Below, one piece after another: positions 1 through 43,104 of a DNA stretch of 43,104 nucleotides. The translations under genes and the position numbers were made by a program. Positions within the stretch are counted from its first letter, which is position 1. Every line of letters starts with the position of its first letter. The stretch lies in assembly GCA_018238625.1 (NCBI GenBank), contig JABCSY010000026.1, positions 1 to 43,104 on the forward strand, in the 5' to 3' direction. Origin of the DNA: Promethearchaeota archaeon. Its GTDB lineage: Archaea > Asgardarchaeota > Lokiarchaeia > Sigyniarchaeales > SOKP01. Below the pieces are notes generated by a model, which did no database searches, was not told where the DNA came from, and worked only from the letters and a program-made list of their open reading frames with translations.

Positions 1-2
1 TA

Positions 3-470
3 AAAACCGATCCTACAATAATAGATTTCATAGTAGAGCACGACTTACCTATAGTTTTAATGGCTTCTAAAGCAGTCCCTGGTGATTTATGTACAATTGA
101 AGAAATTATAGAAGAATTTAAATCTACTGTTAAAATCTTGGAAAATAGAGGTCATGATACTAAGAAAGTTATTTTAGATCCGGGGATTGGGCATTGGATC
201 GAAAGAAAAACTCATAAATATGATTTAAAAATAATTGGTAATTTAAATAAACTCCGCGTTCTAAAAAACCCGATTTTAGTAGCAATATCTCGAAAATCAT
301 TTATAGGAACAACTTTAGACATACCCGACCCTGAAAATAGACTAAACGGAACTCTTGCCGCAACTGCTATTGCTGTATATAAGGGGGCTCATATTGTCAG
401 AACGCACGATATAAATAATCAACTAATGGAATTCACAAAAATGGCAGAAGAAATCAGAAGAAACCAATAA
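3..470 (+). CDS. folP: Dihydropteroate synthase, C-terminal part (5' truncated by window edge)
   Basis: Motifs ILDPGIG, SRKSFIG and VRTHD. Frame is open back to position 3 (KTDPTIIDFIVEHDLPIVLM). Confidence 0.9.
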   Translation, partial: KTDPTIIDFIVEHDLPIVLMASKAVPGDLCTIEEIIEEFKSTVKILENRGHDTKKVILDPGIGHWIERKTHKYDLKIIGNLNKLRVLKNPILVAISRKSFIGTTLDIPDPENRLNGTLAATAIAVYKGAHIVRTHDINNQLMEFTKMAEEIRRNQ

Positions 471-757
471 ACATCCCTCCTTTTAGATATAAGTTAAAGT
501 TATAAAAGCAACCCCATTTTTTTAAACCTCGTAAAAATTAAGCTTATTTTTTGTAAAACAACGATCTCTAAAATCTTTTCATGTTTTTAGCCAATGATTT
601 TTAATATTCATCGGTTTCAAGCGACGATAAAATGTGCTAACATTTATAACATTTTAATTCCTTATATTATATGTAAATGGTTAATTTATCACTTAAGTTC
701 AATTAAGAACAGATGATTTTACCTTTACATTAAATTAATTATAAGAATGGAATTCTT

Positions 758-2821
758 ATGCCTGAAAAAGAAAATATTTCTTTATCTAATAACCCTTCTA
801 AAAAAGACTCTTATGATGCGGATGATATTCAAGTTCTTAAAGGTTTAGAAGGAGTTAGGAAGCGCCCTGCTATGTACATTGGCGACCAAGGGAAGAAAGG
901 GCTTCATCATCTTGTTTTTGAGGTTTTGGATAATTCTGTTGACGAGGCAATCGGGAAATATGCAACAGAAATTAAAGTAACTCTTTTCAAAGATAATTCT
1001 GTTTTAGTTTTCGATAACGGACGCGGTATTCCTATTGGTAATCATCCCGAATATAATAAACCTGCTTTAGAAGTCATTATGGAACACCTACATTCCGGAG
1101 GGAAATTTGATAATAAAAGCTACAAAATATCCGGGGGGTTACACGGTGTTGGCCTTTCAGTCGTTAATGCCTTAGCAGAATGGTTAGAAGTAGAAATTTC
1201 TAGAGATGGTCTTATCTATAAACAAAAATTTTCGCGAGGCGTTAAAGTCACGGAGCCAACGATTACAAAAACCGCAGAAACAGGTTCTTACACAAAAATC
1301 TCTTTTTACCCGGATGACGAGATATTTGATTTCGATAAAAATGAAGTAATTTATAATGCTTCCACAATTTCTAATAGGATGCGCGAACTCGCTTTTCTTA
1401 CGCCTCAAGCGCGATTTGAGCTCCATAATAAAATTAAAGAAGAGAAAGAAGAATTTTTTTACGAAGGTGGAATTAAAGAATTTATTTCTTATTTGAATAA
1501 AGATAAGCAACCTCTACATAATGACATTATTTTTATAAGCGATTCGGTTGAAAACGAAGATGGAGCGCTAATTTACCTCGATTTAGCTATGCAGTACAAC
1601 ACTACATACCAAACAAATATTCTTACATATGCTAATACAATTAATACTGCAGAAGGAGGCGTCCATCTTACAGGGTTTAAATCCGCACTCACTAGGACTT
1701 TTAATTCATATATTGAAAATTTTATGGAAAAAAAGTATAAAGAACACGTCCTAAGTGGGACGGATACCAGAGAGGGTTTATCTGCTGTACTTTCTGTTAA
1801 ATTACCAGATCCTCAATTTGAGAGTCAAACGAAAATCAAACTAGGTAATCCCGAAGTTAGACAAATTGTAAGCCAAATAGTTACAGATAAATTAACTCAA
1901 TACTTAGAAGAACACCCCCAAATAGGAAAAAAACTCGTCCTGAAAACGATTAACGCGAAAATAGCACGGGAAGCCGCCCAAAAAGCGAGATTGTTAATCC
2001 GTAGAAAATCTGTATTGGATAGCGCAAGAATGCCCGGAAAACTAGCTGATTGTTCTTCTAATAATCCAAAAGAATGCGAAATCTTTATTGTTGAAGGAGA
2101 CTCTGCAGGGGGTTCGGCAAAACAAGGAAGAGATAGAGGTTATCAGGCAATACTACCTCTTAGAGGAAAGATATTGAATGTAGAAAAAGCTCGAATGGAC
2201 AAAATATTACAAAATAACGAAATTCTAGCGATTATTAAAGCGTTAGGTGTTGGAATTCAGGAATTTAATGAAATTAATGGGTCTGAAAGCGAGAATGGGG
2301 CCCCTGAAGAGACCGAGGGGACCGAGGAATCTGAACACGCAATTGACTTAAATAAGTTAAGGTACCATAAAACGATCATAATGTGCGATTCTGATATCGA
2401 CGGAAAACATATCGAAACATTACTGCTCACGTTTTTTTTCAGATACATGCGACCATTAATAGACGGTGGGTATCTGTATATGGCTATGCCTCCTCTCTAC
2501 AAAGTATCTTATAAAAAATCAAAGCATTATGTTTTTACGGATAGTGAAAAAGAAGATGCACTAAAAGATATTAAATTAAAATATAAACTGAAAAATCTAG
2601 ATACGGTAAAAATTCAGAGGTATAAGGGATTAGGGGAGATGAACCCCGAAGAACTTTACGATACGACAATGAATAAGGAGACTCGAACGTTAAAGAAGGT
2701 ATTGTATGAAGATTACATTGAGAATGATTTGATCTTTACGAAACTAATGGGTAAAGAAGTAAAATCACGTAAGAAATTTATTATAGCCAATTTTGATCAA
2801 GCAAATGTTTTAGATGTATGA
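758..2821 (+). CDS. gyrB: DNA gyrase subunit B
   Basis: VRKRPAMYIG, DNSVDE, DNGRGIP, SGGLHGVG, EGDSAGG, PLRGK, DSDIDG, RYKGLGEM; adjacent to gyrA. Confidence 0.97.
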   Translation: MPEKENISLSNNPSKKDSYDADDIQVLKGLEGVRKRPAMYIGDQGKKGLHHLVFEVLDNSVDEAIGKYATEIKVTLFKDNSVLVFDNGRGIPIGNHPEYNKPALEVIMEHLHSGGKFDNKSYKISGGLHGVGLSVVNALAEWLEVEISRDGLIYKQKFSRGVKVTEPTITKTAETGSYTKISFYPDDEIFDFDKNEVIYNASTISNRMRELAFLTPQARFELHNKIKEEKEEFFYEGGIKEFISYLNKDKQPLHNDIIFISDSVENEDGALIYLDLAMQYNTTYQTNILTYANTINTAEGGVHLTGFKSALTRTFNSYIENFMEKKYKEHVLSGTDTREGLSAVLSVKLPDPQFESQTKIKLGNPEVRQIVSQIVTDKLTQYLEEHPQIGKKLVLKTINAKIAREAAQKARLLIRRKSVLDSARMPGKLADCSSNNPKECEIFIVEGDSAGGSAKQGRDRGYQAILPLRGKILNVEKARMDKILQNNEILAIIKALGVGIQEFNEINGSESENGAPEETEGTEESEHAIDLNKLRYHKTIIMCDSDIDGKHIETLLLTFFFRYMRPLIDGGYLYMAMPPLYKVSYKKSKHYVFTDSEKEDALKDIKLKYKLKNLDTVKIQRYKGLGEMNPEELYDTTMNKETRTLKKVLYEDYIENDLIFTKLMGKEVKSRKKFIIANFDQANVLDV

Positions 2822-2886
2822 TATTTGATGTGTAGTTTATCTTTTTATTACATATTATTAAATAATAGATAGATTTGGTATTAAAA

Positions 2887-5352
2887 ATGACTTCAGAGAA
2901 TATTATAGAGATCGAATTAAAAGAGGAAATGAAAAGTAGTTATATAGATTACGCCATGTCCGTTGTTGTTGGGCGCGCGATTCCCGACGTGAGAGATGGA
3001 TTAAAACCAGTACATCGTAGAATAATTTACGCTATGGCCGATAACAATTATTTTTACAATCATGCACACGTGAAATCCGCGAGGATTGTGGGCGAGGCTA
3101 TGGGAAAGTATCATCCTCATGGAGATGCTGCTTTGTATAATACATTAGTTCGTATGGCACAAGACTTTTCGTTAAGATATCCGTTAATCGATCCACAAGG
3201 GAATTTCGGATCGATCGACGGAGACCCTCCTGCTGCTATGCGTTATACTGAAGCACGATTAGCACAAATATCTAATGAACTAATCGAAGACATAGATAAT
3301 GAAACAGTGGATTTTGTCCCAAATTTTGATGATAGTTTAAAAGAACCTGCCTTTTTACCTGCTAAGCTACCAAATATGCTAATCAATGGAACAAAAGGAA
3401 TAGCAGTTGGGATGGCTACATCTATGGCGCCTCATAACCTAACGGAAATTTGTCAAGGGATTATTGCAACAGTGGATGATCCTGTAATATCTACTGAGGA
3501 ACTTATGGAAATTATCAAGGGACCAGACTTTCCAACAGGAGGAACCATTATTGATACGAATGGTATTTACAATGCTTATACAACTGGAATGGGCAATATA
3601 ACTTTAAGGGGAACTGTTGATGTCGAAACAAAAGGAAATAAAAATCGATTAATTATTTCCGAAATTCCTTATTTAGTGAATAAAACTACCCTAATCGAAG
3701 CGATTGCCAAACTCATAAAAGATGGTGTGCTTAAAGATGTTCGAGATTTAAGAGACGAATCTGATAGAAAAGGAATGCGAATTGTAATAGAACTAACTAA
3801 AAAAGCTCAACCAGTTATACTGAAAAATATCATTTTTAAAAGAACTAGGCTTCAAACGTCATTTAACATTAGTAATTTAGTATTAATAAACGAAGGAAAA
3901 CAACCTAAGATTCTTAATCTAAAAGAGTTAATCGAAGAGTACATCGAGCACCGCCTTAAAATTATTTATAGAAGGACTGAATTTCATCTCAAAAAAGCTA
4001 AAAGCAGGCTTCATAAAGTTGAGGGTCTTTTAATCGCTTTAAATAATATCGACGACGTTGTAAACATTATTAAAAGCGCTAGCGATACCAACGACGCAAA
4101 GAATAAATTGAAAATCGCATATAAATTAAGTGATATTCAAGTTCAAGCGATATTGAGCATGCCTTTATCGAGATTAACAAATTTAGAACAACAAAAACTA
4201 GTTGACGAAGAAAAATCTTTGAAAAAAAGTATCACAGAATTAGAAAAGATATTAGAAAATAAAAAAATCCGCTTAAGTATAATTAAGCAAGAGTTAACCG
4301 AACTAAACAAAAAGTACGGCGATAAAAGAAAAACAAGAATTGAGATTATTGAAGATCATAATATTAGAGAAGTTAAAAGGAAAGATTTAATTAAAAAAGA
4401 GCCAACAATTGTAATTTTCACTAAAAATCAATACATAAAAAGAATTTCTGTAGAAGATTACCACGCTCAAAGGCGAGGCGGACGCGGAAAAAAAGGTATG
4501 ACTGTTCGCGAAGAAGATTTCATAACCGATTTATTTGTTTGTTCCACTCACGACACGATCTTAATTTTTACTTCTAAAGGTAGAGTATATTCCATGAAAT
4601 GTTTTGAACTTCCGTTACAAACGCGCACGGCTAGAGGAAAACCCATTATAAATTTGATCGCCCTACAATCGGGGGAAAACATATCAGCGATGATTCCAAT
4701 TAATAACTTTGACACTAATGAAATGCTCATTATGACCACCAAAAATGGCATTATAAAGAAGTGTCCTTTAAGGTTATTCTCGAAGTTTAAGAAAACAGGT
4801 GTGCGAGCTCATCGAATAAGACCAGATGACGAATTAATTAGCGTAAAAAGACTATCAAACGAGCTACAAGATATTTTTATTGCGACAAAACTCGGTTATG
4901 CCGTAAGATTTGACGAATCAGAGCTAAGAGAATTAGGAAGAACTTCAATGGGCGTGAAAGGAGCCTCGCTAAGGGAAGGGGACGAAGTAATCGATAGTTT
5001 GTTAGTAACTGACGATAATATTATTCTAACCCTAACTGAAAAAGGCTACGGACAAAGAACCTTTCTTAAAGAATATCGAAAAACAGGGAGAAATGCTAAA
5101 GGAGTAAAAAATATTTCATTAAATCTTGAAAAAAATGACAAAGTTATTGCTATAAAAATGGGAAAATTGGTGGATATCTTGATAGGCACGGAACAAGGAC
5201 AAGTAATCAGGCTTCCCGTGGATTCAATTAGAATAACTCATAGAAAAGCAAAAGGAGTTAGAGCAATAAAACTATATAAAGACGACTCAGTTGTTGCAAT
5301 AGGTAAATGTGCAACATTCATTGGCGATAAGGAAGAAAATGGAAAGGATTAA
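2887..5352 (+). CDS. gyrA: DNA gyrase subunit A
   Basis: RDGLKPVHRR, YHPHGD, AAMRYTE (catalytic Tyr), GyrA box QRRGGRG, C-terminal beta-pinwheel repeats. ATG at 2887 preferred over TTG at 2875. Confidence 0.97.
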   Translation: MTSENIIEIELKEEMKSSYIDYAMSVVVGRAIPDVRDGLKPVHRRIIYAMADNNYFYNHAHVKSARIVGEAMGKYHPHGDAALYNTLVRMAQDFSLRYPLIDPQGNFGSIDGDPPAAMRYTEARLAQISNELIEDIDNETVDFVPNFDDSLKEPAFLPAKLPNMLINGTKGIAVGMATSMAPHNLTEICQGIIATVDDPVISTEELMEIIKGPDFPTGGTIIDTNGIYNAYTTGMGNITLRGTVDVETKGNKNRLIISEIPYLVNKTTLIEAIAKLIKDGVLKDVRDLRDESDRKGMRIVIELTKKAQPVILKNIIFKRTRLQTSFNISNLVLINEGKQPKILNLKELIEEYIEHRLKIIYRRTEFHLKKAKSRLHKVEGLLIALNNIDDVVNIIKSASDTNDAKNKLKIAYKLSDIQVQAILSMPLSRLTNLEQQKLVDEEKSLKKSITELEKILENKKIRLSIIKQELTELNKKYGDKRKTRIEIIEDHNIREVKRKDLIKKEPTIVIFTKNQYIKRISVEDYHAQRRGGRGKKGMTVREEDFITDLFVCSTHDTILIFTSKGRVYSMKCFELPLQTRTARGKPIINLIALQSGENISAMIPINNFDTNEMLIMTTKNGIIKKCPLRLFSKFKKTGVRAHRIRPDDELISVKRLSNELQDIFIATKLGYAVRFDESELRELGRTSMGVKGASLREGDEVIDSLLVTDDNIILTLTEKGYGQRTFLKEYRKTGRNAKGVKNISLNLEKNDKVIAIKMGKLVDILIGTEQGQVIRLPVDSIRITHRKAKGVRAIKLYKDDSVVAIGKCATFIGDKEENGKD

Positions 5353-5366
5353 CATTTATTTTTTGT

Positions 5367-5726
5367 CTATTTTTTAAGATATGGAATAAGACATATGAAA
5401 ACGAGATCGTCTTTACTAAGATTATCTATTCCATGTTTCTCAAATGGAGGGATATACAACACATCTCCGCTTCCAACTACTTCTTCCTTACCAGAATCGT
5501 CGTAAAATCTTCCTTTTCCGCTTAAAATGTAGATCTCGTGGTCTTGAGGGTGATTGTGAAGGGGTACTTTGGTATCTGGTCTAATTTCAAATCGCCTCAT
5601 AGCGAAGTTTTGAGCTCCGTCATCTTCTTTGTTAATTATCCACCTAACATAGACGTTTTTTACTGGAGTGCCATCAGTTAACGTCGCTTCTTTGTTTTCT
5701 ACTTCTTTATAATTCTTTTTTATCAT
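5367..5726 (-). CDS. Cupin-domain protein
   Basis: Cupin motifs PLHNHPQDHEIYILSGKG and GDVLYIPPFEKHG. Confidence 0.9.
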   Translation of the reverse strand: MIKKNYKEVENKEATLTDGTPVKNVYVRWIINKEDDGAQNFAMRRFEIRPDTKVPLHNHPQDHEIYILSGKGRFYDDSGKEEVVGSGDVLYIPPFEKHGIDNLSKDDLVFICLIPYLKK

Positions 5727-5791
5727 AATAGAAATTAATTTTTAATCCTAATAAAATAATATCACATATTAGTTTGATATCAAATTCAAGG
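5725..5791 (+). repeat. Copy 1 of ~65-bp imperfect direct repeat containing an ATATCA-N10-TGATAT dyad
   Basis: ataatagaaatt...ataaaataatatcacatattagtttgatatcaaattcaagg matches 6267-6331. Confidence 0.7.
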
Positions 5792-6021
5792 AGCGCAGTT
5801 TTATTAACACTGAATCAATATGCATTGAGACGGTAAGCTATTATTTTTTTCCCTTCCGAACCCAATCTAAAATCTAGCTCATCTTATCTTTGAATCTTAA
5901 ATCATTAGATTTTTTAAATATAAAAAATTCATATTTTCATAGAAAAATTGGTCTACAAAAGTAATTTATATAATTTTATCTAATTTTTCTTTGTAAAAAA
6001 AAAAATAGAGCTTAATATTAA

Positions 6022-6162
6022 ATGAAAAATAAGAATATACAAATGAAGCGAGAAGATTGGGAATATTTAAGAGAATACCAAAAACATCCAATTAAGGAAA
6101 GGTACTTAGATTCTTTGAGTATAGAAGAAAGAAGAGAATTCGAAAAACAAAAAATCATCTAA
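6022..6162 (+). CDS. Possible 46-aa small protein or gene remnant
   Basis: MKNKNIQMKREDWEYLREYQKHPIKERYLDSLSIEERREFEKQKII*. Same frame continues open for 27 codons after the TAA; no recognisable motif. Confidence 0.3.
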   Translation: MKNKNIQMKREDWEYLREYQKHPIKERYLDSLSIEERREFEKQKII

Positions 6163-6266
6163 TTAAGGAAAGTTACTAAGTTTAGATTTGAAGATATTTC
6201 TAAAATCATAAAATCTTTTGATTCAACTTATTTTAAATTATTTTAAATTCTCTTTTCTTCTTTAGT

Positions 6267-6331
6267 ATAATAGAAATAATTTTTTAACACAATAAAATAA
6301 TATCATATATTAAGTGATATCAATATCAAGG
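6267..6331 (+). repeat. Copy 2 of ~65-bp direct repeat with ATATCA-N9-TGATAT dyad; putative promoter/operator of the 6342 gene
   Basis: ataatagaaat...aataaaataatatcatatattaagtgatatcaatatcaagg, immediately upstream of ATG 6342. Confidence 0.7.
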
Positions 6332-6341
6332 GTGTTAATTT

Positions 6342-7268
6342 ATGAGTACTGAATTTAATATTGGTTTTGATTATTCCCACAAAAACAAGTTAATAATAGA
6401 AGATCCTGGATTTAATGACTTTATTGAGTTTCTATTTAATTCAGATTTAAAACTGGGAAAAATTGAAGCGGGAATTACCTACGAAAAATTATCTGCTTAT
6501 AATGTATTTATTATTGGTGTTCCAATTGCTGAATCATATCTAACTCCGGAAGAGATTGAGGGTTTATTGAAGTACGTTAAAGATGGAGGGTCTCTTTTAA
6601 TTATCAACGATAAAGGAGGAGACTATGACAATAAAAATAATTTATCCGAGCTAACAAAACATTTTGGAATCAAATTCAACCACGATCAGCTATTTGATAA
6701 CGAAGATTTTTCGAAAGATAATTCGCGTCCAATAATTAAACAATTCAAAAAACACTTTATAACTCGAGATATAACTCAAATTATTCATTCTGTTGGCTGT
6801 ACTTTAGAGGTTGATAAATCAGTTGAAAATGAAGATATTGATGTTAGCGCAGTCGCACTCTCATCTGAGGAATCTGCTTGGCACAAATATTTTGATGGAG
6901 AAGAATGGGTTGATGAACCTGTTAAAAGCTTACCAATAATCGCTATCGGACATTATGGCATGGGAAAAACCGTAGCTATAGGGAACTTGTCTCTTTTTTC
7001 TGGCTTCCACGATTCATACGGTATTCACGCTGCTGACAACTTCAAATTAATATCTAACGTAATCTCTTGGCTTATGAACAAAGCTCATTCTCAAGAAGCG
7101 CAATTATCGCAACCCATATACACGGCTATCCCCATTGAACAAGATTTATATTATTGGATAAAAGAAAAACTCGACGAAGGACGATGGAACACCGTAGAAG
7201 AAATCGTTAACTTTGCGCTTAAAGTAGTTAAATTTAGAATGAGAAAGCAAGATCCTCAAGAAGAATAG
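6342..7268 (+). CDS. GIFT/DUF4350-like (class I glutamine amidotransferase-like) domain protein with C-terminal ribbon-helix-helix-like segment
   Basis: EEIEGLLKYVKDGGSLLII, NLSELTKHFGIKF, GMGKTVAIGN and DNFKLISNVISWL fit the GIFT/IFT52/GldG fold. C-terminus IYTAIPIEQDLYYWIKEKLDEGRWNTVEEIVNFAL resembles CopG/RHH. Confidence 0.7.
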   Translation: MSTEFNIGFDYSHKNKLIIEDPGFNDFIEFLFNSDLKLGKIEAGITYEKLSAYNVFIIGVPIAESYLTPEEIEGLLKYVKDGGSLLIINDKGGDYDNKNNLSELTKHFGIKFNHDQLFDNEDFSKDNSRPIIKQFKKHFITRDITQIIHSVGCTLEVDKSVENEDIDVSAVALSSEESAWHKYFDGEEWVDEPVKSLPIIAIGHYGMGKTVAIGNLSLFSGFHDSYGIHAADNFKLISNVISWLMNKAHSQEAQLSQPIYTAIPIEQDLYYWIKEKLDEGRWNTVEEIVNFALKVVKFRMRKQDPQEE

Positions 7269-7319
7269 AAAAAAGATTAATTTTAGCTCTACTAAATTAT
7301 TAAATAATAGGTTTAAAAT

Positions 7320-7862
7320 ATGTTAGAAACTGATAAAGAAGAATTGTTGATAGGTCTATTGTCTGACACGCACATTCCCCAAAGAACTAATGTAATTCCA
7401 CAGGTAATTATTGATGATTTTAAGAAGAGGAATGTGGATTATGTGTTTCATATGGGGGACTTCGTTTCCTATAAAGTATACCAAGCTCTTATCGATACTT
7501 TTGGCGAAAAAAAAGTAATTGCGGTTCTCGGCAACATGGATTTTGACTCAAAACTTAAAGAATCGCTTCCTGAAAAGCTGGAATTTGAATTATTCGGTCA
7601 TAAAATATTAATGCTACACGGGATGGGCGGTCCAAATATAATCGTTAAACGATTAATTAAAAAATTAGACTTGCTTAATTCTGATTATAACATTATAATT
7701 TTTGGCCATACTCATAGGCCTGTTAATGAGATACACCACGACATCCTGTTTTTAAACCCAGGAACAACAACTCCAATCGATAATAAATTTACAGTAATTA
7801 GTTCATATGGTTATTTAAGAATTTCAAAAGAGAAGGTAGAACCTGAAATTAAATATTTATAA
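7320..7862 (+). CDS. Metallophosphoesterase, YfcE/MJ0936/Vps29 family
   Basis: SDTH, HMGD, GNMD, LHG, GHTH, NPG motifs. Confidence 0.92.
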   Translation: MLETDKEELLIGLLSDTHIPQRTNVIPQVIIDDFKKRNVDYVFHMGDFVSYKVYQALIDTFGEKKVIAVLGNMDFDSKLKESLPEKLEFELFGHKILMLHGMGGPNIIVKRLIKKLDLLNSDYNIIIFGHTHRPVNEIHHDILFLNPGTTTPIDNKFTVISSYGYLRISKEKVEPEIKYL

Positions 7863-7940
7863 AAAATTTAAAATCCGAAGAATTGAGCTTAAGAGTATTA
7901 TTAAAAATTAGACTTAAAAAGTTCTAAAATTAAGGCTTGA

Positions 7941-8646
7941 TTATGGGCTTTCCATAGCTTTACCACTCAATTTCTTGTAGTGGTTAAGCACAGCTTGTCT
8001 GGCAGCATATACAAACGCTCTTTTTACGTTAACTCCCGTAATAGCGATAGTTTCGTAAATCAAGGTGTGGTCCATCTTGGCGGTATCTAAAACTTGTCTA
8101 ATTTTTGATATCTCGACGATGTCTTCAAGATCTCTCTTGTTGGCTAACACTACCAGAGGTACTTCTGGTGGGTCAAATGGGGCTGGTGGAATTAACTTAT
8201 CACCGTAAAACTTCAATAGCTCTTTTAAAGACCATATATTCTCTCCCCAGTTATCCCTATGCTCGGAATTCGAGAAAGGATTGATCGATGAGAGAATCAA
8301 AAGTGAAGATTACGGCATCGGTACCCTTCAGAACGGTCTGGCGTTGAAATTTGTGTCTGCGCTGGCCAGCAACAGTATATACTTGAAAAACTACATTAGA
8401 TACTCTTGCAACTACCCGATCAAAAAACAAAGTTCGTCCAGTAGGGTCTTGGATTTGCTGCATTAAATGGAAGATTCAAAAATTAGAATCTTCTGTCACC
8501 TGAAGCTAAACCCTCTCTATGATAGACCCATTCTAAAGCCGTTGTTTTACCACCTAAGCTTGGCCCGTAGAAGCAGATTGACTTTTCTGGCTCGAACTGA
8601 ACCCAGACTTAAAGACCAAGGTTCCGTCACCTCTACGTGATGGCAT
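7941..8646 (-). CDS. MglA-family small GTPase, 204 aa after removal of three BHB introns; exons 8646-8609, 8579-8495, 8463-8281, 8249-7941
   Basis: Spliced product MPSRRGDGTLVFKICFYGPSLGGKTTALEWVYHREGLASGDMQQIQDPTGRTLFFDR...YTVAGQ...LKGTDAVIFTFDSLIDQWGENIWSLKEL...LANKRDL...ETIAITGVNV carries intact MglA-type G1 (GPSLGGKTT), RTLFFD, G3 (TVAGQ), G4 (NKRD) and G5 motifs. RBS GAGGTG at 8660-8655. Confidence 0.9.
8250..8280 (-). other. Relaxed BHB-type intron 3 (31 nt) in GTPase gene
   Basis: mRNA UUCUCUCAUC-GAUC-AA^U-CCU..CUCG(aauuc)CGAG..AGG-GAUA-AC^U-GGGGAGAGAA: central helix 3/4 paired, long exon-exon outer helix. Removal gives LIDQ-WGEN. Confidence 0.8.
8464..8494 (-). other. BHB-type intron 2 (31 nt) in GTPase gene
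   Basis: mRNA GCUUCA-GGUG-AC^A-GAAGAUUC(uaauuuuu)GAAUCUUC-CAUU-UA^A-UGCAGC: perfect 8-bp inner stem, central helix GGUG/CAUU with 2 GU pairs, two 3-nt bulges. Removal gives ASGD-MQQIQ. Confidence 0.85.
8580..8608 (-). other. BHB-type intron 1 (29 nt) in GTPase gene
   Basis: mRNA GGU-CUUU-AA^G-UCUGG...CCAGA-AAAG-UC^A-AUC: Watson-Crick 4-bp central helix CUUU/AAAG, two 3-nt bulges, inner hairpin. Removal gives VFK-ICFYG. Confidence 0.85.
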
Positions 8647-8669
8647 TCATGTTTCACCTCTATAATTAC

Positions 8670-8684
8670 TGATAATAATTATCA
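8670..8684. promoter_or_regulatory. Perfect 7-1-7 inverted repeat TGATAAT-A-ATTATCA (identical to the Fur-box 7-1-7 consensus)
   Basis: Read directly; lies 24-38 nt upstream of the GTPase start codon. Confidence 0.4.
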
Positions 8685-8744
8685 TCATCATAACGCATTG
8701 TATTGTATAAAATTTAATTAAATATATTAAACGAATAAAACTCT

Positions 8745-9135
8745 AGTAATTTAAAAATTTGTATTCCAAAAAAAGTTTCTTAATATTCTTTTTAATAAAC
8801 AAATATGCTTTTTTCTTTCAAAATGGCTCTCTTCAATTTTTATAAAGGCATTCTTTAAAAAATCATTAGGGTCTGGGGATTAAGAAAAATCTCCCAAAAA
8901 GTTAAACTTGAAATGTGATTGTTCATTAGGTCTTTTTCTTTGCATACTGTGTTCATAACTAAAAATCATTGCCTCAAAGACTTTTGGTCCTAATGTTAAA
9001 TAATACATAGGCTTTTTAGATTGAATATCACTATCAATAATTTTATCTCTTGGAGTCTATCTGGTTTGTAAAAAAAAGCCTTGATTGTCTCCACAAAACA
9101 TTATAAAAATCTGTTTGTCTTTCATTTTCATAACA
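8745..9135 (-). pseudogene. Degraded coding remnant of unknown family
   Basis: Minus strand reads PRDKIIDSDIQSKKPMYYLTLGPKVFEAMIFSYEHSMQRKRPNEQSHFKFNFLGDFS*SPDPNDFLKNAFIKIEESHFERKKHICLL with an in-frame stop. Confidence 0.3.
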
Positions 9136-9144
9136 CGAATCTCT

Positions 9145-9392
9145 TTAGTAAAAGGGGTTATGATATTGAGTATTTTCTTGAGAATATATGGTTCTTTCCT
9201 TAATTTCCTTATCGATCAATCCTCCGCGTTTATTCAAGCGAGAAGTTCTCCCTATTCGATGGATATAATTCTCTGGGAACTTTGAAATGTCGTAATTGAA
9301 AACATGCGAAAAATTATTGATATCCAAACCTCTAGCTGCAACATCTGTGGCAATGAGTAGGTTAATCTTATGTGCTTAAAAGCTTTTAAAAT
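9145..9392 (-). pseudogene. Diverged duplicate of the 3' end of the DEAD-box helicase gene (23364-23669)
   Basis: Nucleotide match by eye to 23364-23669 ([11 protein letters not shown]...[10 protein letters not shown]...[10 protein letters not shown]), with an internal ~54-nt deletion and scattered substitutions. Confidence 0.9.
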
Positions 9393-9600
9393 CCAATTGA
9401 AATATGCCTCGTCCTGAATGCTTCCCGGATATATCTCGTGTATTATAGAAAGTCTACCATCTTGAGTACAAAAAAGGCTTATCCCTACAAGGTTAAGGGT
9501 AAATCGCCCCTCCTTGGAATGGCCGTTGTTAGGAAGCTCCATATCGCGTTTAGGATTGATATAAGTGAAAAAATTGGTGGGATCGTAGAATAAATCTAAA
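9393..9600 (-). mobile_element. IS1634-family transposase fragment
   Basis: Minus strand LFYDPTNFFTYI...GHSKEGRFTLNLVGISLFCTQDG...HEIYPGSIQD matches the IS1634 D-x-T / GHSK / PGN-x-x-D pattern; truncated. Confidence 0.75.
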
Positions 9601-9775
9601 AGCTATTCTTTTAAAAATTTCTTAAAATCAAAATAAATAAAAACCTAAAGTGATATAAAACTATAAATAAAAAGGATTAAGGTTTTAAATTTTAAATATT
9701 ATATTAGATTTGTTTTGTCAATTTAGATAATTTATTTATCAATTATTATTGATAATCATTAAAATTGAGTTAAAA

Positions 9776-11758
9776 ATGGATAAAATCAATAGAGTGAGAA
9801 ATCAAAATATGAAAGAAGTGGCAAATACCTTATTTACATTTATAAAATTGGCTAATTTTCCAGTAACAATTCTAGACTGTAACGGAATCTATTACTTTTG
9901 CAATGAGAAAGCAGCTGAGATAATGGGTAAAAGTGTGAATGAAATCATAGGACATAACTATCGCTCTTTTCACACCCCAAAAGAAATAGAGGATATCACC
10001 ATACTAATAGAGAGGTTAAAACATTCAAAAGAGATTTTTCAATTTAAGAAGAGTTACAATGAAAAAACGTTAATTGTATCTTTTTATCCAATCTTAAATA
10101 AGGAAGGTAATGTTGAAAAAATAGTTACAACTTCTCGTGATATCACCAAATACAAAGGAATAGAAAAAAAATTAAGTAACACAAAAGTAGATTTAAAGAA
10201 GTTAAATACAGAATTAGAGCAAAAGATAGAGAAAAGGATTAATAGTTTAAAAATATCAGAAGAAAAATTCAGAATTCTATTCGAGAATTTGGTGGTAAAT
10301 ATAGTAATTTTTGATTATAATGGAGTATGTCAATTAATTAATAAAAAAGCAGCTGAATATTTAGGTTCTTCACCTAAAAGTATCATAGGCAAATCATTAT
10401 GTGATATATTACCTAAAAAAGCAGCAGAGCGATATTTAAAACGGATTCAGAGAGTATATGATTCAAATATTGGCGTTGTCTCTGAAGATACTCTTGAAAT
10501 GCCTTGGGGTAGGAGAACCTTTTTGATTAATGAACAACCATTAAGAAATCAAAATAATGTCATCACAGGTGTAATAAGTGCAAGTATTGATATTTCAGAT
10601 AGAAAAAATTCAGAACTCATATTAAAAGAATCAGAAAGAAGATTTAAACAGATGGCTGAAATTTCATTAGTAGGTATCACAATTATACAAGATAATAAAA
10701 TAATGTTTATAAATCAAAAAAGTAGAGATATATTAGAGATACCAGATTTAAAATTGGAAGCCCCATATGATGAAATAGTTAGGGATATGCTTGCTAAAGA
10801 AGATCAAAAAAGATTTCTAGAATATATATCAAAAAGACAAAAAGAGGAGACAGATACTCCAAATCTTTACTCTACAAAAATCTATTCCTATTCAGGGCAT
10901 TTAAAATGTGTAGAGGTTTATGCCCAATCAATATCGTATTATAATAAACCCGCATTTTTTATATCATTTATAGATAATACAAAATTAAAAAAATATGAAA
11001 AAGAATTAGAAGAAATAAATATCAACCTTGAGCAAAAAGTAGAAGCGAGGACTAAAGAACTTAAAGAAACACAGCAGAAGCTAATACGTAAGGAAAAATT
11101 AACTACAATTGGAAAACTAGCAGGGGGAATTGCGCATGAACTTCGAAATCCTCTTGGAGTTATCAGTAACTCTATTTACTTTTTAAATATGAAGATTGAT
11201 AATAAAGAAGTGAAAGTAATAAAACATTTAAATATAATAAAACACGAATTAAATATTTGTAACCAAATCATTTCTGATCTCCTCAATTTTACTAAAACTA
11301 AAAGGCCTAACTTTAGTAAAGTAAATATCAATAATGCAATTAACGATTTAATAAATAATATGGAAATTCCTAAAAACATTGATATTGAAAAAAAATTCGC
11401 TCTTGAAATACCAGATCTTTTTGTAGATCAAAGGCAAATTCAACAAGCATTTCAAAACCTTATACTGAATGCGTTTCAAGCAATGCCTTTAGGAGGTATT
11501 CTTGAGATTAAAACATATAAAGAAGAAAATATGGTTAATATTTCATTTAAAGACACAGGTGAGGGGATTTTAAATAAGAATCTGAAGAAAATTTTTGAAC
11601 CACTTTTTACAACAAAAGCAAAAGGCTTTGGTTTAGGTTTATCAATTGTAAAAGATATTATTACCAGTCATAATGGAACGATTGACGTTGAAAGTAAAAT
11701 TGATACGGGTTCAACTATTATAGTTAAATTACCTATCCTTAAAAGTGAGGATGCATAA
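9776..11758 (+). CDS. Multi-PAS sensor histidine kinase
   Basis: Three PAS/PAC-like repeats, H-box AHELRNPL, N-box NLILNA, DTGEG, FTTK, GFGLGL. ATG 9776 in frame with ORF start 9749. Confidence 0.93.
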   Translation: MDKINRVRNQNMKEVANTLFTFIKLANFPVTILDCNGIYYFCNEKAAEIMGKSVNEIIGHNYRSFHTPKEIEDITILIERLKHSKEIFQFKKSYNEKTLIVSFYPILNKEGNVEKIVTTSRDITKYKGIEKKLSNTKVDLKKLNTELEQKIEKRINSLKISEEKFRILFENLVVNIVIFDYNGVCQLINKKAAEYLGSSPKSIIGKSLCDILPKKAAERYLKRIQRVYDSNIGVVSEDTLEMPWGRRTFLINEQPLRNQNNVITGVISASIDISDRKNSELILKESERRFKQMAEISLVGITIIQDNKIMFINQKSRDILEIPDLKLEAPYDEIVRDMLAKEDQKRFLEYISKRQKEETDTPNLYSTKIYSYSGHLKCVEVYAQSISYYNKPAFFISFIDNTKLKKYEKELEEININLEQKVEARTKELKETQQKLIRKEKLTTIGKLAGGIAHELRNPLGVISNSIYFLNMKIDNKEVKVIKHLNIIKHELNICNQIISDLLNFTKTKRPNFSKVNINNAINDLINNMEIPKNIDIEKKFALEIPDLFVDQRQIQQAFQNLILNAFQAMPLGGILEIKTYKEENMVNISFKDTGEGILNKNLKKIFEPLFTTKAKGFGLGLSIVKDIITSHNGTIDVESKIDTGSTIIVKLPILKSEDA

Positions 11759-12505
11759 ATGGAGGAACTGATTAAAGTTTTAATTGTTGATGATAATGTT
11801 GAAATGTGTGATACCATATCAGATATCTTGATTGAAAAAAATTATAGTGTATCAACAGTGAATACTGGCTATAAAGCGATTGAATTAATTGAAAAAATTA
11901 ATTTTGATATTATTATACTAGATATTTTAATGCCAGGAATCAATGGTGTTATAACTTTTAAAAAAATCAAACAAATAAATCCTTTAGCTAAAGTAATAAT
12001 GATGACAGCATACCCTCTTGATAAGCTTATAGATATAGCATTAGATGAAGGAGTTTTTGGGATTATATATAAACCGTTTAGTATGGAAAAATTCCTGAAA
12101 ATTATCAGTATTCTTAGTAAGGAACGTCTTGCAATGTTTATAAATGGTGATATAATATTCCATGATACATTTAAGGAGGTGTTAGATAGAATGAATTTTA
12201 AAATAATTATTAGTCATTGTGATTTAAATTCATTAGACAATCTAAAAGAAATTAATATTGATCTAATTTTCATAGATGTGAAGATGCCAAAATTGAAGTA
12301 TAGGGAGATATATAATTTAATAAAAAAAATGGATTACGAAATTCCAGTTGTTTGCATTACAGAATATCGAGTTGAAATGAAAAGATCAGTAGAAGAAGCA
12401 TTTAAGAATAATGTACATGGATACCTTTATAAGCCTTTTAAAATGGAAGATGTGTTTCGAATTATTAGGGCCTTCTACAGTTATGAATTAATGCAAATAA
12501 ATTAG
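11759..12505 (+). CDS. Tandem receiver-domain response regulator
   Basis: REC1: VDDN...DILMP...KPF. REC2 is degenerate at the acidic pocket but has DVKMP...KPF. Confidence 0.9.
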   Translation: MEELIKVLIVDDNVEMCDTISDILIEKNYSVSTVNTGYKAIELIEKINFDIIILDILMPGINGVITFKKIKQINPLAKVIMMTAYPLDKLIDIALDEGVFGIIYKPFSMEKFLKIISILSKERLAMFINGDIIFHDTFKEVLDRMNFKIIISHCDLNSLDNLKEINIDLIFIDVKMPKLKYREIYNLIKKMDYEIPVVCITEYRVEMKRSVEEAFKNNVHGYLYKPFKMEDVFRIIRAFYSYELMQIN

Positions 12506-12518
12506 TATAATACAAATC

Positions 12519-14756
12519 ATGAAAGAATTGAAAGAAAGCCTAAAAATTTTAGTTGTTGATGATGACGATTTAATATGCCAAACATTAAATGATATTTTTG
12601 AGGAGAAAGGGTATTATGTCGAAGTTGCGACGAATGGTCAGATCGCAAAAGAAAAAACAAATCAGATTCCTTTCGCCATCTTTTTAATCGATTTAAAATT
12701 ACCTGATACCAATGGTATTGATCTCATAAAGGATCTTAAAGAAATTAGACCAAGCGGGATATATTTTATCGTTACTGGATATTCTTCCATTCAAAATGTA
12801 TCTAAAGCTATAAAAGATGGTGTCGATGGTTACTTCGTAAAACCACTTGTAATCGAAGAGATTGAAAAAAGAATTATGGATTTATCAGAAAAACGTGAAA
12901 TACAAATACAATTAGAAAATTCTGAACAAAAATATCGCCTAATCTCTGAAAATGTAAATGATTTAATTGTAGTTATTAATGATAAAATTGAAGTTGAATA
13001 TGTTAATGAAATAGCACTCAAGAATATGTTTGGTTATTCACGAGATGAAGTTATTGGACGTTCTGGATTTGATTTTATCAATATTGACGGTTATGAACCA
13101 ACCATAGAAGGTTTAAATAAAGCTTATAGTGAAAGTGATGGGGCATTAGAATTTAAAGCTCACCATAAAGATGGCCATGAAATTTGGATTGCAACGCTTG
13201 GAAAATCTTTTATTAATGAAAAGGCTGAACCTAAAACATTACTTGTTATAAGAGAAATTACAAAGCGAAAATCTATCGAATTAAAATTAAAAGAATCAGA
13301 AATAAAATATCGACATTTATTTGAGAACTCTCCTTTTATAAACACCTTAATTGATACTTCAGGTACAGTTGTTGATATTAATTCATTAATGTTAAAAAAA
13401 TATGGATACCAAAAAGCAGATTTTTTAAACAAAAATTTTTCAGAATTTAAAAACTTTCCTTCAGAAACTTATTCTACTCTTAAAAATATATTTAAAGACG
13501 TTTTTAAAAAAGGTCAAAGTGAACCTAAAGAGATTTTATTTTTTAACAAAAATGGAAGTAAAACATGGGTTTCTATACAAGCAAATCTCATACAAATTGG
13601 TGGGGCGAACTATATCCAAGCAATAACTCAAGATATTAATAAAAGTAAAGAAGACGAGCAAAAGTTAGAAGAATCTGAAAATCGTTTCAGAACTATTACA
13701 GAACAATCATTCATGGGAATTATTATTGTGCAAAATAGTGTTGTTATTTATGCAAATAAAAAAGCTACTAATATTCTTGAACTTAGTTTAAATGAGTTAG
13801 CACAATTACCCAAATATGAAATCTTTAATATTTTAAATCTCCCCAAAGAGTTTGGAATTTCACAAAATCCTTTAATTAGTTTTAAGTTCTCAACAAAAAT
13901 AAATAAAATATCGACAAAAACAAAATGGATAGAGCTTTACATGAAAAGTGTGAATTTTAAAGGGAAGTCAGCAGATTTAATCACATTACTTGATATTACA
14001 AAAAAAAAAGAAGCAGAAAAGATTATTTTAGAAGAAAACAAAAAATTACTCGAATTGAATAAACTCAAGGATGAATTAAACATTAGAATTTCACATGAAT
14101 TAAAAACGCCATTAAACTCTATCTGTAGTGCTTCTAGACTCCTTTTAAAGATATTAAATAATAAAATAGGTGAGGAAGCCCAAGAGCTTTTAGAATTAAT
14201 TGAAAAAGGAGGAGATCGATTAGAAAAATTAGTAATTGATTTACTTAATGTGTCAAAAATAGAATCTGATCAATTTTATCTAAATATAAATACAGTAAAT
14301 ATAGGAGAATTAATAAGAGAAAGTATTGTTGATGTATCTCCTTTACTGGAAGAGAGAGAACAAGTCTTAAATGTGGAAAATATCCAAGATTTAACTATAA
14401 ATATTGATAGAGAAAGAATAAAAGAAACAGTTGAAAATTTATTAATAAATTCAATAAAAAATACTCCTTTAAAAGGTACAATTACAATAAAATTAAAAGA
14501 ATTTAATCTTTTTATTGAAATTCAGATATCTGATACAGGAATTGGTTTTACCAATAAAGAAAAAGAAAGGGTTTTTACAAAATTTGGAAAAATCGAAAGA
14601 TATGGACAAGGGTTTGAGATCAATACGGAAGGCTCAGGATTAGGATTATATTTATCAAAGAAATATGTTAAAAAGCATGGAGGAAAATTATTGCTTGAAT
14701 CAGATGGAAGAAATAGGGGATCAACATTTTTTATTAGGTTACCAAAAATTCCGTAA
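12519..14756 (+). CDS. Hybrid REC-PAS-PAS-PAS histidine kinase
   Basis: N-terminal REC (VDDD, DLKLPD, KP), PAS repeats, SHELKTPL, DTGIG, GSGLGL. Confidence 0.93.
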   Translation: MKELKESLKILVVDDDDLICQTLNDIFEEKGYYVEVATNGQIAKEKTNQIPFAIFLIDLKLPDTNGIDLIKDLKEIRPSGIYFIVTGYSSIQNVSKAIKDGVDGYFVKPLVIEEIEKRIMDLSEKREIQIQLENSEQKYRLISENVNDLIVVINDKIEVEYVNEIALKNMFGYSRDEVIGRSGFDFINIDGYEPTIEGLNKAYSESDGALEFKAHHKDGHEIWIATLGKSFINEKAEPKTLLVIREITKRKSIELKLKESEIKYRHLFENSPFINTLIDTSGTVVDINSLMLKKYGYQKADFLNKNFSEFKNFPSETYSTLKNIFKDVFKKGQSEPKEILFFNKNGSKTWVSIQANLIQIGGANYIQAITQDINKSKEDEQKLEESENRFRTITEQSFMGIIIVQNSVVIYANKKATNILELSLNELAQLPKYEIFNILNLPKEFGISQNPLISFKFSTKINKISTKTKWIELYMKSVNFKGKSADLITLLDITKKKEAEKIILEENKKLLELNKLKDELNIRISHELKTPLNSICSASRLLLKILNNKIGEEAQELLELIEKGGDRLEKLVIDLLNVSKIESDQFYLNINTVNIGELIRESIVDVSPLLEEREQVLNVENIQDLTINIDRERIKETVENLLINSIKNTPLKGTITIKLKEFNLFIEIQISDTGIGFTNKEKERVFTKFGKIERYGQGFEINTEGSGLGLYLSKKYVKKHGGKLLLESDGRNRGSTFFIRLPKIP

Positions 14757-14786
14757 AAAACTAAATGAATAGCTAAATAAAAATAA

Positions 14787-15626
14787 TTAGAAATTTTCAA
14801 ATAGTTTATCCAATTTTTCAAATTTAAATGGTTTTAAAAAATATCCATCTGCTCCAGTTTCTTCCAACCGATTATTTACTCTTTCTTCTGGTATTGCTGT
14901 TATGAAATAAATAGGGATTTTACGATATTTTTCAATAGATTTAAGTTTTTTACACATCTCGAATCCATCTATATCAGGCAAAATGATATCTAATAATATT
15001 AATTTAGGAAAACTTTGTTCTATTTCCCTTAATCCTTTATTTCCAGAAGTAACCCCTTTACAAGTTATACCTTTTATCCTTAAATAACTATTTAAAATTG
15101 AAATCGTTGCAGGATCGTCATCAATAATCAAAATATCATAATCAGACTTAGTAGTTTCCACAGGACAAAATATTTCATTTATTTTTTCTTCCAGATCAAG
15201 ACTATATGAATATATTTCCTGTATTTTTGCTAATACAGATGGATCAAGACTATTTTCATTATTTTCTAATAATAAATGAGTAAATCCTTGAATAGCTGTT
15301 AAAGGTTCCTTTAAACTGTGAGATATATCAATAAAATCTCTATATTTGCTAGTTTTAGAGAGATAGTTAGCGTAAAAATTCACAGATTCGATGATAAATT
15401 TGGTTAGTGTAATATCCTTTTCTTTAGCAAAATTCTTCCATTGAGTCTTTACATCTTCGCTAACAAGAAGTCCTATTCCTTTTTTATCTTTACCATATAT
15501 TTTCTTATTGTCTTTCCAATTTTTGAAACTTTCAGTAATTTCTCCATGCCAAATAGCTTGTTTTCCGGTTTCTTCTTCAAATCTTTTCATTTCTTCCTTC
15601 TTTTCAACATCAGTCATGATAATCAC
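14787..15626 (-). CDS. Response regulator with N-terminal RHH-like segment, HisKA-like (DHp) helix pair and C-terminal REC
   Basis: IGLLVSEDVKTQWKNFAKEKDITLTKFIIESV (RHH-like), ISHSLKEPLTAIQG (H-box), IDDD...DIILPD...KPF (REC); no ATPase domain. Confidence 0.8.
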   Translation of the reverse strand: MIIMTDVEKKEEMKRFEEETGKQAIWHGEITESFKNWKDNKKIYGKDKKGIGLLVSEDVKTQWKNFAKEKDITLTKFIIESVNFYANYLSKTSKYRDFIDISHSLKEPLTAIQGFTHLLLENNENSLDPSVLAKIQEIYSYSLDLEEKINEIFCPVETTKSDYDILIIDDDPATISILNSYLRIKGITCKGVTSGNKGLREIEQSFPKLILLDIILPDIDGFEMCKKLKSIEKYRKIPIYFITAIPEERVNNRLEETGADGYFLKPFKFEKLDKLFENF

Positions 15627-15827
15627 ATCACTCTATTATAACTACTTTAATTATAAATAGAAATTCAATACTATTTTTCATAAAATTCCTTTTTTAACTA
15701 AATTTTTAATTAATTAACATCTTTTTTTGATTATATTAGAATAAAAATTAATTATTTAATTTCTTATATAAATTTATTTAACTTAAATAAAAATTTTTAG
15801 GATAATTAAAATGAATTAATAAAGAAA

Positions 15828-17330
15828 TTACATCTCAAATAATTCTCTTATTTTAATTGAAGCTTTATTAACCAAATTTAAACGTATTAAATCGATATCC
15901 CCATCTATTGTATTGTATTTTTGCTTTAAAAAGTCCAACTTCTCTGATATGTTATCAAAAACCCAAGATATTCCTGAACCTCTTCTTGAATCATAAAAGT
16001 CTCTTTTAAGATCTTTTAAAATCTTTTTTATAATTTTTTTACTTAATACTTGTTTTTTCACGGGGATATTAGAATTACTCTCGTTATAATAAGCTAAAAG
16101 TATAAAATTTCTTTCATAGTTCTTAATTTCGATATTTCTTAACAAAAATTCTCCATTTAATGAAGAAAGTTTGAAGTATTCTAGTTCATTTAAGCTTAAA
16201 CTTTGTACTGTCCTTAATACCGTTGTACATACTAAAGAAAACATTGCTCCTACTGCCAAAGAATCTAATTCTGTTTTAGAATATTCTGAAATTATCATTC
16301 CCTGGCCATCAATTAAAAAACTTGATTGAAAATCACCCTGAAATAATAATTCTTCAAGAATGTCTTTTAAAACATCTACTTTACCTTTCTCCATCTGTTT
16401 AAAATCTTCATCCTCCAGATATGGATCAATAGGTAAACTATTAATTGACTTGGTGATATTATTCTTATTTGATCTAACCCCAAATTCATCAGCACTTTTA
16501 GTAAATTTCTTAATATTCTTATTAAGAGATTCTTCTATCTCTTTAAGCTTGTTCTCTTTAAGAATTAACTCTTTTTGGTTCTTTTTTAAATACTGATCTC
16601 GTTTATTTAACTCAGCTTTTTTCTCTTCTAATTCATTACTCAACACTTTAAAAGTATTTCTAGCATTTTCAAGTTTTTCTCCACGTTTTTTATATTCTTC
16701 TCTACTTTCTTCTAATTTAATAAAACGATTCTGATAATCTTGTTTTATTTCTTCTGCTATTATTGATTGTTTTTCGAAATCTTCAATTTTTTCTTCATAA
16801 ATTGCTTTCATGTTCTCTAAGTCTTCGATTTTTTTCGAATATTCTTCTAATATAACACTGAAATCTTCTTTTATCACCTGATCTTTATCTATTTCCTCTT
16901 TATATTCATTTTGATTAATAATTAAATCCTTTTTTTGTTCTTTATCCTTTTTATTATTAAAAATTTCTTCCTCTAAGATCATTTCTTCAAAAGTTTCATC
17001 AAGTATTTCTCTAACTTCAGGACTTATATCTTCTTCAAGATATAGTTTTTCCTTTTCTTGCGTGATGTTAGATATAAGCGTATCGCTTTTAGGCATATTC
17101 TTATTAAAATTCACATCCTCCTTACTACTCTCTTCATTTTGAACAAGATTAAGATTCGGTAATGAATTACTTGAGATCATTTCTCCAAATATATTATCAA
17201 AAATCTCTTTAACTTCAGGACTAATATCTTCTTCTGCGTAAAATCTCTCTTTCTCTCTTAATATTTCTAAATCCTGAGAATTATCACTATTCTGATTATA
17301 TTCTTGTTTTTTCTTTTCCTTATCAATCAT
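15828..17330 (-). CDS. Acidic repeat / coiled-coil protein with C-terminal roadblock domain
   Basis: Two EKE..Y.EEDISPEV.EI.D..F.EMI repeats, long heptad region, then SSFLIDGQGMIISEY...LAVGAMFS (roadblock/MglB). Confidence 0.75.
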   Translation of the reverse strand: MIDKEKKKQEYNQNSDNSQDLEILREKERFYAEEDISPEVKEIFDNIFGEMISSNSLPNLNLVQNEESSKEDVNFNKNMPKSDTLISNITQEKEKLYLEEDISPEVREILDETFEEMILEEEIFNNKKDKEQKKDLIINQNEYKEEIDKDQVIKEDFSVILEEYSKKIEDLENMKAIYEEKIEDFEKQSIIAEEIKQDYQNRFIKLEESREEYKKRGEKLENARNTFKVLSNELEEKKAELNKRDQYLKKNQKELILKENKLKEIEESLNKNIKKFTKSADEFGVRSNKNNITKSINSLPIDPYLEDEDFKQMEKGKVDVLKDILEELLFQGDFQSSFLIDGQGMIISEYSKTELDSLAVGAMFSLVCTTVLRTVQSLSLNELEYFKLSSLNGEFLLRNIEIKNYERNFILLAYYNESNSNIPVKKQVLSKKIIKKILKDLKRDFYDSRRGSGISWVFDNISEKLDFLKQKYNTIDGDIDLIRLNLVNKASIKIRELFEM

Positions 17331-17374
17331 TTCTTTTAAAGCACCTTATTTCTCTTAATTTTATTATTATTAAT

Positions 17375-17830
17375 TTAGGTTAAAGAACCCAGGTCAGAAA
17401 AGAAAGCTTTAGACGTATCTTTCTTTACAAGATTTCTAATTTTTTTAATAATTTTGCTAGTTTCATATTGAATTAATCCCATATTTGTAGTCTTTGGAAA
17501 AATAATTAATAAAAGAACATTTGAGTATACTCTTGAAATCATAATAGTAAAATCTGCATCACTATTTTCGTTAAACCCAGCATCAATCTTTATTTGTTCA
17601 AGTATTTTATTAACGTTAATAATTTCTATCCCCCTTTCTGCCATTGACAAAATACTTGCTGAAATTGCAGCAAAATTTTGTGTTATTTCATCATCTTCAT
17701 CGTTCTCACTATTATTTACAATAATTAATCCATCTTCAGTAATTAAACTTGCTCTAACAATTCTCAAATCTTTTTTTAGTGTATCCAATAATTGAACCAG
17801 GCTCTCTCTTATATCTGACACTTTTTTCAC
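17375..17830 (-). CDS. Roadblock/LC7 (MglB-like) protein
   Basis: ASLITEDGLIIV, FAAISASILSMAE, NMGLI. Confidence 0.85.
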   Translation of the reverse strand: MKKVSDIRESLVQLLDTLKKDLRIVRASLITEDGLIIVNNSENDEDDEITQNFAAISASILSMAERGIEIINVNKILEQIKIDAGFNENSDADFTIMISRVYSNVLLLIIFPKTTNMGLIQYETSKIIKKIRNLVKKDTSKAFFSDLGSLT

Positions 17831-17921
17831 CTTTTTTTTTTTAATTAATTTTTTTAAATTTTCTTAAAATAAAATTTATTTTTTTAAATTTTTTAAAATA
17901 GAAAAAAAATAATTCAAGGTT

Positions 17922-18287
17922 TTATCCAAGAACTAATTTAACTCTATCTAATGCCATATTGATTTCAAAATCTATTAATCCAATTTTAGCGTCTGAGGGT
18001 GCTAATGCAATTAATACTGCTTGACTTAATTGATGTAAGATTATTAATTTATCATTTCCCGTTATAATAATTGAACCCGTTTTACCTGATTGCAAAGTAC
18101 TTGCAACTCTATTACCAACTGAAGTTAGAGCTGCAGTCATCGCAGCTAACCCTTTTTCATCTACATCACTATGTAAAGCACTAGCCATCATTTGTCCTTT
18201 TAATGAAACTAAAGCACTATTATTAACTTCACAGTTTTTTTCTAATTCTTTTAAGATAGATTTAATTTTATCAATTTTTGCGCTCAT
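17922..18287 (-). CDS. Roadblock/LC7 (MglB-like) protein
   Basis: SALVSLKGQMMASAL, LAAMTAAL, AKIGLI. Confidence 0.9.
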   Translation of the reverse strand: MSAKIDKIKSILKELEKNCEVNNSALVSLKGQMMASALHSDVDEKGLAAMTAALTSVGNRVASTLQSGKTGSIIITGNDKLIILHQLSQAVLIALAPSDAKIGLIDFEINMALDRVKLVLG

Positions 18288-18518
18288 TTTATAATACCTC
18301 CTTTTTTAAAAATAATTTTTTAGTTAATAGTAAATTTTTTTATGTTAATATAGTAATTAAGTCTGATTATATAAATATATCTATTTTTTATAAAAAAACC
18401 CTTTTCTCTTAAATATTTTATTAAAGGAAATATGATATATTTAAATATAAGTTAGTTTTTATATAAATTAATAAAAAAACTTCTTTATTAATATATAATT
18501 TTGAGGTTATTATATTAA

Positions 18519-19160
18519 ATGGAAAAAAATAAATTTAAAATTTTTATTACTGGATTTTTTAATGCTGGGAAAACAACTTTAATTCATACTCTAGATGATA
18601 AAGCTATATCTGTAGAGACGAAACTAGCAGAAGAATATGAACCAGGAAAAACTCATACTACAACTGGTTTTGATTTAGGAAGGCTTGTTTGGGTAAGACC
18701 AAATTTAAATTTCGATACAGAAGGTGTTTTAATGAGTAAATCTGAATATTTTCGAGATAAAAAGGAATATTCTGGATGGCATATTATTAATGTTGAGTTA
18801 AAAGGGAGCCCTGGTCAGATACAATTTAAAGCTGTACGTCATATTCTAGGAAGAGGAAGTGATGGTGTCATTTTATTAATTGATGGATGTGATTTAGCTA
18901 ATATTGGAAACGCTTTAGTAATAAGAGAAGAAATAACTACTAATCTTGGAAAAAACATCCCCTTAAATATTATAGCAAATAAGGCAGATAGAGAGGATTA
19001 TTATGGAAATGAGATGATTTCTGATTTGATAGGCGAGGAAGTATATAAAGGATCTGTTTTGGATAATATTGGAATTAAAGATGCTATAATAAATACCCTT
19101 AAAATAATTGTTAATAAATCAAATGATAATTTTAACTTAAAAGGTAAGGTGGTTGCCTAA
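18519..19160 (+). CDS. Small GTPase (CvnD/ATP_bind_1/MglA-related)
   Basis: GFFNAGKTT, KTHTTTGFDLGR, GSPGQ, NKAD. Confidence 0.85.
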   Translation: MEKNKFKIFITGFFNAGKTTLIHTLDDKAISVETKLAEEYEPGKTHTTTGFDLGRLVWVRPNLNFDTEGVLMSKSEYFRDKKEYSGWHIINVELKGSPGQIQFKAVRHILGRGSDGVILLIDGCDLANIGNALVIREEITTNLGKNIPLNIIANKADREDYYGNEMISDLIGEEVYKGSVLDNIGIKDAIINTLKIIVNKSNDNFNLKGKVVA

Positions 19161-19611
19161 TATGGATATATCTATAGAAAATCAAATAAAAAAACTTTTA
19201 AAACCATTTAGAATTAGAACAGGGGTAACAACTTCTTTCTTATTTAATAACGATGGCTTAATAATAGCAATTGATCAAGAATCATTAAGCGAAGATGAAG
19301 ATTTTTATCAATCGATAAGTGCGATATGTGCTGGTATAATATCATTTGCAGAACAAGGAATATTGATGACAGATAGCTCAAATAATGTTAAAGATATAGT
19401 AATTCAGGGGGGTAATCAAATAGAGAGTGATAGTTTTACAATAACAATTGACTTTATTAGTAATGAAATAATTTTTGCCTGTATTTTTCCTTCAGTTTTG
19501 AATTATAGTGTAATTAAGTTTGAATTGAAGAATACAACTCAATCATTAATTAAGTTATTTAATAATGATAATATGAGTAAGAATGCCTCAATACAACAAA
19601 TTAAAACATAA
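19153..19611 (+). CDS. Roadblock/LC7 (MglB-like) protein
   Basis: SFLFNNDGLIIA, ISAICAGIISFAE; resembles the 17375 paralog and overlaps the GTPase stop. Confidence 0.8.
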   Translation: MPNMDISIENQIKKLLKPFRIRTGVTTSFLFNNDGLIIAIDQESLSEDEDFYQSISAICAGIISFAEQGILMTDSSNNVKDIVIQGGNQIESDSFTITIDFISNEIIFACIFPSVLNYSVIKFELKNTTQSLIKLFNNDNMSKNASIQQIKT

Positions 19612-19629
19612 ACACATACATTAAATAAG

Positions 19630-20532
19630 GTGATTGAAATTATTGAGATAAAAAAGGATGTATTATATGGATTAAATTCATGCCCAGAATGTCAAGGGAA
19701 CTTAATTTCGGTAGTTGAAAGAGGAGAGACCGTTTGCTATCAATGTGGTTTAATTATAAGCGAAAAAGAATTAGCTCTCAATCACAGTGGTCCAAGAATA
19801 TATACAGCTGAACAATCTAGAGAAAAAGCAAGAACAGGGAGTCCAACGTCTCAATTATTTCCAGATATAAGTTTTTGTGTGATACATAATAATAATACTC
19901 AAAATCCCCATTTAAAACGTGCAATAAAACTTAATTCCTATATCCCTTGGGATAAAAAAAAAAAATTAATTGCTATTATAGAATTGAAAAGGTTAAGTCA
20001 CAATTTAGGTATACCTGAATATATTAAAAAAGCTACTTTAGAGCTTTATGAAGAAGCAGTTAATAGAAACATGATTAAAGGAAGATCAATAAAAGGAATG
20101 ATTATTGCATGTTTATTTTATGTTTGTAAAATTAAAAAAATACCAAGAACTTTCCAAGAAATTTGTATGGAATCATCAATTGCTCCAAAGAAATTAAAAA
20201 AATATTATCTCAATTTGGTCAAAGAATTAAATCTAAAGACTCCCATTAATAATCCAATTGCTAATGTTACTAGATTTATAGCTAATCTAGGATTAGATTT
20301 TGATACAGAAAAATTAACTATTAAAATATTAGAAGAATATTTCAAAAATAGTTCTACTGGTGGAAAAAACCCAAATGGTTTTTGCGGAGCCGCAATTTAC
20401 TTAGCATCAAAATTAAGAAATAAAAGGATAAATCAGAAAGTCATTGCCAATATTATTGGAATTACTGATACAACACTTCGAAACAGATATCACGAGATTA
20501 TTAATAAAATAAATTTTAATAATATTAGATAA
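19630..20532 (+). CDS. tfb: Transcription initiation factor IIB (TFB) paralog
   Basis: Zn ribbon CPEC...CYQCG, RTGSP, IKGRSI, IPRTFQEI, GKNPNGFCGAAIY, TLRNRY; two cyclin repeats. Confidence 0.93.
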   Translation: MIEIIEIKKDVLYGLNSCPECQGNLISVVERGETVCYQCGLIISEKELALNHSGPRIYTAEQSREKARTGSPTSQLFPDISFCVIHNNNTQNPHLKRAIKLNSYIPWDKKKKLIAIIELKRLSHNLGIPEYIKKATLELYEEAVNRNMIKGRSIKGMIIACLFYVCKIKKIPRTFQEICMESSIAPKKLKKYYLNLVKELNLKTPINNPIANVTRFIANLGLDFDTEKLTIKILEEYFKNSSTGGKNPNGFCGAAIYLASKLRNKRINQKVIANIIGITDTTLRNRYHEIINKINFNNIR

Positions 20533-20545
20533 AGAGGAGATTACA

Positions 20546-22042
20546 ATTATTAAGAACGAATTTGAAAAAACTCAAATTTTTAATTTTTATAAAATAAATG
20601 AAATAAAAAATAAGAAGTCCTATCTAAATTTGTTAGATAGCTTCCCTTTTTCAATATTTATATTACAATTTGATATGACAGTATATTTTTGCAATCATGT
20701 AGCAGAATTATATTTAGGCGTATTAAATAGCAAGGTTCAAGGTAACTCTTTTTTCAATCTTTTTCCATTTTCGGCTAATAAAAAAGAAGAAGTTAAGGAA
20801 ATAATAAATAATGTAATGTTGATTAATTATTCTGAAGTAAACGAATTAGATTTTATTAATCAAAATGGTTGTAAAACATGGGTTGAGATGTTTTTCTCTA
20901 GAATAAATATTGAGGGGAATAACTTTATTCAAGTAGTTTTATTAGATATAACAGAGAGCAAGCTAGCAGATATTATAATAAAAGAGGAAAATGAAAGATT
21001 GAGATCACTCAATGAATTAAAAAAGAATTTAACTGCTAAGACTTCTGAAGAATTGAAAAACCCTTTAAATGTTATGTCAAAGGCATCTCATTTACTTCTA
21101 GAAACATATAAAGATAAATTGGATGAAAATGCAATTAGATTATTAGAACTAATTAATAATGGAGGAGAGACATCTTTGAATTTGGCTAGTAAAATTGTAG
21201 ATATTTCCAGAATAGAATCAAACGAATTAATTCTAAATAAACAAACTGAAAATTTAGTCGAAATTATAAAAAACTCTTTAAGAACAGTTTTGCATAATAA
21301 TAACCAATATAATTCTTTCATTGATTTAGATTTATCTGAAGATGTTTATTCATTTATTGATAGATCACGAATAGAGCAGGTATTAAAAGAAATATTAACC
21401 TATATAATTTTAAATACAAATAATGATAGCAATCTTTCAATTAGCCTTCAAAAAGTTAGGAACTTTGGAGAAATTCTGATAAAAACACAGTTTAATTTAG
21501 GTTTAGAGAATAAAATGGACTACCAATTTCATTTTATAAAAGAAATAATTGAATTACATCATGGTCAAATGCTTATAGAATCATTAAACGGGCTATATAA
21601 ATCATCAATAAAAATTCTTCTACCCATAAAAAATTGGAAGGATAAGGTAATTCAACTTTTAGTATTATATAAATATGGTATTCCTCTATTTGACTACTCA
21701 TTTAGTAACCATTCTACTAATAGTAATGACTCTATAATAGTATCAGGAGGGATTGTCGGATTAATGACTATTTTAAAAGTGATAACTCATGGAAAATCTC
21801 CAATAAAATATATAAATCATGGAGATTGTACAATCATTTTTGAATTAAATAAATCAAGGGATATTATTTTTGTTTTGATTGTGAAAGAGCATTTAAAAAT
21901 ATTTGAATACACACTTGGCAATTTAATTAATGAATTTGATGTGATCTATAAGGATTTAGTTAAGAATATAGAAACAAGTTGTTCAGCTAGGCAAAATTGG
22001 GAAGAAGTGGGGTTATTAGTTGAAAAATATTTTAAAAACTGA
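20546..22042 (+). CDS. PAS - degenerate histidine kinase - longin-like fusion protein
   Basis: PAS domain; H-box reads TSEELKNPL (His to Glu); ATPase lacks N/G boxes; C-terminal YKYGIPLFDY...IVSGGIVGL...INHGD..IIFE...IFVLIV...EF...Y is longin-like. Frame is open upstream of TTG 20630 to ATT codons after a GAGGAG RBS, so the start is uncertain. Confidence 0.75.
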   Translation: MIKNEFEKTQIFNFYKINEIKNKKSYLNLLDSFPFSIFILQFDMTVYFCNHVAELYLGVLNSKVQGNSFFNLFPFSANKKEEVKEIINNVMLINYSEVNELDFINQNGCKTWVEMFFSRINIEGNNFIQVVLLDITESKLADIIIKEENERLRSLNELKKNLTAKTSEELKNPLNVMSKASHLLLETYKDKLDENAIRLLELINNGGETSLNLASKIVDISRIESNELILNKQTENLVEIIKNSLRTVLHNNNQYNSFIDLDLSEDVYSFIDRSRIEQVLKEILTYIILNTNNDSNLSISLQKVRNFGEILIKTQFNLGLENKMDYQFHFIKEIIELHHGQMLIESLNGLYKSSIKILLPIKNWKDKVIQLLVLYKYGIPLFDYSFSNHSTNSNDSIIVSGGIVGLMTILKVITHGKSPIKYINHGDCTIIFELNKSRDIIFVLIVKEHLKIFEYTLGNLINEFDVIYKDLVKNIETSCSARQNWEEVGLLVEKYFKN

Positions 22043-22261
22043 TATTACTTTATAGAAGAATCTTATTTTTTTTTCATATCTTTAATAAATTTCAATAAAT
22101 ATAATTTTTAAATCTTATTTATTTAATTTTTTAATTATTTCTATGTAAATTTATATAAAAAACAGAAGGCTTAAATATAAGATTTTGACAAAAAGGATGT
22201 TTATATATATAAATATTATTATTTATTTAAAAAATAAAAAATAATAAAAAATAAAAAAGGA

Positions 22262-22774
22262 GTGATAATTATGCAAGAAATAATAGGACAATTTCTAATA
22301 ATGCTTATTAAACTATTTAAGGAGTTTAATGAAGAATTTCTCGAGCAAGCTGCTAAGGAACTAAATATGAGACCAGAGGATATTAAGCCAGATGGCTGGT
22401 ATCCCGTTGATAAAACTATTATCGCCTTAGAGAAATTAAGTGATGATGCAAATCAAGGTGTTGGAAAATTAGTAGTTGCTTCGAATCCAGATGTTATTAA
22501 GGCGTTGAAACCTGATTCAACCCCTAAGGATTTAACCTCTATATTAAAGACTAATATTTCCAAAAGTTTTAAAGGAGAAAATATATTTTCATTAATGACA
22601 ATTGTAGATTCTGGTCCTGATTCTCTCGTAATAAAAACTAAAATGTATCCATTTACTGAAAGTTTTGTTAAAGGTCTTATTTTAGGCTTTTTACAAATCT
22701 TAAAAATCCAAAATATCCATATTGTTAAAACAGATGAAGATGGTTTTCAAATATTTACCATAAAATGGCAATAA
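22262..22774 (+). CDS. Hypothetical protein, V4R/H-NOX-like small-ligand-binding fold
   Basis: PDGWYP motif, YP...FVKGLILG and terminal FTIKW, as seen in V4R/H-NOX-like proteins. Confidence 0.5.
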   Translation: MIIMQEIIGQFLIMLIKLFKEFNEEFLEQAAKELNMRPEDIKPDGWYPVDKTIIALEKLSDDANQGVGKLVVASNPDVIKALKPDSTPKDLTSILKTNISKSFKGENIFSLMTIVDSGPDSLVIKTKMYPFTESFVKGLILGFLQILKIQNIHIVKTDEDGFQIFTIKWQ

Positions 22775-22879
22775 TTAATTTTTAATCTTTTTTTTATATT
22801 ATTTTTTCAGTGCTAATTTTTTTATAGTAATTATGCTTAAATTATATTTAGTTATTACTAGCCATTCAATTCAAGATTT

Positions 22880-23200
22880 AATTTTGGTTCTCCCCACATG
22901 TGGATGAAACCTGAAAGAAAAATTGGCAGGATGGTGACTGAGTTGAAACTCTCATAGAGCATTAGGCCGCCATAAAATGGTAAGCCTCGAGAATAAACCT
23001 GGATAAGACTCAGAGAAGCTGTCTAATGGGCTTGTAATAACTCTCCCTTAATTTTAGGGTGTCAGCTAAACATATCGGATTAGGAGAGTTCAGAGAGACA
23101 CATTATAACCAATAATGGATTATATTTAGCTAGAGTTTTGTCAATTTTTTAAGGTTTCCTTATCAGTAACATCATGAAAAAAAGTTCCTATGCTCTGAAA
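22880..23200 (+). mobile_element. Possible degraded DDE transposase remnant
   Basis: GC-richer patch; FRVSAKHIGLGEFR...GLYLARVL across a frameshift resembles a transposase C-terminal (F)R..K..LGL..F motif. Confidence 0.35.
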
Positions 23201-23363
23201 CGAATTTTAATTCGTTGAGGATTCTTTCTTTAAATTCTTATTTTTAAGAAATAAATAATATTTTCAGAATATAATTATTAAAAACCTTAGTATCATTTGA
23301 CATACTTTTTATTTAGCCTGAAACTAAAATATAAAACAATTCTATATAACAATCTGTTTAATG

Positions 23364-24515
23364 TTAATAAAAGGGGTTATGATATTGAGTATTTTCTTGT
23401 CGAGAAAATATTGTTCTTTCCTTAATTTCCTTATCGATCAATCCTTCGATGTGGCAAAGATATTCGTATTCGTCTTTTAAACAGAGCGTAATTGCAACTC
23501 CGCGCTTATTCATGCGAGAAGTTCTCCCTATTCGATGGACATAATTCTCAGGGTATTTTGGAATGTCGTAATTAAAAACATGCGAAATGTTATTGATATC
23601 CAAACCTCTGGCTGCAACATCTGTGGCAATGAGTAGGTTAATCTTATGCGCTTTAAAAGCTTTTAAAATTTTCTCTCTTTGATGTTGAGACAAGTCTCCA
23701 GAAATGAGATCCACGTTATATATGAAATTATCTAACGACTTTAACCTCTTGACTAACCAAGCCGCAGTTCTCTTCGTGTTCACGAAGACTAGAAGGTGAT
23801 CTGGTTTTTCTCTCCTCAGTATTTTAAGGAAAGTTTTCAGTTTATCTCCATATCTCTCAATCAGATAATAGAACTGTTTTGTATTTCCAACAGTTAAATC
23901 ATCTCTGCTTAAGTTTAAAAATTCGAAACTATTTTTCGAATATTGTTTCACTAATTCTCTGATTCTGTTATCAAAGGTCGCAGAGAATAGCATGAATTGG
24001 TATTCTGAATGAATTTGGTTTAAAATGTATTTCACATCTGGTGTGAAACCCATGTCAAACATTCTATCAGCTTCATCAACGACAACAAACCTAATTTCAT
24101 TTAATCTTAACTTTCTTCTTTTGTACAAATCAATTATTCTTCCAGGAGTTCCAATGATAATACTTATGCCGTTTTCTAGTTTATTTATTTGATTATTTAT
24201 AGAAACTCCGCCATAAATCGGAAAAGCTTTGACTCTTGAATTTCCCAAATCTCTAACTACTTCGTATATTTGATTTGCTAACTCTCTCGTTGGAACCAAG
24301 ATTAGAGCTTCGTTACGCGTAAATTTAAGGTTTTCTATTATTGGAAGTATAAAAGCTAAAGTTTTGCCACTACCCGTTCTCGCTTGAGCCATTATGTTTT
24401 GACCCTTTAAGATTAGAGGTATAGCTTTTTGTTGGACAGGCGTGGGTTTATTAATGTTGATTTTTTTTAACGCGTTAGCGTTATGTTCGTTAATTCCTAA
24501 TTCTGTAAAGTTCAA
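23364..24515 (-). CDS. DEAD-box RNA helicase
   Basis: Q motif, ARTGSGKT, PTRELA, TPGR, DEAD, SAT, ARGLD, HRIGRT. Confidence 0.96.
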   Translation of the reverse strand: MNFTELGINEHNANALKKININKPTPVQQKAIPLILKGQNIMAQARTGSGKTLAFILPIIENLKFTRNEALILVPTRELANQIYEVVRDLGNSRVKAFPIYGGVSINNQINKLENGISIIIGTPGRIIDLYKRRKLRLNEIRFVVVDEADRMFDMGFTPDVKYILNQIHSEYQFMLFSATFDNRIRELVKQYSKNSFEFLNLSRDDLTVGNTKQFYYLIERYGDKLKTFLKILRREKPDHLLVFVNTKRTAAWLVKRLKSLDNFIYNVDLISGDLSQHQREKILKAFKAHKINLLIATDVAARGLDINNISHVFNYDIPKYPENYVHRIGRTSRMNKRGVAITLCLKDEYEYLCHIEGLIDKEIKERTIFSRQENTQYHNPFY

Positions 24516-24646
24516 TTTATTTGTTCACTAAAAATATCTTTCTTTTCTCACTCTAAATCGAGTAATTAAATTATTTGTGAAAGATAAACTTTTCTAAAAT
24601 TCTGATTTTTGATAAAAATAGTGTTTTGAATTAATTTAATATACAA

Positions 24647-26803
24647 TTAAATCTTAAAAACAACTTCTTTGGTCAAGCTATCGAGTTTCATTAACTTTTG
24701 GTAGATAAAGGTTCTAACCTTCTCAGGAGTTATTTTTGGGTTGTTGAATACTAAATCTTGTACTACGGTATGATATTTCTGGCTTTTTTTTGCCAATTTT
24801 CTATGGAGGTCATTCTTGTCGTCGTATAATGGTATTGGAAAAGAGAAAGGTCTTTTATGAATGTGTCTACTCGATTTTATGAGCTTAATGTTTTTCGAAA
24901 GTATTGGAGAATTGAAAATTGCCGATAAATAATGCGCCTCGTTCTGTGAATCGGTGGAATAATAGTAATTTTCTGAACAAATAACTATTTCCTTTTCTTC
25001 GTTATCGATAACTGCCGATTTCAGACGGGAACCACTCGCGTTGTATACGACGATATATTGTTTATTATTAATTTGTTTCGTTAATTTATTCCAATAATTC
25101 AAATTTGAAAAAAGATTATCGATCTCGCTCGTTTCTGCTTTGTTTTCTTGGTAAAATTTATTAAGCTCATTGTAAAATTCTAAAGCTCTTGGATTATTCT
25201 TAAGGAAGGTCTCATCGAATTCAAAATTCTCGTTAATTGGCAAAAAAACGCGTTTAAATCGCTTTATACTAAATGGTATTAAATCTTTGTTTAAAAAAGC
25301 CTTAAAATTGAATTTGTTTTCAATTATTTTATTTTGAAAAGAATACCTCCAATTTTTCTTAGCGCGTAATTTAACTTCAGGATCGGAAGAAATCTGTAGA
25401 TATTTTTCATTTTCTTCGTCTATTTTAAAGAATACAAGCGCTCGAGGTACCAAAGTCGCCCCTTGAAAGAACTTACGCCTGTATTGACTTTCTGAAAGCG
25501 CATTTAAGAACTTTAGATCTTGTTCTGGTAAAATAATTTTTGCTCCCTTCTCGTCGAATGCTAAGCTAGAGTAAGTTGTTGTCCGCTGAAGTTCAAGAAT
25601 GCTATCGTAAATTTTAGTCTTAATTGGATATTTTTCGGAAATTGGAATTTCCGAACTTCTACCGATATATTTCGCTTTTAGACAGATATGCTCTACGTTA
25701 AAGAAATAATTGTTAGGAAAATCCCAAATTTCAATCTTATTAAAAACTGAAAACGCGCGGAACTTATAACAATGATCTCCGTTTAAAATGCTCTTAGTAA
25801 GAACAAAGAATATGCTTCCTCCAATTTTTAAGAATGCTAGAGGGATCGCGTAAAAGAAAACTGCTGCTAGTTCAATGTGGGTTATGTATTGACTTTTGGG
25901 TTTAATTCCTAATGTTTCAGATAGCGTTCTAATCTTTATTTGATACTCCTTATTGATAATGTCTTTATAAGTTAACCACGGAGGGTTTCCAATAACTAAG
26001 TCAAACGATTGATAAAGCTCCGATAAATTTACCTTTAGGTTTTTTTTGTTCTGGTCGGGAAAAAGAGCGTTTATTAGAAAAATATTTATTTTGGGGAGTT
26101 TATCATTTTCTGCATCGTAATAATCGAAAAGTAACAATAATATATTTACCTTAGCTGTTAAAGTTGCTAATAGGTTAATATCAAAGCCGTAAATATTTTC
26201 AATCGCATTAAATTTTACATTTTTTTTAGCGTTGGAATTGAGGATTTTAATAATGATCTCTATTAAAAAACCACCAGAACCGCAAGATGGATCTAAAGTC
26301 TTTGCTCCCATTTCGTAAAAATCGTCAATCATTTTTTTAGCAAGTTCAGGTGGAGTATAAAATTCTCCTAATTTGTGCCTTGTTATAATAAAGAAAACTT
26401 GCTGATACAATTTTTGGAAGAGATCGTGATAAGCAAAACGAGAATCTTTTAACAATATGTGTATCTGGTTAATAACATCTTTTTTGAGATCTGGACAAAA
26501 AAAATATTCTAATTCACTCAAGTTATGATCATGATAATAATTTTTAAAACTTTCTTTTCCTTGAGCATTTAATTTTCTCGCTACTAAAAGCTTTAGAATA
26601 AGTGCGAAATAGGAATGTTTTAGAAAAAGAGAATGATCAATATCATTTCCATAAATGCGCTTAAAAATCGATTTCCAAAGCCGATATTTCTTTTGAAACT
26701 CTAATTCGACTATTTTCGCTTGTTTTTCAAGAAAATTAGTGATCTCGCTATAAATATTTGAGCCTATTCCAAATAGTTCAGAAATCTTTTTTGAATCAAT
26801 TAT
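24647..26803 (-). CDS. N6-adenine DNA methyltransferase (type IIG/IIL-like MTase plus target-recognition domain, no evident nuclease)
   Basis: GEFYTP, LDPSCGSGGF, GFDIN, IGNPPW. Frame is open upstream of 26521 to a stop at 26807-26809 (W..IYG...LF.KHSYF..ILK), implying an ATA/ATT start near 26803/26800. Confidence 0.85.
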   Translation of the reverse strand: MIDSKKISELFGIGSNIYSEITNFLEKQAKIVELEFQKKYRLWKSIFKRIYGNDIDHSLFLKHSYFALILKLLVARKLNAQGKESFKNYYHDHNLSELEYFFCPDLKKDVINQIHILLKDSRFAYHDLFQKLYQQVFFIITRHKLGEFYTPPELAKKMIDDFYEMGAKTLDPSCGSGGFLIEIIIKILNSNAKKNVKFNAIENIYGFDINLLATLTAKVNILLLLFDYYDAENDKLPKINIFLINALFPDQNKKNLKVNLSELYQSFDLVIGNPPWLTYKDIINKEYQIKIRTLSETLGIKPKSQYITHIELAAVFFYAIPLAFLKIGGSIFFVLTKSILNGDHCYKFRAFSVFNKIEIWDFPNNYFFNVEHICLKAKYIGRSSEIPISEKYPIKTKIYDSILELQRTTTYSSLAFDEKGAKIILPEQDLKFLNALSESQYRRKFFQGATLVPRALVFFKIDEENEKYLQISSDPEVKLRAKKNWRYSFQNKIIENKFNFKAFLNKDLIPFSIKRFKRVFLPINENFEFDETFLKNNPRALEFYNELNKFYQENKAETSEIDNLFSNLNYWNKLTKQINNKQYIVVYNASGSRLKSAVIDNEEKEIVICSENYYYSTDSQNEAHYLSAIFNSPILSKNIKLIKSSRHIHKRPFSFPIPLYDDKNDLHRKLAKKSQKYHTVVQDLVFNNPKITPEKVRTFIYQKLMKLDSLTKEVVFKI

Positions 26804-27005
26804 TTTTTATCTTCTCTTCAGTTGTTTTTTATAATAACTATCCGTAGAAAATAAATTAAACTTATCTATAGAAAAATACCAATATTCTAAATAGAGTAGA
26901 AATATTTATATTAAGTATTGGAATTTATAATAATGTTCAAAATTATCTAACTAAGATTACTTAACCAAAATTGACAAAAAAAAAAATAAAAAAAATGTTT
27001 TTAAC

Positions 27006-27863
27006 ATGAGTGGAATAGAAAAAATAGAGGAAGTAATAAGAAAAAATGAGTCGAAAATATTAAAAAGATGGATTAAACTGCAACTTGGGAATATTGACAC
27101 CTTGAGGCGTGATTTAATAAGCGAAGCTGATCTTAGAACTGAATCCGCCACTTTTATGCAAGAATTCACTTTAGCGATTAGGTTTGGAATTAATGAAGAT
27201 ATTACGGGTTCAGAATATAATAAAGTTAGAGAATTTTTGATTAAATTTTGGCGTAGAAGGGCTGCTCAAGGTTTTACTCCTTCAGAAACGGTGACTTTTT
27301 TATTCAGCCTAAAAGAAGCTATTTTACCTTTCATAGAAGAGAGTTATAAAAGTGATGTAGATGCGATGATAGAAAATATTACCGGCCTGAATAACATCTT
27401 GGACAAGTTCGGCCTGCAATCCTTCGAGGAATTCATAAGTGGGCGCGATGAGCTTATTAAAGAGCAAGCAGATTCGATAATCGAACTTTCATTGCCAGTA
27501 ATGAAGCTGTGGGACGATATAGTATCAGTACCAATCATCGGAACACTTGATAGTAGACGCGCTAAATTAGTTACTGAATCCCTTTTAAACAATATCGTTG
27601 AATTCGGTTATAAATACGCAATAATTGACATATCAGGGGTTCCCATAATAGATTCTCAAGTTGCAAATCATTTGCTTAAGACAGTTCGAGGAGTAAAGCT
27701 TTTAGGGGCAAAAGCTATTCTGACTGGAATCCGACCAGAAGTAGCTCAGGTACTGGTTGAGTTGGGAGTTGATCTCAGTGAAGTGATTACGAGCGCTGTT
27801 TTTGCTGGAGGGCTGGAACATGCGTTTAAAAAGCTTGGTTATACTATAGAAAAAAAGAGGTAG
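27006..27863 (+). CDS. rsbR: Stressosome RsbR-like protein (RsbRD_N-type sensor + STAS)
   Basis: RAAQGFTPSET, ELSLPV, PIIGTLDSRRA, IDISGVP.IDS, GIRPEVAQ. Confidence 0.92.
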   Translation: MSGIEKIEEVIRKNESKILKRWIKLQLGNIDTLRRDLISEADLRTESATFMQEFTLAIRFGINEDITGSEYNKVREFLIKFWRRRAAQGFTPSETVTFLFSLKEAILPFIEESYKSDVDAMIENITGLNNILDKFGLQSFEEFISGRDELIKEQADSIIELSLPVMKLWDDIVSVPIIGTLDSRRAKLVTESLLNNIVEFGYKYAIIDISGVPIIDSQVANHLLKTVRGVKLLGAKAILTGIRPEVAQVLVELGVDLSEVITSAVFAGGLEHAFKKLGYTIEKKR

Positions 27864-27870
27864 GTCTTTC

Positions 27871-28266
27871 ATGAGTCAGAGAATTCCTATTATTAAAATA
27901 CGCGAAAATTTAATAGTAACTTTTATCTCTGATATCGACGATTTAGCAGCCTTAAGATTACAAAAAGAATTGACTGAAATGATTCATGAAGAAAATATCT
28001 CTGGAGTAAATGTAACTGGAGTTTTGTTAGATCTGACAATTCTAGATATGGTGGATTCTTTCTTAGGAAGGCTAATATCGAATATCGCACAATCTGCGGC
28101 AACCATGAATGCTAATACGGTTGTTGTTGGAATTCAGCCGGCTGTTGCCATTACTCTCGTCGAAATGGGGCTACAACTGAAGGGTGCCTATACTGCTTTG
28201 AATGTGGATCATGCTTTTGAAATATTAGATGATTTAAAAGCAGAATCGGAGGAGATTGTTGAATAA
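27871..28266 (+). CDS. rsbS: Stressosome RsbS STAS protein
   Basis: IPIIKI, DMVDSFLGR, VGIQPAVAITLVEMG. Confidence 0.92.
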   Translation: MSQRIPIIKIRENLIVTFISDIDDLAALRLQKELTEMIHEENISGVNVTGVLLDLTILDMVDSFLGRLISNIAQSAATMNANTVVVGIQPAVAITLVEMGLQLKGAYTALNVDHAFEILDDLKAESEEIVE

Positions 28267-28669
28267 ACAGAGATTTTTTGAGAAATACGCAATTGATATC
28301 GAATTTGATCTTGTCAAGATAAGACAAGCTGTTAGAAAAATTTCTAAAGAAATGCAATTTGATATAGTAGCCCAGACTAAACTATTAACTGCTGTTAGCG
28401 AATTAGCGAGAAATGTCTTTGATTACGTTGGAAAAGGCGAGGTCATCGTGGAAGAAGTTGGAGATTCCCTAAAAACAGGTTTAAAAATAACTGTAATAGA
28501 TAATGGTTCAGGCATTCCAGACATTGATCGTGCAATGTCAGGTGGATTTTCTACGAGTAAAGGGCTCGGAAAGGGTTTAAGTGGAACTAAAAAGCTGATG
28601 GATGAATTTTCCATTCAATCAGAAGTGGGAAAAGGTACAGAGGTTGTTATCGTTAAGTGGGTGGCGTAA
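28256..28669 (+). CDS. rsbT: RsbT serine/threonine kinase
   Basis: TAVSELARN, DNGSGIPDI, GLGKGLSGTKKLMDEF. Confidence 0.92.
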   Translation: MLNKQRFFEKYAIDIEFDLVKIRQAVRKISKEMQFDIVAQTKLLTAVSELARNVFDYVGKGEVIVEEVGDSLKTGLKITVIDNGSGIPDIDRAMSGGFSTSKGLGKGLSGTKKLMDEFSIQSEVGKGTEVVIVKWVA

Positions 28670-29679
28670 AAACAATAATTATTCATATTAGCGAAAAGCA
28701 CCATGTTGGTATCGCTAGGAGAAGGATTTCTCAATTTGCTAAAGAATTTGGGTTTTTAGATACACAACTTAGCGAAATATCAATTGTAGTTACGGAATTA
28801 GCCGAAAATGCGATCAATCATGGAGTAATCGAAGGTAAAATTACATGCTCGTCATTTGAAGAGGCAAGAAGAAAAGGCATTCAAATAGTTTATGAGGATA
28901 AGGGACCAGGAATCGCAAAAATCGATATAATTATGGAAGATGGATATACAACAATCGGAAGTCTCGGTATAGGTTTAGGAGCGATAAGTAGGCTCATGAG
29001 CGAGTTTAAAATAAGCTCGAGTGCTTCGAAAAAGCAACCAGGGACAATTATAGTCGCTAAAAAATATCTCCCTCTAAAAAAGGATTTAACAGAGGGTCCT
29101 CAAAGAGAGATGATTTTTGGAGTGTTTAGTAGGAGTAAATTAGGCGAATTATACAATGGTGACAGCTACTTTCTAAAACACTTTAATGGTAAGACGATTG
29201 CTGCTGTAATTGATGGTTTAGGGCACGGATTTGAGGCGTTCCAAGCCGCTACAGAAACACGTCTATACTTTTTCGAGAACTATAATAAACCTCTTGAGAA
29301 AATAGTTAATGAGTTACATAAGAGGTTAAGAAAAACTCGTGGAGTTGCTATTTCGATAGCTTTAATTGATGACATTAAAGGTGAATTGGAATATGTAGGA
29401 ATAGGGAATGTCTCAACAAGAATATTTAATTCACCGGCCCCGATAAGACCTCATAATTATAACGGAATTTTAGGTTATGTTATTAGAAATTTTAAAGTGT
29501 CAAAGTATCCTTGGGTTAAAGGAACTGTTATAATAATGACAAGCGATGGGATCTCGGGAAATTACGATCCTGAGAAATATCCGGGTCTTTTTAAACAACA
29601 TCCGATTAAAATTGCTAGTACAATTTTAAAGGAACATGGAAGAGATTACGATGATGCAACTATTTTAGTAGGAGGTTAA
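28657..29679 (+). CDS. RsbT-like ATPase fused to RsbX/SpoIIE PP2C phosphatase
   Basis: TELAEN, DKGPG, LGIGLGAI; then NGD, IDGLGHG, TSDG, DDATIL. Confidence 0.9.
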   Translation: MGGVKTIIIHISEKHHVGIARRRISQFAKEFGFLDTQLSEISIVVTELAENAINHGVIEGKITCSSFEEARRKGIQIVYEDKGPGIAKIDIIMEDGYTTIGSLGIGLGAISRLMSEFKISSSASKKQPGTIIVAKKYLPLKKDLTEGPQREMIFGVFSRSKLGELYNGDSYFLKHFNGKTIAAVIDGLGHGFEAFQAATETRLYFFENYNKPLEKIVNELHKRLRKTRGVAISIALIDDIKGELEYVGIGNVSTRIFNSPAPIRPHNYNGILGYVIRNFKVSKYPWVKGTVIIMTSDGISGNYDPEKYPGLFKQHPIKIASTILKEHGRDYDDATILVGG

Positions 29680-29684
29680 GAAAA

Positions 29685-30560
29685 ATGGATGAAAAGACTA
29701 ATAACTATAAGGAAAAACTAAAAAAAATTGAAACTCTTTTAGAGCAAGAGACCTTAAAGCGCAAGAAATTGGAGGAAAGATTAAGAATTTCTTTTGACGA
29801 ATTGATCAATTCAAATAAGGAAAATTTATTGACATTGGGAATACAAATCTCATTTCTTCAAAAGGCTCAAGGCAGAGCAGAATTTTACAAAGATTTACTC
29901 TCTCACGACATTAATAACATCTTCCAGAGTATTTTGTCTGGAATACAGCTTAATGAACAATTGCAAAGACGCCCCGATAAATCGGATGTTTCAATAGAAA
30001 GCATGGAAATTGTTAAAGAACAAATCTTCCGAGGAGCAAAGTTAATATCTAATGTGCGAAAGCTCTCTCAACTAGAAGAAGGCGAAATATCGCTTGGAAA
30101 AGTGGATATCTGCAAAATCTTAAAAAAATCCATTATTTCTGTGAAATCCATTCATCTTAAGCGGAACAAAGACATTCAAATCGATTCAGTCGGTAAAGAA
30201 CTTTATGGTCAAGCCAATGATTTTCTAAAGGATGTGTTTGACAACATCTTGATTAATGCGGTAAAACACAATAATAATCCCATGGTTGAAATCAAGATTA
30301 AAATTTCCAGAGAGCAAAAAAATGGAATAAATTATCTTAAAATGGAATTTAAAGATAACGGTATAGGAATAAACGATACTGATAAAGAAGAGATTTTTCT
30401 AAGAGGCGAAGATAAAAGTGTTTATGGAATTGGTTTAGGATTGTCTCTCGTAAAAAAAATTATTAATAGTTATAGCGGAGAAATTTGGGTTGAAGATAGA
30501 GTTAAAGGAGATCGTTCGAAAGGAAGTAATTTTGTTTTGTTAATTCATGAGGTGGATTAA
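29685..30560 (+). CDS. Cytoplasmic histidine kinase
   Basis: SHDINN H-box, NILINAVKH, DNGIG, GIGLGL. Confidence 0.9.
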   Translation: MDEKTNNYKEKLKKIETLLEQETLKRKKLEERLRISFDELINSNKENLLTLGIQISFLQKAQGRAEFYKDLLSHDINNIFQSILSGIQLNEQLQRRPDKSDVSIESMEIVKEQIFRGAKLISNVRKLSQLEEGEISLGKVDICKILKKSIISVKSIHLKRNKDIQIDSVGKELYGQANDFLKDVFDNILINAVKHNNNPMVEIKIKISREQKNGINYLKMEFKDNGIGINDTDKEEIFLRGEDKSVYGIGLGLSLVKKIINSYSGEIWVEDRVKGDRSKGSNFVLLIHEVD

Positions 30561-30945
30561 AACGGAAAGAGTATTCATCGTTGATGACGAACGAGCACTT
30601 CAATTTATTTATAGTGAACTTTTAGAGATAGGTGGTTTTGAGGTAGCTGGTATCGCAGAAAACGGAGAACAAGCCGTTTCCATGTTTAAATCGTTTTCGG
30701 AGAAACCAAAAGTAATTTTAATGGATAACAGAATGCCTAGAAAAACTGGACTTGAAGCTACAAAAGAGATATTAGAAATTGAAGTTAATGTCAAAATAAT
30801 ATTTGTAAGTGCCGATAATAGTATAAAAGAAGAAGCCTTATCTATTGGCGCTTTCAGCTTCTGGGAGAAGCCCTTTGAAATTGACGAGTTATTAGAACAT
30901 ATCAAAAAAGCTATTGTATCTTACGATTCCGCCCTGTCAAATTAA
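30547..30945 (+). CDS. Stand-alone receiver (CheY-like) response regulator
   Basis: VDDE, MDNRMP, SA, KPF. Confidence 0.92.
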   Translation: MRWIKTERVFIVDDERALQFIYSELLEIGGFEVAGIAENGEQAVSMFKSFSEKPKVILMDNRMPRKTGLEATKEILEIEVNVKIIFVSADNSIKEEALSIGAFSFWEKPFEIDELLEHIKKAIVSYDSALSN

Positions 30946-31067
30946 TCCTATTAAAAGACACCATTAATCAGGCTAACAAAACTCCATTTTCATAATAATT
31001 ATAGTTTTGAAAATTTAATGATTCGAAAAATACTGATAATAAATTAATAAAATAAAAGTTTATTTAC

Positions 31068-31616
31068 TTACTTGCCGCGCATAAATGACGGGAGCATTAA
31101 GCTAAAGATTTCTGCTATTTTTCTCAGCTTAGCAGCTTCCTTAATTATAGTAATAATCAAAACTGATTTTTCAAGTTCTTCTTTAACTAATGAACCACCC
31201 GAATAAATAGCTTCTTCAGAATTGAAAACTAACAAGTATCTAACGTTAGGATTGTTAATAATACTTACTCCCGTGGTTACTTTTAGGTCGTCGTATACTT
31301 CCAAAAAATCTTTTGGAACGCTACCTCTATCGTTAGTAATTATTAAAATTGGAATACCTTTCTGTGTTAACTTCTTTAATTCGTTAGCGTAAAATTTATC
31401 GATTTTAGGCGAGACAATATTTAACTGTTGTTTTGTCGAGGTAACCAGATTAATTAAACGCTCGTTAACTATATTCTTGCCTTCAGGACCACCTGAAGAC
31501 TCCAAATTTATCATTCCTACTAGCGATAAAACTTTACTCTCTAAATTTTGAACTTCTCTTTTAAGACGGTCGTTGTCAACCCGGAGTTCGATAATTCTAT
31601 CAGACAAATCTATCAA
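31068..31616 (-). CDS. Coiled-coil + PLD-like fold protein without HKD motif
   Basis: N-terminal heptads; LNIVSP...GIPILIIT...VRYLLVFNSEEAIYSGGSL follows the PLD/Nuc pattern but the H-x-K is absent. Confidence 0.6.
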   Translation of the reverse strand: MIDLSDRIIELRVDNDRLKREVQNLESKVLSLVGMINLESSGGPEGKNIVNERLINLVTSTKQQLNIVSPKIDKFYANELKKLTQKGIPILIITNDRGSVPKDFLEVYDDLKVTTGVSIINNPNVRYLLVFNSEEAIYSGGSLVKEELEKSVLIITIIKEAAKLRKIAEIFSLMLPSFMRGK

Positions 31617-31666
31617 CTAATCTTTTTTAATTTTACTTTTTAATATGAATAATTAAATATGATACT

Positions 31667-34264
31667 TTAACTTAATTTTTTCCACGGTTTTCCAAACGCT
31701 AAATAACTGGATATTGCTAAAGACCCTTTTAAATCGATGCTTTTAGTACCGTCCTCAACGGATAAATCTTTAAAGTTTTGTTCTACGAGTTTGGTCATTT
31801 TATTTGCCATACATGATTGGCGTGCTTTCAAGAGCGAAACTCCTTGGCTCCGATAACTGAACAAATTAACGTAAAAATTTGCTATTATTTCTTTAGTTTC
31901 ATCGTCAAAAATAGGAAAATTTCTCGATATAATACCTATGATTTTATCGTAATCAAAATGTTCTACAATTTCCCCGAAAGTTCTTAAAGCGTTTTTTAAC
32001 TTCTTTCCTTCAACATCATATATTTGAGAGTTGAAAAACAAGAAAGGATTTATATTAGATTTACTCCCTTGCATTGAATTGTTAATATCGTTAAACGTAA
32101 CGATTTCGTTGTCGTTAGTCAGAAAAAAACTATCACGGGGATTCCATTTGGAGTAAAAGATATTTCCTACAAAATGGATTATATGGTTCGCTCCGGCGGC
32201 TATATGTGATAAAACATTTTCTCTCGTCGAGTTTGGACCTGTTAAAACGGTAATTTTATTTACTTCTTCTCGATTATTAAAAAATTCTGTAATGTAATTA
32301 AATTCATTTATTCCAGCTTCAAATGGAAATATTAGCTCTTTAGTTTTAAGCTTATCGTTCCATTTAACGGGACCTGAATTATTAATGCTTTCAATTATAA
32401 GTACATTAAATTTATTCTGGACCTTTAAACCTTCTTTACTTTTTTCAGCCTCACGACCAAAAGTTATACCCCCTAATGGAGGCTCTCCAATTATGTAACT
32501 AATGGAATATTTTAATAAGAAAAAGTTATTATCGTAAATTAATTCGAATGGGATGGTCATATCGTCTAATATAAAATAAATTTCCGGTGTAAAATTTAAA
32601 GCTTTTATCTCAAATTGTTTAAAAAAAGATCTTATTTTATTAGGAAGAAAAACATATAACAACCGACCAAATTCTTTCAAGGTAAAGTTGTACTTTTTTT
32701 CTATGTTACCAGAGAAGATATCGTTGTAAATGTCAAGAATATGAGCATCATTCCAATATTCGTCAAGAATTTTTCCTTCTACTGTTTTATTTTCTTGAGA
32801 AATCATCCGAATAGATATTGACCCTTCAGCATTAATCCTAAATATCATTTGCTTTATTATAAAGCCTTCTTCAAACTCCATAAAAAAATGATCGAATTTT
32901 CCAAACGAATAGATATCTCTCTTAAACGATTCTGTTTCGTTATACAGTAGACATGGATCGCTAATCAGCTCTCTTAAATTCTTTTCTAAGTAAGGTAATA
33001 TTTTTTGAGCAAGATTGAAATCTTTTTCCTCATATAAAGCACGATAGAACATCATCCTCCAGAAATCTCTCTGCTCTAACGAGAAGAAAATTGACTTAAA
33101 TTGCCATAAGAAATTACAAGTGTAAAAATAATGATACAATTGAGCATTATTTTGAGGCGTTTTTAAGTGAGTGCTTAATTTTTCAAGAGATTGCAATAAA
33201 TATTTTTTCTCTTTCATTTCTACGAATTTTTTGGAAGCCTCGACCCATAATTCAATTAAAATATTATCGTATCCAAGATTTGTTTGGTACATAAACAGAT
33301 CTTCCAAGAAGTCATAGATATCAAAAGCAATTTCAAATCTATTCCTTGAAATTGCGAAACTTATGAATTTCCTAATATATGTAACTGCGTCACCGTAGGA
33401 ATGAAACTCGTGAATTTTTGAAAATAGATTTTTAATGATAATGATTATCCAGGTGTATTCTCCAATATCGTTTAAATAATAGATTAATTCCTCTAACTCT
33501 ACTAAAATAGTACTAAAATTTCTTATATTTATAGAGATTTTGCTTAAATTACTAAACTCATTTTTTAAATATCCTGGAATACGATTTACTAATATTTTGT
33601 TCATATACTTAACGAAATCTTCGGAGTTTTCTATGAGATGATAATGAATATTAACATTTTCTATAAAAATATAAAGGAACAAAGCTCTTTTTCCAGGTTC
33701 CAATTTAAATATTGTTCTACCTAAAACTTCCATACTTAAATGAAAAAATTCTTGTGGGATAACGGATTTTCTTAAATACATTAAAATTATTTGTAATTCA
33801 ATTAGTTTGAGATAATTCTTCCTTTCAGTCACTTTAACACAGAAAGAGTTTATAAATTTAGTTATTCCTGTTTGAGATAACTCATCCATTGTAATAAACG
33901 ATTTCAACAATTTGGTGACAAAATTATTGAAAAGATAGAAATCGTCTAATTTTGATAAAAACGAGAAAAATCTTTTGTAAGCGTCAATATATCTAATAAC
34001 ATCTACTTCGGGCCCCTCGTCAGTTCTACGCGTTAAAGAATTGATGTATATCCACCAAGAATTTGATATTATCATGGTTAGTTGGTGTTTTTTCTGGATA
34101 TCAAGCCAATCTGTCTTTTCTATCTCAAAATACAAATCAGTTAATAAGCGATCAGCCCATAAATGATTAGCTGATTGCAATAATCTTCTTCCTTGTATTA
34201 TTCTTTGTTGAAAATTTTTTAAGAAATTTGTTTTTAAATTTAAGTTAATAGACATTGAAACCAT
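31667..34264 (-). CDS. Large helical protein with C-terminal degenerate CHAT (caspase-like) domain
   Basis: FGRLLY..LP, IPFELIYD, HIIHFVGN, FFNSQ, FYVNL...SLLKAR, YLAFGKP follow the CHAT pattern; catalytic His and Cys appear replaced (GN for GH, NS for NAC). Confidence 0.7.
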   Translation of the reverse strand: MVSMSINLNLKTNFLKNFQQRIIQGRRLLQSANHLWADRLLTDLYFEIEKTDWLDIQKKHQLTMIISNSWWIYINSLTRRTDEGPEVDVIRYIDAYKRFFSFLSKLDDFYLFNNFVTKLLKSFITMDELSQTGITKFINSFCVKVTERKNYLKLIELQIILMYLRKSVIPQEFFHLSMEVLGRTIFKLEPGKRALFLYIFIENVNIHYHLIENSEDFVKYMNKILVNRIPGYLKNEFSNLSKISINIRNFSTILVELEELIYYLNDIGEYTWIIIIIKNLFSKIHEFHSYGDAVTYIRKFISFAISRNRFEIAFDIYDFLEDLFMYQTNLGYDNILIELWVEASKKFVEMKEKKYLLQSLEKLSTHLKTPQNNAQLYHYFYTCNFLWQFKSIFFSLEQRDFWRMMFYRALYEEKDFNLAQKILPYLEKNLRELISDPCLLYNETESFKRDIYSFGKFDHFFMEFEEGFIIKQMIFRINAEGSISIRMISQENKTVEGKILDEYWNDAHILDIYNDIFSGNIEKKYNFTLKEFGRLLYVFLPNKIRSFFKQFEIKALNFTPEIYFILDDMTIPFELIYDNNFFLLKYSISYIIGEPPLGGITFGREAEKSKEGLKVQNKFNVLIIESINNSGPVKWNDKLKTKELIFPFEAGINEFNYITEFFNNREEVNKITVLTGPNSTRENVLSHIAAGANHIIHFVGNIFYSKWNPRDSFFLTNDNEIVTFNDINNSMQGSKSNINPFLFFNSQIYDVEGKKLKNALRTFGEIVEHFDYDKIIGIISRNFPIFDDETKEIIANFYVNLFSYRSQGVSLLKARQSCMANKMTKLVEQNFKDLSVEDGTKSIDLKGSLAISSYLAFGKPWKKLS

Positions 34265-34290
34265 TTACGCTAATTATTTTAATTAATATT

Positions 34291-35466
34291 TTAAGAACTT
34301 TCTTGATCTTCTTGTTTTTGATTAGAATCTTGAAGATTAGGGTTATTTAACCATCCCTTTTTTAATTGATTTTTCGAATAAAGAACTGAAGCCCCTATCC
34401 AGCCCATATTTTCCCTTCCTGAGGCAGCTACCACTTTGATCTTATCTTTGAGTTTTTCCGAGAAGAATTTTTGCAATTCTACTATTAATCTCTCACTCAA
34501 ACCAGGTATCAAGCTACTTCCTCCCGATAGGATAATATTTGAAAGAAGCTCTTCCCAATTCTCTCTATCCCATGTCTTTATTACTTTAGAAATAGCTTCA
34601 GCTAAACTAATATAATCAACATGAATAATTTTCGGATTAAATAAAGGTTCTGATAGTAAAAATCTTTCTGAGTTTACTTTTAGCTTAGTGCCGTCTGGTA
34701 AATCTACTATCCGATCGTATTTGGTTAATCCTTCTTTTACTCTTTTCTTTTCCCCAGTAGGATCTAATATACATAAAGAGAATCGTTCTTTAATCTCTTT
34801 TGCGATTGCCATATCAAGATAAATGTTTTTGCTAGCACCGATTTTACTTAAAATTAAATTAAGAAGATAGCTGGTTAAATCTTTTCCGGTAATAGGAAAC
34901 ATATCGCGCGCCATTATGTTAGTAAATCCATGAAAAATTGTAGAGATATACGTATTAGATTCCCCAATATTAACGATTACACCACTAGATTTCTGTAAAG
35001 TGGATAAAATCGCCTGGCTCTCAGATAAAAATAGAAGATAAGGGAATTTTAACAAGTTGAAGTAAATTTCTTGAAGCTTTGTTTTTTCTAACTCTGATTT
35101 GTAAAATGGAGTAATAATGATTATTGGTTGTTTAAACCACAACTCTTCCGATATATTTAATTGTTGATAATAATGATAAAAAAACTTCAGAAGAATGTTA
35201 TAATTGTTTTCCTTTCTGAATTCGCGTATCTTTAAAATGCCCCTATATTTTAAGGCATCATGTCCTACTAAATGAGCTTGATTATTCGTATCTAAAAAAA
35301 TATCTTCCAATCCAATAATCACATCAGATTTGAATAGGTAATCAGAAATATCAACATATACGCTCGGAGCAATGATGTCCGGAAAATCGTCTCCAGCCCA
35401 TCCCATCCTAAAATTATTACAACCAATATCGAGAATTAATGGGAGTAATTGATCGTTATCTGACAT
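34291..35466 (-). CDS. Actin-related protein (divergent Asgard actin family)
   Basis: ILDIGCNNFRMGWAGDDFP, GKDLTSYL, EIKE, LPDG...SERF..SEPLF.P, NIILSGGSSLIPG..ERL, WIGASVL. Confidence 0.93.
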   Translation of the reverse strand: MSDNDQLLPLILDIGCNNFRMGWAGDDFPDIIAPSVYVDISDYLFKSDVIIGLEDIFLDTNNQAHLVGHDALKYRGILKIREFRKENNYNILLKFFYHYYQQLNISEELWFKQPIIIITPFYKSELEKTKLQEIYFNLLKFPYLLFLSESQAILSTLQKSSGVIVNIGESNTYISTIFHGFTNIMARDMFPITGKDLTSYLLNLILSKIGASKNIYLDMAIAKEIKERFSLCILDPTGEKKRVKEGLTKYDRIVDLPDGTKLKVNSERFLLSEPLFNPKIIHVDYISLAEAISKVIKTWDRENWEELLSNIILSGGSSLIPGLSERLIVELQKFFSEKLKDKIKVVAASGRENMGWIGASVLYSKNQLKKGWLNNPNLQDSNQKQEDQESS

Positions 35467-35512
35467 AATCTTTTTTTAATTGTTTATTATCAAACTGATC
35501 TTAAGTAAAACC

Positions 35513-36244
35513 TTATGAGAAAGTTTGTTGTTGATGGATGTATTCATCCGATATTTTTTTTAATTGATATTCCTTAACTTGCAATTCTAGTAACCCTAAA
35601 ACCATTTTAAACTCACTGGACATAGATTCAATGTCTACGCCTGCAATCTTTTCAACCTCCTCGCGTTTTACTTTAAATTGCTCCAAATTGTAATGAATTT
35701 TATCGTATAAGTTATTTATCGTCGTAGATAAGTCTTCGGTGTTTTTCTTTGTTATCTTTCTCATTTTTCTAAGTATTGAGAGGATTGAAGAAATAGAATT
35801 CTCCCATTGGTTGTATCTATCTACATAACCAATAAATATTTCTTCAAAAAAATCGGTTAATTTAACATAGATATCGTCTTTCTTTGAGAATGAGGGCGTT
35901 TTAATGGTGCTAGGGGTAGGGATAGGAACTTCCACTGTCGATTCTTCTTTTTCTTCATGGACTTTTGGAAGAGGTTCTCTCTTTTGAAGAGATTTTCTTT
36001 CGGTAAGCGGAACTTCTTCTATCATGTAATCTTCTGCTATTTTCTTTTTGACTTCATAAGAAAGCTGAGGTGAAATCTTTTCTTCTTCTTTTGGAGAAAT
36101 AAACCCTTTATCTTCAGTGAAGGCTTTAAGTAACCCTTGCAAGGTTGATTCAGTTTTTTTCGACGATTTTAAAACGTTATCTAAAGTGTAGTTAGGAACT
36201 TCCTCTTCGATTTTTTTCTTCTCTTTCTTCTTTTTTTTAGCCAT
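35513..36244 (-). CDS. Hypothetical protein with low-complexity N-terminus and helical/coiled-coil C-terminus
   Basis: 243-aa ORF, co-oriented and closely spaced within the actin-related cluster. Confidence 0.75.
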   Translation of the reverse strand: MAKKKKKEKKKIEEEVPNYTLDNVLKSSKKTESTLQGLLKAFTEDKGFISPKEEEKISPQLSYEVKKKIAEDYMIEEVPLTERKSLQKREPLPKVHEEKEESTVEVPIPTPSTIKTPSFSKKDDIYVKLTDFFEEIFIGYVDRYNQWENSISSILSILRKMRKITKKNTEDLSTTINNLYDKIHYNLEQFKVKREEVEKIAGVDIESMSSEFKMVLGLLELQVKEYQLKKISDEYIHQQQTFS

Positions 36245-36282
36245 AAGACTTAAACATCAACTTTATAATTCTGAGATATATC

Positions 36283-36687
36283 TTATTCCAAAGATAGATT
36301 TTCTACTTTAAGCGCTTCCCCTTTTTCTTTTAAAATTTTTTCGAGTTCTTCTAATGTAAAACTTGGACTCTCTGATATTACAGTCCAAACAGCCGTTTTG
36401 TCTTTTTCAACGATAACGGCTTCGCTATACATCATGCTTAGTTTTAAATCTCCGAAAGCGGTTGCTAATTTAGCTAACGCTCCAGGCGTATCTCCCATTG
36501 TAATTCTTAATTTAATAAGATTGCTCTCATCCCGTAAACCAATTGGAGATATTTTTATTTCTTTAGCTTCAGAGTCGCTAACCATCATTAATTGCGAATT
36601 TGTGGTAATTCCTAAGGATTTTCTTACGATTTGTGGAATAACTATTCTACCACGTTCGTCTATTGTAAGAATTTTAACTTCTTTCAT
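36283..36687 (-). CDS. AbrB/SpoVT-type transcription regulator with C-terminal ACT domain
   Basis: TIDERGRIVIPQIVRKSLGI (AbrB); DTPGALAKLA (ACT). Confidence 0.88.
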   Translation of the reverse strand: MKEVKILTIDERGRIVIPQIVRKSLGITTNSQLMMVSDSEAKEIKISPIGLRDESNLIKLRITMGDTPGALAKLATAFGDLKLSMMYSEAVIVEKDKTAVWTVISESPSFTLEELEKILKEKGEALKVENLSLE

Positions 36688-37163
36688 TGGTTTAACACAA
36701 TTTACGTATTTATAGTTATTATTAAATTATTACCTTTTAATTATAATTGTTCCTTAGAAACAATTTAACTAACTAATGCTTCTTTAATTATAATACTATT
36801 AATTTAATAAAAATTTATTTCTAAAAATACAGAATTAGTAGATTTTTTTCCCCACCAAAGCATATTTTTAAATTTTCTATCTCTTATTAAAGTAAGAATG
36901 ACTAAACCAGTAAATTTCCAAGTAGATACAATGATATAAGAGGATTTTAAATAATGCCATCACAAATTATAGAATGTTTTGATAATAAATATCCTGAACT
37001 GAGAAGAAAAATAGAATGTTTTATACAAAGAGAATTTAAAATAATTCAAGTAATTGGAGTACCAAAAGATCCGTATTCAAGTACAAGAACAACTACCAGA
37101 AATATAATAAACATTTTATCAGATAACTTATGATTAATCTATATTTACCATTTTTGTTACCTC

Positions 37164-37197
37164 GGGAAAGGAAGGATACCTCCTATCTTTCCTTCCC
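37164..37197. other. Purine/pyrimidine stem-loop
   Basis: gggaaaggaaggata-cctcc-tatctttccttccc in otherwise very AT-rich DNA. Confidence 0.6.
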
Positions 37198-37248
37198 CTC
37201 TCTTAATTTTATTAGATTGTTTATTACATACATTTCTTAAATAAAGTC

Positions 37249-37581
37249 TCATCCAAGAAAAAGTATTGGACCACTCACCATAAAATTACTAAATATAAAT
37301 GTTAATGTATACTCAATAAACAAAAATCTCTTATTACTTCCCTTTAATATTGAATAGAAAATTAACAAGAGAAAACTAAAACTTAATATAAAAAAATTGA
37401 TTGCATCCAGAATATAAAAAAAAGTATAGTAATTCAACTTTATATCCAGAATATAAATAAAAGTATAGTAATTAAACTTTAACAACCTTAATTTCCATAT
37501 AGAGAGACCAATAATTATACTAGTTCCTATTGAAATCAAACAAAAAATAGTTGAATTAGCAATATTCCTTAAAAATCGCAA
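37249..37581 (-). CDS. Small hydrophobic membrane protein (possibly decaying)
   Basis: Three hydrophobic stretches; contains a 13-codon tandem duplication. Confidence 0.4.
   Translation of the reverse strand: MRFLRNIANSTIFCLISIGTSIIIGLSIWKLRLLKFNYYTFIYILDIKLNYYTFFYILDAINFFILSFSFLLLIFYSILKGSNKRFLFIEYTLTFIFSNFMVSGPILFLG
37405..37481. repeat. 39-bp tandem duplication
   Basis: atccagaatataaa(a/t)aaaagtatagtaatt(c/a)aacttta occurs at 37405 and 37444. Confidence 0.85.
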
Positions 37582-37811
37582 TTGAATTACTCATGCTATA
37601 GTGATTAATTAGAATAAGAATTACATTATTATTAAATTATAAGTATAAAAATTTTATAGAAAGTGAACAAAGGGAAAAAGGAATTAAAAATAAAATAGAA
37701 TTTTTCTTAATTCTCTTAGTATTATCAATCATCTCAGATTCGTTTGAAAAGACTATTTAATTAGACTTAAATGATATAATACAAAAAAGAAAAATTTATT
37801 TATCTTTTCAA

Positions 37812-40082
37812 TTAATCTTTGTGGGCTTTCATCTTTATGGTTAGATCTCGAGCACGTTTTGAGTACCAAATTAATAATTCTCCCGCATCTGCTGGTTCGA
37901 AATATTCGCCACCACATAAATGGGACGCACGAGTCATTAGCTCCCGGTCTGGATTCCCCAAACCTACGATATAAAGTATAACATTAGGCATCTCGGCGAA
38001 AAGCTTTATTGATTTTAGGAAGCTTTCAGGATCTGTTGGTACACCATCGGTTAATAACACGATCATAGTTGGCTGCGGATTTCCTTGACTCATTTTGTCG
38101 AATTCGGTTAAAACTTGGTGAGCCTTTACCATTGCTTGCCCCATATTGGTACTTTGTCCGTAAGCGTTTCCTATGCGATCTACTACCATTCTTGCCGCAT
38201 CCTCTAAAACTCCTTTCTTTCCGCTTGCTGAGTCCATATAGAAACTATTACCGAAGGGGAGCAATTGCGCTTCATCTGCAAAGCGAATTATTGAGACTTT
38301 TTCGCCAAAACCGCGTCCAACTTTCTCACTTAAGAAAAGAACTGCCGCGAAAGCTGCAGAAATTCTCCTAGGGACGTTAACGCCTTCTTTGAAATGCTTT
38401 AAAAATTCTTGAATCTCTCGCGATTCCATTGCTGCTTTAATCCCCTCAATTGCGGGGGCAATATTTCGGATAGGTACATCACGGGCCATCATCGACCGGC
38501 TAATATCAATGATTAATATGGCATTGAATGGGACTAAGCCCGTAGGACTCAAATTTATTGCGGTACTTTCAGTTACTTGCGCTAATATGTCGCCTGTTAA
38601 ATCTGGAGTTGTCGTAAGAATTGAGCACGCTATATTTACGGCGTTCCATCTTAATTTTATTCCTTTAAAGATTATATAATTAGCTAACCAACCTTTTAGC
38701 GAGTCAACATTCTGCCGGGCGGTGCTAATAATTTCCCATACATTTTCGCCCGAGATTGGTGAAATTCCAAGAGAGATGTTTTGTAATGGTATTATTGGTC
38801 GAAAATTTTTGGATACTTTAACTTCAAAACTTCCAATTCCAGAAGCTTCCAGAATTTCACTATCGATAATGATGGTGTTATCTGGTACAGATTCTAGTAT
38901 CTCTACTTTCCCTGCTCCAATTGCCCCTGTAAGTTCGTCTTCAAAAGCAAGTACGTTATCTTGTACAAGTGAAAGCGTGTGCTGCGTTCTAGGGCTTACT
39001 AGTGCGTATCCCATTAAGTTCGGTTGTGATTGTACTTCCAACATAATTTGAGAAGCTCTTTGAACGGGGGGTTCGGTGGAATACACGACAATCTGTTGGG
39101 ATTGAATATTTGTGTCTTCTTTAGTATCTCTACTCATTCTAATTTCTGTAGGACCGATCATTGCCTGATCAATCCTGGCAGAACCCATAACGCGTGTAAG
39201 TGGATCTTCCCAAGCTATTAACATACTTTGCCCAAGACCTAATTGTTGGACAACCGTACTACTAAGCTGAACTCTCCCACCTTCAATAGAATTATCTACA
39301 GTTGGAGTTAATACGATACCATTTTTTTGGCTCCTTAACATATTAACATCAATTCTATTAGAGTAAGGATCAACAGGAGCAGCAGTTACACCAGGTTCTT
39401 GTCCGGGAGTTGGGAGTGGGATTTGTCTTGGGATAGGCTGAGGTATCTGGGGTGGCGGAACTTGTGGTATAGGTGTCGGTGATGGGGGCGTTGGCGTTGG
39501 CGTTAATTGGGGCGCTGGGGCTAAAGTTGGTTGTTGAGTTGGGATTGGTATGTGTCCTACAACAGGCTGAGGTGGTGGTGTAGGGGCTGGTTGTTGAGTT
39601 GGAAGTGGTATGTGTCCTACAACAGGCTGAGGTGGTGGTGTAGGGGCTGGTTGTTGAGTTGGAAGTGGTATATGCCCTGCAACCGGCGTAGAGGGCGTCA
39701 ATCGAGACGGCTTCGTTGGTAATGGCGTTAATCCAGGCTTAGAAGTTAAGGGCGGAGGTGCTAATGGTCTTGGAACTGGGACTTTTGGAATATGTAATGT
39801 AGGAGCAACTAAACCCGTACTACTCGTTGGTCGGATAATTAGCTCAACTCCAGTAAACTCAAGAGCATCGACAATGTTTTTTGAAACTTGACCCGCAAAA
39901 TCTAATACCATATTTGAAATTTCAATAACGGCTGTTGTCTTTTTGCTATTATCTGGATTTTCAATTTCAACTGAAGCTCCATTTTTAATTCCTAATTTAT
40001 TAGCATTATCTTGGCAAATAACCACTTTTCCGGTGGTACTTTCGCTAATATCAACAAAAATCTTAATTTCAGACATAACCAT
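37812..40082 (-). CDS. vWA-domain protein with repeated CDC48-N-like beta-barrel domains and a proline-rich linker
   Basis: MIDAS DISRSM, TNMGQA, LLTDG, VGLG; barrel-like repeats (ANKLGIKNGASVEI, VQQLGLGQSMLIAW, QHTLSLVQDNVLAF); long P/T/Q tract. Confidence 0.8.
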   Translation of the reverse strand: MVMSEIKIFVDISESTTGKVVICQDNANKLGIKNGASVEIENPDNSKKTTAVIEISNMVLDFAGQVSKNIVDALEFTGVELIIRPTSSTGLVAPTLHIPKVPVPRPLAPPPLTSKPGLTPLPTKPSRLTPSTPVAGHIPLPTQQPAPTPPPQPVVGHIPLPTQQPAPTPPPQPVVGHIPIPTQQPTLAPAPQLTPTPTPPSPTPIPQVPPPQIPQPIPRQIPLPTPGQEPGVTAAPVDPYSNRIDVNMLRSQKNGIVLTPTVDNSIEGGRVQLSSTVVQQLGLGQSMLIAWEDPLTRVMGSARIDQAMIGPTEIRMSRDTKEDTNIQSQQIVVYSTEPPVQRASQIMLEVQSQPNLMGYALVSPRTQHTLSLVQDNVLAFEDELTGAIGAGKVEILESVPDNTIIIDSEILEASGIGSFEVKVSKNFRPIIPLQNISLGISPISGENVWEIISTARQNVDSLKGWLANYIIFKGIKLRWNAVNIACSILTTTPDLTGDILAQVTESTAINLSPTGLVPFNAILIIDISRSMMARDVPIRNIAPAIEGIKAAMESREIQEFLKHFKEGVNVPRRISAAFAAVLFLSEKVGRGFGEKVSIIRFADEAQLLPFGNSFYMDSASGKKGVLEDAARMVVDRIGNAYGQSTNMGQAMVKAHQVLTEFDKMSQGNPQPTMIVLLTDGVPTDPESFLKSIKLFAEMPNVILYIVGLGNPDRELMTRASHLCGGEYFEPADAGELLIWYSKRARDLTIKMKAHKD
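39529..39686. repeat. 60-bp tandem repeat (~2.6 copies) encoding PVVGHIPLPTQQPAPTPPPQ
   Basis: Sequence lines starting at 39541 and 39601 are near-identical. Confidence 0.95.
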
Positions 40083-40200
40083 CTTCTATTTTTTTTTTCT
40101 AAGTATATAAATATATGTCAGAGTTTATCTATTAAAAAATTCGCATTATATCTGCTTATTATAAATTTTTTAAAACAAAATGATATGCTAAAGGATATCT

Positions 40201-40584
40201 TTAAGGATACCTTTTTGAAATCTCTCCCGCGTAATAGCGGAACACTGTTACGATCTTCCCCAAATCTTCAATCTTTCTGCTTCCTCCCATGAGGAAAAAC
40301 CTACCTGCTCCACTTAAAATTATAAACGACTTCTCTCCTCTTAAAACTACTTCTAACAAATGATCATATCCTAGTGATTCTATTGCATCATAACCACTTT
40401 GCATTACTACAGCACTTAAACTCGAAAATAAATCGGGGTCTACATCGTAATCCGGGATGCAAGAAAAAGCAAGGCGTAAACCATCACGGGTTACTAAGGC
40501 GAGTGCTTCTAATTCAGTGTGCTCGGTAATATTACCAAGAAACTTTGATAAACTATGTGCTTGATCCTGGGTTAAATCGCTCAT
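40201..40584 (-). CDS. Roadblock/LC7 (MglB-like) protein
   Basis: LALVTRDGLRLA, FSSLSAVV, EVVLRGEKSFIIL, DLG. Confidence 0.88.
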   Translation of the reverse strand: MSDLTQDQAHSLSKFLGNITEHTELEALALVTRDGLRLAFSCIPDYDVDPDLFSSLSAVVMQSGYDAIESLGYDHLLEVVLRGEKSFIILSGAGRFFLMGGSRKIEDLGKIVTVFRYYAGEISKRYP

Positions 40585-40813
40585 TTCAATAATCTCTGGC
40601 TTTTAATTGATCTATTTATTATTCTTTATTTAATATAAAATAAAAGTTTCGAACTTAAAAATTTATATTATTCAATTATTAGGTTAAATCGTTTTAAAGT
40701 TTAATTAAAACTCATTAAAAAATTAATTAAAAAATTAAATAAAAGAATAAGGTTAGAGAAAAATTCTAGAGATAATTGATACTCCGCTTCAGTTATTGGA
40801 GGTTCTGCGTAGC

Positions 40814-41668
40814 TTATGTTTTTCCTTCGAGCTGTGTTTTTATTTGGTTTTTTAAAATTTCTTTCTTAGATTTATACTCTACTTTAACGTCCATAGGTCC
40901 ACTTGTATGTTTAAGAAATTCTATTGCTAATATCTTTCCATTCTCCGACAAAATTCTTGGAGAATAATCTTCGGCAAAAAATACTCCTTCTGGAATGGCT
41001 CCAACCTTAGAGATCTCCTTTGATACTTGTTTTTTGCCCAAAAACGTTTGAACTCTTTCGACTACTGAGTATGCGTGATTCCCGATGATAATTAATTCTC
41101 TTTCAAATCCATCAGGTATTTTAATGGCTTCTAATTTTTGCATAATTTCGTTAAAATCCACGTGCGTTTCGTCTTGCATAAGCGTAGAAAACGAGTCCTT
41201 ACCAGTATATAAAGGTCCTGTGTTCTGAGTTGATCTATCTCTGGATCCGGCTATATTCATTCCCGCTGCAGGTTCAGGGGTCCCAAATACATTTTTCTCT
41301 CTTAAAGGATGCACTGCTGGACCAGCTCTAGCTGCTACTGGTTTCTCTTCGGCTTTAATCTCCTTTGCTATACCTCCTTCGGTCTTTCCACCAATTAATT
41401 TTATAAAATCTGGGTCTTCTTCTCCCTCGTCGAGAGGAACAACCCCAAAATGCATTCCTACCTGACCGCGTATATCTTGGCTACGTTTCGCACCTATAAA
41501 CTTCGATCTAACATTACTCTCAATGCCTTTCCACAAATAAACTTTACGGTATTCGTCAGAAACTATTACGTAACATTCAGCCGTATTTAGAATGTCTTTT
41601 ATAGGACCTTCCGTTTTGTTCTCTTCCGTATTTCCATCTGGCAAAATTTTAAAAACTTGAGTTCCCAT
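40814..41668 (-). CDS. Single gelsolin-domain protein with C-terminal extra domain (1DGelX-like)
   Basis: LNTAECYVI...VYLWKGIESNVRSKFIGA...DEGEEDPDF is a gelsolin repeat; linker followed by a second globular domain. Confidence 0.85.
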   Translation of the reverse strand: MGTQVFKILPDGNTEENKTEGPIKDILNTAECYVIVSDEYRKVYLWKGIESNVRSKFIGAKRSQDIRGQVGMHFGVVPLDEGEEDPDFIKLIGGKTEGGIAKEIKAEEKPVAARAGPAVHPLREKNVFGTPEPAAGMNIAGSRDRSTQNTGPLYTGKDSFSTLMQDETHVDFNEIMQKLEAIKIPDGFERELIIIGNHAYSVVERVQTFLGKKQVSKEISKVGAIPEGVFFAEDYSPRILSENGKILAIEFLKHTSGPMDVKVEYKSKKEILKNQIKTQLEGKT

Positions 41669-41772
41669 TTATACTCTCAACCAACTGTGTTATAATAAGG
41701 ACAATAATTTTATACTATTATAATAAATTAGGTGTTAATAAACTTTTATTAAAAAATAATTTGATGAAAACA

Positions 41773-41794
41773 AGCTATATAACCTTATATAGCT
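41773..41794. promoter_or_regulatory. Perfect inverted repeat AGCTATATAA-CC-TTATATAGCT
   Basis: Read directly; lies between the nnr stop and the gelsolin gene start. Confidence 0.5.
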
Positions 41795-41835
41795 GTAATC
41801 TGACAAAGAAATTTGGTAAATTTTTTTTAATAATT

Positions 41836-43104
41836 TTATAAACTCAAAATTCCTTTATTAATATTATTTATCATATCCATTGCCGTAAATCGATGTCCTA
41901 TCGTTTTCTTACAAAACTCTCCTATAAAACCATTCAAAAAGGCGGCAGAGCATGCAGATTGGAACGGATTATTTCCTATAGTTAAAAAACTAGCGCACAA
42001 TCCCGCTAACACGTCGCCAGTTCCACCAATGGACATTTCTGGGCAACCAGTTCTATTTATTTTTAGTTTTTTCCCGTTGCTAATGTAATCATATGGTCCT
42101 TTTACCAATAATGTAACGCCAAGTTTTTTAGCTAAGTTAAATATCTCGGTTCCCCTACGTTCTATTTCGTCATAGGGTGACAATTCAATACCCGCCATAA
42201 TTTTCAATTCTCCTTCGTGAGGAGTTAAAATCGCATTTTTTCCCTTAATCAAATCGAGATGGTTTTTGATTAATTTTAAAGCATCTGCGTCTATAACAAT
42301 CGATTTATCCTTACTTTTGATTGATTCTAATACTTTAATTAAAAGTTCCTCGCTTGTGCTTTCAGTTCCTAATCCTGGACCAATAATAATTGTATTTGCC
42401 CAATCAATTAATGATAAAATTTCGTCTAAAGCTTTTGTATTTAACCAATCTCCTGGACTTGTCCTTACTATCATGTTTGGAGAATAACTTCTTACTGCAT
42501 TTCCAATGACTTCTGGAACGTAAGTTATAACTAAATCGCATCCAAAACGAATGCTTGATAATGAGGCGTAAGCTGGCGCTCCAGAATAATTCTTTGAGCC
42601 ACCAATAACCAAAACTCTTCCGTATTCTCCCTTGTGGTTATCTATTTTTCTTGATTTTAAAGTTGGGATTAAATCTCCTTTTCCAACAAAGATACTTGCT
42701 TCTTGTGGTATCCCTATAGATTTTACTACAATTTGATATTTTCCAGTTTTCATGCCTTTTTTAATCCTATGAAAGGTTATTACTAAATCCGTATTAACTG
42801 CTTTATCAAGAACTTTTCCTGTATTGGGATTCATTCCGGAAGGTATGTCAATAGAAGCGACCTTAATACGCTCTCTCTCTTTTTCCCGTATGTTATTTAT
42901 GAGGTCAATTGTTGATGATATTGGTTCTCTAATGTCTCCTTTTATTCCCGTACCGAGTAATCCATCTATAATTAACCCATAACTTTGATCTTTTTCAATA
43001 ATAGATCCAATCTTTTCTACATCCGTAGAATCTTTAATAAATTCAATTTTAATCGAGTAAATTAGATTGTTACGTATTACATTCCAATTGAGTTGAGCTT
43101 CTTC
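41836..43104 (-). CDS. nnr: Bifunctional NAD(P)H-hydrate epimerase/dehydratase (5' truncated by window edge)
   Basis: DGLLGTG, IDIPSG, HKGEYGRVLVIGGS..YSGAP, GPGLG, DADAL, TPHEGE, GGTGDVLAG. Frame is open upstream of the listed ATG. Confidence 0.95.
   Translation of the reverse strand, partial: EEAQLNWNVIRNNLIYSIKIEFIKDSTDVEKIGSIIEKDQSYGLIIDGLLGTGIKGDIREPISSTIDLINNIREKERERIKVASIDIPSGMNPNTGKVLDKAVNTDLVITFHRIKKGMKTGKYQIVVKSIGIPQEASIFVGKGDLIPTLKSRKIDNHKGEYGRVLVIGGSKNYSGAPAYASLSSIRFGCDLVITYVPEVIGNAVRSYSPNMIVRTSPGDWLNTKALDEILSLIDWANTIIIGPGLGTESTSEELLIKVLESIKSKDKSIVIDADALKLIKNHLDLIKGKNAILTPHEGELKIMAGIELSPYDEIERRGTEIFNLAKKLGVTLLVKGPYDYISNGKKLKINRTGCPEMSIGGTGDVLAGLCASFLTIGNNPFQSACSAAFLNGFIGEFCKKTIGHRFTAMDMINNINKGILSL

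Follow-up and report, generated by a model that had tools for sequence, protein, structure and literature searches.

An MglA-family GTPase gene of an Asgard archaeon carries three predicted tRNA-type micro-introns

A strongly conserved small-GTPase gene of a Promethearchaeota archaeon is broken by three inserts of 29 to 31 nt, which we interpret, with a probability of roughly 0.85, as mRNA introns that would be spliced by the tRNA splicing endonuclease EndA and the ligase RtcB, in a functional gene of the MglA family. Judging from the sequence, the message of this gene most likely needs to be cut and rejoined by tRNA-splicing enzymes, a situation that is very rare for archaeal protein genes. 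The window analysed here is the whole 43,104-nt stretch of contig JABCSY010000026.1 (positions 1 to 43,104), and all positions below refer to it.

The interrupted gene and its spliced product

Under translation table 11, the GTPase gene is represented only by fragments lying in different frames. Removal of 8608-8580, 8494-8464 and 8280-8250 from the minus-strand stretch 8646-7941 joins exons of 38+85+183+309 nt into a 615-nt frame with zero internal stops, encoding 204 aa plus TAA (Table 1); these are the insert coordinates and exon lengths that the first-pass annotation had proposed. The letters of exon 1, MPSRRGDGTLVF, are the same in intact orthologs.

The identity suggested for the product, an MglA-family GTPase with intact G-motifs, was likewise borne out. 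Its closest solved structures were MglA chains (E-values of 1.5e-22 to 6.4e-21), followed by Rab7 (5e-9), and Pfam returned weak Arf/Ras matches only. G1, G3 and G4 are all present in the joined product; in MglA, Thr stands in place of Asp in the G3 motif. An actin homolog is encoded within the same window, and homologs of the GTPase are labelled Loki/Promethearchaeota by their sources, in agreement with the Asgard host that had been inferred from the letters alone.

Table 1 Positions of exons, putative introns and the upstream motif of the GTPase gene in the window
Feature	Position	Strand	Description
Shine-Dalgarno-like motif GAGGTGA	8654..8660	-	7 nt upstream of ATG; read from sequence
Exon 1	8609..8646	-	38 nt; ATG 8646-8644; codons 1-12 + 2 nt of codon 13
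Intron 1	8580..8608	-	29 nt, canonical BHB; central helix 4/4, inner 5, outer 3
Exon 2	8495..8579	-	85 nt; contains P-loop (G1) GPSLGGKT
Intron 2	8464..8494	-	31 nt, BHB; central helix 4/4, inner 8, outer 2
Exon 3	8281..8463	-	183 nt; contains switch regions and G3 motif TVAGQ
Intron 3	8250..8280	-	31 nt, slightly relaxed BHB; central helix 3/4, inner 3, outer 2
Exon 4	7941..8249	-	309 nt including TAA 7943-7941; G4 NKRD and C-terminal half
BHB, bulge-helix-bulge.

The joined product could be aligned without gaps to 19 intact homologs of 204–206 aa, chosen among 120 matches listed of 308, and all three junctions fell in invariant stretches (VFKICFYG, ASGDMQQI and LIDQWGEN). Global DNA alignment of the window with three sister species (G016, G020 and G028) placed the gaps at the predicted positions, as clean insertions of 29, 31 and 31 nt consisting of exactly these segments. 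Within the alignable ~23 kb of the window, these three were the only frame-breaking micro-insertions inside genes.

Predicted structure of the inserts and position of the cuts

According to the first-pass annotation, every insert was bounded by a 4-bp helix flanked by two opposed 3-nt bulges. This description holds for introns 1 and 2, which have 4/4 pairs and 3-nt bulges, but only in part for intron 3, where 3/4 pairs are formed. In intron 1, exonic CTTT (8614-8611) pairs with intronic AAAG (8585-8582), between bulges aa|G and TC|a, with an inner helix of 5 bp (TCTGG/CCAGA) and an outer exon-exon helix of 3 bp. The central helix of intron 2 joins exonic GGTG (8500-8497) to intronic CATT through two G-U pairs among others; its bulges are ac|A and TA|a, the inner helix is 8 bp long (GAAGATTC/GAATCTTC), and the outer helix consists of 2 bp, one mismatch and 3 bp. 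Intron 3 opposes exonic GATC (8286-8283) to GATA, leaving a G.A mismatch at the outer end, with bulges aa|T and AC|t and an inner helix CCT/AGG followed by a CTCG/CGAG hairpin; its outer exon-exon helix is long (2 bp, mismatch, 7 bp; 8296-8287 with 8248-8239).

Each 3-nt bulge was taken to be cut between its second and third nucleotides. Protein homology leaves a junction ambiguity of one nucleotide, that is two registers, at each of the three inserts, and the BHB-predicted cut is one of these two registers in 3/3 inserts. When ranked among 289 registers, the BHB register came 1st for introns 1 and 2 and 2nd–8th for intron 3 (p = 2.3e-4, Fisher combination of the three ranks). The EndA-type cut rule put forward for this gene is therefore supported by the coincidence of predicted cuts with homology-allowed junctions, and also by its performance on host tRNA introns (see below). 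For most inserts, minimum-free-energy folding with 14-nt flanks recovered both the hairpin and the central helix. Fold stability relative to shuffled sequences ranged from z = +0.20 to -3.40, and was non-significant for intron 1 (z = -0.03) and likewise for some others.

Inserts across the genus

A survey of the GTPase gene in 42 genomes of the genus found it uninterrupted in 22, interrupted in six, cut by a contig end in one, and without an ortholog-level match in 13. The interrupted genes (6/29 gene-bearing genomes) contain 11 inserts of 29–32 nt, distributed over 8 sites. Two metagenome contigs, out of 80 metagenome loci kept, carry one 30-nt insert each, at known sites and both with a 4/4 central helix. 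The central helix is 4/4 in 9/11 and 3/4 in 2/11 of the genus inserts, compared to a background of 82/3168 registers (2.6%) with 4/4 pairing (P(>=9/11) = 2e-10); with the metagenome inserts included, it is complete in 11/13. For 11/11 genus inserts the BHB-predicted cut is among the 1–4 registers allowed by homology. The outer helix is weak or absent in several inserts of other species (HBh'-like).

G011 and L202 have hairpins of different sequence at the site of intron 2, and at the site of intron 3 a homologous intron is present in G018. Covariation, which rests on few alleles per site (2–3), was seen as compensatory changes in the exon/intron helix at site 123 (GGTG/CATT in this gene vs GGCG/CGTT in L202) and site 70 (GAGG/CCTT in G032 vs GCGG/CCGT in L184), and in two hairpin pairs at site 306 (CTCG/CGAG in this gene vs CTTA/TAAG in G018). 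The G029 contig begins with ...CAA|TGG and thus has no intron at site 306, the 5' part of its gene being unassembled. An ortholog search in eight of the 13 genomes without a match (five searched by protein and five by the intronless CDS as DNA, two of them in both ways) returned paralogs or noise only.

A repeated, MITE-like mobile element was considered as a source of the inserts and rejected, because no second genomic copy of the tested inserts was found: each of four insert sequences matched itself alone, all other matches being <=14 nt. The introns give the impression of having been gained or lost recently, in particular lineages, at sites whose junction reads NA|A, and the GTPase gene is an intron hot spot within its genus.

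Inserts in other genes and genome scans

A 35-nt insert of the same kind lies in an acyl-CoA dehydratase activase gene (G000:C59), and another, of 29 nt, in the P-loop of the essential gene aIF2-gamma in G028, where no second aIF2-gamma locus was found. By sequence, at least two protein genes of the genus besides this GTPase bear such putative introns. A motif-based scan of the whole genome was of no use as a census. With strict settings (outer helix >=3 bp, central helix 4/4, inner helix >=4 bp, length 14–80 nt) it produced 22,910 matches, recovered just one of the three introns of the GTPase gene and, when coupled to a test for merging of open reading frames, did not exceed controls in which the 3' site had been moved by 1–2 nt (for example, 26 vs 17–30 in controls at a length of 20–45 and >=60 codons on each side). 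The background of this combined scan arises from adjacent genes. Since no excess over shifted controls was seen, the BHB motif by itself predicts little in a genome as rich in AT as this one.

A homology census (HSP-break, in-HSP gap and tiled) did not pick up introns 1 and 2 of the GTPase gene itself, where exons are short; genes with several introns and short exons escape it, so that the density it yields is a lower bound. Several candidates were discarded: a 19-nt insert (G000:C165:2026) in a poorly conserved region and without a BHB, a 47-nt insert (L066:18923 of G028) in a doubtful low-complexity frame, and several in-frame indels of 12–39 nt in repeat-rich proteins, which appear ordinary.

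Beyond the single gene, we give even odds to the view that EndA-spliceable micro-introns are being inserted at NA|A into coding genes of this genus as an ongoing process, with a turnover so fast that even sister species differ and with P-loop GTPases as hot spots.

Selection on the exons

Near-neutral evolution of the exons had been named in advance as an observation that would speak against a working gene. Judged by pN/pS values of 0.05–0.12 across 12 pairs, the exons are instead under strong purifying selection. The terminal branch leading to this gene carries 33 synonymous changes, a further 7 changes in Ser/Arg/Leu codon switches and 0 amino-acid replacements, though part of the synonymous divergence on this branch may predate the insertions.

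These figures bear directly on the possibility of a pseudogene, inactivated by three random small insertions and with its function covered by paralogous GTPases. The broken table 11 frame is what such a gene would show, paralogous small GTPases with up to 38% identity are encoded in the genome, and the 13/42 genus genomes lacking an ortholog-level match imply that the gene may be dispensable. We nevertheless regard a pseudogene as improbable. Decay would have to accommodate 40 nucleotide changes against 0 amino-acid replacements on the terminal branch, and three independent inserts each of which restores the frame exactly at the BHB-predicted cut. It would also have to account for five other species with similar inserts whose structures are kept by compensatory changes, and for the insert in aIF2-gamma of G028, a genome in which a single locus for this essential gene was found.

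Splicing enzymes, host tRNA introns and a proposed mechanism

The genome encodes two open reading frames of the EndA family (PF01974, 97.7 and 73.8 bits), both above the TIGR00324 cut-off. Of these, one matches fused EndA models in their catalytic repeat; the second matches the N-terminal repeat and, weakly, beta-subunit models. RtcB is encoded as well (PF01139, 556.8 bits). For Asgard archaea, the relevant passages of PMC5829648 describe an (alpha-beta)2 type of EndA, with an L1 loop that is linked to broad specificity.

Host tRNA genes provided a means of checking the cut rule within the same genome. Four clean cases were obtained under this rule out of 11 intron-bearing tRNA calls made by ARAGORN, with introns of 19–23 nt: the called intron boundaries were reproduced in three tRNA-Thr genes, and in one tRNA-Ser the intron length was as called, with its position shifted by 2 nt.

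From these observations we infer cleavage and ligation of the GTPase transcript, in the following manner. In the predicted fold of the pre-mRNA, the outer helix between exons is followed by a 3-nt bulge, a central helix of 4 bp, a further 3-nt bulge on the opposite strand and finally the intron hairpin; the central helix pairs the last exon bases with the 3' intron end. A heteromeric (alpha-beta type) EndA would cut each bulge behind its second nucleotide, and RtcB would then join the exons and probably circularise the introns. Only the spliced message would encode the 204-aa protein, the unspliced RNA being expected to yield a 30-residue peptide.

The roles of EndA and RtcB in this scheme are themselves deduced, so excision could in principle be the work of another nuclease/ligase pair, or of self-cleavage. 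We consider this quite unlikely: the genome's own tRNA introns are reproduced by the very same geometry and cut rule, the window has 0 Rfam matches at the gathering threshold (ribozymes and group I/II introns included), and 29–31 nt is too short for known self-splicing introns.

Programmed translational bypassing, by which the inserts would stay in the mRNA and be skipped by the ribosome, is known from phage T4 gene 60 and from the 27–55-nt 'byp' elements of a yeast mitochondrion. Its appeal lies in the size of the inserts (29–32 nt) and their internal hairpin, both of which resemble bypass elements. Matching take-off and landing triplets are absent from all three inserts (exon 2 ends in GAC vs TTA in the insert, exon 3 in CAA vs AAC), intron 1 sits within a codon, and the conserved 4-bp exon-intron helix, the 3-nt bulges and the compensatory changes would be left unexplained, making bypassing very unlikely.

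DNA and RNA sequencing runs

Assembled from a metagenome, the draft genome comprises 201 contigs and has a contamination of 7.6%. A DNA run of another study (X2) yielded a 224-nt contig (8172-8395) that spans intron 3 uninterrupted; the coverage of this run extends to intron 3, not to introns 1 and 2. Despite the draft state of the assembly and this partial coverage, an assembly or sequencing artefact has a negligible probability, given the intron 3 contig from that other study and the analogous inserts at the sites of introns 1, 2 and 3 in independent assemblies of other species and two metagenome contigs.

One RNA run (X19) contributed a single 94-nt contig, located within exon 4 only, and run X17 contained no contig of the GTPase gene; none of the RNA contigs recovered crosses an exon junction. 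A contig from run X16 in which exons 3 and 4 are contiguous was considered as a spliced transcript and rejected: it differs at 10/304 bases and carries the Trp-Ser variant of intronless relatives, indicating the intronless gene of a relative, and X16 is probably a DNA run.

Implications and comparison with known systems

So far, EndA/RtcB splicing of coding mRNA in archaea comes down to essentially one confirmed gene, cbf5. If our reading of the GTPase gene is correct, some Asgard archaea would routinely need mRNA splicing for conserved and even essential genes, and gene callers would systematically mislabel such genes as pseudogenes. Gain and loss of introns in coding sequence would become open to study between very close relatives, with a bearing on the origin of split genes, and of a division between RNA processing and translation, in the closest lineage to eukaryotes. 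Should micro-intron insertion indeed be ongoing, the closest prokaryotic relatives of eukaryotes would already have multi-intron mRNAs in need of splicing, and the genus would offer a natural system in which to catch intron gain in coding genes in progress.

Among non-spliceosomal systems, the HAC1/XBP1 messages undergo enzymatic removal of a short intron with sealing by a tRNA ligase (RtcB in animals) and a change of frame; the endonuclease is IRE1, which recognises stem-loops as part of a regulated stress response. The proposed processing of the GTPase message resembles this in being protein-catalysed mRNA splicing without a spliceosome, with tRNA-ligase sealing and a frame change. It would differ in relying on EndA and a BHB, as opposed to IRE1 and stem-loops, and it is not known to be regulated.

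The nearest precedent is the BHB intron in the cbf5 pre-mRNA of Crenarchaeota, reportedly described by Watanabe in 2002 and Yoshinari in 2006. The statement of the first-pass annotation that BHB introns in mRNA are essentially known from cbf5 agrees with the archaeal literature searched, in the portions of PMC7714728 and PMC2738675 that deal with it, where cbf5 is the sole confirmed coding-region BHB intron. As far as the cbf5 passages of PMC2738675 (Yokobori 2009) go, both genes have short, ORF-less, BHB-bounded introns in coding sequence, hosts with a hetero-oligomeric EndA, and gain and loss among relatives, and both are misread as frameshifted by annotation pipelines. The two differ in that cbf5 has one intron per gene, whereas the GTPase gene has three and its ortholog in a sister species four; in that cbf5 is crenarchaeal, whereas the present case concerns a small GTPase of an Asgard host; and in turnover, which appears to be very rapid in the GTPase gene, with eight occupied sites in one 615-nt gene across one genus. 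Splicing of cbf5 has been confirmed experimentally, whereas that of the GTPase message is predicted from sequence.

An mRNA with a BHB intron is also found in Haloferax volcanii, where, according to the passages on HVO_1309 in PMC7714728, the 5' UTR intron of this message is an EndA substrate both in vivo and in vitro. There, in contrast to the GTPase gene, the one intron lies in the untranslated leader and the coding frame is uninterrupted (PMC7714728, same passages).

Finally, the inserts share their motif, cut rule and approximate sizes with the tRNA introns described in parts of PMC11291895 and a bioRxiv preprint. The intron passages of PMC11291895 all concern tRNA, the word 'mRNA' occurs 0 times in the preprint, and these portions report no protein-gene introns. 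Both kinds of intron have many recent lineage-specific gains, reuse of positions and no shared sequence families. The GTPase inserts depart from tRNA introns in having an mRNA as substrate, with exons under the constraint of coding, not of tRNA structure, so that their splicing would have to restore the reading frame and compete with translation.

A GTPase gene restored in silico by removal of three probable micro-introns

Read under translation table 11, the minus-strand small GTPase gene is visible only as fragments in different frames, much as the first-pass annotation had described. Excision of three segments of 29, 31 and 31 nt reproduced the exons that it had proposed (38 + 85 + 183 + 309 nt), which join into a 615-nt stop-free frame encoding 204 aa; unspliced RNA is predicted to yield a 30-residue peptide (ORF 8554–8646). 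As query in a homolog search limited to longer proteins, exon 4 on its own gave 308 hits; the best 120 of these were almost all 204–206 aa in length, with source labels of Lokiarchaeota/Promethearchaeota and other Asgard groups. The joined product aligned with zero gaps to 19 homologs chosen among these 120, and all three junctions lie within invariant stretches. Its nearest solved structures are MglA (E 1.5e-22 to 6.4e-21), with Rab7 far behind (5e-9), which agrees with the earlier MglA-family assignment; Pfam matches to Arf/Ras were weak. Our best reading of the sequence is that the tRNA splicing endonuclease EndA would cleave the pre-mRNA at six bulges and the RNA ligase RtcB would then ligate the exons.

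Coordinates of annotated features and bulge-helix-bulge (BHB) geometry of the inserts (H, central 4-bp helix)
Feature	Position	Strand	H	Inner helix	Outer helix	Rank among 289 registers	Basis
GTPase gene start	ATG 8646, GAGGTGA motif ahead	minus					read from window sequence
Intron 1	8608-8580, 29 nt	minus	4/4	5 bp	3 bp	1	excision restores frame
Intron 2	8494-8464, 31 nt	minus	4/4 (two G-U)	8 bp	2 bp	1	excision restores frame
Intron 3	8280-8250, 31 nt	minus	3/4 (G.A)	3 bp	2 bp	2-8	excision restores frame
GTPase gene end	TAA 7943-7941	minus					read from window sequence
Actin-family protein	34291-35466	minus					PF00022, E 1.2e-49
aIF2-gamma insert of G028	L096 (G028:C32), about 7190-7250	minus

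Insert boundaries follow a bulge-helix-bulge rule

Our BHB model consisted of an outer helix, the central helix H, a 3-nt bulge and an inner helix, repeated in mirrored order on the 3′ side, with cuts after bulge nucleotide two. The rule was calibrated on the 11 intron-bearing tRNA genes called by ARAGORN in the host genome (G000): it matched the called boundaries of three tRNA-Thr genes to the nucleotide, and for one tRNA-Ser it gave the called intron length with a 2-nt shift; the remaining seven calls were poor or non-canonical under it. Protein homology permits two junction registers per insert, and the BHB register is among them in all three inserts, which fits the cut after the second bulge nucleotide suggested at first pass. 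The 4-bp helix with two 3-nt bulges, likewise assigned to every insert at that stage, held for introns 1 and 2 but not fully for intron 3, which has a slightly relaxed motif because of its G.A mismatch and lower rank. In our reading of the sequence, the outer exon-exon helix of intron 3 gains seven more pairs beyond one mismatch. The combined p for the three inserts was 2.3e-4.

Recurrence of the inserts across the genus and in metagenomes

Across the 42 genomes of the genus in our collection, the ortholog was uninterrupted in 22, interrupted in six (G000, G011, G018, G019, G032 and G063) and truncated by a contig end in one (G029). No ortholog-level match was obtained in the other 13, several of them 98–99% complete and eight of them searched by protein or DNA; in these this otherwise very conserved gene may be missing, unassembled or too fragmented to be recognised, and one (G026) carries an identical 25-residue fragment at a contig edge. 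The six interrupted orthologs contain 11 inserts of 29–32 nt at eight sites, numbered by nucleotide of the spliced CDS: 38 (G000, G019), 58 (G063), 70 (G032), 103 (G011), 123 (G000, G011), 210 (G011), 306 (G000, G018) and 315 (G011). At the homology-consistent register, H was 4/4 in nine of the 11 and 3/4 in two, against a background of 82/3168 registers (chance of at least 9/11 = 2e-10). The rank tests, combined by Fisher's method, gave 1.4e-7 for all 11 inserts and 1.2e-6 with one insert per site. Among metagenome relatives (80 loci kept from 165), two had an in-frame insert of 30 nt, L184 (site 70) and L202 (site 123), and H was 4/4 in each.

At sites 70, 123 and 306, alleles differ on both sides of a pair, with structure kept and sequence not. 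The exon/intron H is GAGG/CCTT in G032 versus GCGG/CCGT in L184 (site 70) and GGTG/CATT in the window versus GGCG/CGTT in L202 (site 123), and the hairpin at site 306 is CTCG/CGAG in the window versus CTTA/TAAG in G018. As alleles per site are few and kin are non-independent, these paired changes serve as support rather than as a formal covariation test. Translational bypassing, by which the inserts would be skipped during translation, leaves the conserved exon-intron helix unexplained, and the matching take-off and landing triplets are missing.

The same insert type in other genes

An insert census was based on 1.01 Mb fetched from the sister species G028, of which 618 kb aligned to G000. Filtering reduced 150 indels of at least 10 nt with good flanks to 27 in open-frame context, of which eight had a length not divisible by three; among them, two stand out as clear BHB micro-introns. 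One, outside the window, is a 35-nt insert in a minus-strand acyl-CoA dehydratase activase gene (TIGR00241; G000:C59:8907-8941), with H 4/4 and bulges aa/A and AA/a (slash, cut); its splicing restores ...FQMNDK/CAAGTGRF..., and the G028 ortholog is intact. The other is a 29-nt insert with H 4/4 within the P-loop (GHVDHG/KTTL) of aIF2-gamma in G028, a 92%-complete genome in which no aIF2-gamma locus besides the interrupted one was found. The G000 ortholog, on contig C106, is intact; a second, partial aIF2-gamma-like piece at a contig edge (G000:C165:1-258) may represent strain heterogeneity or contamination (7.6% for G000). Because the census is blind to multi-intron genes with short exons, and missed introns 1 and 2 of the window, its estimate of roughly one insert for every 0.6 Mb of each genome, based on one case in either, is a lower bound. 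Three introns per 615 nt and eight occupied sites in the genus mark the GTPase gene as an insert hot spot.

Junctions in these three genes share an A-biased context. The penultimate exon base ahead of the 5′ cut is A in 13/13 inserts (11 in the GTPase gene plus the two others), as it is in both metagenome inserts; AA precedes the cut in nine of the 13 (dinucleotide frequency 0.14, p = 7e-6), and the downstream exon begins with A in ten. This could reflect a preference of EndA or of insertion sites, and may explain inserts in GGN-AAA-ACN P-loop codons. No further genomic copies of the insert sequences were found in G000, and they therefore do not derive from a mobile element as copies. One ORF weakly resembles a reverse transcriptase.

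Selection, turnover and independent DNA evidence

Neutral evolution of the exons (dN/dS near 1) was not borne out: pN/pS was 0.05–0.12 across all 12 pairs of spliced or intact coding sequences. The window GTPase and that of G028 differ at two residues, both G028-specific, and the terminal branch of the window gene carries 33 synonymous single-site changes, no amino-acid replacements and seven more changes, all residue-keeping Ser, Arg or Leu codon switches. No second ortholog copy was found in G000, where other matches were at most 38% identical. The selection data contradict a pseudogene, as do the aIF2-gamma case in G028 and the fact that the frame is restored exactly where a structural motif lies. 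The interrupted copies are spread over a 26-sequence gene tree, with five changes required for six copies; all three introns are missing from the window's nearest relatives, and the sisters G018 and G063 have different introns. Gains, losses or both have therefore been recent and frequent.

When the window was aligned globally with syntenic regions of the sister species G016, G020 and G028 (~92% identity), exactly the three segments emerged as insertions in the window, the gaps falling where the first-pass annotation had expected them against intron-less orthologs, and there were no further frame-breaking micro-insertions within genes over ~23 kb of aligned window. An assembly artefact is contradicted by inserts at the same sites in independent assemblies of other species and by a DNA sequencing run of a different study (X2), which yielded a 224-nt contig through intron 3 (8172-8395, two differences), introns 1 and 2 lying outside it. 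Of the sequencing runs compared with the gene, none yielded an RNA contig across a predicted junction.

Genomic surroundings

The window also encodes an actin homolog, gyrase genes and a Roadblock/LC7 gene adjoining another small GTPase, a content consistent, like the homolog labels, with the probable Asgard host first suggested. A roughly 14-kb island (9393-23363) is missing in 4/4 relatives compared. Among its genes are a TFIIB homolog, PAS/histidine-kinase and response-regulator genes, and an Arf-like GTPase accompanied by a Roadblock/LC7 gene. A diverged ~250-nt repeat of the 3′ end of a DEAD-box helicase gene flanks the island (9143-9392, resembling the start of 23364-24515), a pattern suggestive of an integrated element with target duplication. 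The block at 26842-31023, which aligns to none of the relatives compared, encodes RsbR-N/STAS, HATPase and SpoIIE-like proteins, a module of partner-switching type. In gyrB (758-2821), G028 has an extra segment of ~1.3 kb at about 2114-2123 (compared with L034/L035), from which the window gene is free; its ends translate as C-F-S-G-E-T-K-V... and ...V-H-N-S, which we take to be intein-like.

Splicing machinery and comparison with known systems

G000 encodes RtcB and two EndA-family proteins (200 and 201 aa), one aligning with the catalytic repeat of fused EndA models and the other with the N-terminal repeat and, weakly, with beta-subunit models. [quoted passage not shown] ARAGORN recognised only 19 tRNA genes in the 98%-complete G000, 11 of them with introns, and most tRNA genes of this genome are probably too interrupted for recognition; the low count fits passages of PMC11291895 and of a preprint (10.64898/2026.10.13.758758) reporting heavy interruption of Asgard tRNA genes and their omission by standard tools. 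Those passages make no mention of protein-gene introns.

An Rfam search of the window at gathering threshold matched no described RNA family, and a full-text literature search found no report of BHB introns in Asgard protein genes or of several within one archaeal gene. The first-pass view that BHB mRNA introns are essentially known from crenarchaeal cbf5 accords with passages of PMC7714728 (2020), which name the cbf5 intron alone besides that study's own 5′-UTR case; other protein-gene introns appear in excerpts of PMC2738675 as predicted and unconfirmed. The route proposed here from sequence, EndA followed by RtcB, is the same as for tRNA and cbf5 mRNA. Unlike cbf5, however, the GTPase gene combines multiple introns, an Asgard host, rapid turnover and reuse of sites.

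Follow-up and report, generated by a model that had tools for sequence, protein, structure and literature searches.

In the HAC1/XBP1 system, a mini-intron is excised from mRNA by a protein enzyme, its removal shifts the reading frame and the exons are joined by an RtcB-type ligase, with Ire1 making the cuts at twin stem-loops. The splicing endonuclease cuts instead at bulge-helix-bulge (BHB) motifs, after the second base of each bulge, and Watanabe 2002 is said to be the work cited for an intron of this type in the gene cbf5. According to the accessible sections of a later report, the BHB intron of the cbf5 pre-mRNA is spliced in Crenarchaeota belonging to Desulfurococcales and Sulfolobales (PMC2738675). 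The mRNA of HVO_1309 in Haloferax volcanii carries a BHB intron in its 5' UTR that is cut by the endonuclease in vitro and in vivo, and in the sections available of that report cbf5 was named, as of 2020, as the sole other mRNA case besides this leader (PMC7714728). The tRNA genes of Asgard archaea, as presented in the accessible text of a preprint, are heavily interrupted, with multiple and non-canonical introns (10.64898/2026.10.13.758758). A 2026 review of non-canonical splicing covers archaeal BHB splicing for tRNAs only, and a literature search, with most subscription journals outside its reach, turned up nothing on BHB introns inside protein-coding genes of Asgard archaea.

The locus presented here is a small GTPase gene with several putative BHB introns. 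Whereas HAC1/XBP1 is a proven switch operated by Ire1 at twin stem-loops, the GTPase transcript would be cut by a predicted tRNA endonuclease at BHB motifs. It resembles cbf5, as far as the accessible sections of that report go, in having a tRNA-type BHB intron within coding sequence, a hetero-oligomeric EndA, and lineage-specific presence and loss (PMC2738675). Unlike cbf5, which has one intron at one position, the GTPase gene has three in the window and up to four in relatives, at 14 positions across the family, and it differs further in intron size (mostly 28-33 nt), in presence/absence differences between sister species and in belonging to a different phylum (Asgard). With HVO_1309 it shares the use of an mRNA as substrate for the splicing endonuclease, the cut being proven for HVO_1309 and predicted for the GTPase; the available description of HVO_1309, however, places its single intron in an untranslated leader and not in coding sequence (PMC7714728). 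The Asgard tRNA introns are alike in organism, BHB motif, enzyme, multiplicity of positions and repeated, apparently independent gains, but they interrupt tRNA genes and not a protein-coding gene, and the word 'mRNA' is absent from the preprint text that was accessible (10.64898/2026.10.13.758758). What is new here is the multi-intron hot spot, a rare multi-intron protein gene in a prokaryote; the single BHB intron (cbf5) is known.

The window, that is, the whole 43,104-nt stretch of DNA that was analyzed, is contig C77 of genome G000 (4.29 Mb, 201 contigs, 98% complete, 7.6% contamination). Minus-strand reading and DNA alignment identified positions 7941-8646 as an MglA-like GTPase gene broken by three inserts of 29, 31 and 31 nt, with the following parts:

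8655..8660, minus strand: Shine-Dalgarno-like GAGGTG upstream of the start codon, read from the sequence
8609..8646, minus strand: exon 1, 38 nt, with start ATG at 8644-8646, coding MPSRRGDGTLVF and part of K13
8580..8608, minus strand: intron A, 29 nt, an indel versus intron-less orthologs, BHB fit with 4/4 pairs in the central helix (H)
8495..8579, minus strand: exon 2, 85 nt, with the P-loop GPSLGGKT and the TAG at 8554-8556 that ends the unspliced frame
8464..8494, minus strand: intron B, 31 nt, an indel versus intron-less orthologs, canonical hBHBh'
8281..8463, minus strand: exon 3, 183 nt, with the switch regions RTLFFD and TVAGQ
8250..8280, minus strand: intron C, 31 nt, an indel versus intron-less orthologs, BHB with one mismatch
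7941..8249, minus strand: exon 4, 309 nt including the stop TAA at 7941-7943, with NKRD and the C-terminal half

Four open stretches, spread over three different frames, make up this region, and taken singly they yield weak Ras/Arf matches only. Using the last stretch as query, orthologs were retrieved from 30 of 41 related genomes, mostly as one unbroken frame of about 205 aa; orthologs use the same start codon as ATG 8644-8646 and keep GAGGT 6-8 nt 5' of it. In a DNA alignment of 18 same-genus loci, the window corresponds to the uninterrupted loci plus three clean insertions. The insert limits and the lengths of 29, 31 and 31 nt (none a multiple of 3) given in the first-pass annotation, which had been made from this DNA alone, match the alignment with same-genus orthologs exactly, and its placement of the inserts relative to the P-loop, the RTLFFD region and the DS strand holds as well: intron A falls within codon 13, ahead of the P-loop, intron B after codon 41, ahead of RTLFFD, and intron C after codon 102 (FDSLIDQ/W, the slash marking the site). 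Joining exons 8609-8646, 8495-8579, 8281-8463 and 7941-8249 yields 615 nt and 204 aa. The spliced product is approximately 99% identical to the protein of a sister species (G020), the ortholog of which is uninterrupted; three residues differ, two of them at junction C, and the last 98 residues are identical. Without splicing, the frame from ATG 8646 gives 30 aa and ends at TAG 8554-8556, the exon 2 stop that had been claimed for it. As deduced from ORF limits, removal of intron A alone leads to a stop in intron B (TAA 8483-8485), and removal of A and B to a stop in intron C (TAG 8257-8259).

The inserts were compared against a BHB template that reads, from 5' to 3', outer helix h, a 4-nt strand of H, a 3-nt bulge, the inner hairpin h', the other strand of H, a 3-nt bulge and h, with the 3-4-3 geometry described in the accessible text of the Asgard tRNA preprint (10.64898/2026.10.13.758758). 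In intron A, the central helix pairs CUUU (8611-8614) with AAAG (8582-8585) at 4/4, the bulges are AA/G and UC/A, with the slash at the cut, and 5 bp, together with some additional pairs, form the inner hairpin. In intron B, an outer helix of GCUUCA (8501-8506) with UGCAGC (8457-8462; 5/6 bp) precedes a central helix of GGUG (8497-8500) with CAUU (8466-8469; 4/4), bulges AC/A and UA/A, and an inner hairpin of 8 bp. The central helix of intron C, GAUC (8283-8286) with GAUA (8252-8255), has 3/4 bp owing to a G.A mismatch, with bulges AA/U and AC/U, and its exon-exon outer helix pairs 8287-8297 with 8238-8248 at 10/11 bp. The inner hairpin run at the base thus spans 3-8 bp in the window introns and the outer run 2-3 bp, extended in C to the 10/11 bp just given; across the first 11 family introns these values are 0-9 bp and 0-3 bp, yielding several relaxed forms. 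The cuts predicted after the second bulge base coincide with the exact indel boundaries versus intron-less orthologs and restore the frame, and no BHB fit was obtained with shifted insert boundaries.

Unconstrained folding gave z-scores of -2.70 for B, -1.76 for C and +0.53 for A, which folds no better than its shuffles. Since only B folds significantly, the case is built on template fit and cross-species comparison and not on folding energy. A central helix of 4/4 was present at the indel-defined sites of 9 of the first 11 inserts in the genus, and one of at least 3/4 in all 11. The chance of a 4/4 helix is 0.024 per random genomic position and 0.154 for the best of 7 shifts, and 9 of 11 corresponds to a binomial P of ~2e-6. 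Two earlier proposals are supported by this fit beyond chance at indel-defined sites, namely that the inserts are tRNA-like introns and that the three share size and fold, each being 29-31 nt long with an internal hairpin and a match to the BHB template. The pairing is also kept up between species. At site B, six species give 24 central-helix cells, of which 23 are paired, and one double compensatory change (U-A to C-G) combines a synonymous GGT-to-GGC change in the exon with a matching change in the intron; over the 10 counted pairs of the central and outer helices, 86.7% of cells pair, versus 21.7-63.3% with the partner slid. At site C, the central helix pairs in 18 of 20 cells in five species, double changes occur once in H and once in the outer helix, and 80% of cells pair over 15 counted pairs, versus 40-52% when slid. 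The covariation score was reached by 78 of 500 shuffles for site B and by 16 of 500 for site C, so that with few sequences the support from covariation is modest.

Based on the fit of sequence to template and on the comparison with orthologs, the three inserts are very probably BHB mini-introns of the MglA-like GTPase pre-mRNA, removed by EndA and RtcB. In the proposed mechanism, each of the three mini-introns and its flanking exon bases would fold into a bulge-helix-bulge, EndA (probably an alpha/beta heterotetramer here) would cut after the second base of each bulge, and RtcB would ligate the exons into the 204-aa frame; we infer the occurrence of splicing, EndA and RtcB as its agents, and its efficiency. 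According to the available part of one study, Asgard EndA belongs to the (alpha-beta)2 class, with a loop linked to broad specificity (PMC5829648). The window's genome encodes two EndA-domain genes (PF01974; 97.7 and 73.8 bits) and one RtcB (PF01139; 556.8 bits), all over cut-off; the EndA paralogs map to the regions G000:C58:7294-7518 and C7:25627-25875, and RtcB to C24:7978-9285. A rival reading is that the ribosome skips the inserts by programmed translational bypassing, known from gene 60 of T4 and from the byp elements of yeast mitochondria, and the inserts do resemble byp elements in their ~30 nt and their hairpins, with AAGTC at both ends of intron A as a conceivable pair of take-off and landing sites. 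A hop between these repeats, however, adds a residue absent from all orthologs, the take-off and landing codons are unmatched at B (GAC versus TTA) and C (CAA versus AAC), and the staggered 3-nt bulges, the 4-bp helix and the compensatory changes are left unexplained, making bypassing very improbable in comparison with removal by EndA and RtcB.

The protein restored by splicing contains both the P-loop (GPSLGGKT) and NKRD. In an intact ortholog, Pfam identifies Arf (38.4 bits) and Ras (32.4 bits), both above cut-off, and NCBIfam a sub-threshold small-GTPase match only. Among PDB sequences, the top four hits are all MglA, from Myxococcus and Thermus (E 1.2e-22 to 2e-21), and Rab7 comes next at 5e-9. 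The nearest relatives of known structure are the MglA proteins from Myxococcus xanthus (PDB 5ymx; E 1.2e-22) and Thermus thermophilus (PDB 3t12; E 2e-21). The replacement of D-x-x-G-Q by T-x-x-G-Q in switch II is a hallmark of MglA. The switch regions of MglA line up with RTLFFD and TVAGQ, the latter standing opposite TVPGQ of the 5ymx chain; the P-loop is common to MglA and the window protein, and RTLFFD and the T-x-x-G-Q of switch II are common with that chain. This kinship is distant, the best chain scoring 83.7 bits with about a third of residues identical by eye. By sequence, the product classifies as a conserved MglA-like small GTPase, nearer to MglA than to Rab or Arf. The neighbors examined were a metallophosphoesterase, a GIFT/DUF4350-like protein and a helicase fragment. 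The second of these, a 309-aa ORF at window positions 6339-7268 on the plus strand, matches the IFT52 GIFT domain (E 2e-10, above cut-off), with DUF4350 below the family cut-off; the IFT52 GIFT match represents an intraflagellar-transport-like domain in an Asgard archaeon.

Gene callers would report a gene with three frame-breaking inserts as fragments, and the locus could accordingly be read as a decaying pseudogene that has accumulated insertions. The six interrupted copies in the genus, however, are all open once the inserts are removed, contain no other frameshift or stop, and show dN/dS of 0.013-0.049 at dS 0.5-1.3 versus their nearest relatives, while all inserts but one, of 45 nt, measure 28-33 nt and their BHB fit is far beyond chance. 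Open frames and purifying selection exclude the pseudogene reading, which we regard as very improbable, and by the same sequence comparisons the interrupted copies are to be seen as working genes under strong purifying selection that need insert removal. An assembly or sequencing artefact might be suspected in a fragmented metagenome-assembled genome (MAG) of 201 contigs with 7.6% contamination, all the more as several MAGs break contigs within the gene. Yet all three inserts are spanned, with 2 mismatches each, by contigs of run X2 (records 9 and 12), which comes from a separate DNA study, and comparable inserts occur in 16 separately assembled genomes; an artefact is thereby excluded, and is the least probable of the readings considered. 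The one clear RNA run (X19) contributed two contigs that cover exon 4 only (7943-8178), none extending across introns or junctions, and one of the two, with 14 mismatches, probably comes from a relative. Run X17, probably DNA, contains an intron-less relative.

Orthologs were compared within the genus, in other families of the order and across the family. Within the genus, 29 of 42 genomes have an ortholog, 28 of these complete, and six copies are interrupted: at sites A, B and C in the window's genome (G000), by four inserts in G011, at site C in G018, at site A in G019, and within the P-loop by inserts of 30 nt in G047 and 32 nt in G053. In other families of the order, 12 orthologs were examined and every one is uninterrupted. 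Scanning public genomes brought six more inserts, in five additional species, each being the single solution with H at 4/4 that keeps the protein; an A at the first bulge base was a further demand of that filter. Family-wide, 135 genomes were searched, 104 of them having a match at E <= 1e-26, and further inserts, two of them by hand, were resolved in G094, G074, G110, G086 and G150. The family total is 30 inserts in 16 of the 104 matched genomes, with none found in the remaining 88. Their sizes are 29 nt (four), 30 nt (15), 31 nt (seven) and 28, 32, 33 and 45 nt (one each), and H is 4/4 in 22 and 3/4 in eight. For the 19 later inserts, boundaries were set to maximize pairing while keeping the protein; since they were chosen for pairing, these inserts illustrate the pattern and are not an unbiased test of it. 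An A stands two bases before the 5' cut in 29 of the 30 inserts, the exception being position 157 of G074, although six of these 29 do not count as evidence because the filter demanded the A. The G074 ortholog (G074:C10:23151-24480) also contains the 45-nt BHB insert, after CDS nt 133, with H at 4/4 and an inner stem of 5 bp, the other 29 inserts being 28-33 nt long. In the G077 ortholog (G077:C95:3344-4595), the first ~19 codons align with no other copy, possibly owing to a replaced 5' end or a larger insertion.

The 30 inserts occupy 14 positions, with 5' splice sites after CDS nt 26, 38, 58, 70, 103, 123, 133, 157, 182, 204, 210, 225, 306 and 315. None of the 14 lies beyond nt 315 of the 612-nt CDS, for which the chance is ~9e-5 if positions are uniform and independent; the 3' half was searched equally, and the exon 4 half of the gene had no intron in any species examined. 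Throughout the family, the GTPase gene forms a hot spot whose 14 positions are confined to the 5' half of the coding sequence. Intron-poor eukaryotes show a 5' intron bias, for which cDNA-mediated loss is the usual explanation. The 5'-half restriction seen here recalls that bias and makes the cDNA-loss idea testable in this system, where precise intron loss through cDNA would perhaps explain the restriction.

The first-pass annotation had interpreted the three introns as an AND gate, in which they would be selected regulatory devices, complete splicing would gate GTPase output and a polarity/motility switch would be coupled to EndA/RtcB activity. The frame logic of that proposal stands, since all three removals are needed for full-length protein and retention of any one intron leads to a stop. 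It also has on its side the specificity of the hot spot versus two control genes, the location of all 14 positions in the 5' half, so that unspliced products are short, and the analogy with XBP1/HAC1, where RtcB-type ligation of a frame-shifting mini-intron serves as a switch. Regulation, on the other hand, is not supported. Introns are absent from most orthologs, no insert having been found in the 88 matched genomes noted above in spite of a nearly identical protein, and close relatives differ in intron presence. Orthologs that do without inserts and encode nearly the same protein indicate that the introns are dispensable for function. Moreover, the 15 inserts of 30 nt, half of those resolved, are in frame, so that frame-breaking is no general property. 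G094 has three in-frame inserts and a single TAA in its match, so no more than one of them can contain a stop. That most relatives can dispense with the introns speaks against a conserved regulatory role, and the gate is in our judgment unlikely. The introns are most likely dispensable passengers, near-neutral or selfish, that are gained, lost and shuffled by recombination.

The concentration of introns in a single gene, also proposed beforehand, was examined in control genes and in synteny. The convergent neighbor encodes a 180-aa metallophosphoesterase; matches to it in 109 of the 135 genomes include none lengthened by ~30 nt, and a paralogous MglA-like GTPase, present in 93 genomes, had no such insert. 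Several paralog matches were considered as interrupted copies and rejected: the partial matches in G019 and G063 are contig ends, that in G007 is a truncated extra copy, and the paralog at G000:C6, flagged for an internal TGA, proved intact. Over the ~27 kb that can be aligned with the sister contig, indels of 29-31 nt within genes occur only in the GTPase gene. With none in the phosphoesterase, the paralogous GTPase or the syntenic stretch, the claim of concentration is upheld, and the GTPase gene is strongly enriched in mini-introns relative to the controls, although uniqueness is not claimed. Three scans of the G000 genome for BHB-like inserts joining two open frames showed no enrichment relative to a wrong-frame control (for example, 326 candidates against 324 in the control with H of at least 3 and a hairpin of at most -5 kcal/mol, and 144 against 136 with H of 4 and at most -3 kcal/mol). 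The third scan recovered intron C, which over-strict filters had led the first two to miss. As noise ran from tens to hundreds, the power of these scans is low and their result is compatible with dozens of introns elsewhere. Beyond the GTPase gene, the window has ~14 kb of extra DNA versus the sister contig (G020:C61), which separates the GTPase gene from one for a DEAD-box helicase. At window positions 9143-9392, the 3' end of the helicase gene recurs as a partial copy of 250 nt with 77% identity, encoding a Helicase_C fragment of 76 aa, and the match to the intact helicase starts at 23356 (about 23356-26808). The extra DNA may be an integrated element that duplicated the end of its target.

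To trace the history of the inserts, the first 11 introns were compared in all 55 pairs. Introns A, B and C had been described as unlike each other, and no pair among them is indeed found within the 12 best of the 55. The two best pairs are same-site introns of different species (sites C and B). The same-site score was reached by 2 of 2000 shuffles for site C, 42 of 2000 for B and 84 of 2000 for A, the pair of which lies outside the 12 best; this likeness is partly forced by pairing with shared exon bases. At the same time, sites B and C bear quite different hairpins in other species. Taken together, same-site likeness and differing hairpins suggest that both inheritance or transfer and repeated gain at favored sites occur. 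Mapping the introns on a tree of orthologs, a check that the first-pass annotation had put forward, revealed a scattered presence, each interrupted copy having intron-less close relatives.

Exons 1 and 2 of the window gene are 87% and 79% identical to those of G019 and 87% and 78% to those of G011, versus 68% and 67% for G020, whereas exons 3 and 4 are 91-94% identical to the intron-less G020. Such a mosaic, G019/G011-like in exons 1-2 and G020-like in exons 3-4, suggests that the three window introns were probably brought together by recombination and not by three insertions in the lineage of the window. The proposal that the three are independent insertions concentrated in one gene is hence retained in part: introns at different positions do look independent, but introns at the same position are the most similar, and the window trio was probably assembled by recombination.

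A blastn-short search of the 11 introns against the genome, tRNA genes included, returned chance matches of 11-19 nt only. The lack of an intron copy elsewhere gives no support to a repeated mobile element or to a tRNA-intron source, and reverse splicing as the origin of the introns is speculation. ARAGORN identified 19 tRNAs in G000, 11 of them with introns of 5-35 nt, which are too few and short to compare usefully with the window introns. A total of 19 tRNA genes in a 98%-complete genome suggests that many are hidden by multiple or non-canonical introns. The sole reverse-transcriptase-like match in G000 (G000:C147:7762-8184, minus strand) lies in a 590-aa open frame, with RVT_1 at 31.8 bits, just above cut-off, and with one such ORF a cDNA-mediated gain or loss of introns is conceivable.

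More speculatively, the GTPase gene might be a place where mobile BHB mini-introns still land and are exchanged in Promethearchaeota, with ongoing gain, precise loss and recombination across species, in which case its protein output may be limited by tRNA-splicing capacity; we consider this broader scenario possible but doubtful. If true, it would be the first prokaryotic protein-coding gene with a eukaryote-like multi-intron structure and population-level intron polymorphism. Independently of that scenario, gene callers will report genes of this kind as fragments or pseudogenes, the locus would indicate that protein enzymes can splice an mRNA at several sites in Asgard archaea, which of all archaea stand nearest to eukaryotes, and sister species that differ in intron presence provide a natural setting in which to study how introns are gained and lost in a prokaryote. 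Several MAG contigs end inside the GTPase gene (G045:C81, G097:C27, G134:C144, G131:C94 and G103:C16), that of G045 exactly at junction C, and intron presence/absence polymorphism within populations may be what breaks assemblies there. Elsewhere in the window, positions 40769-40819 are a 51-nt insertion versus G020, of in-frame length, within a block of 90% identity.
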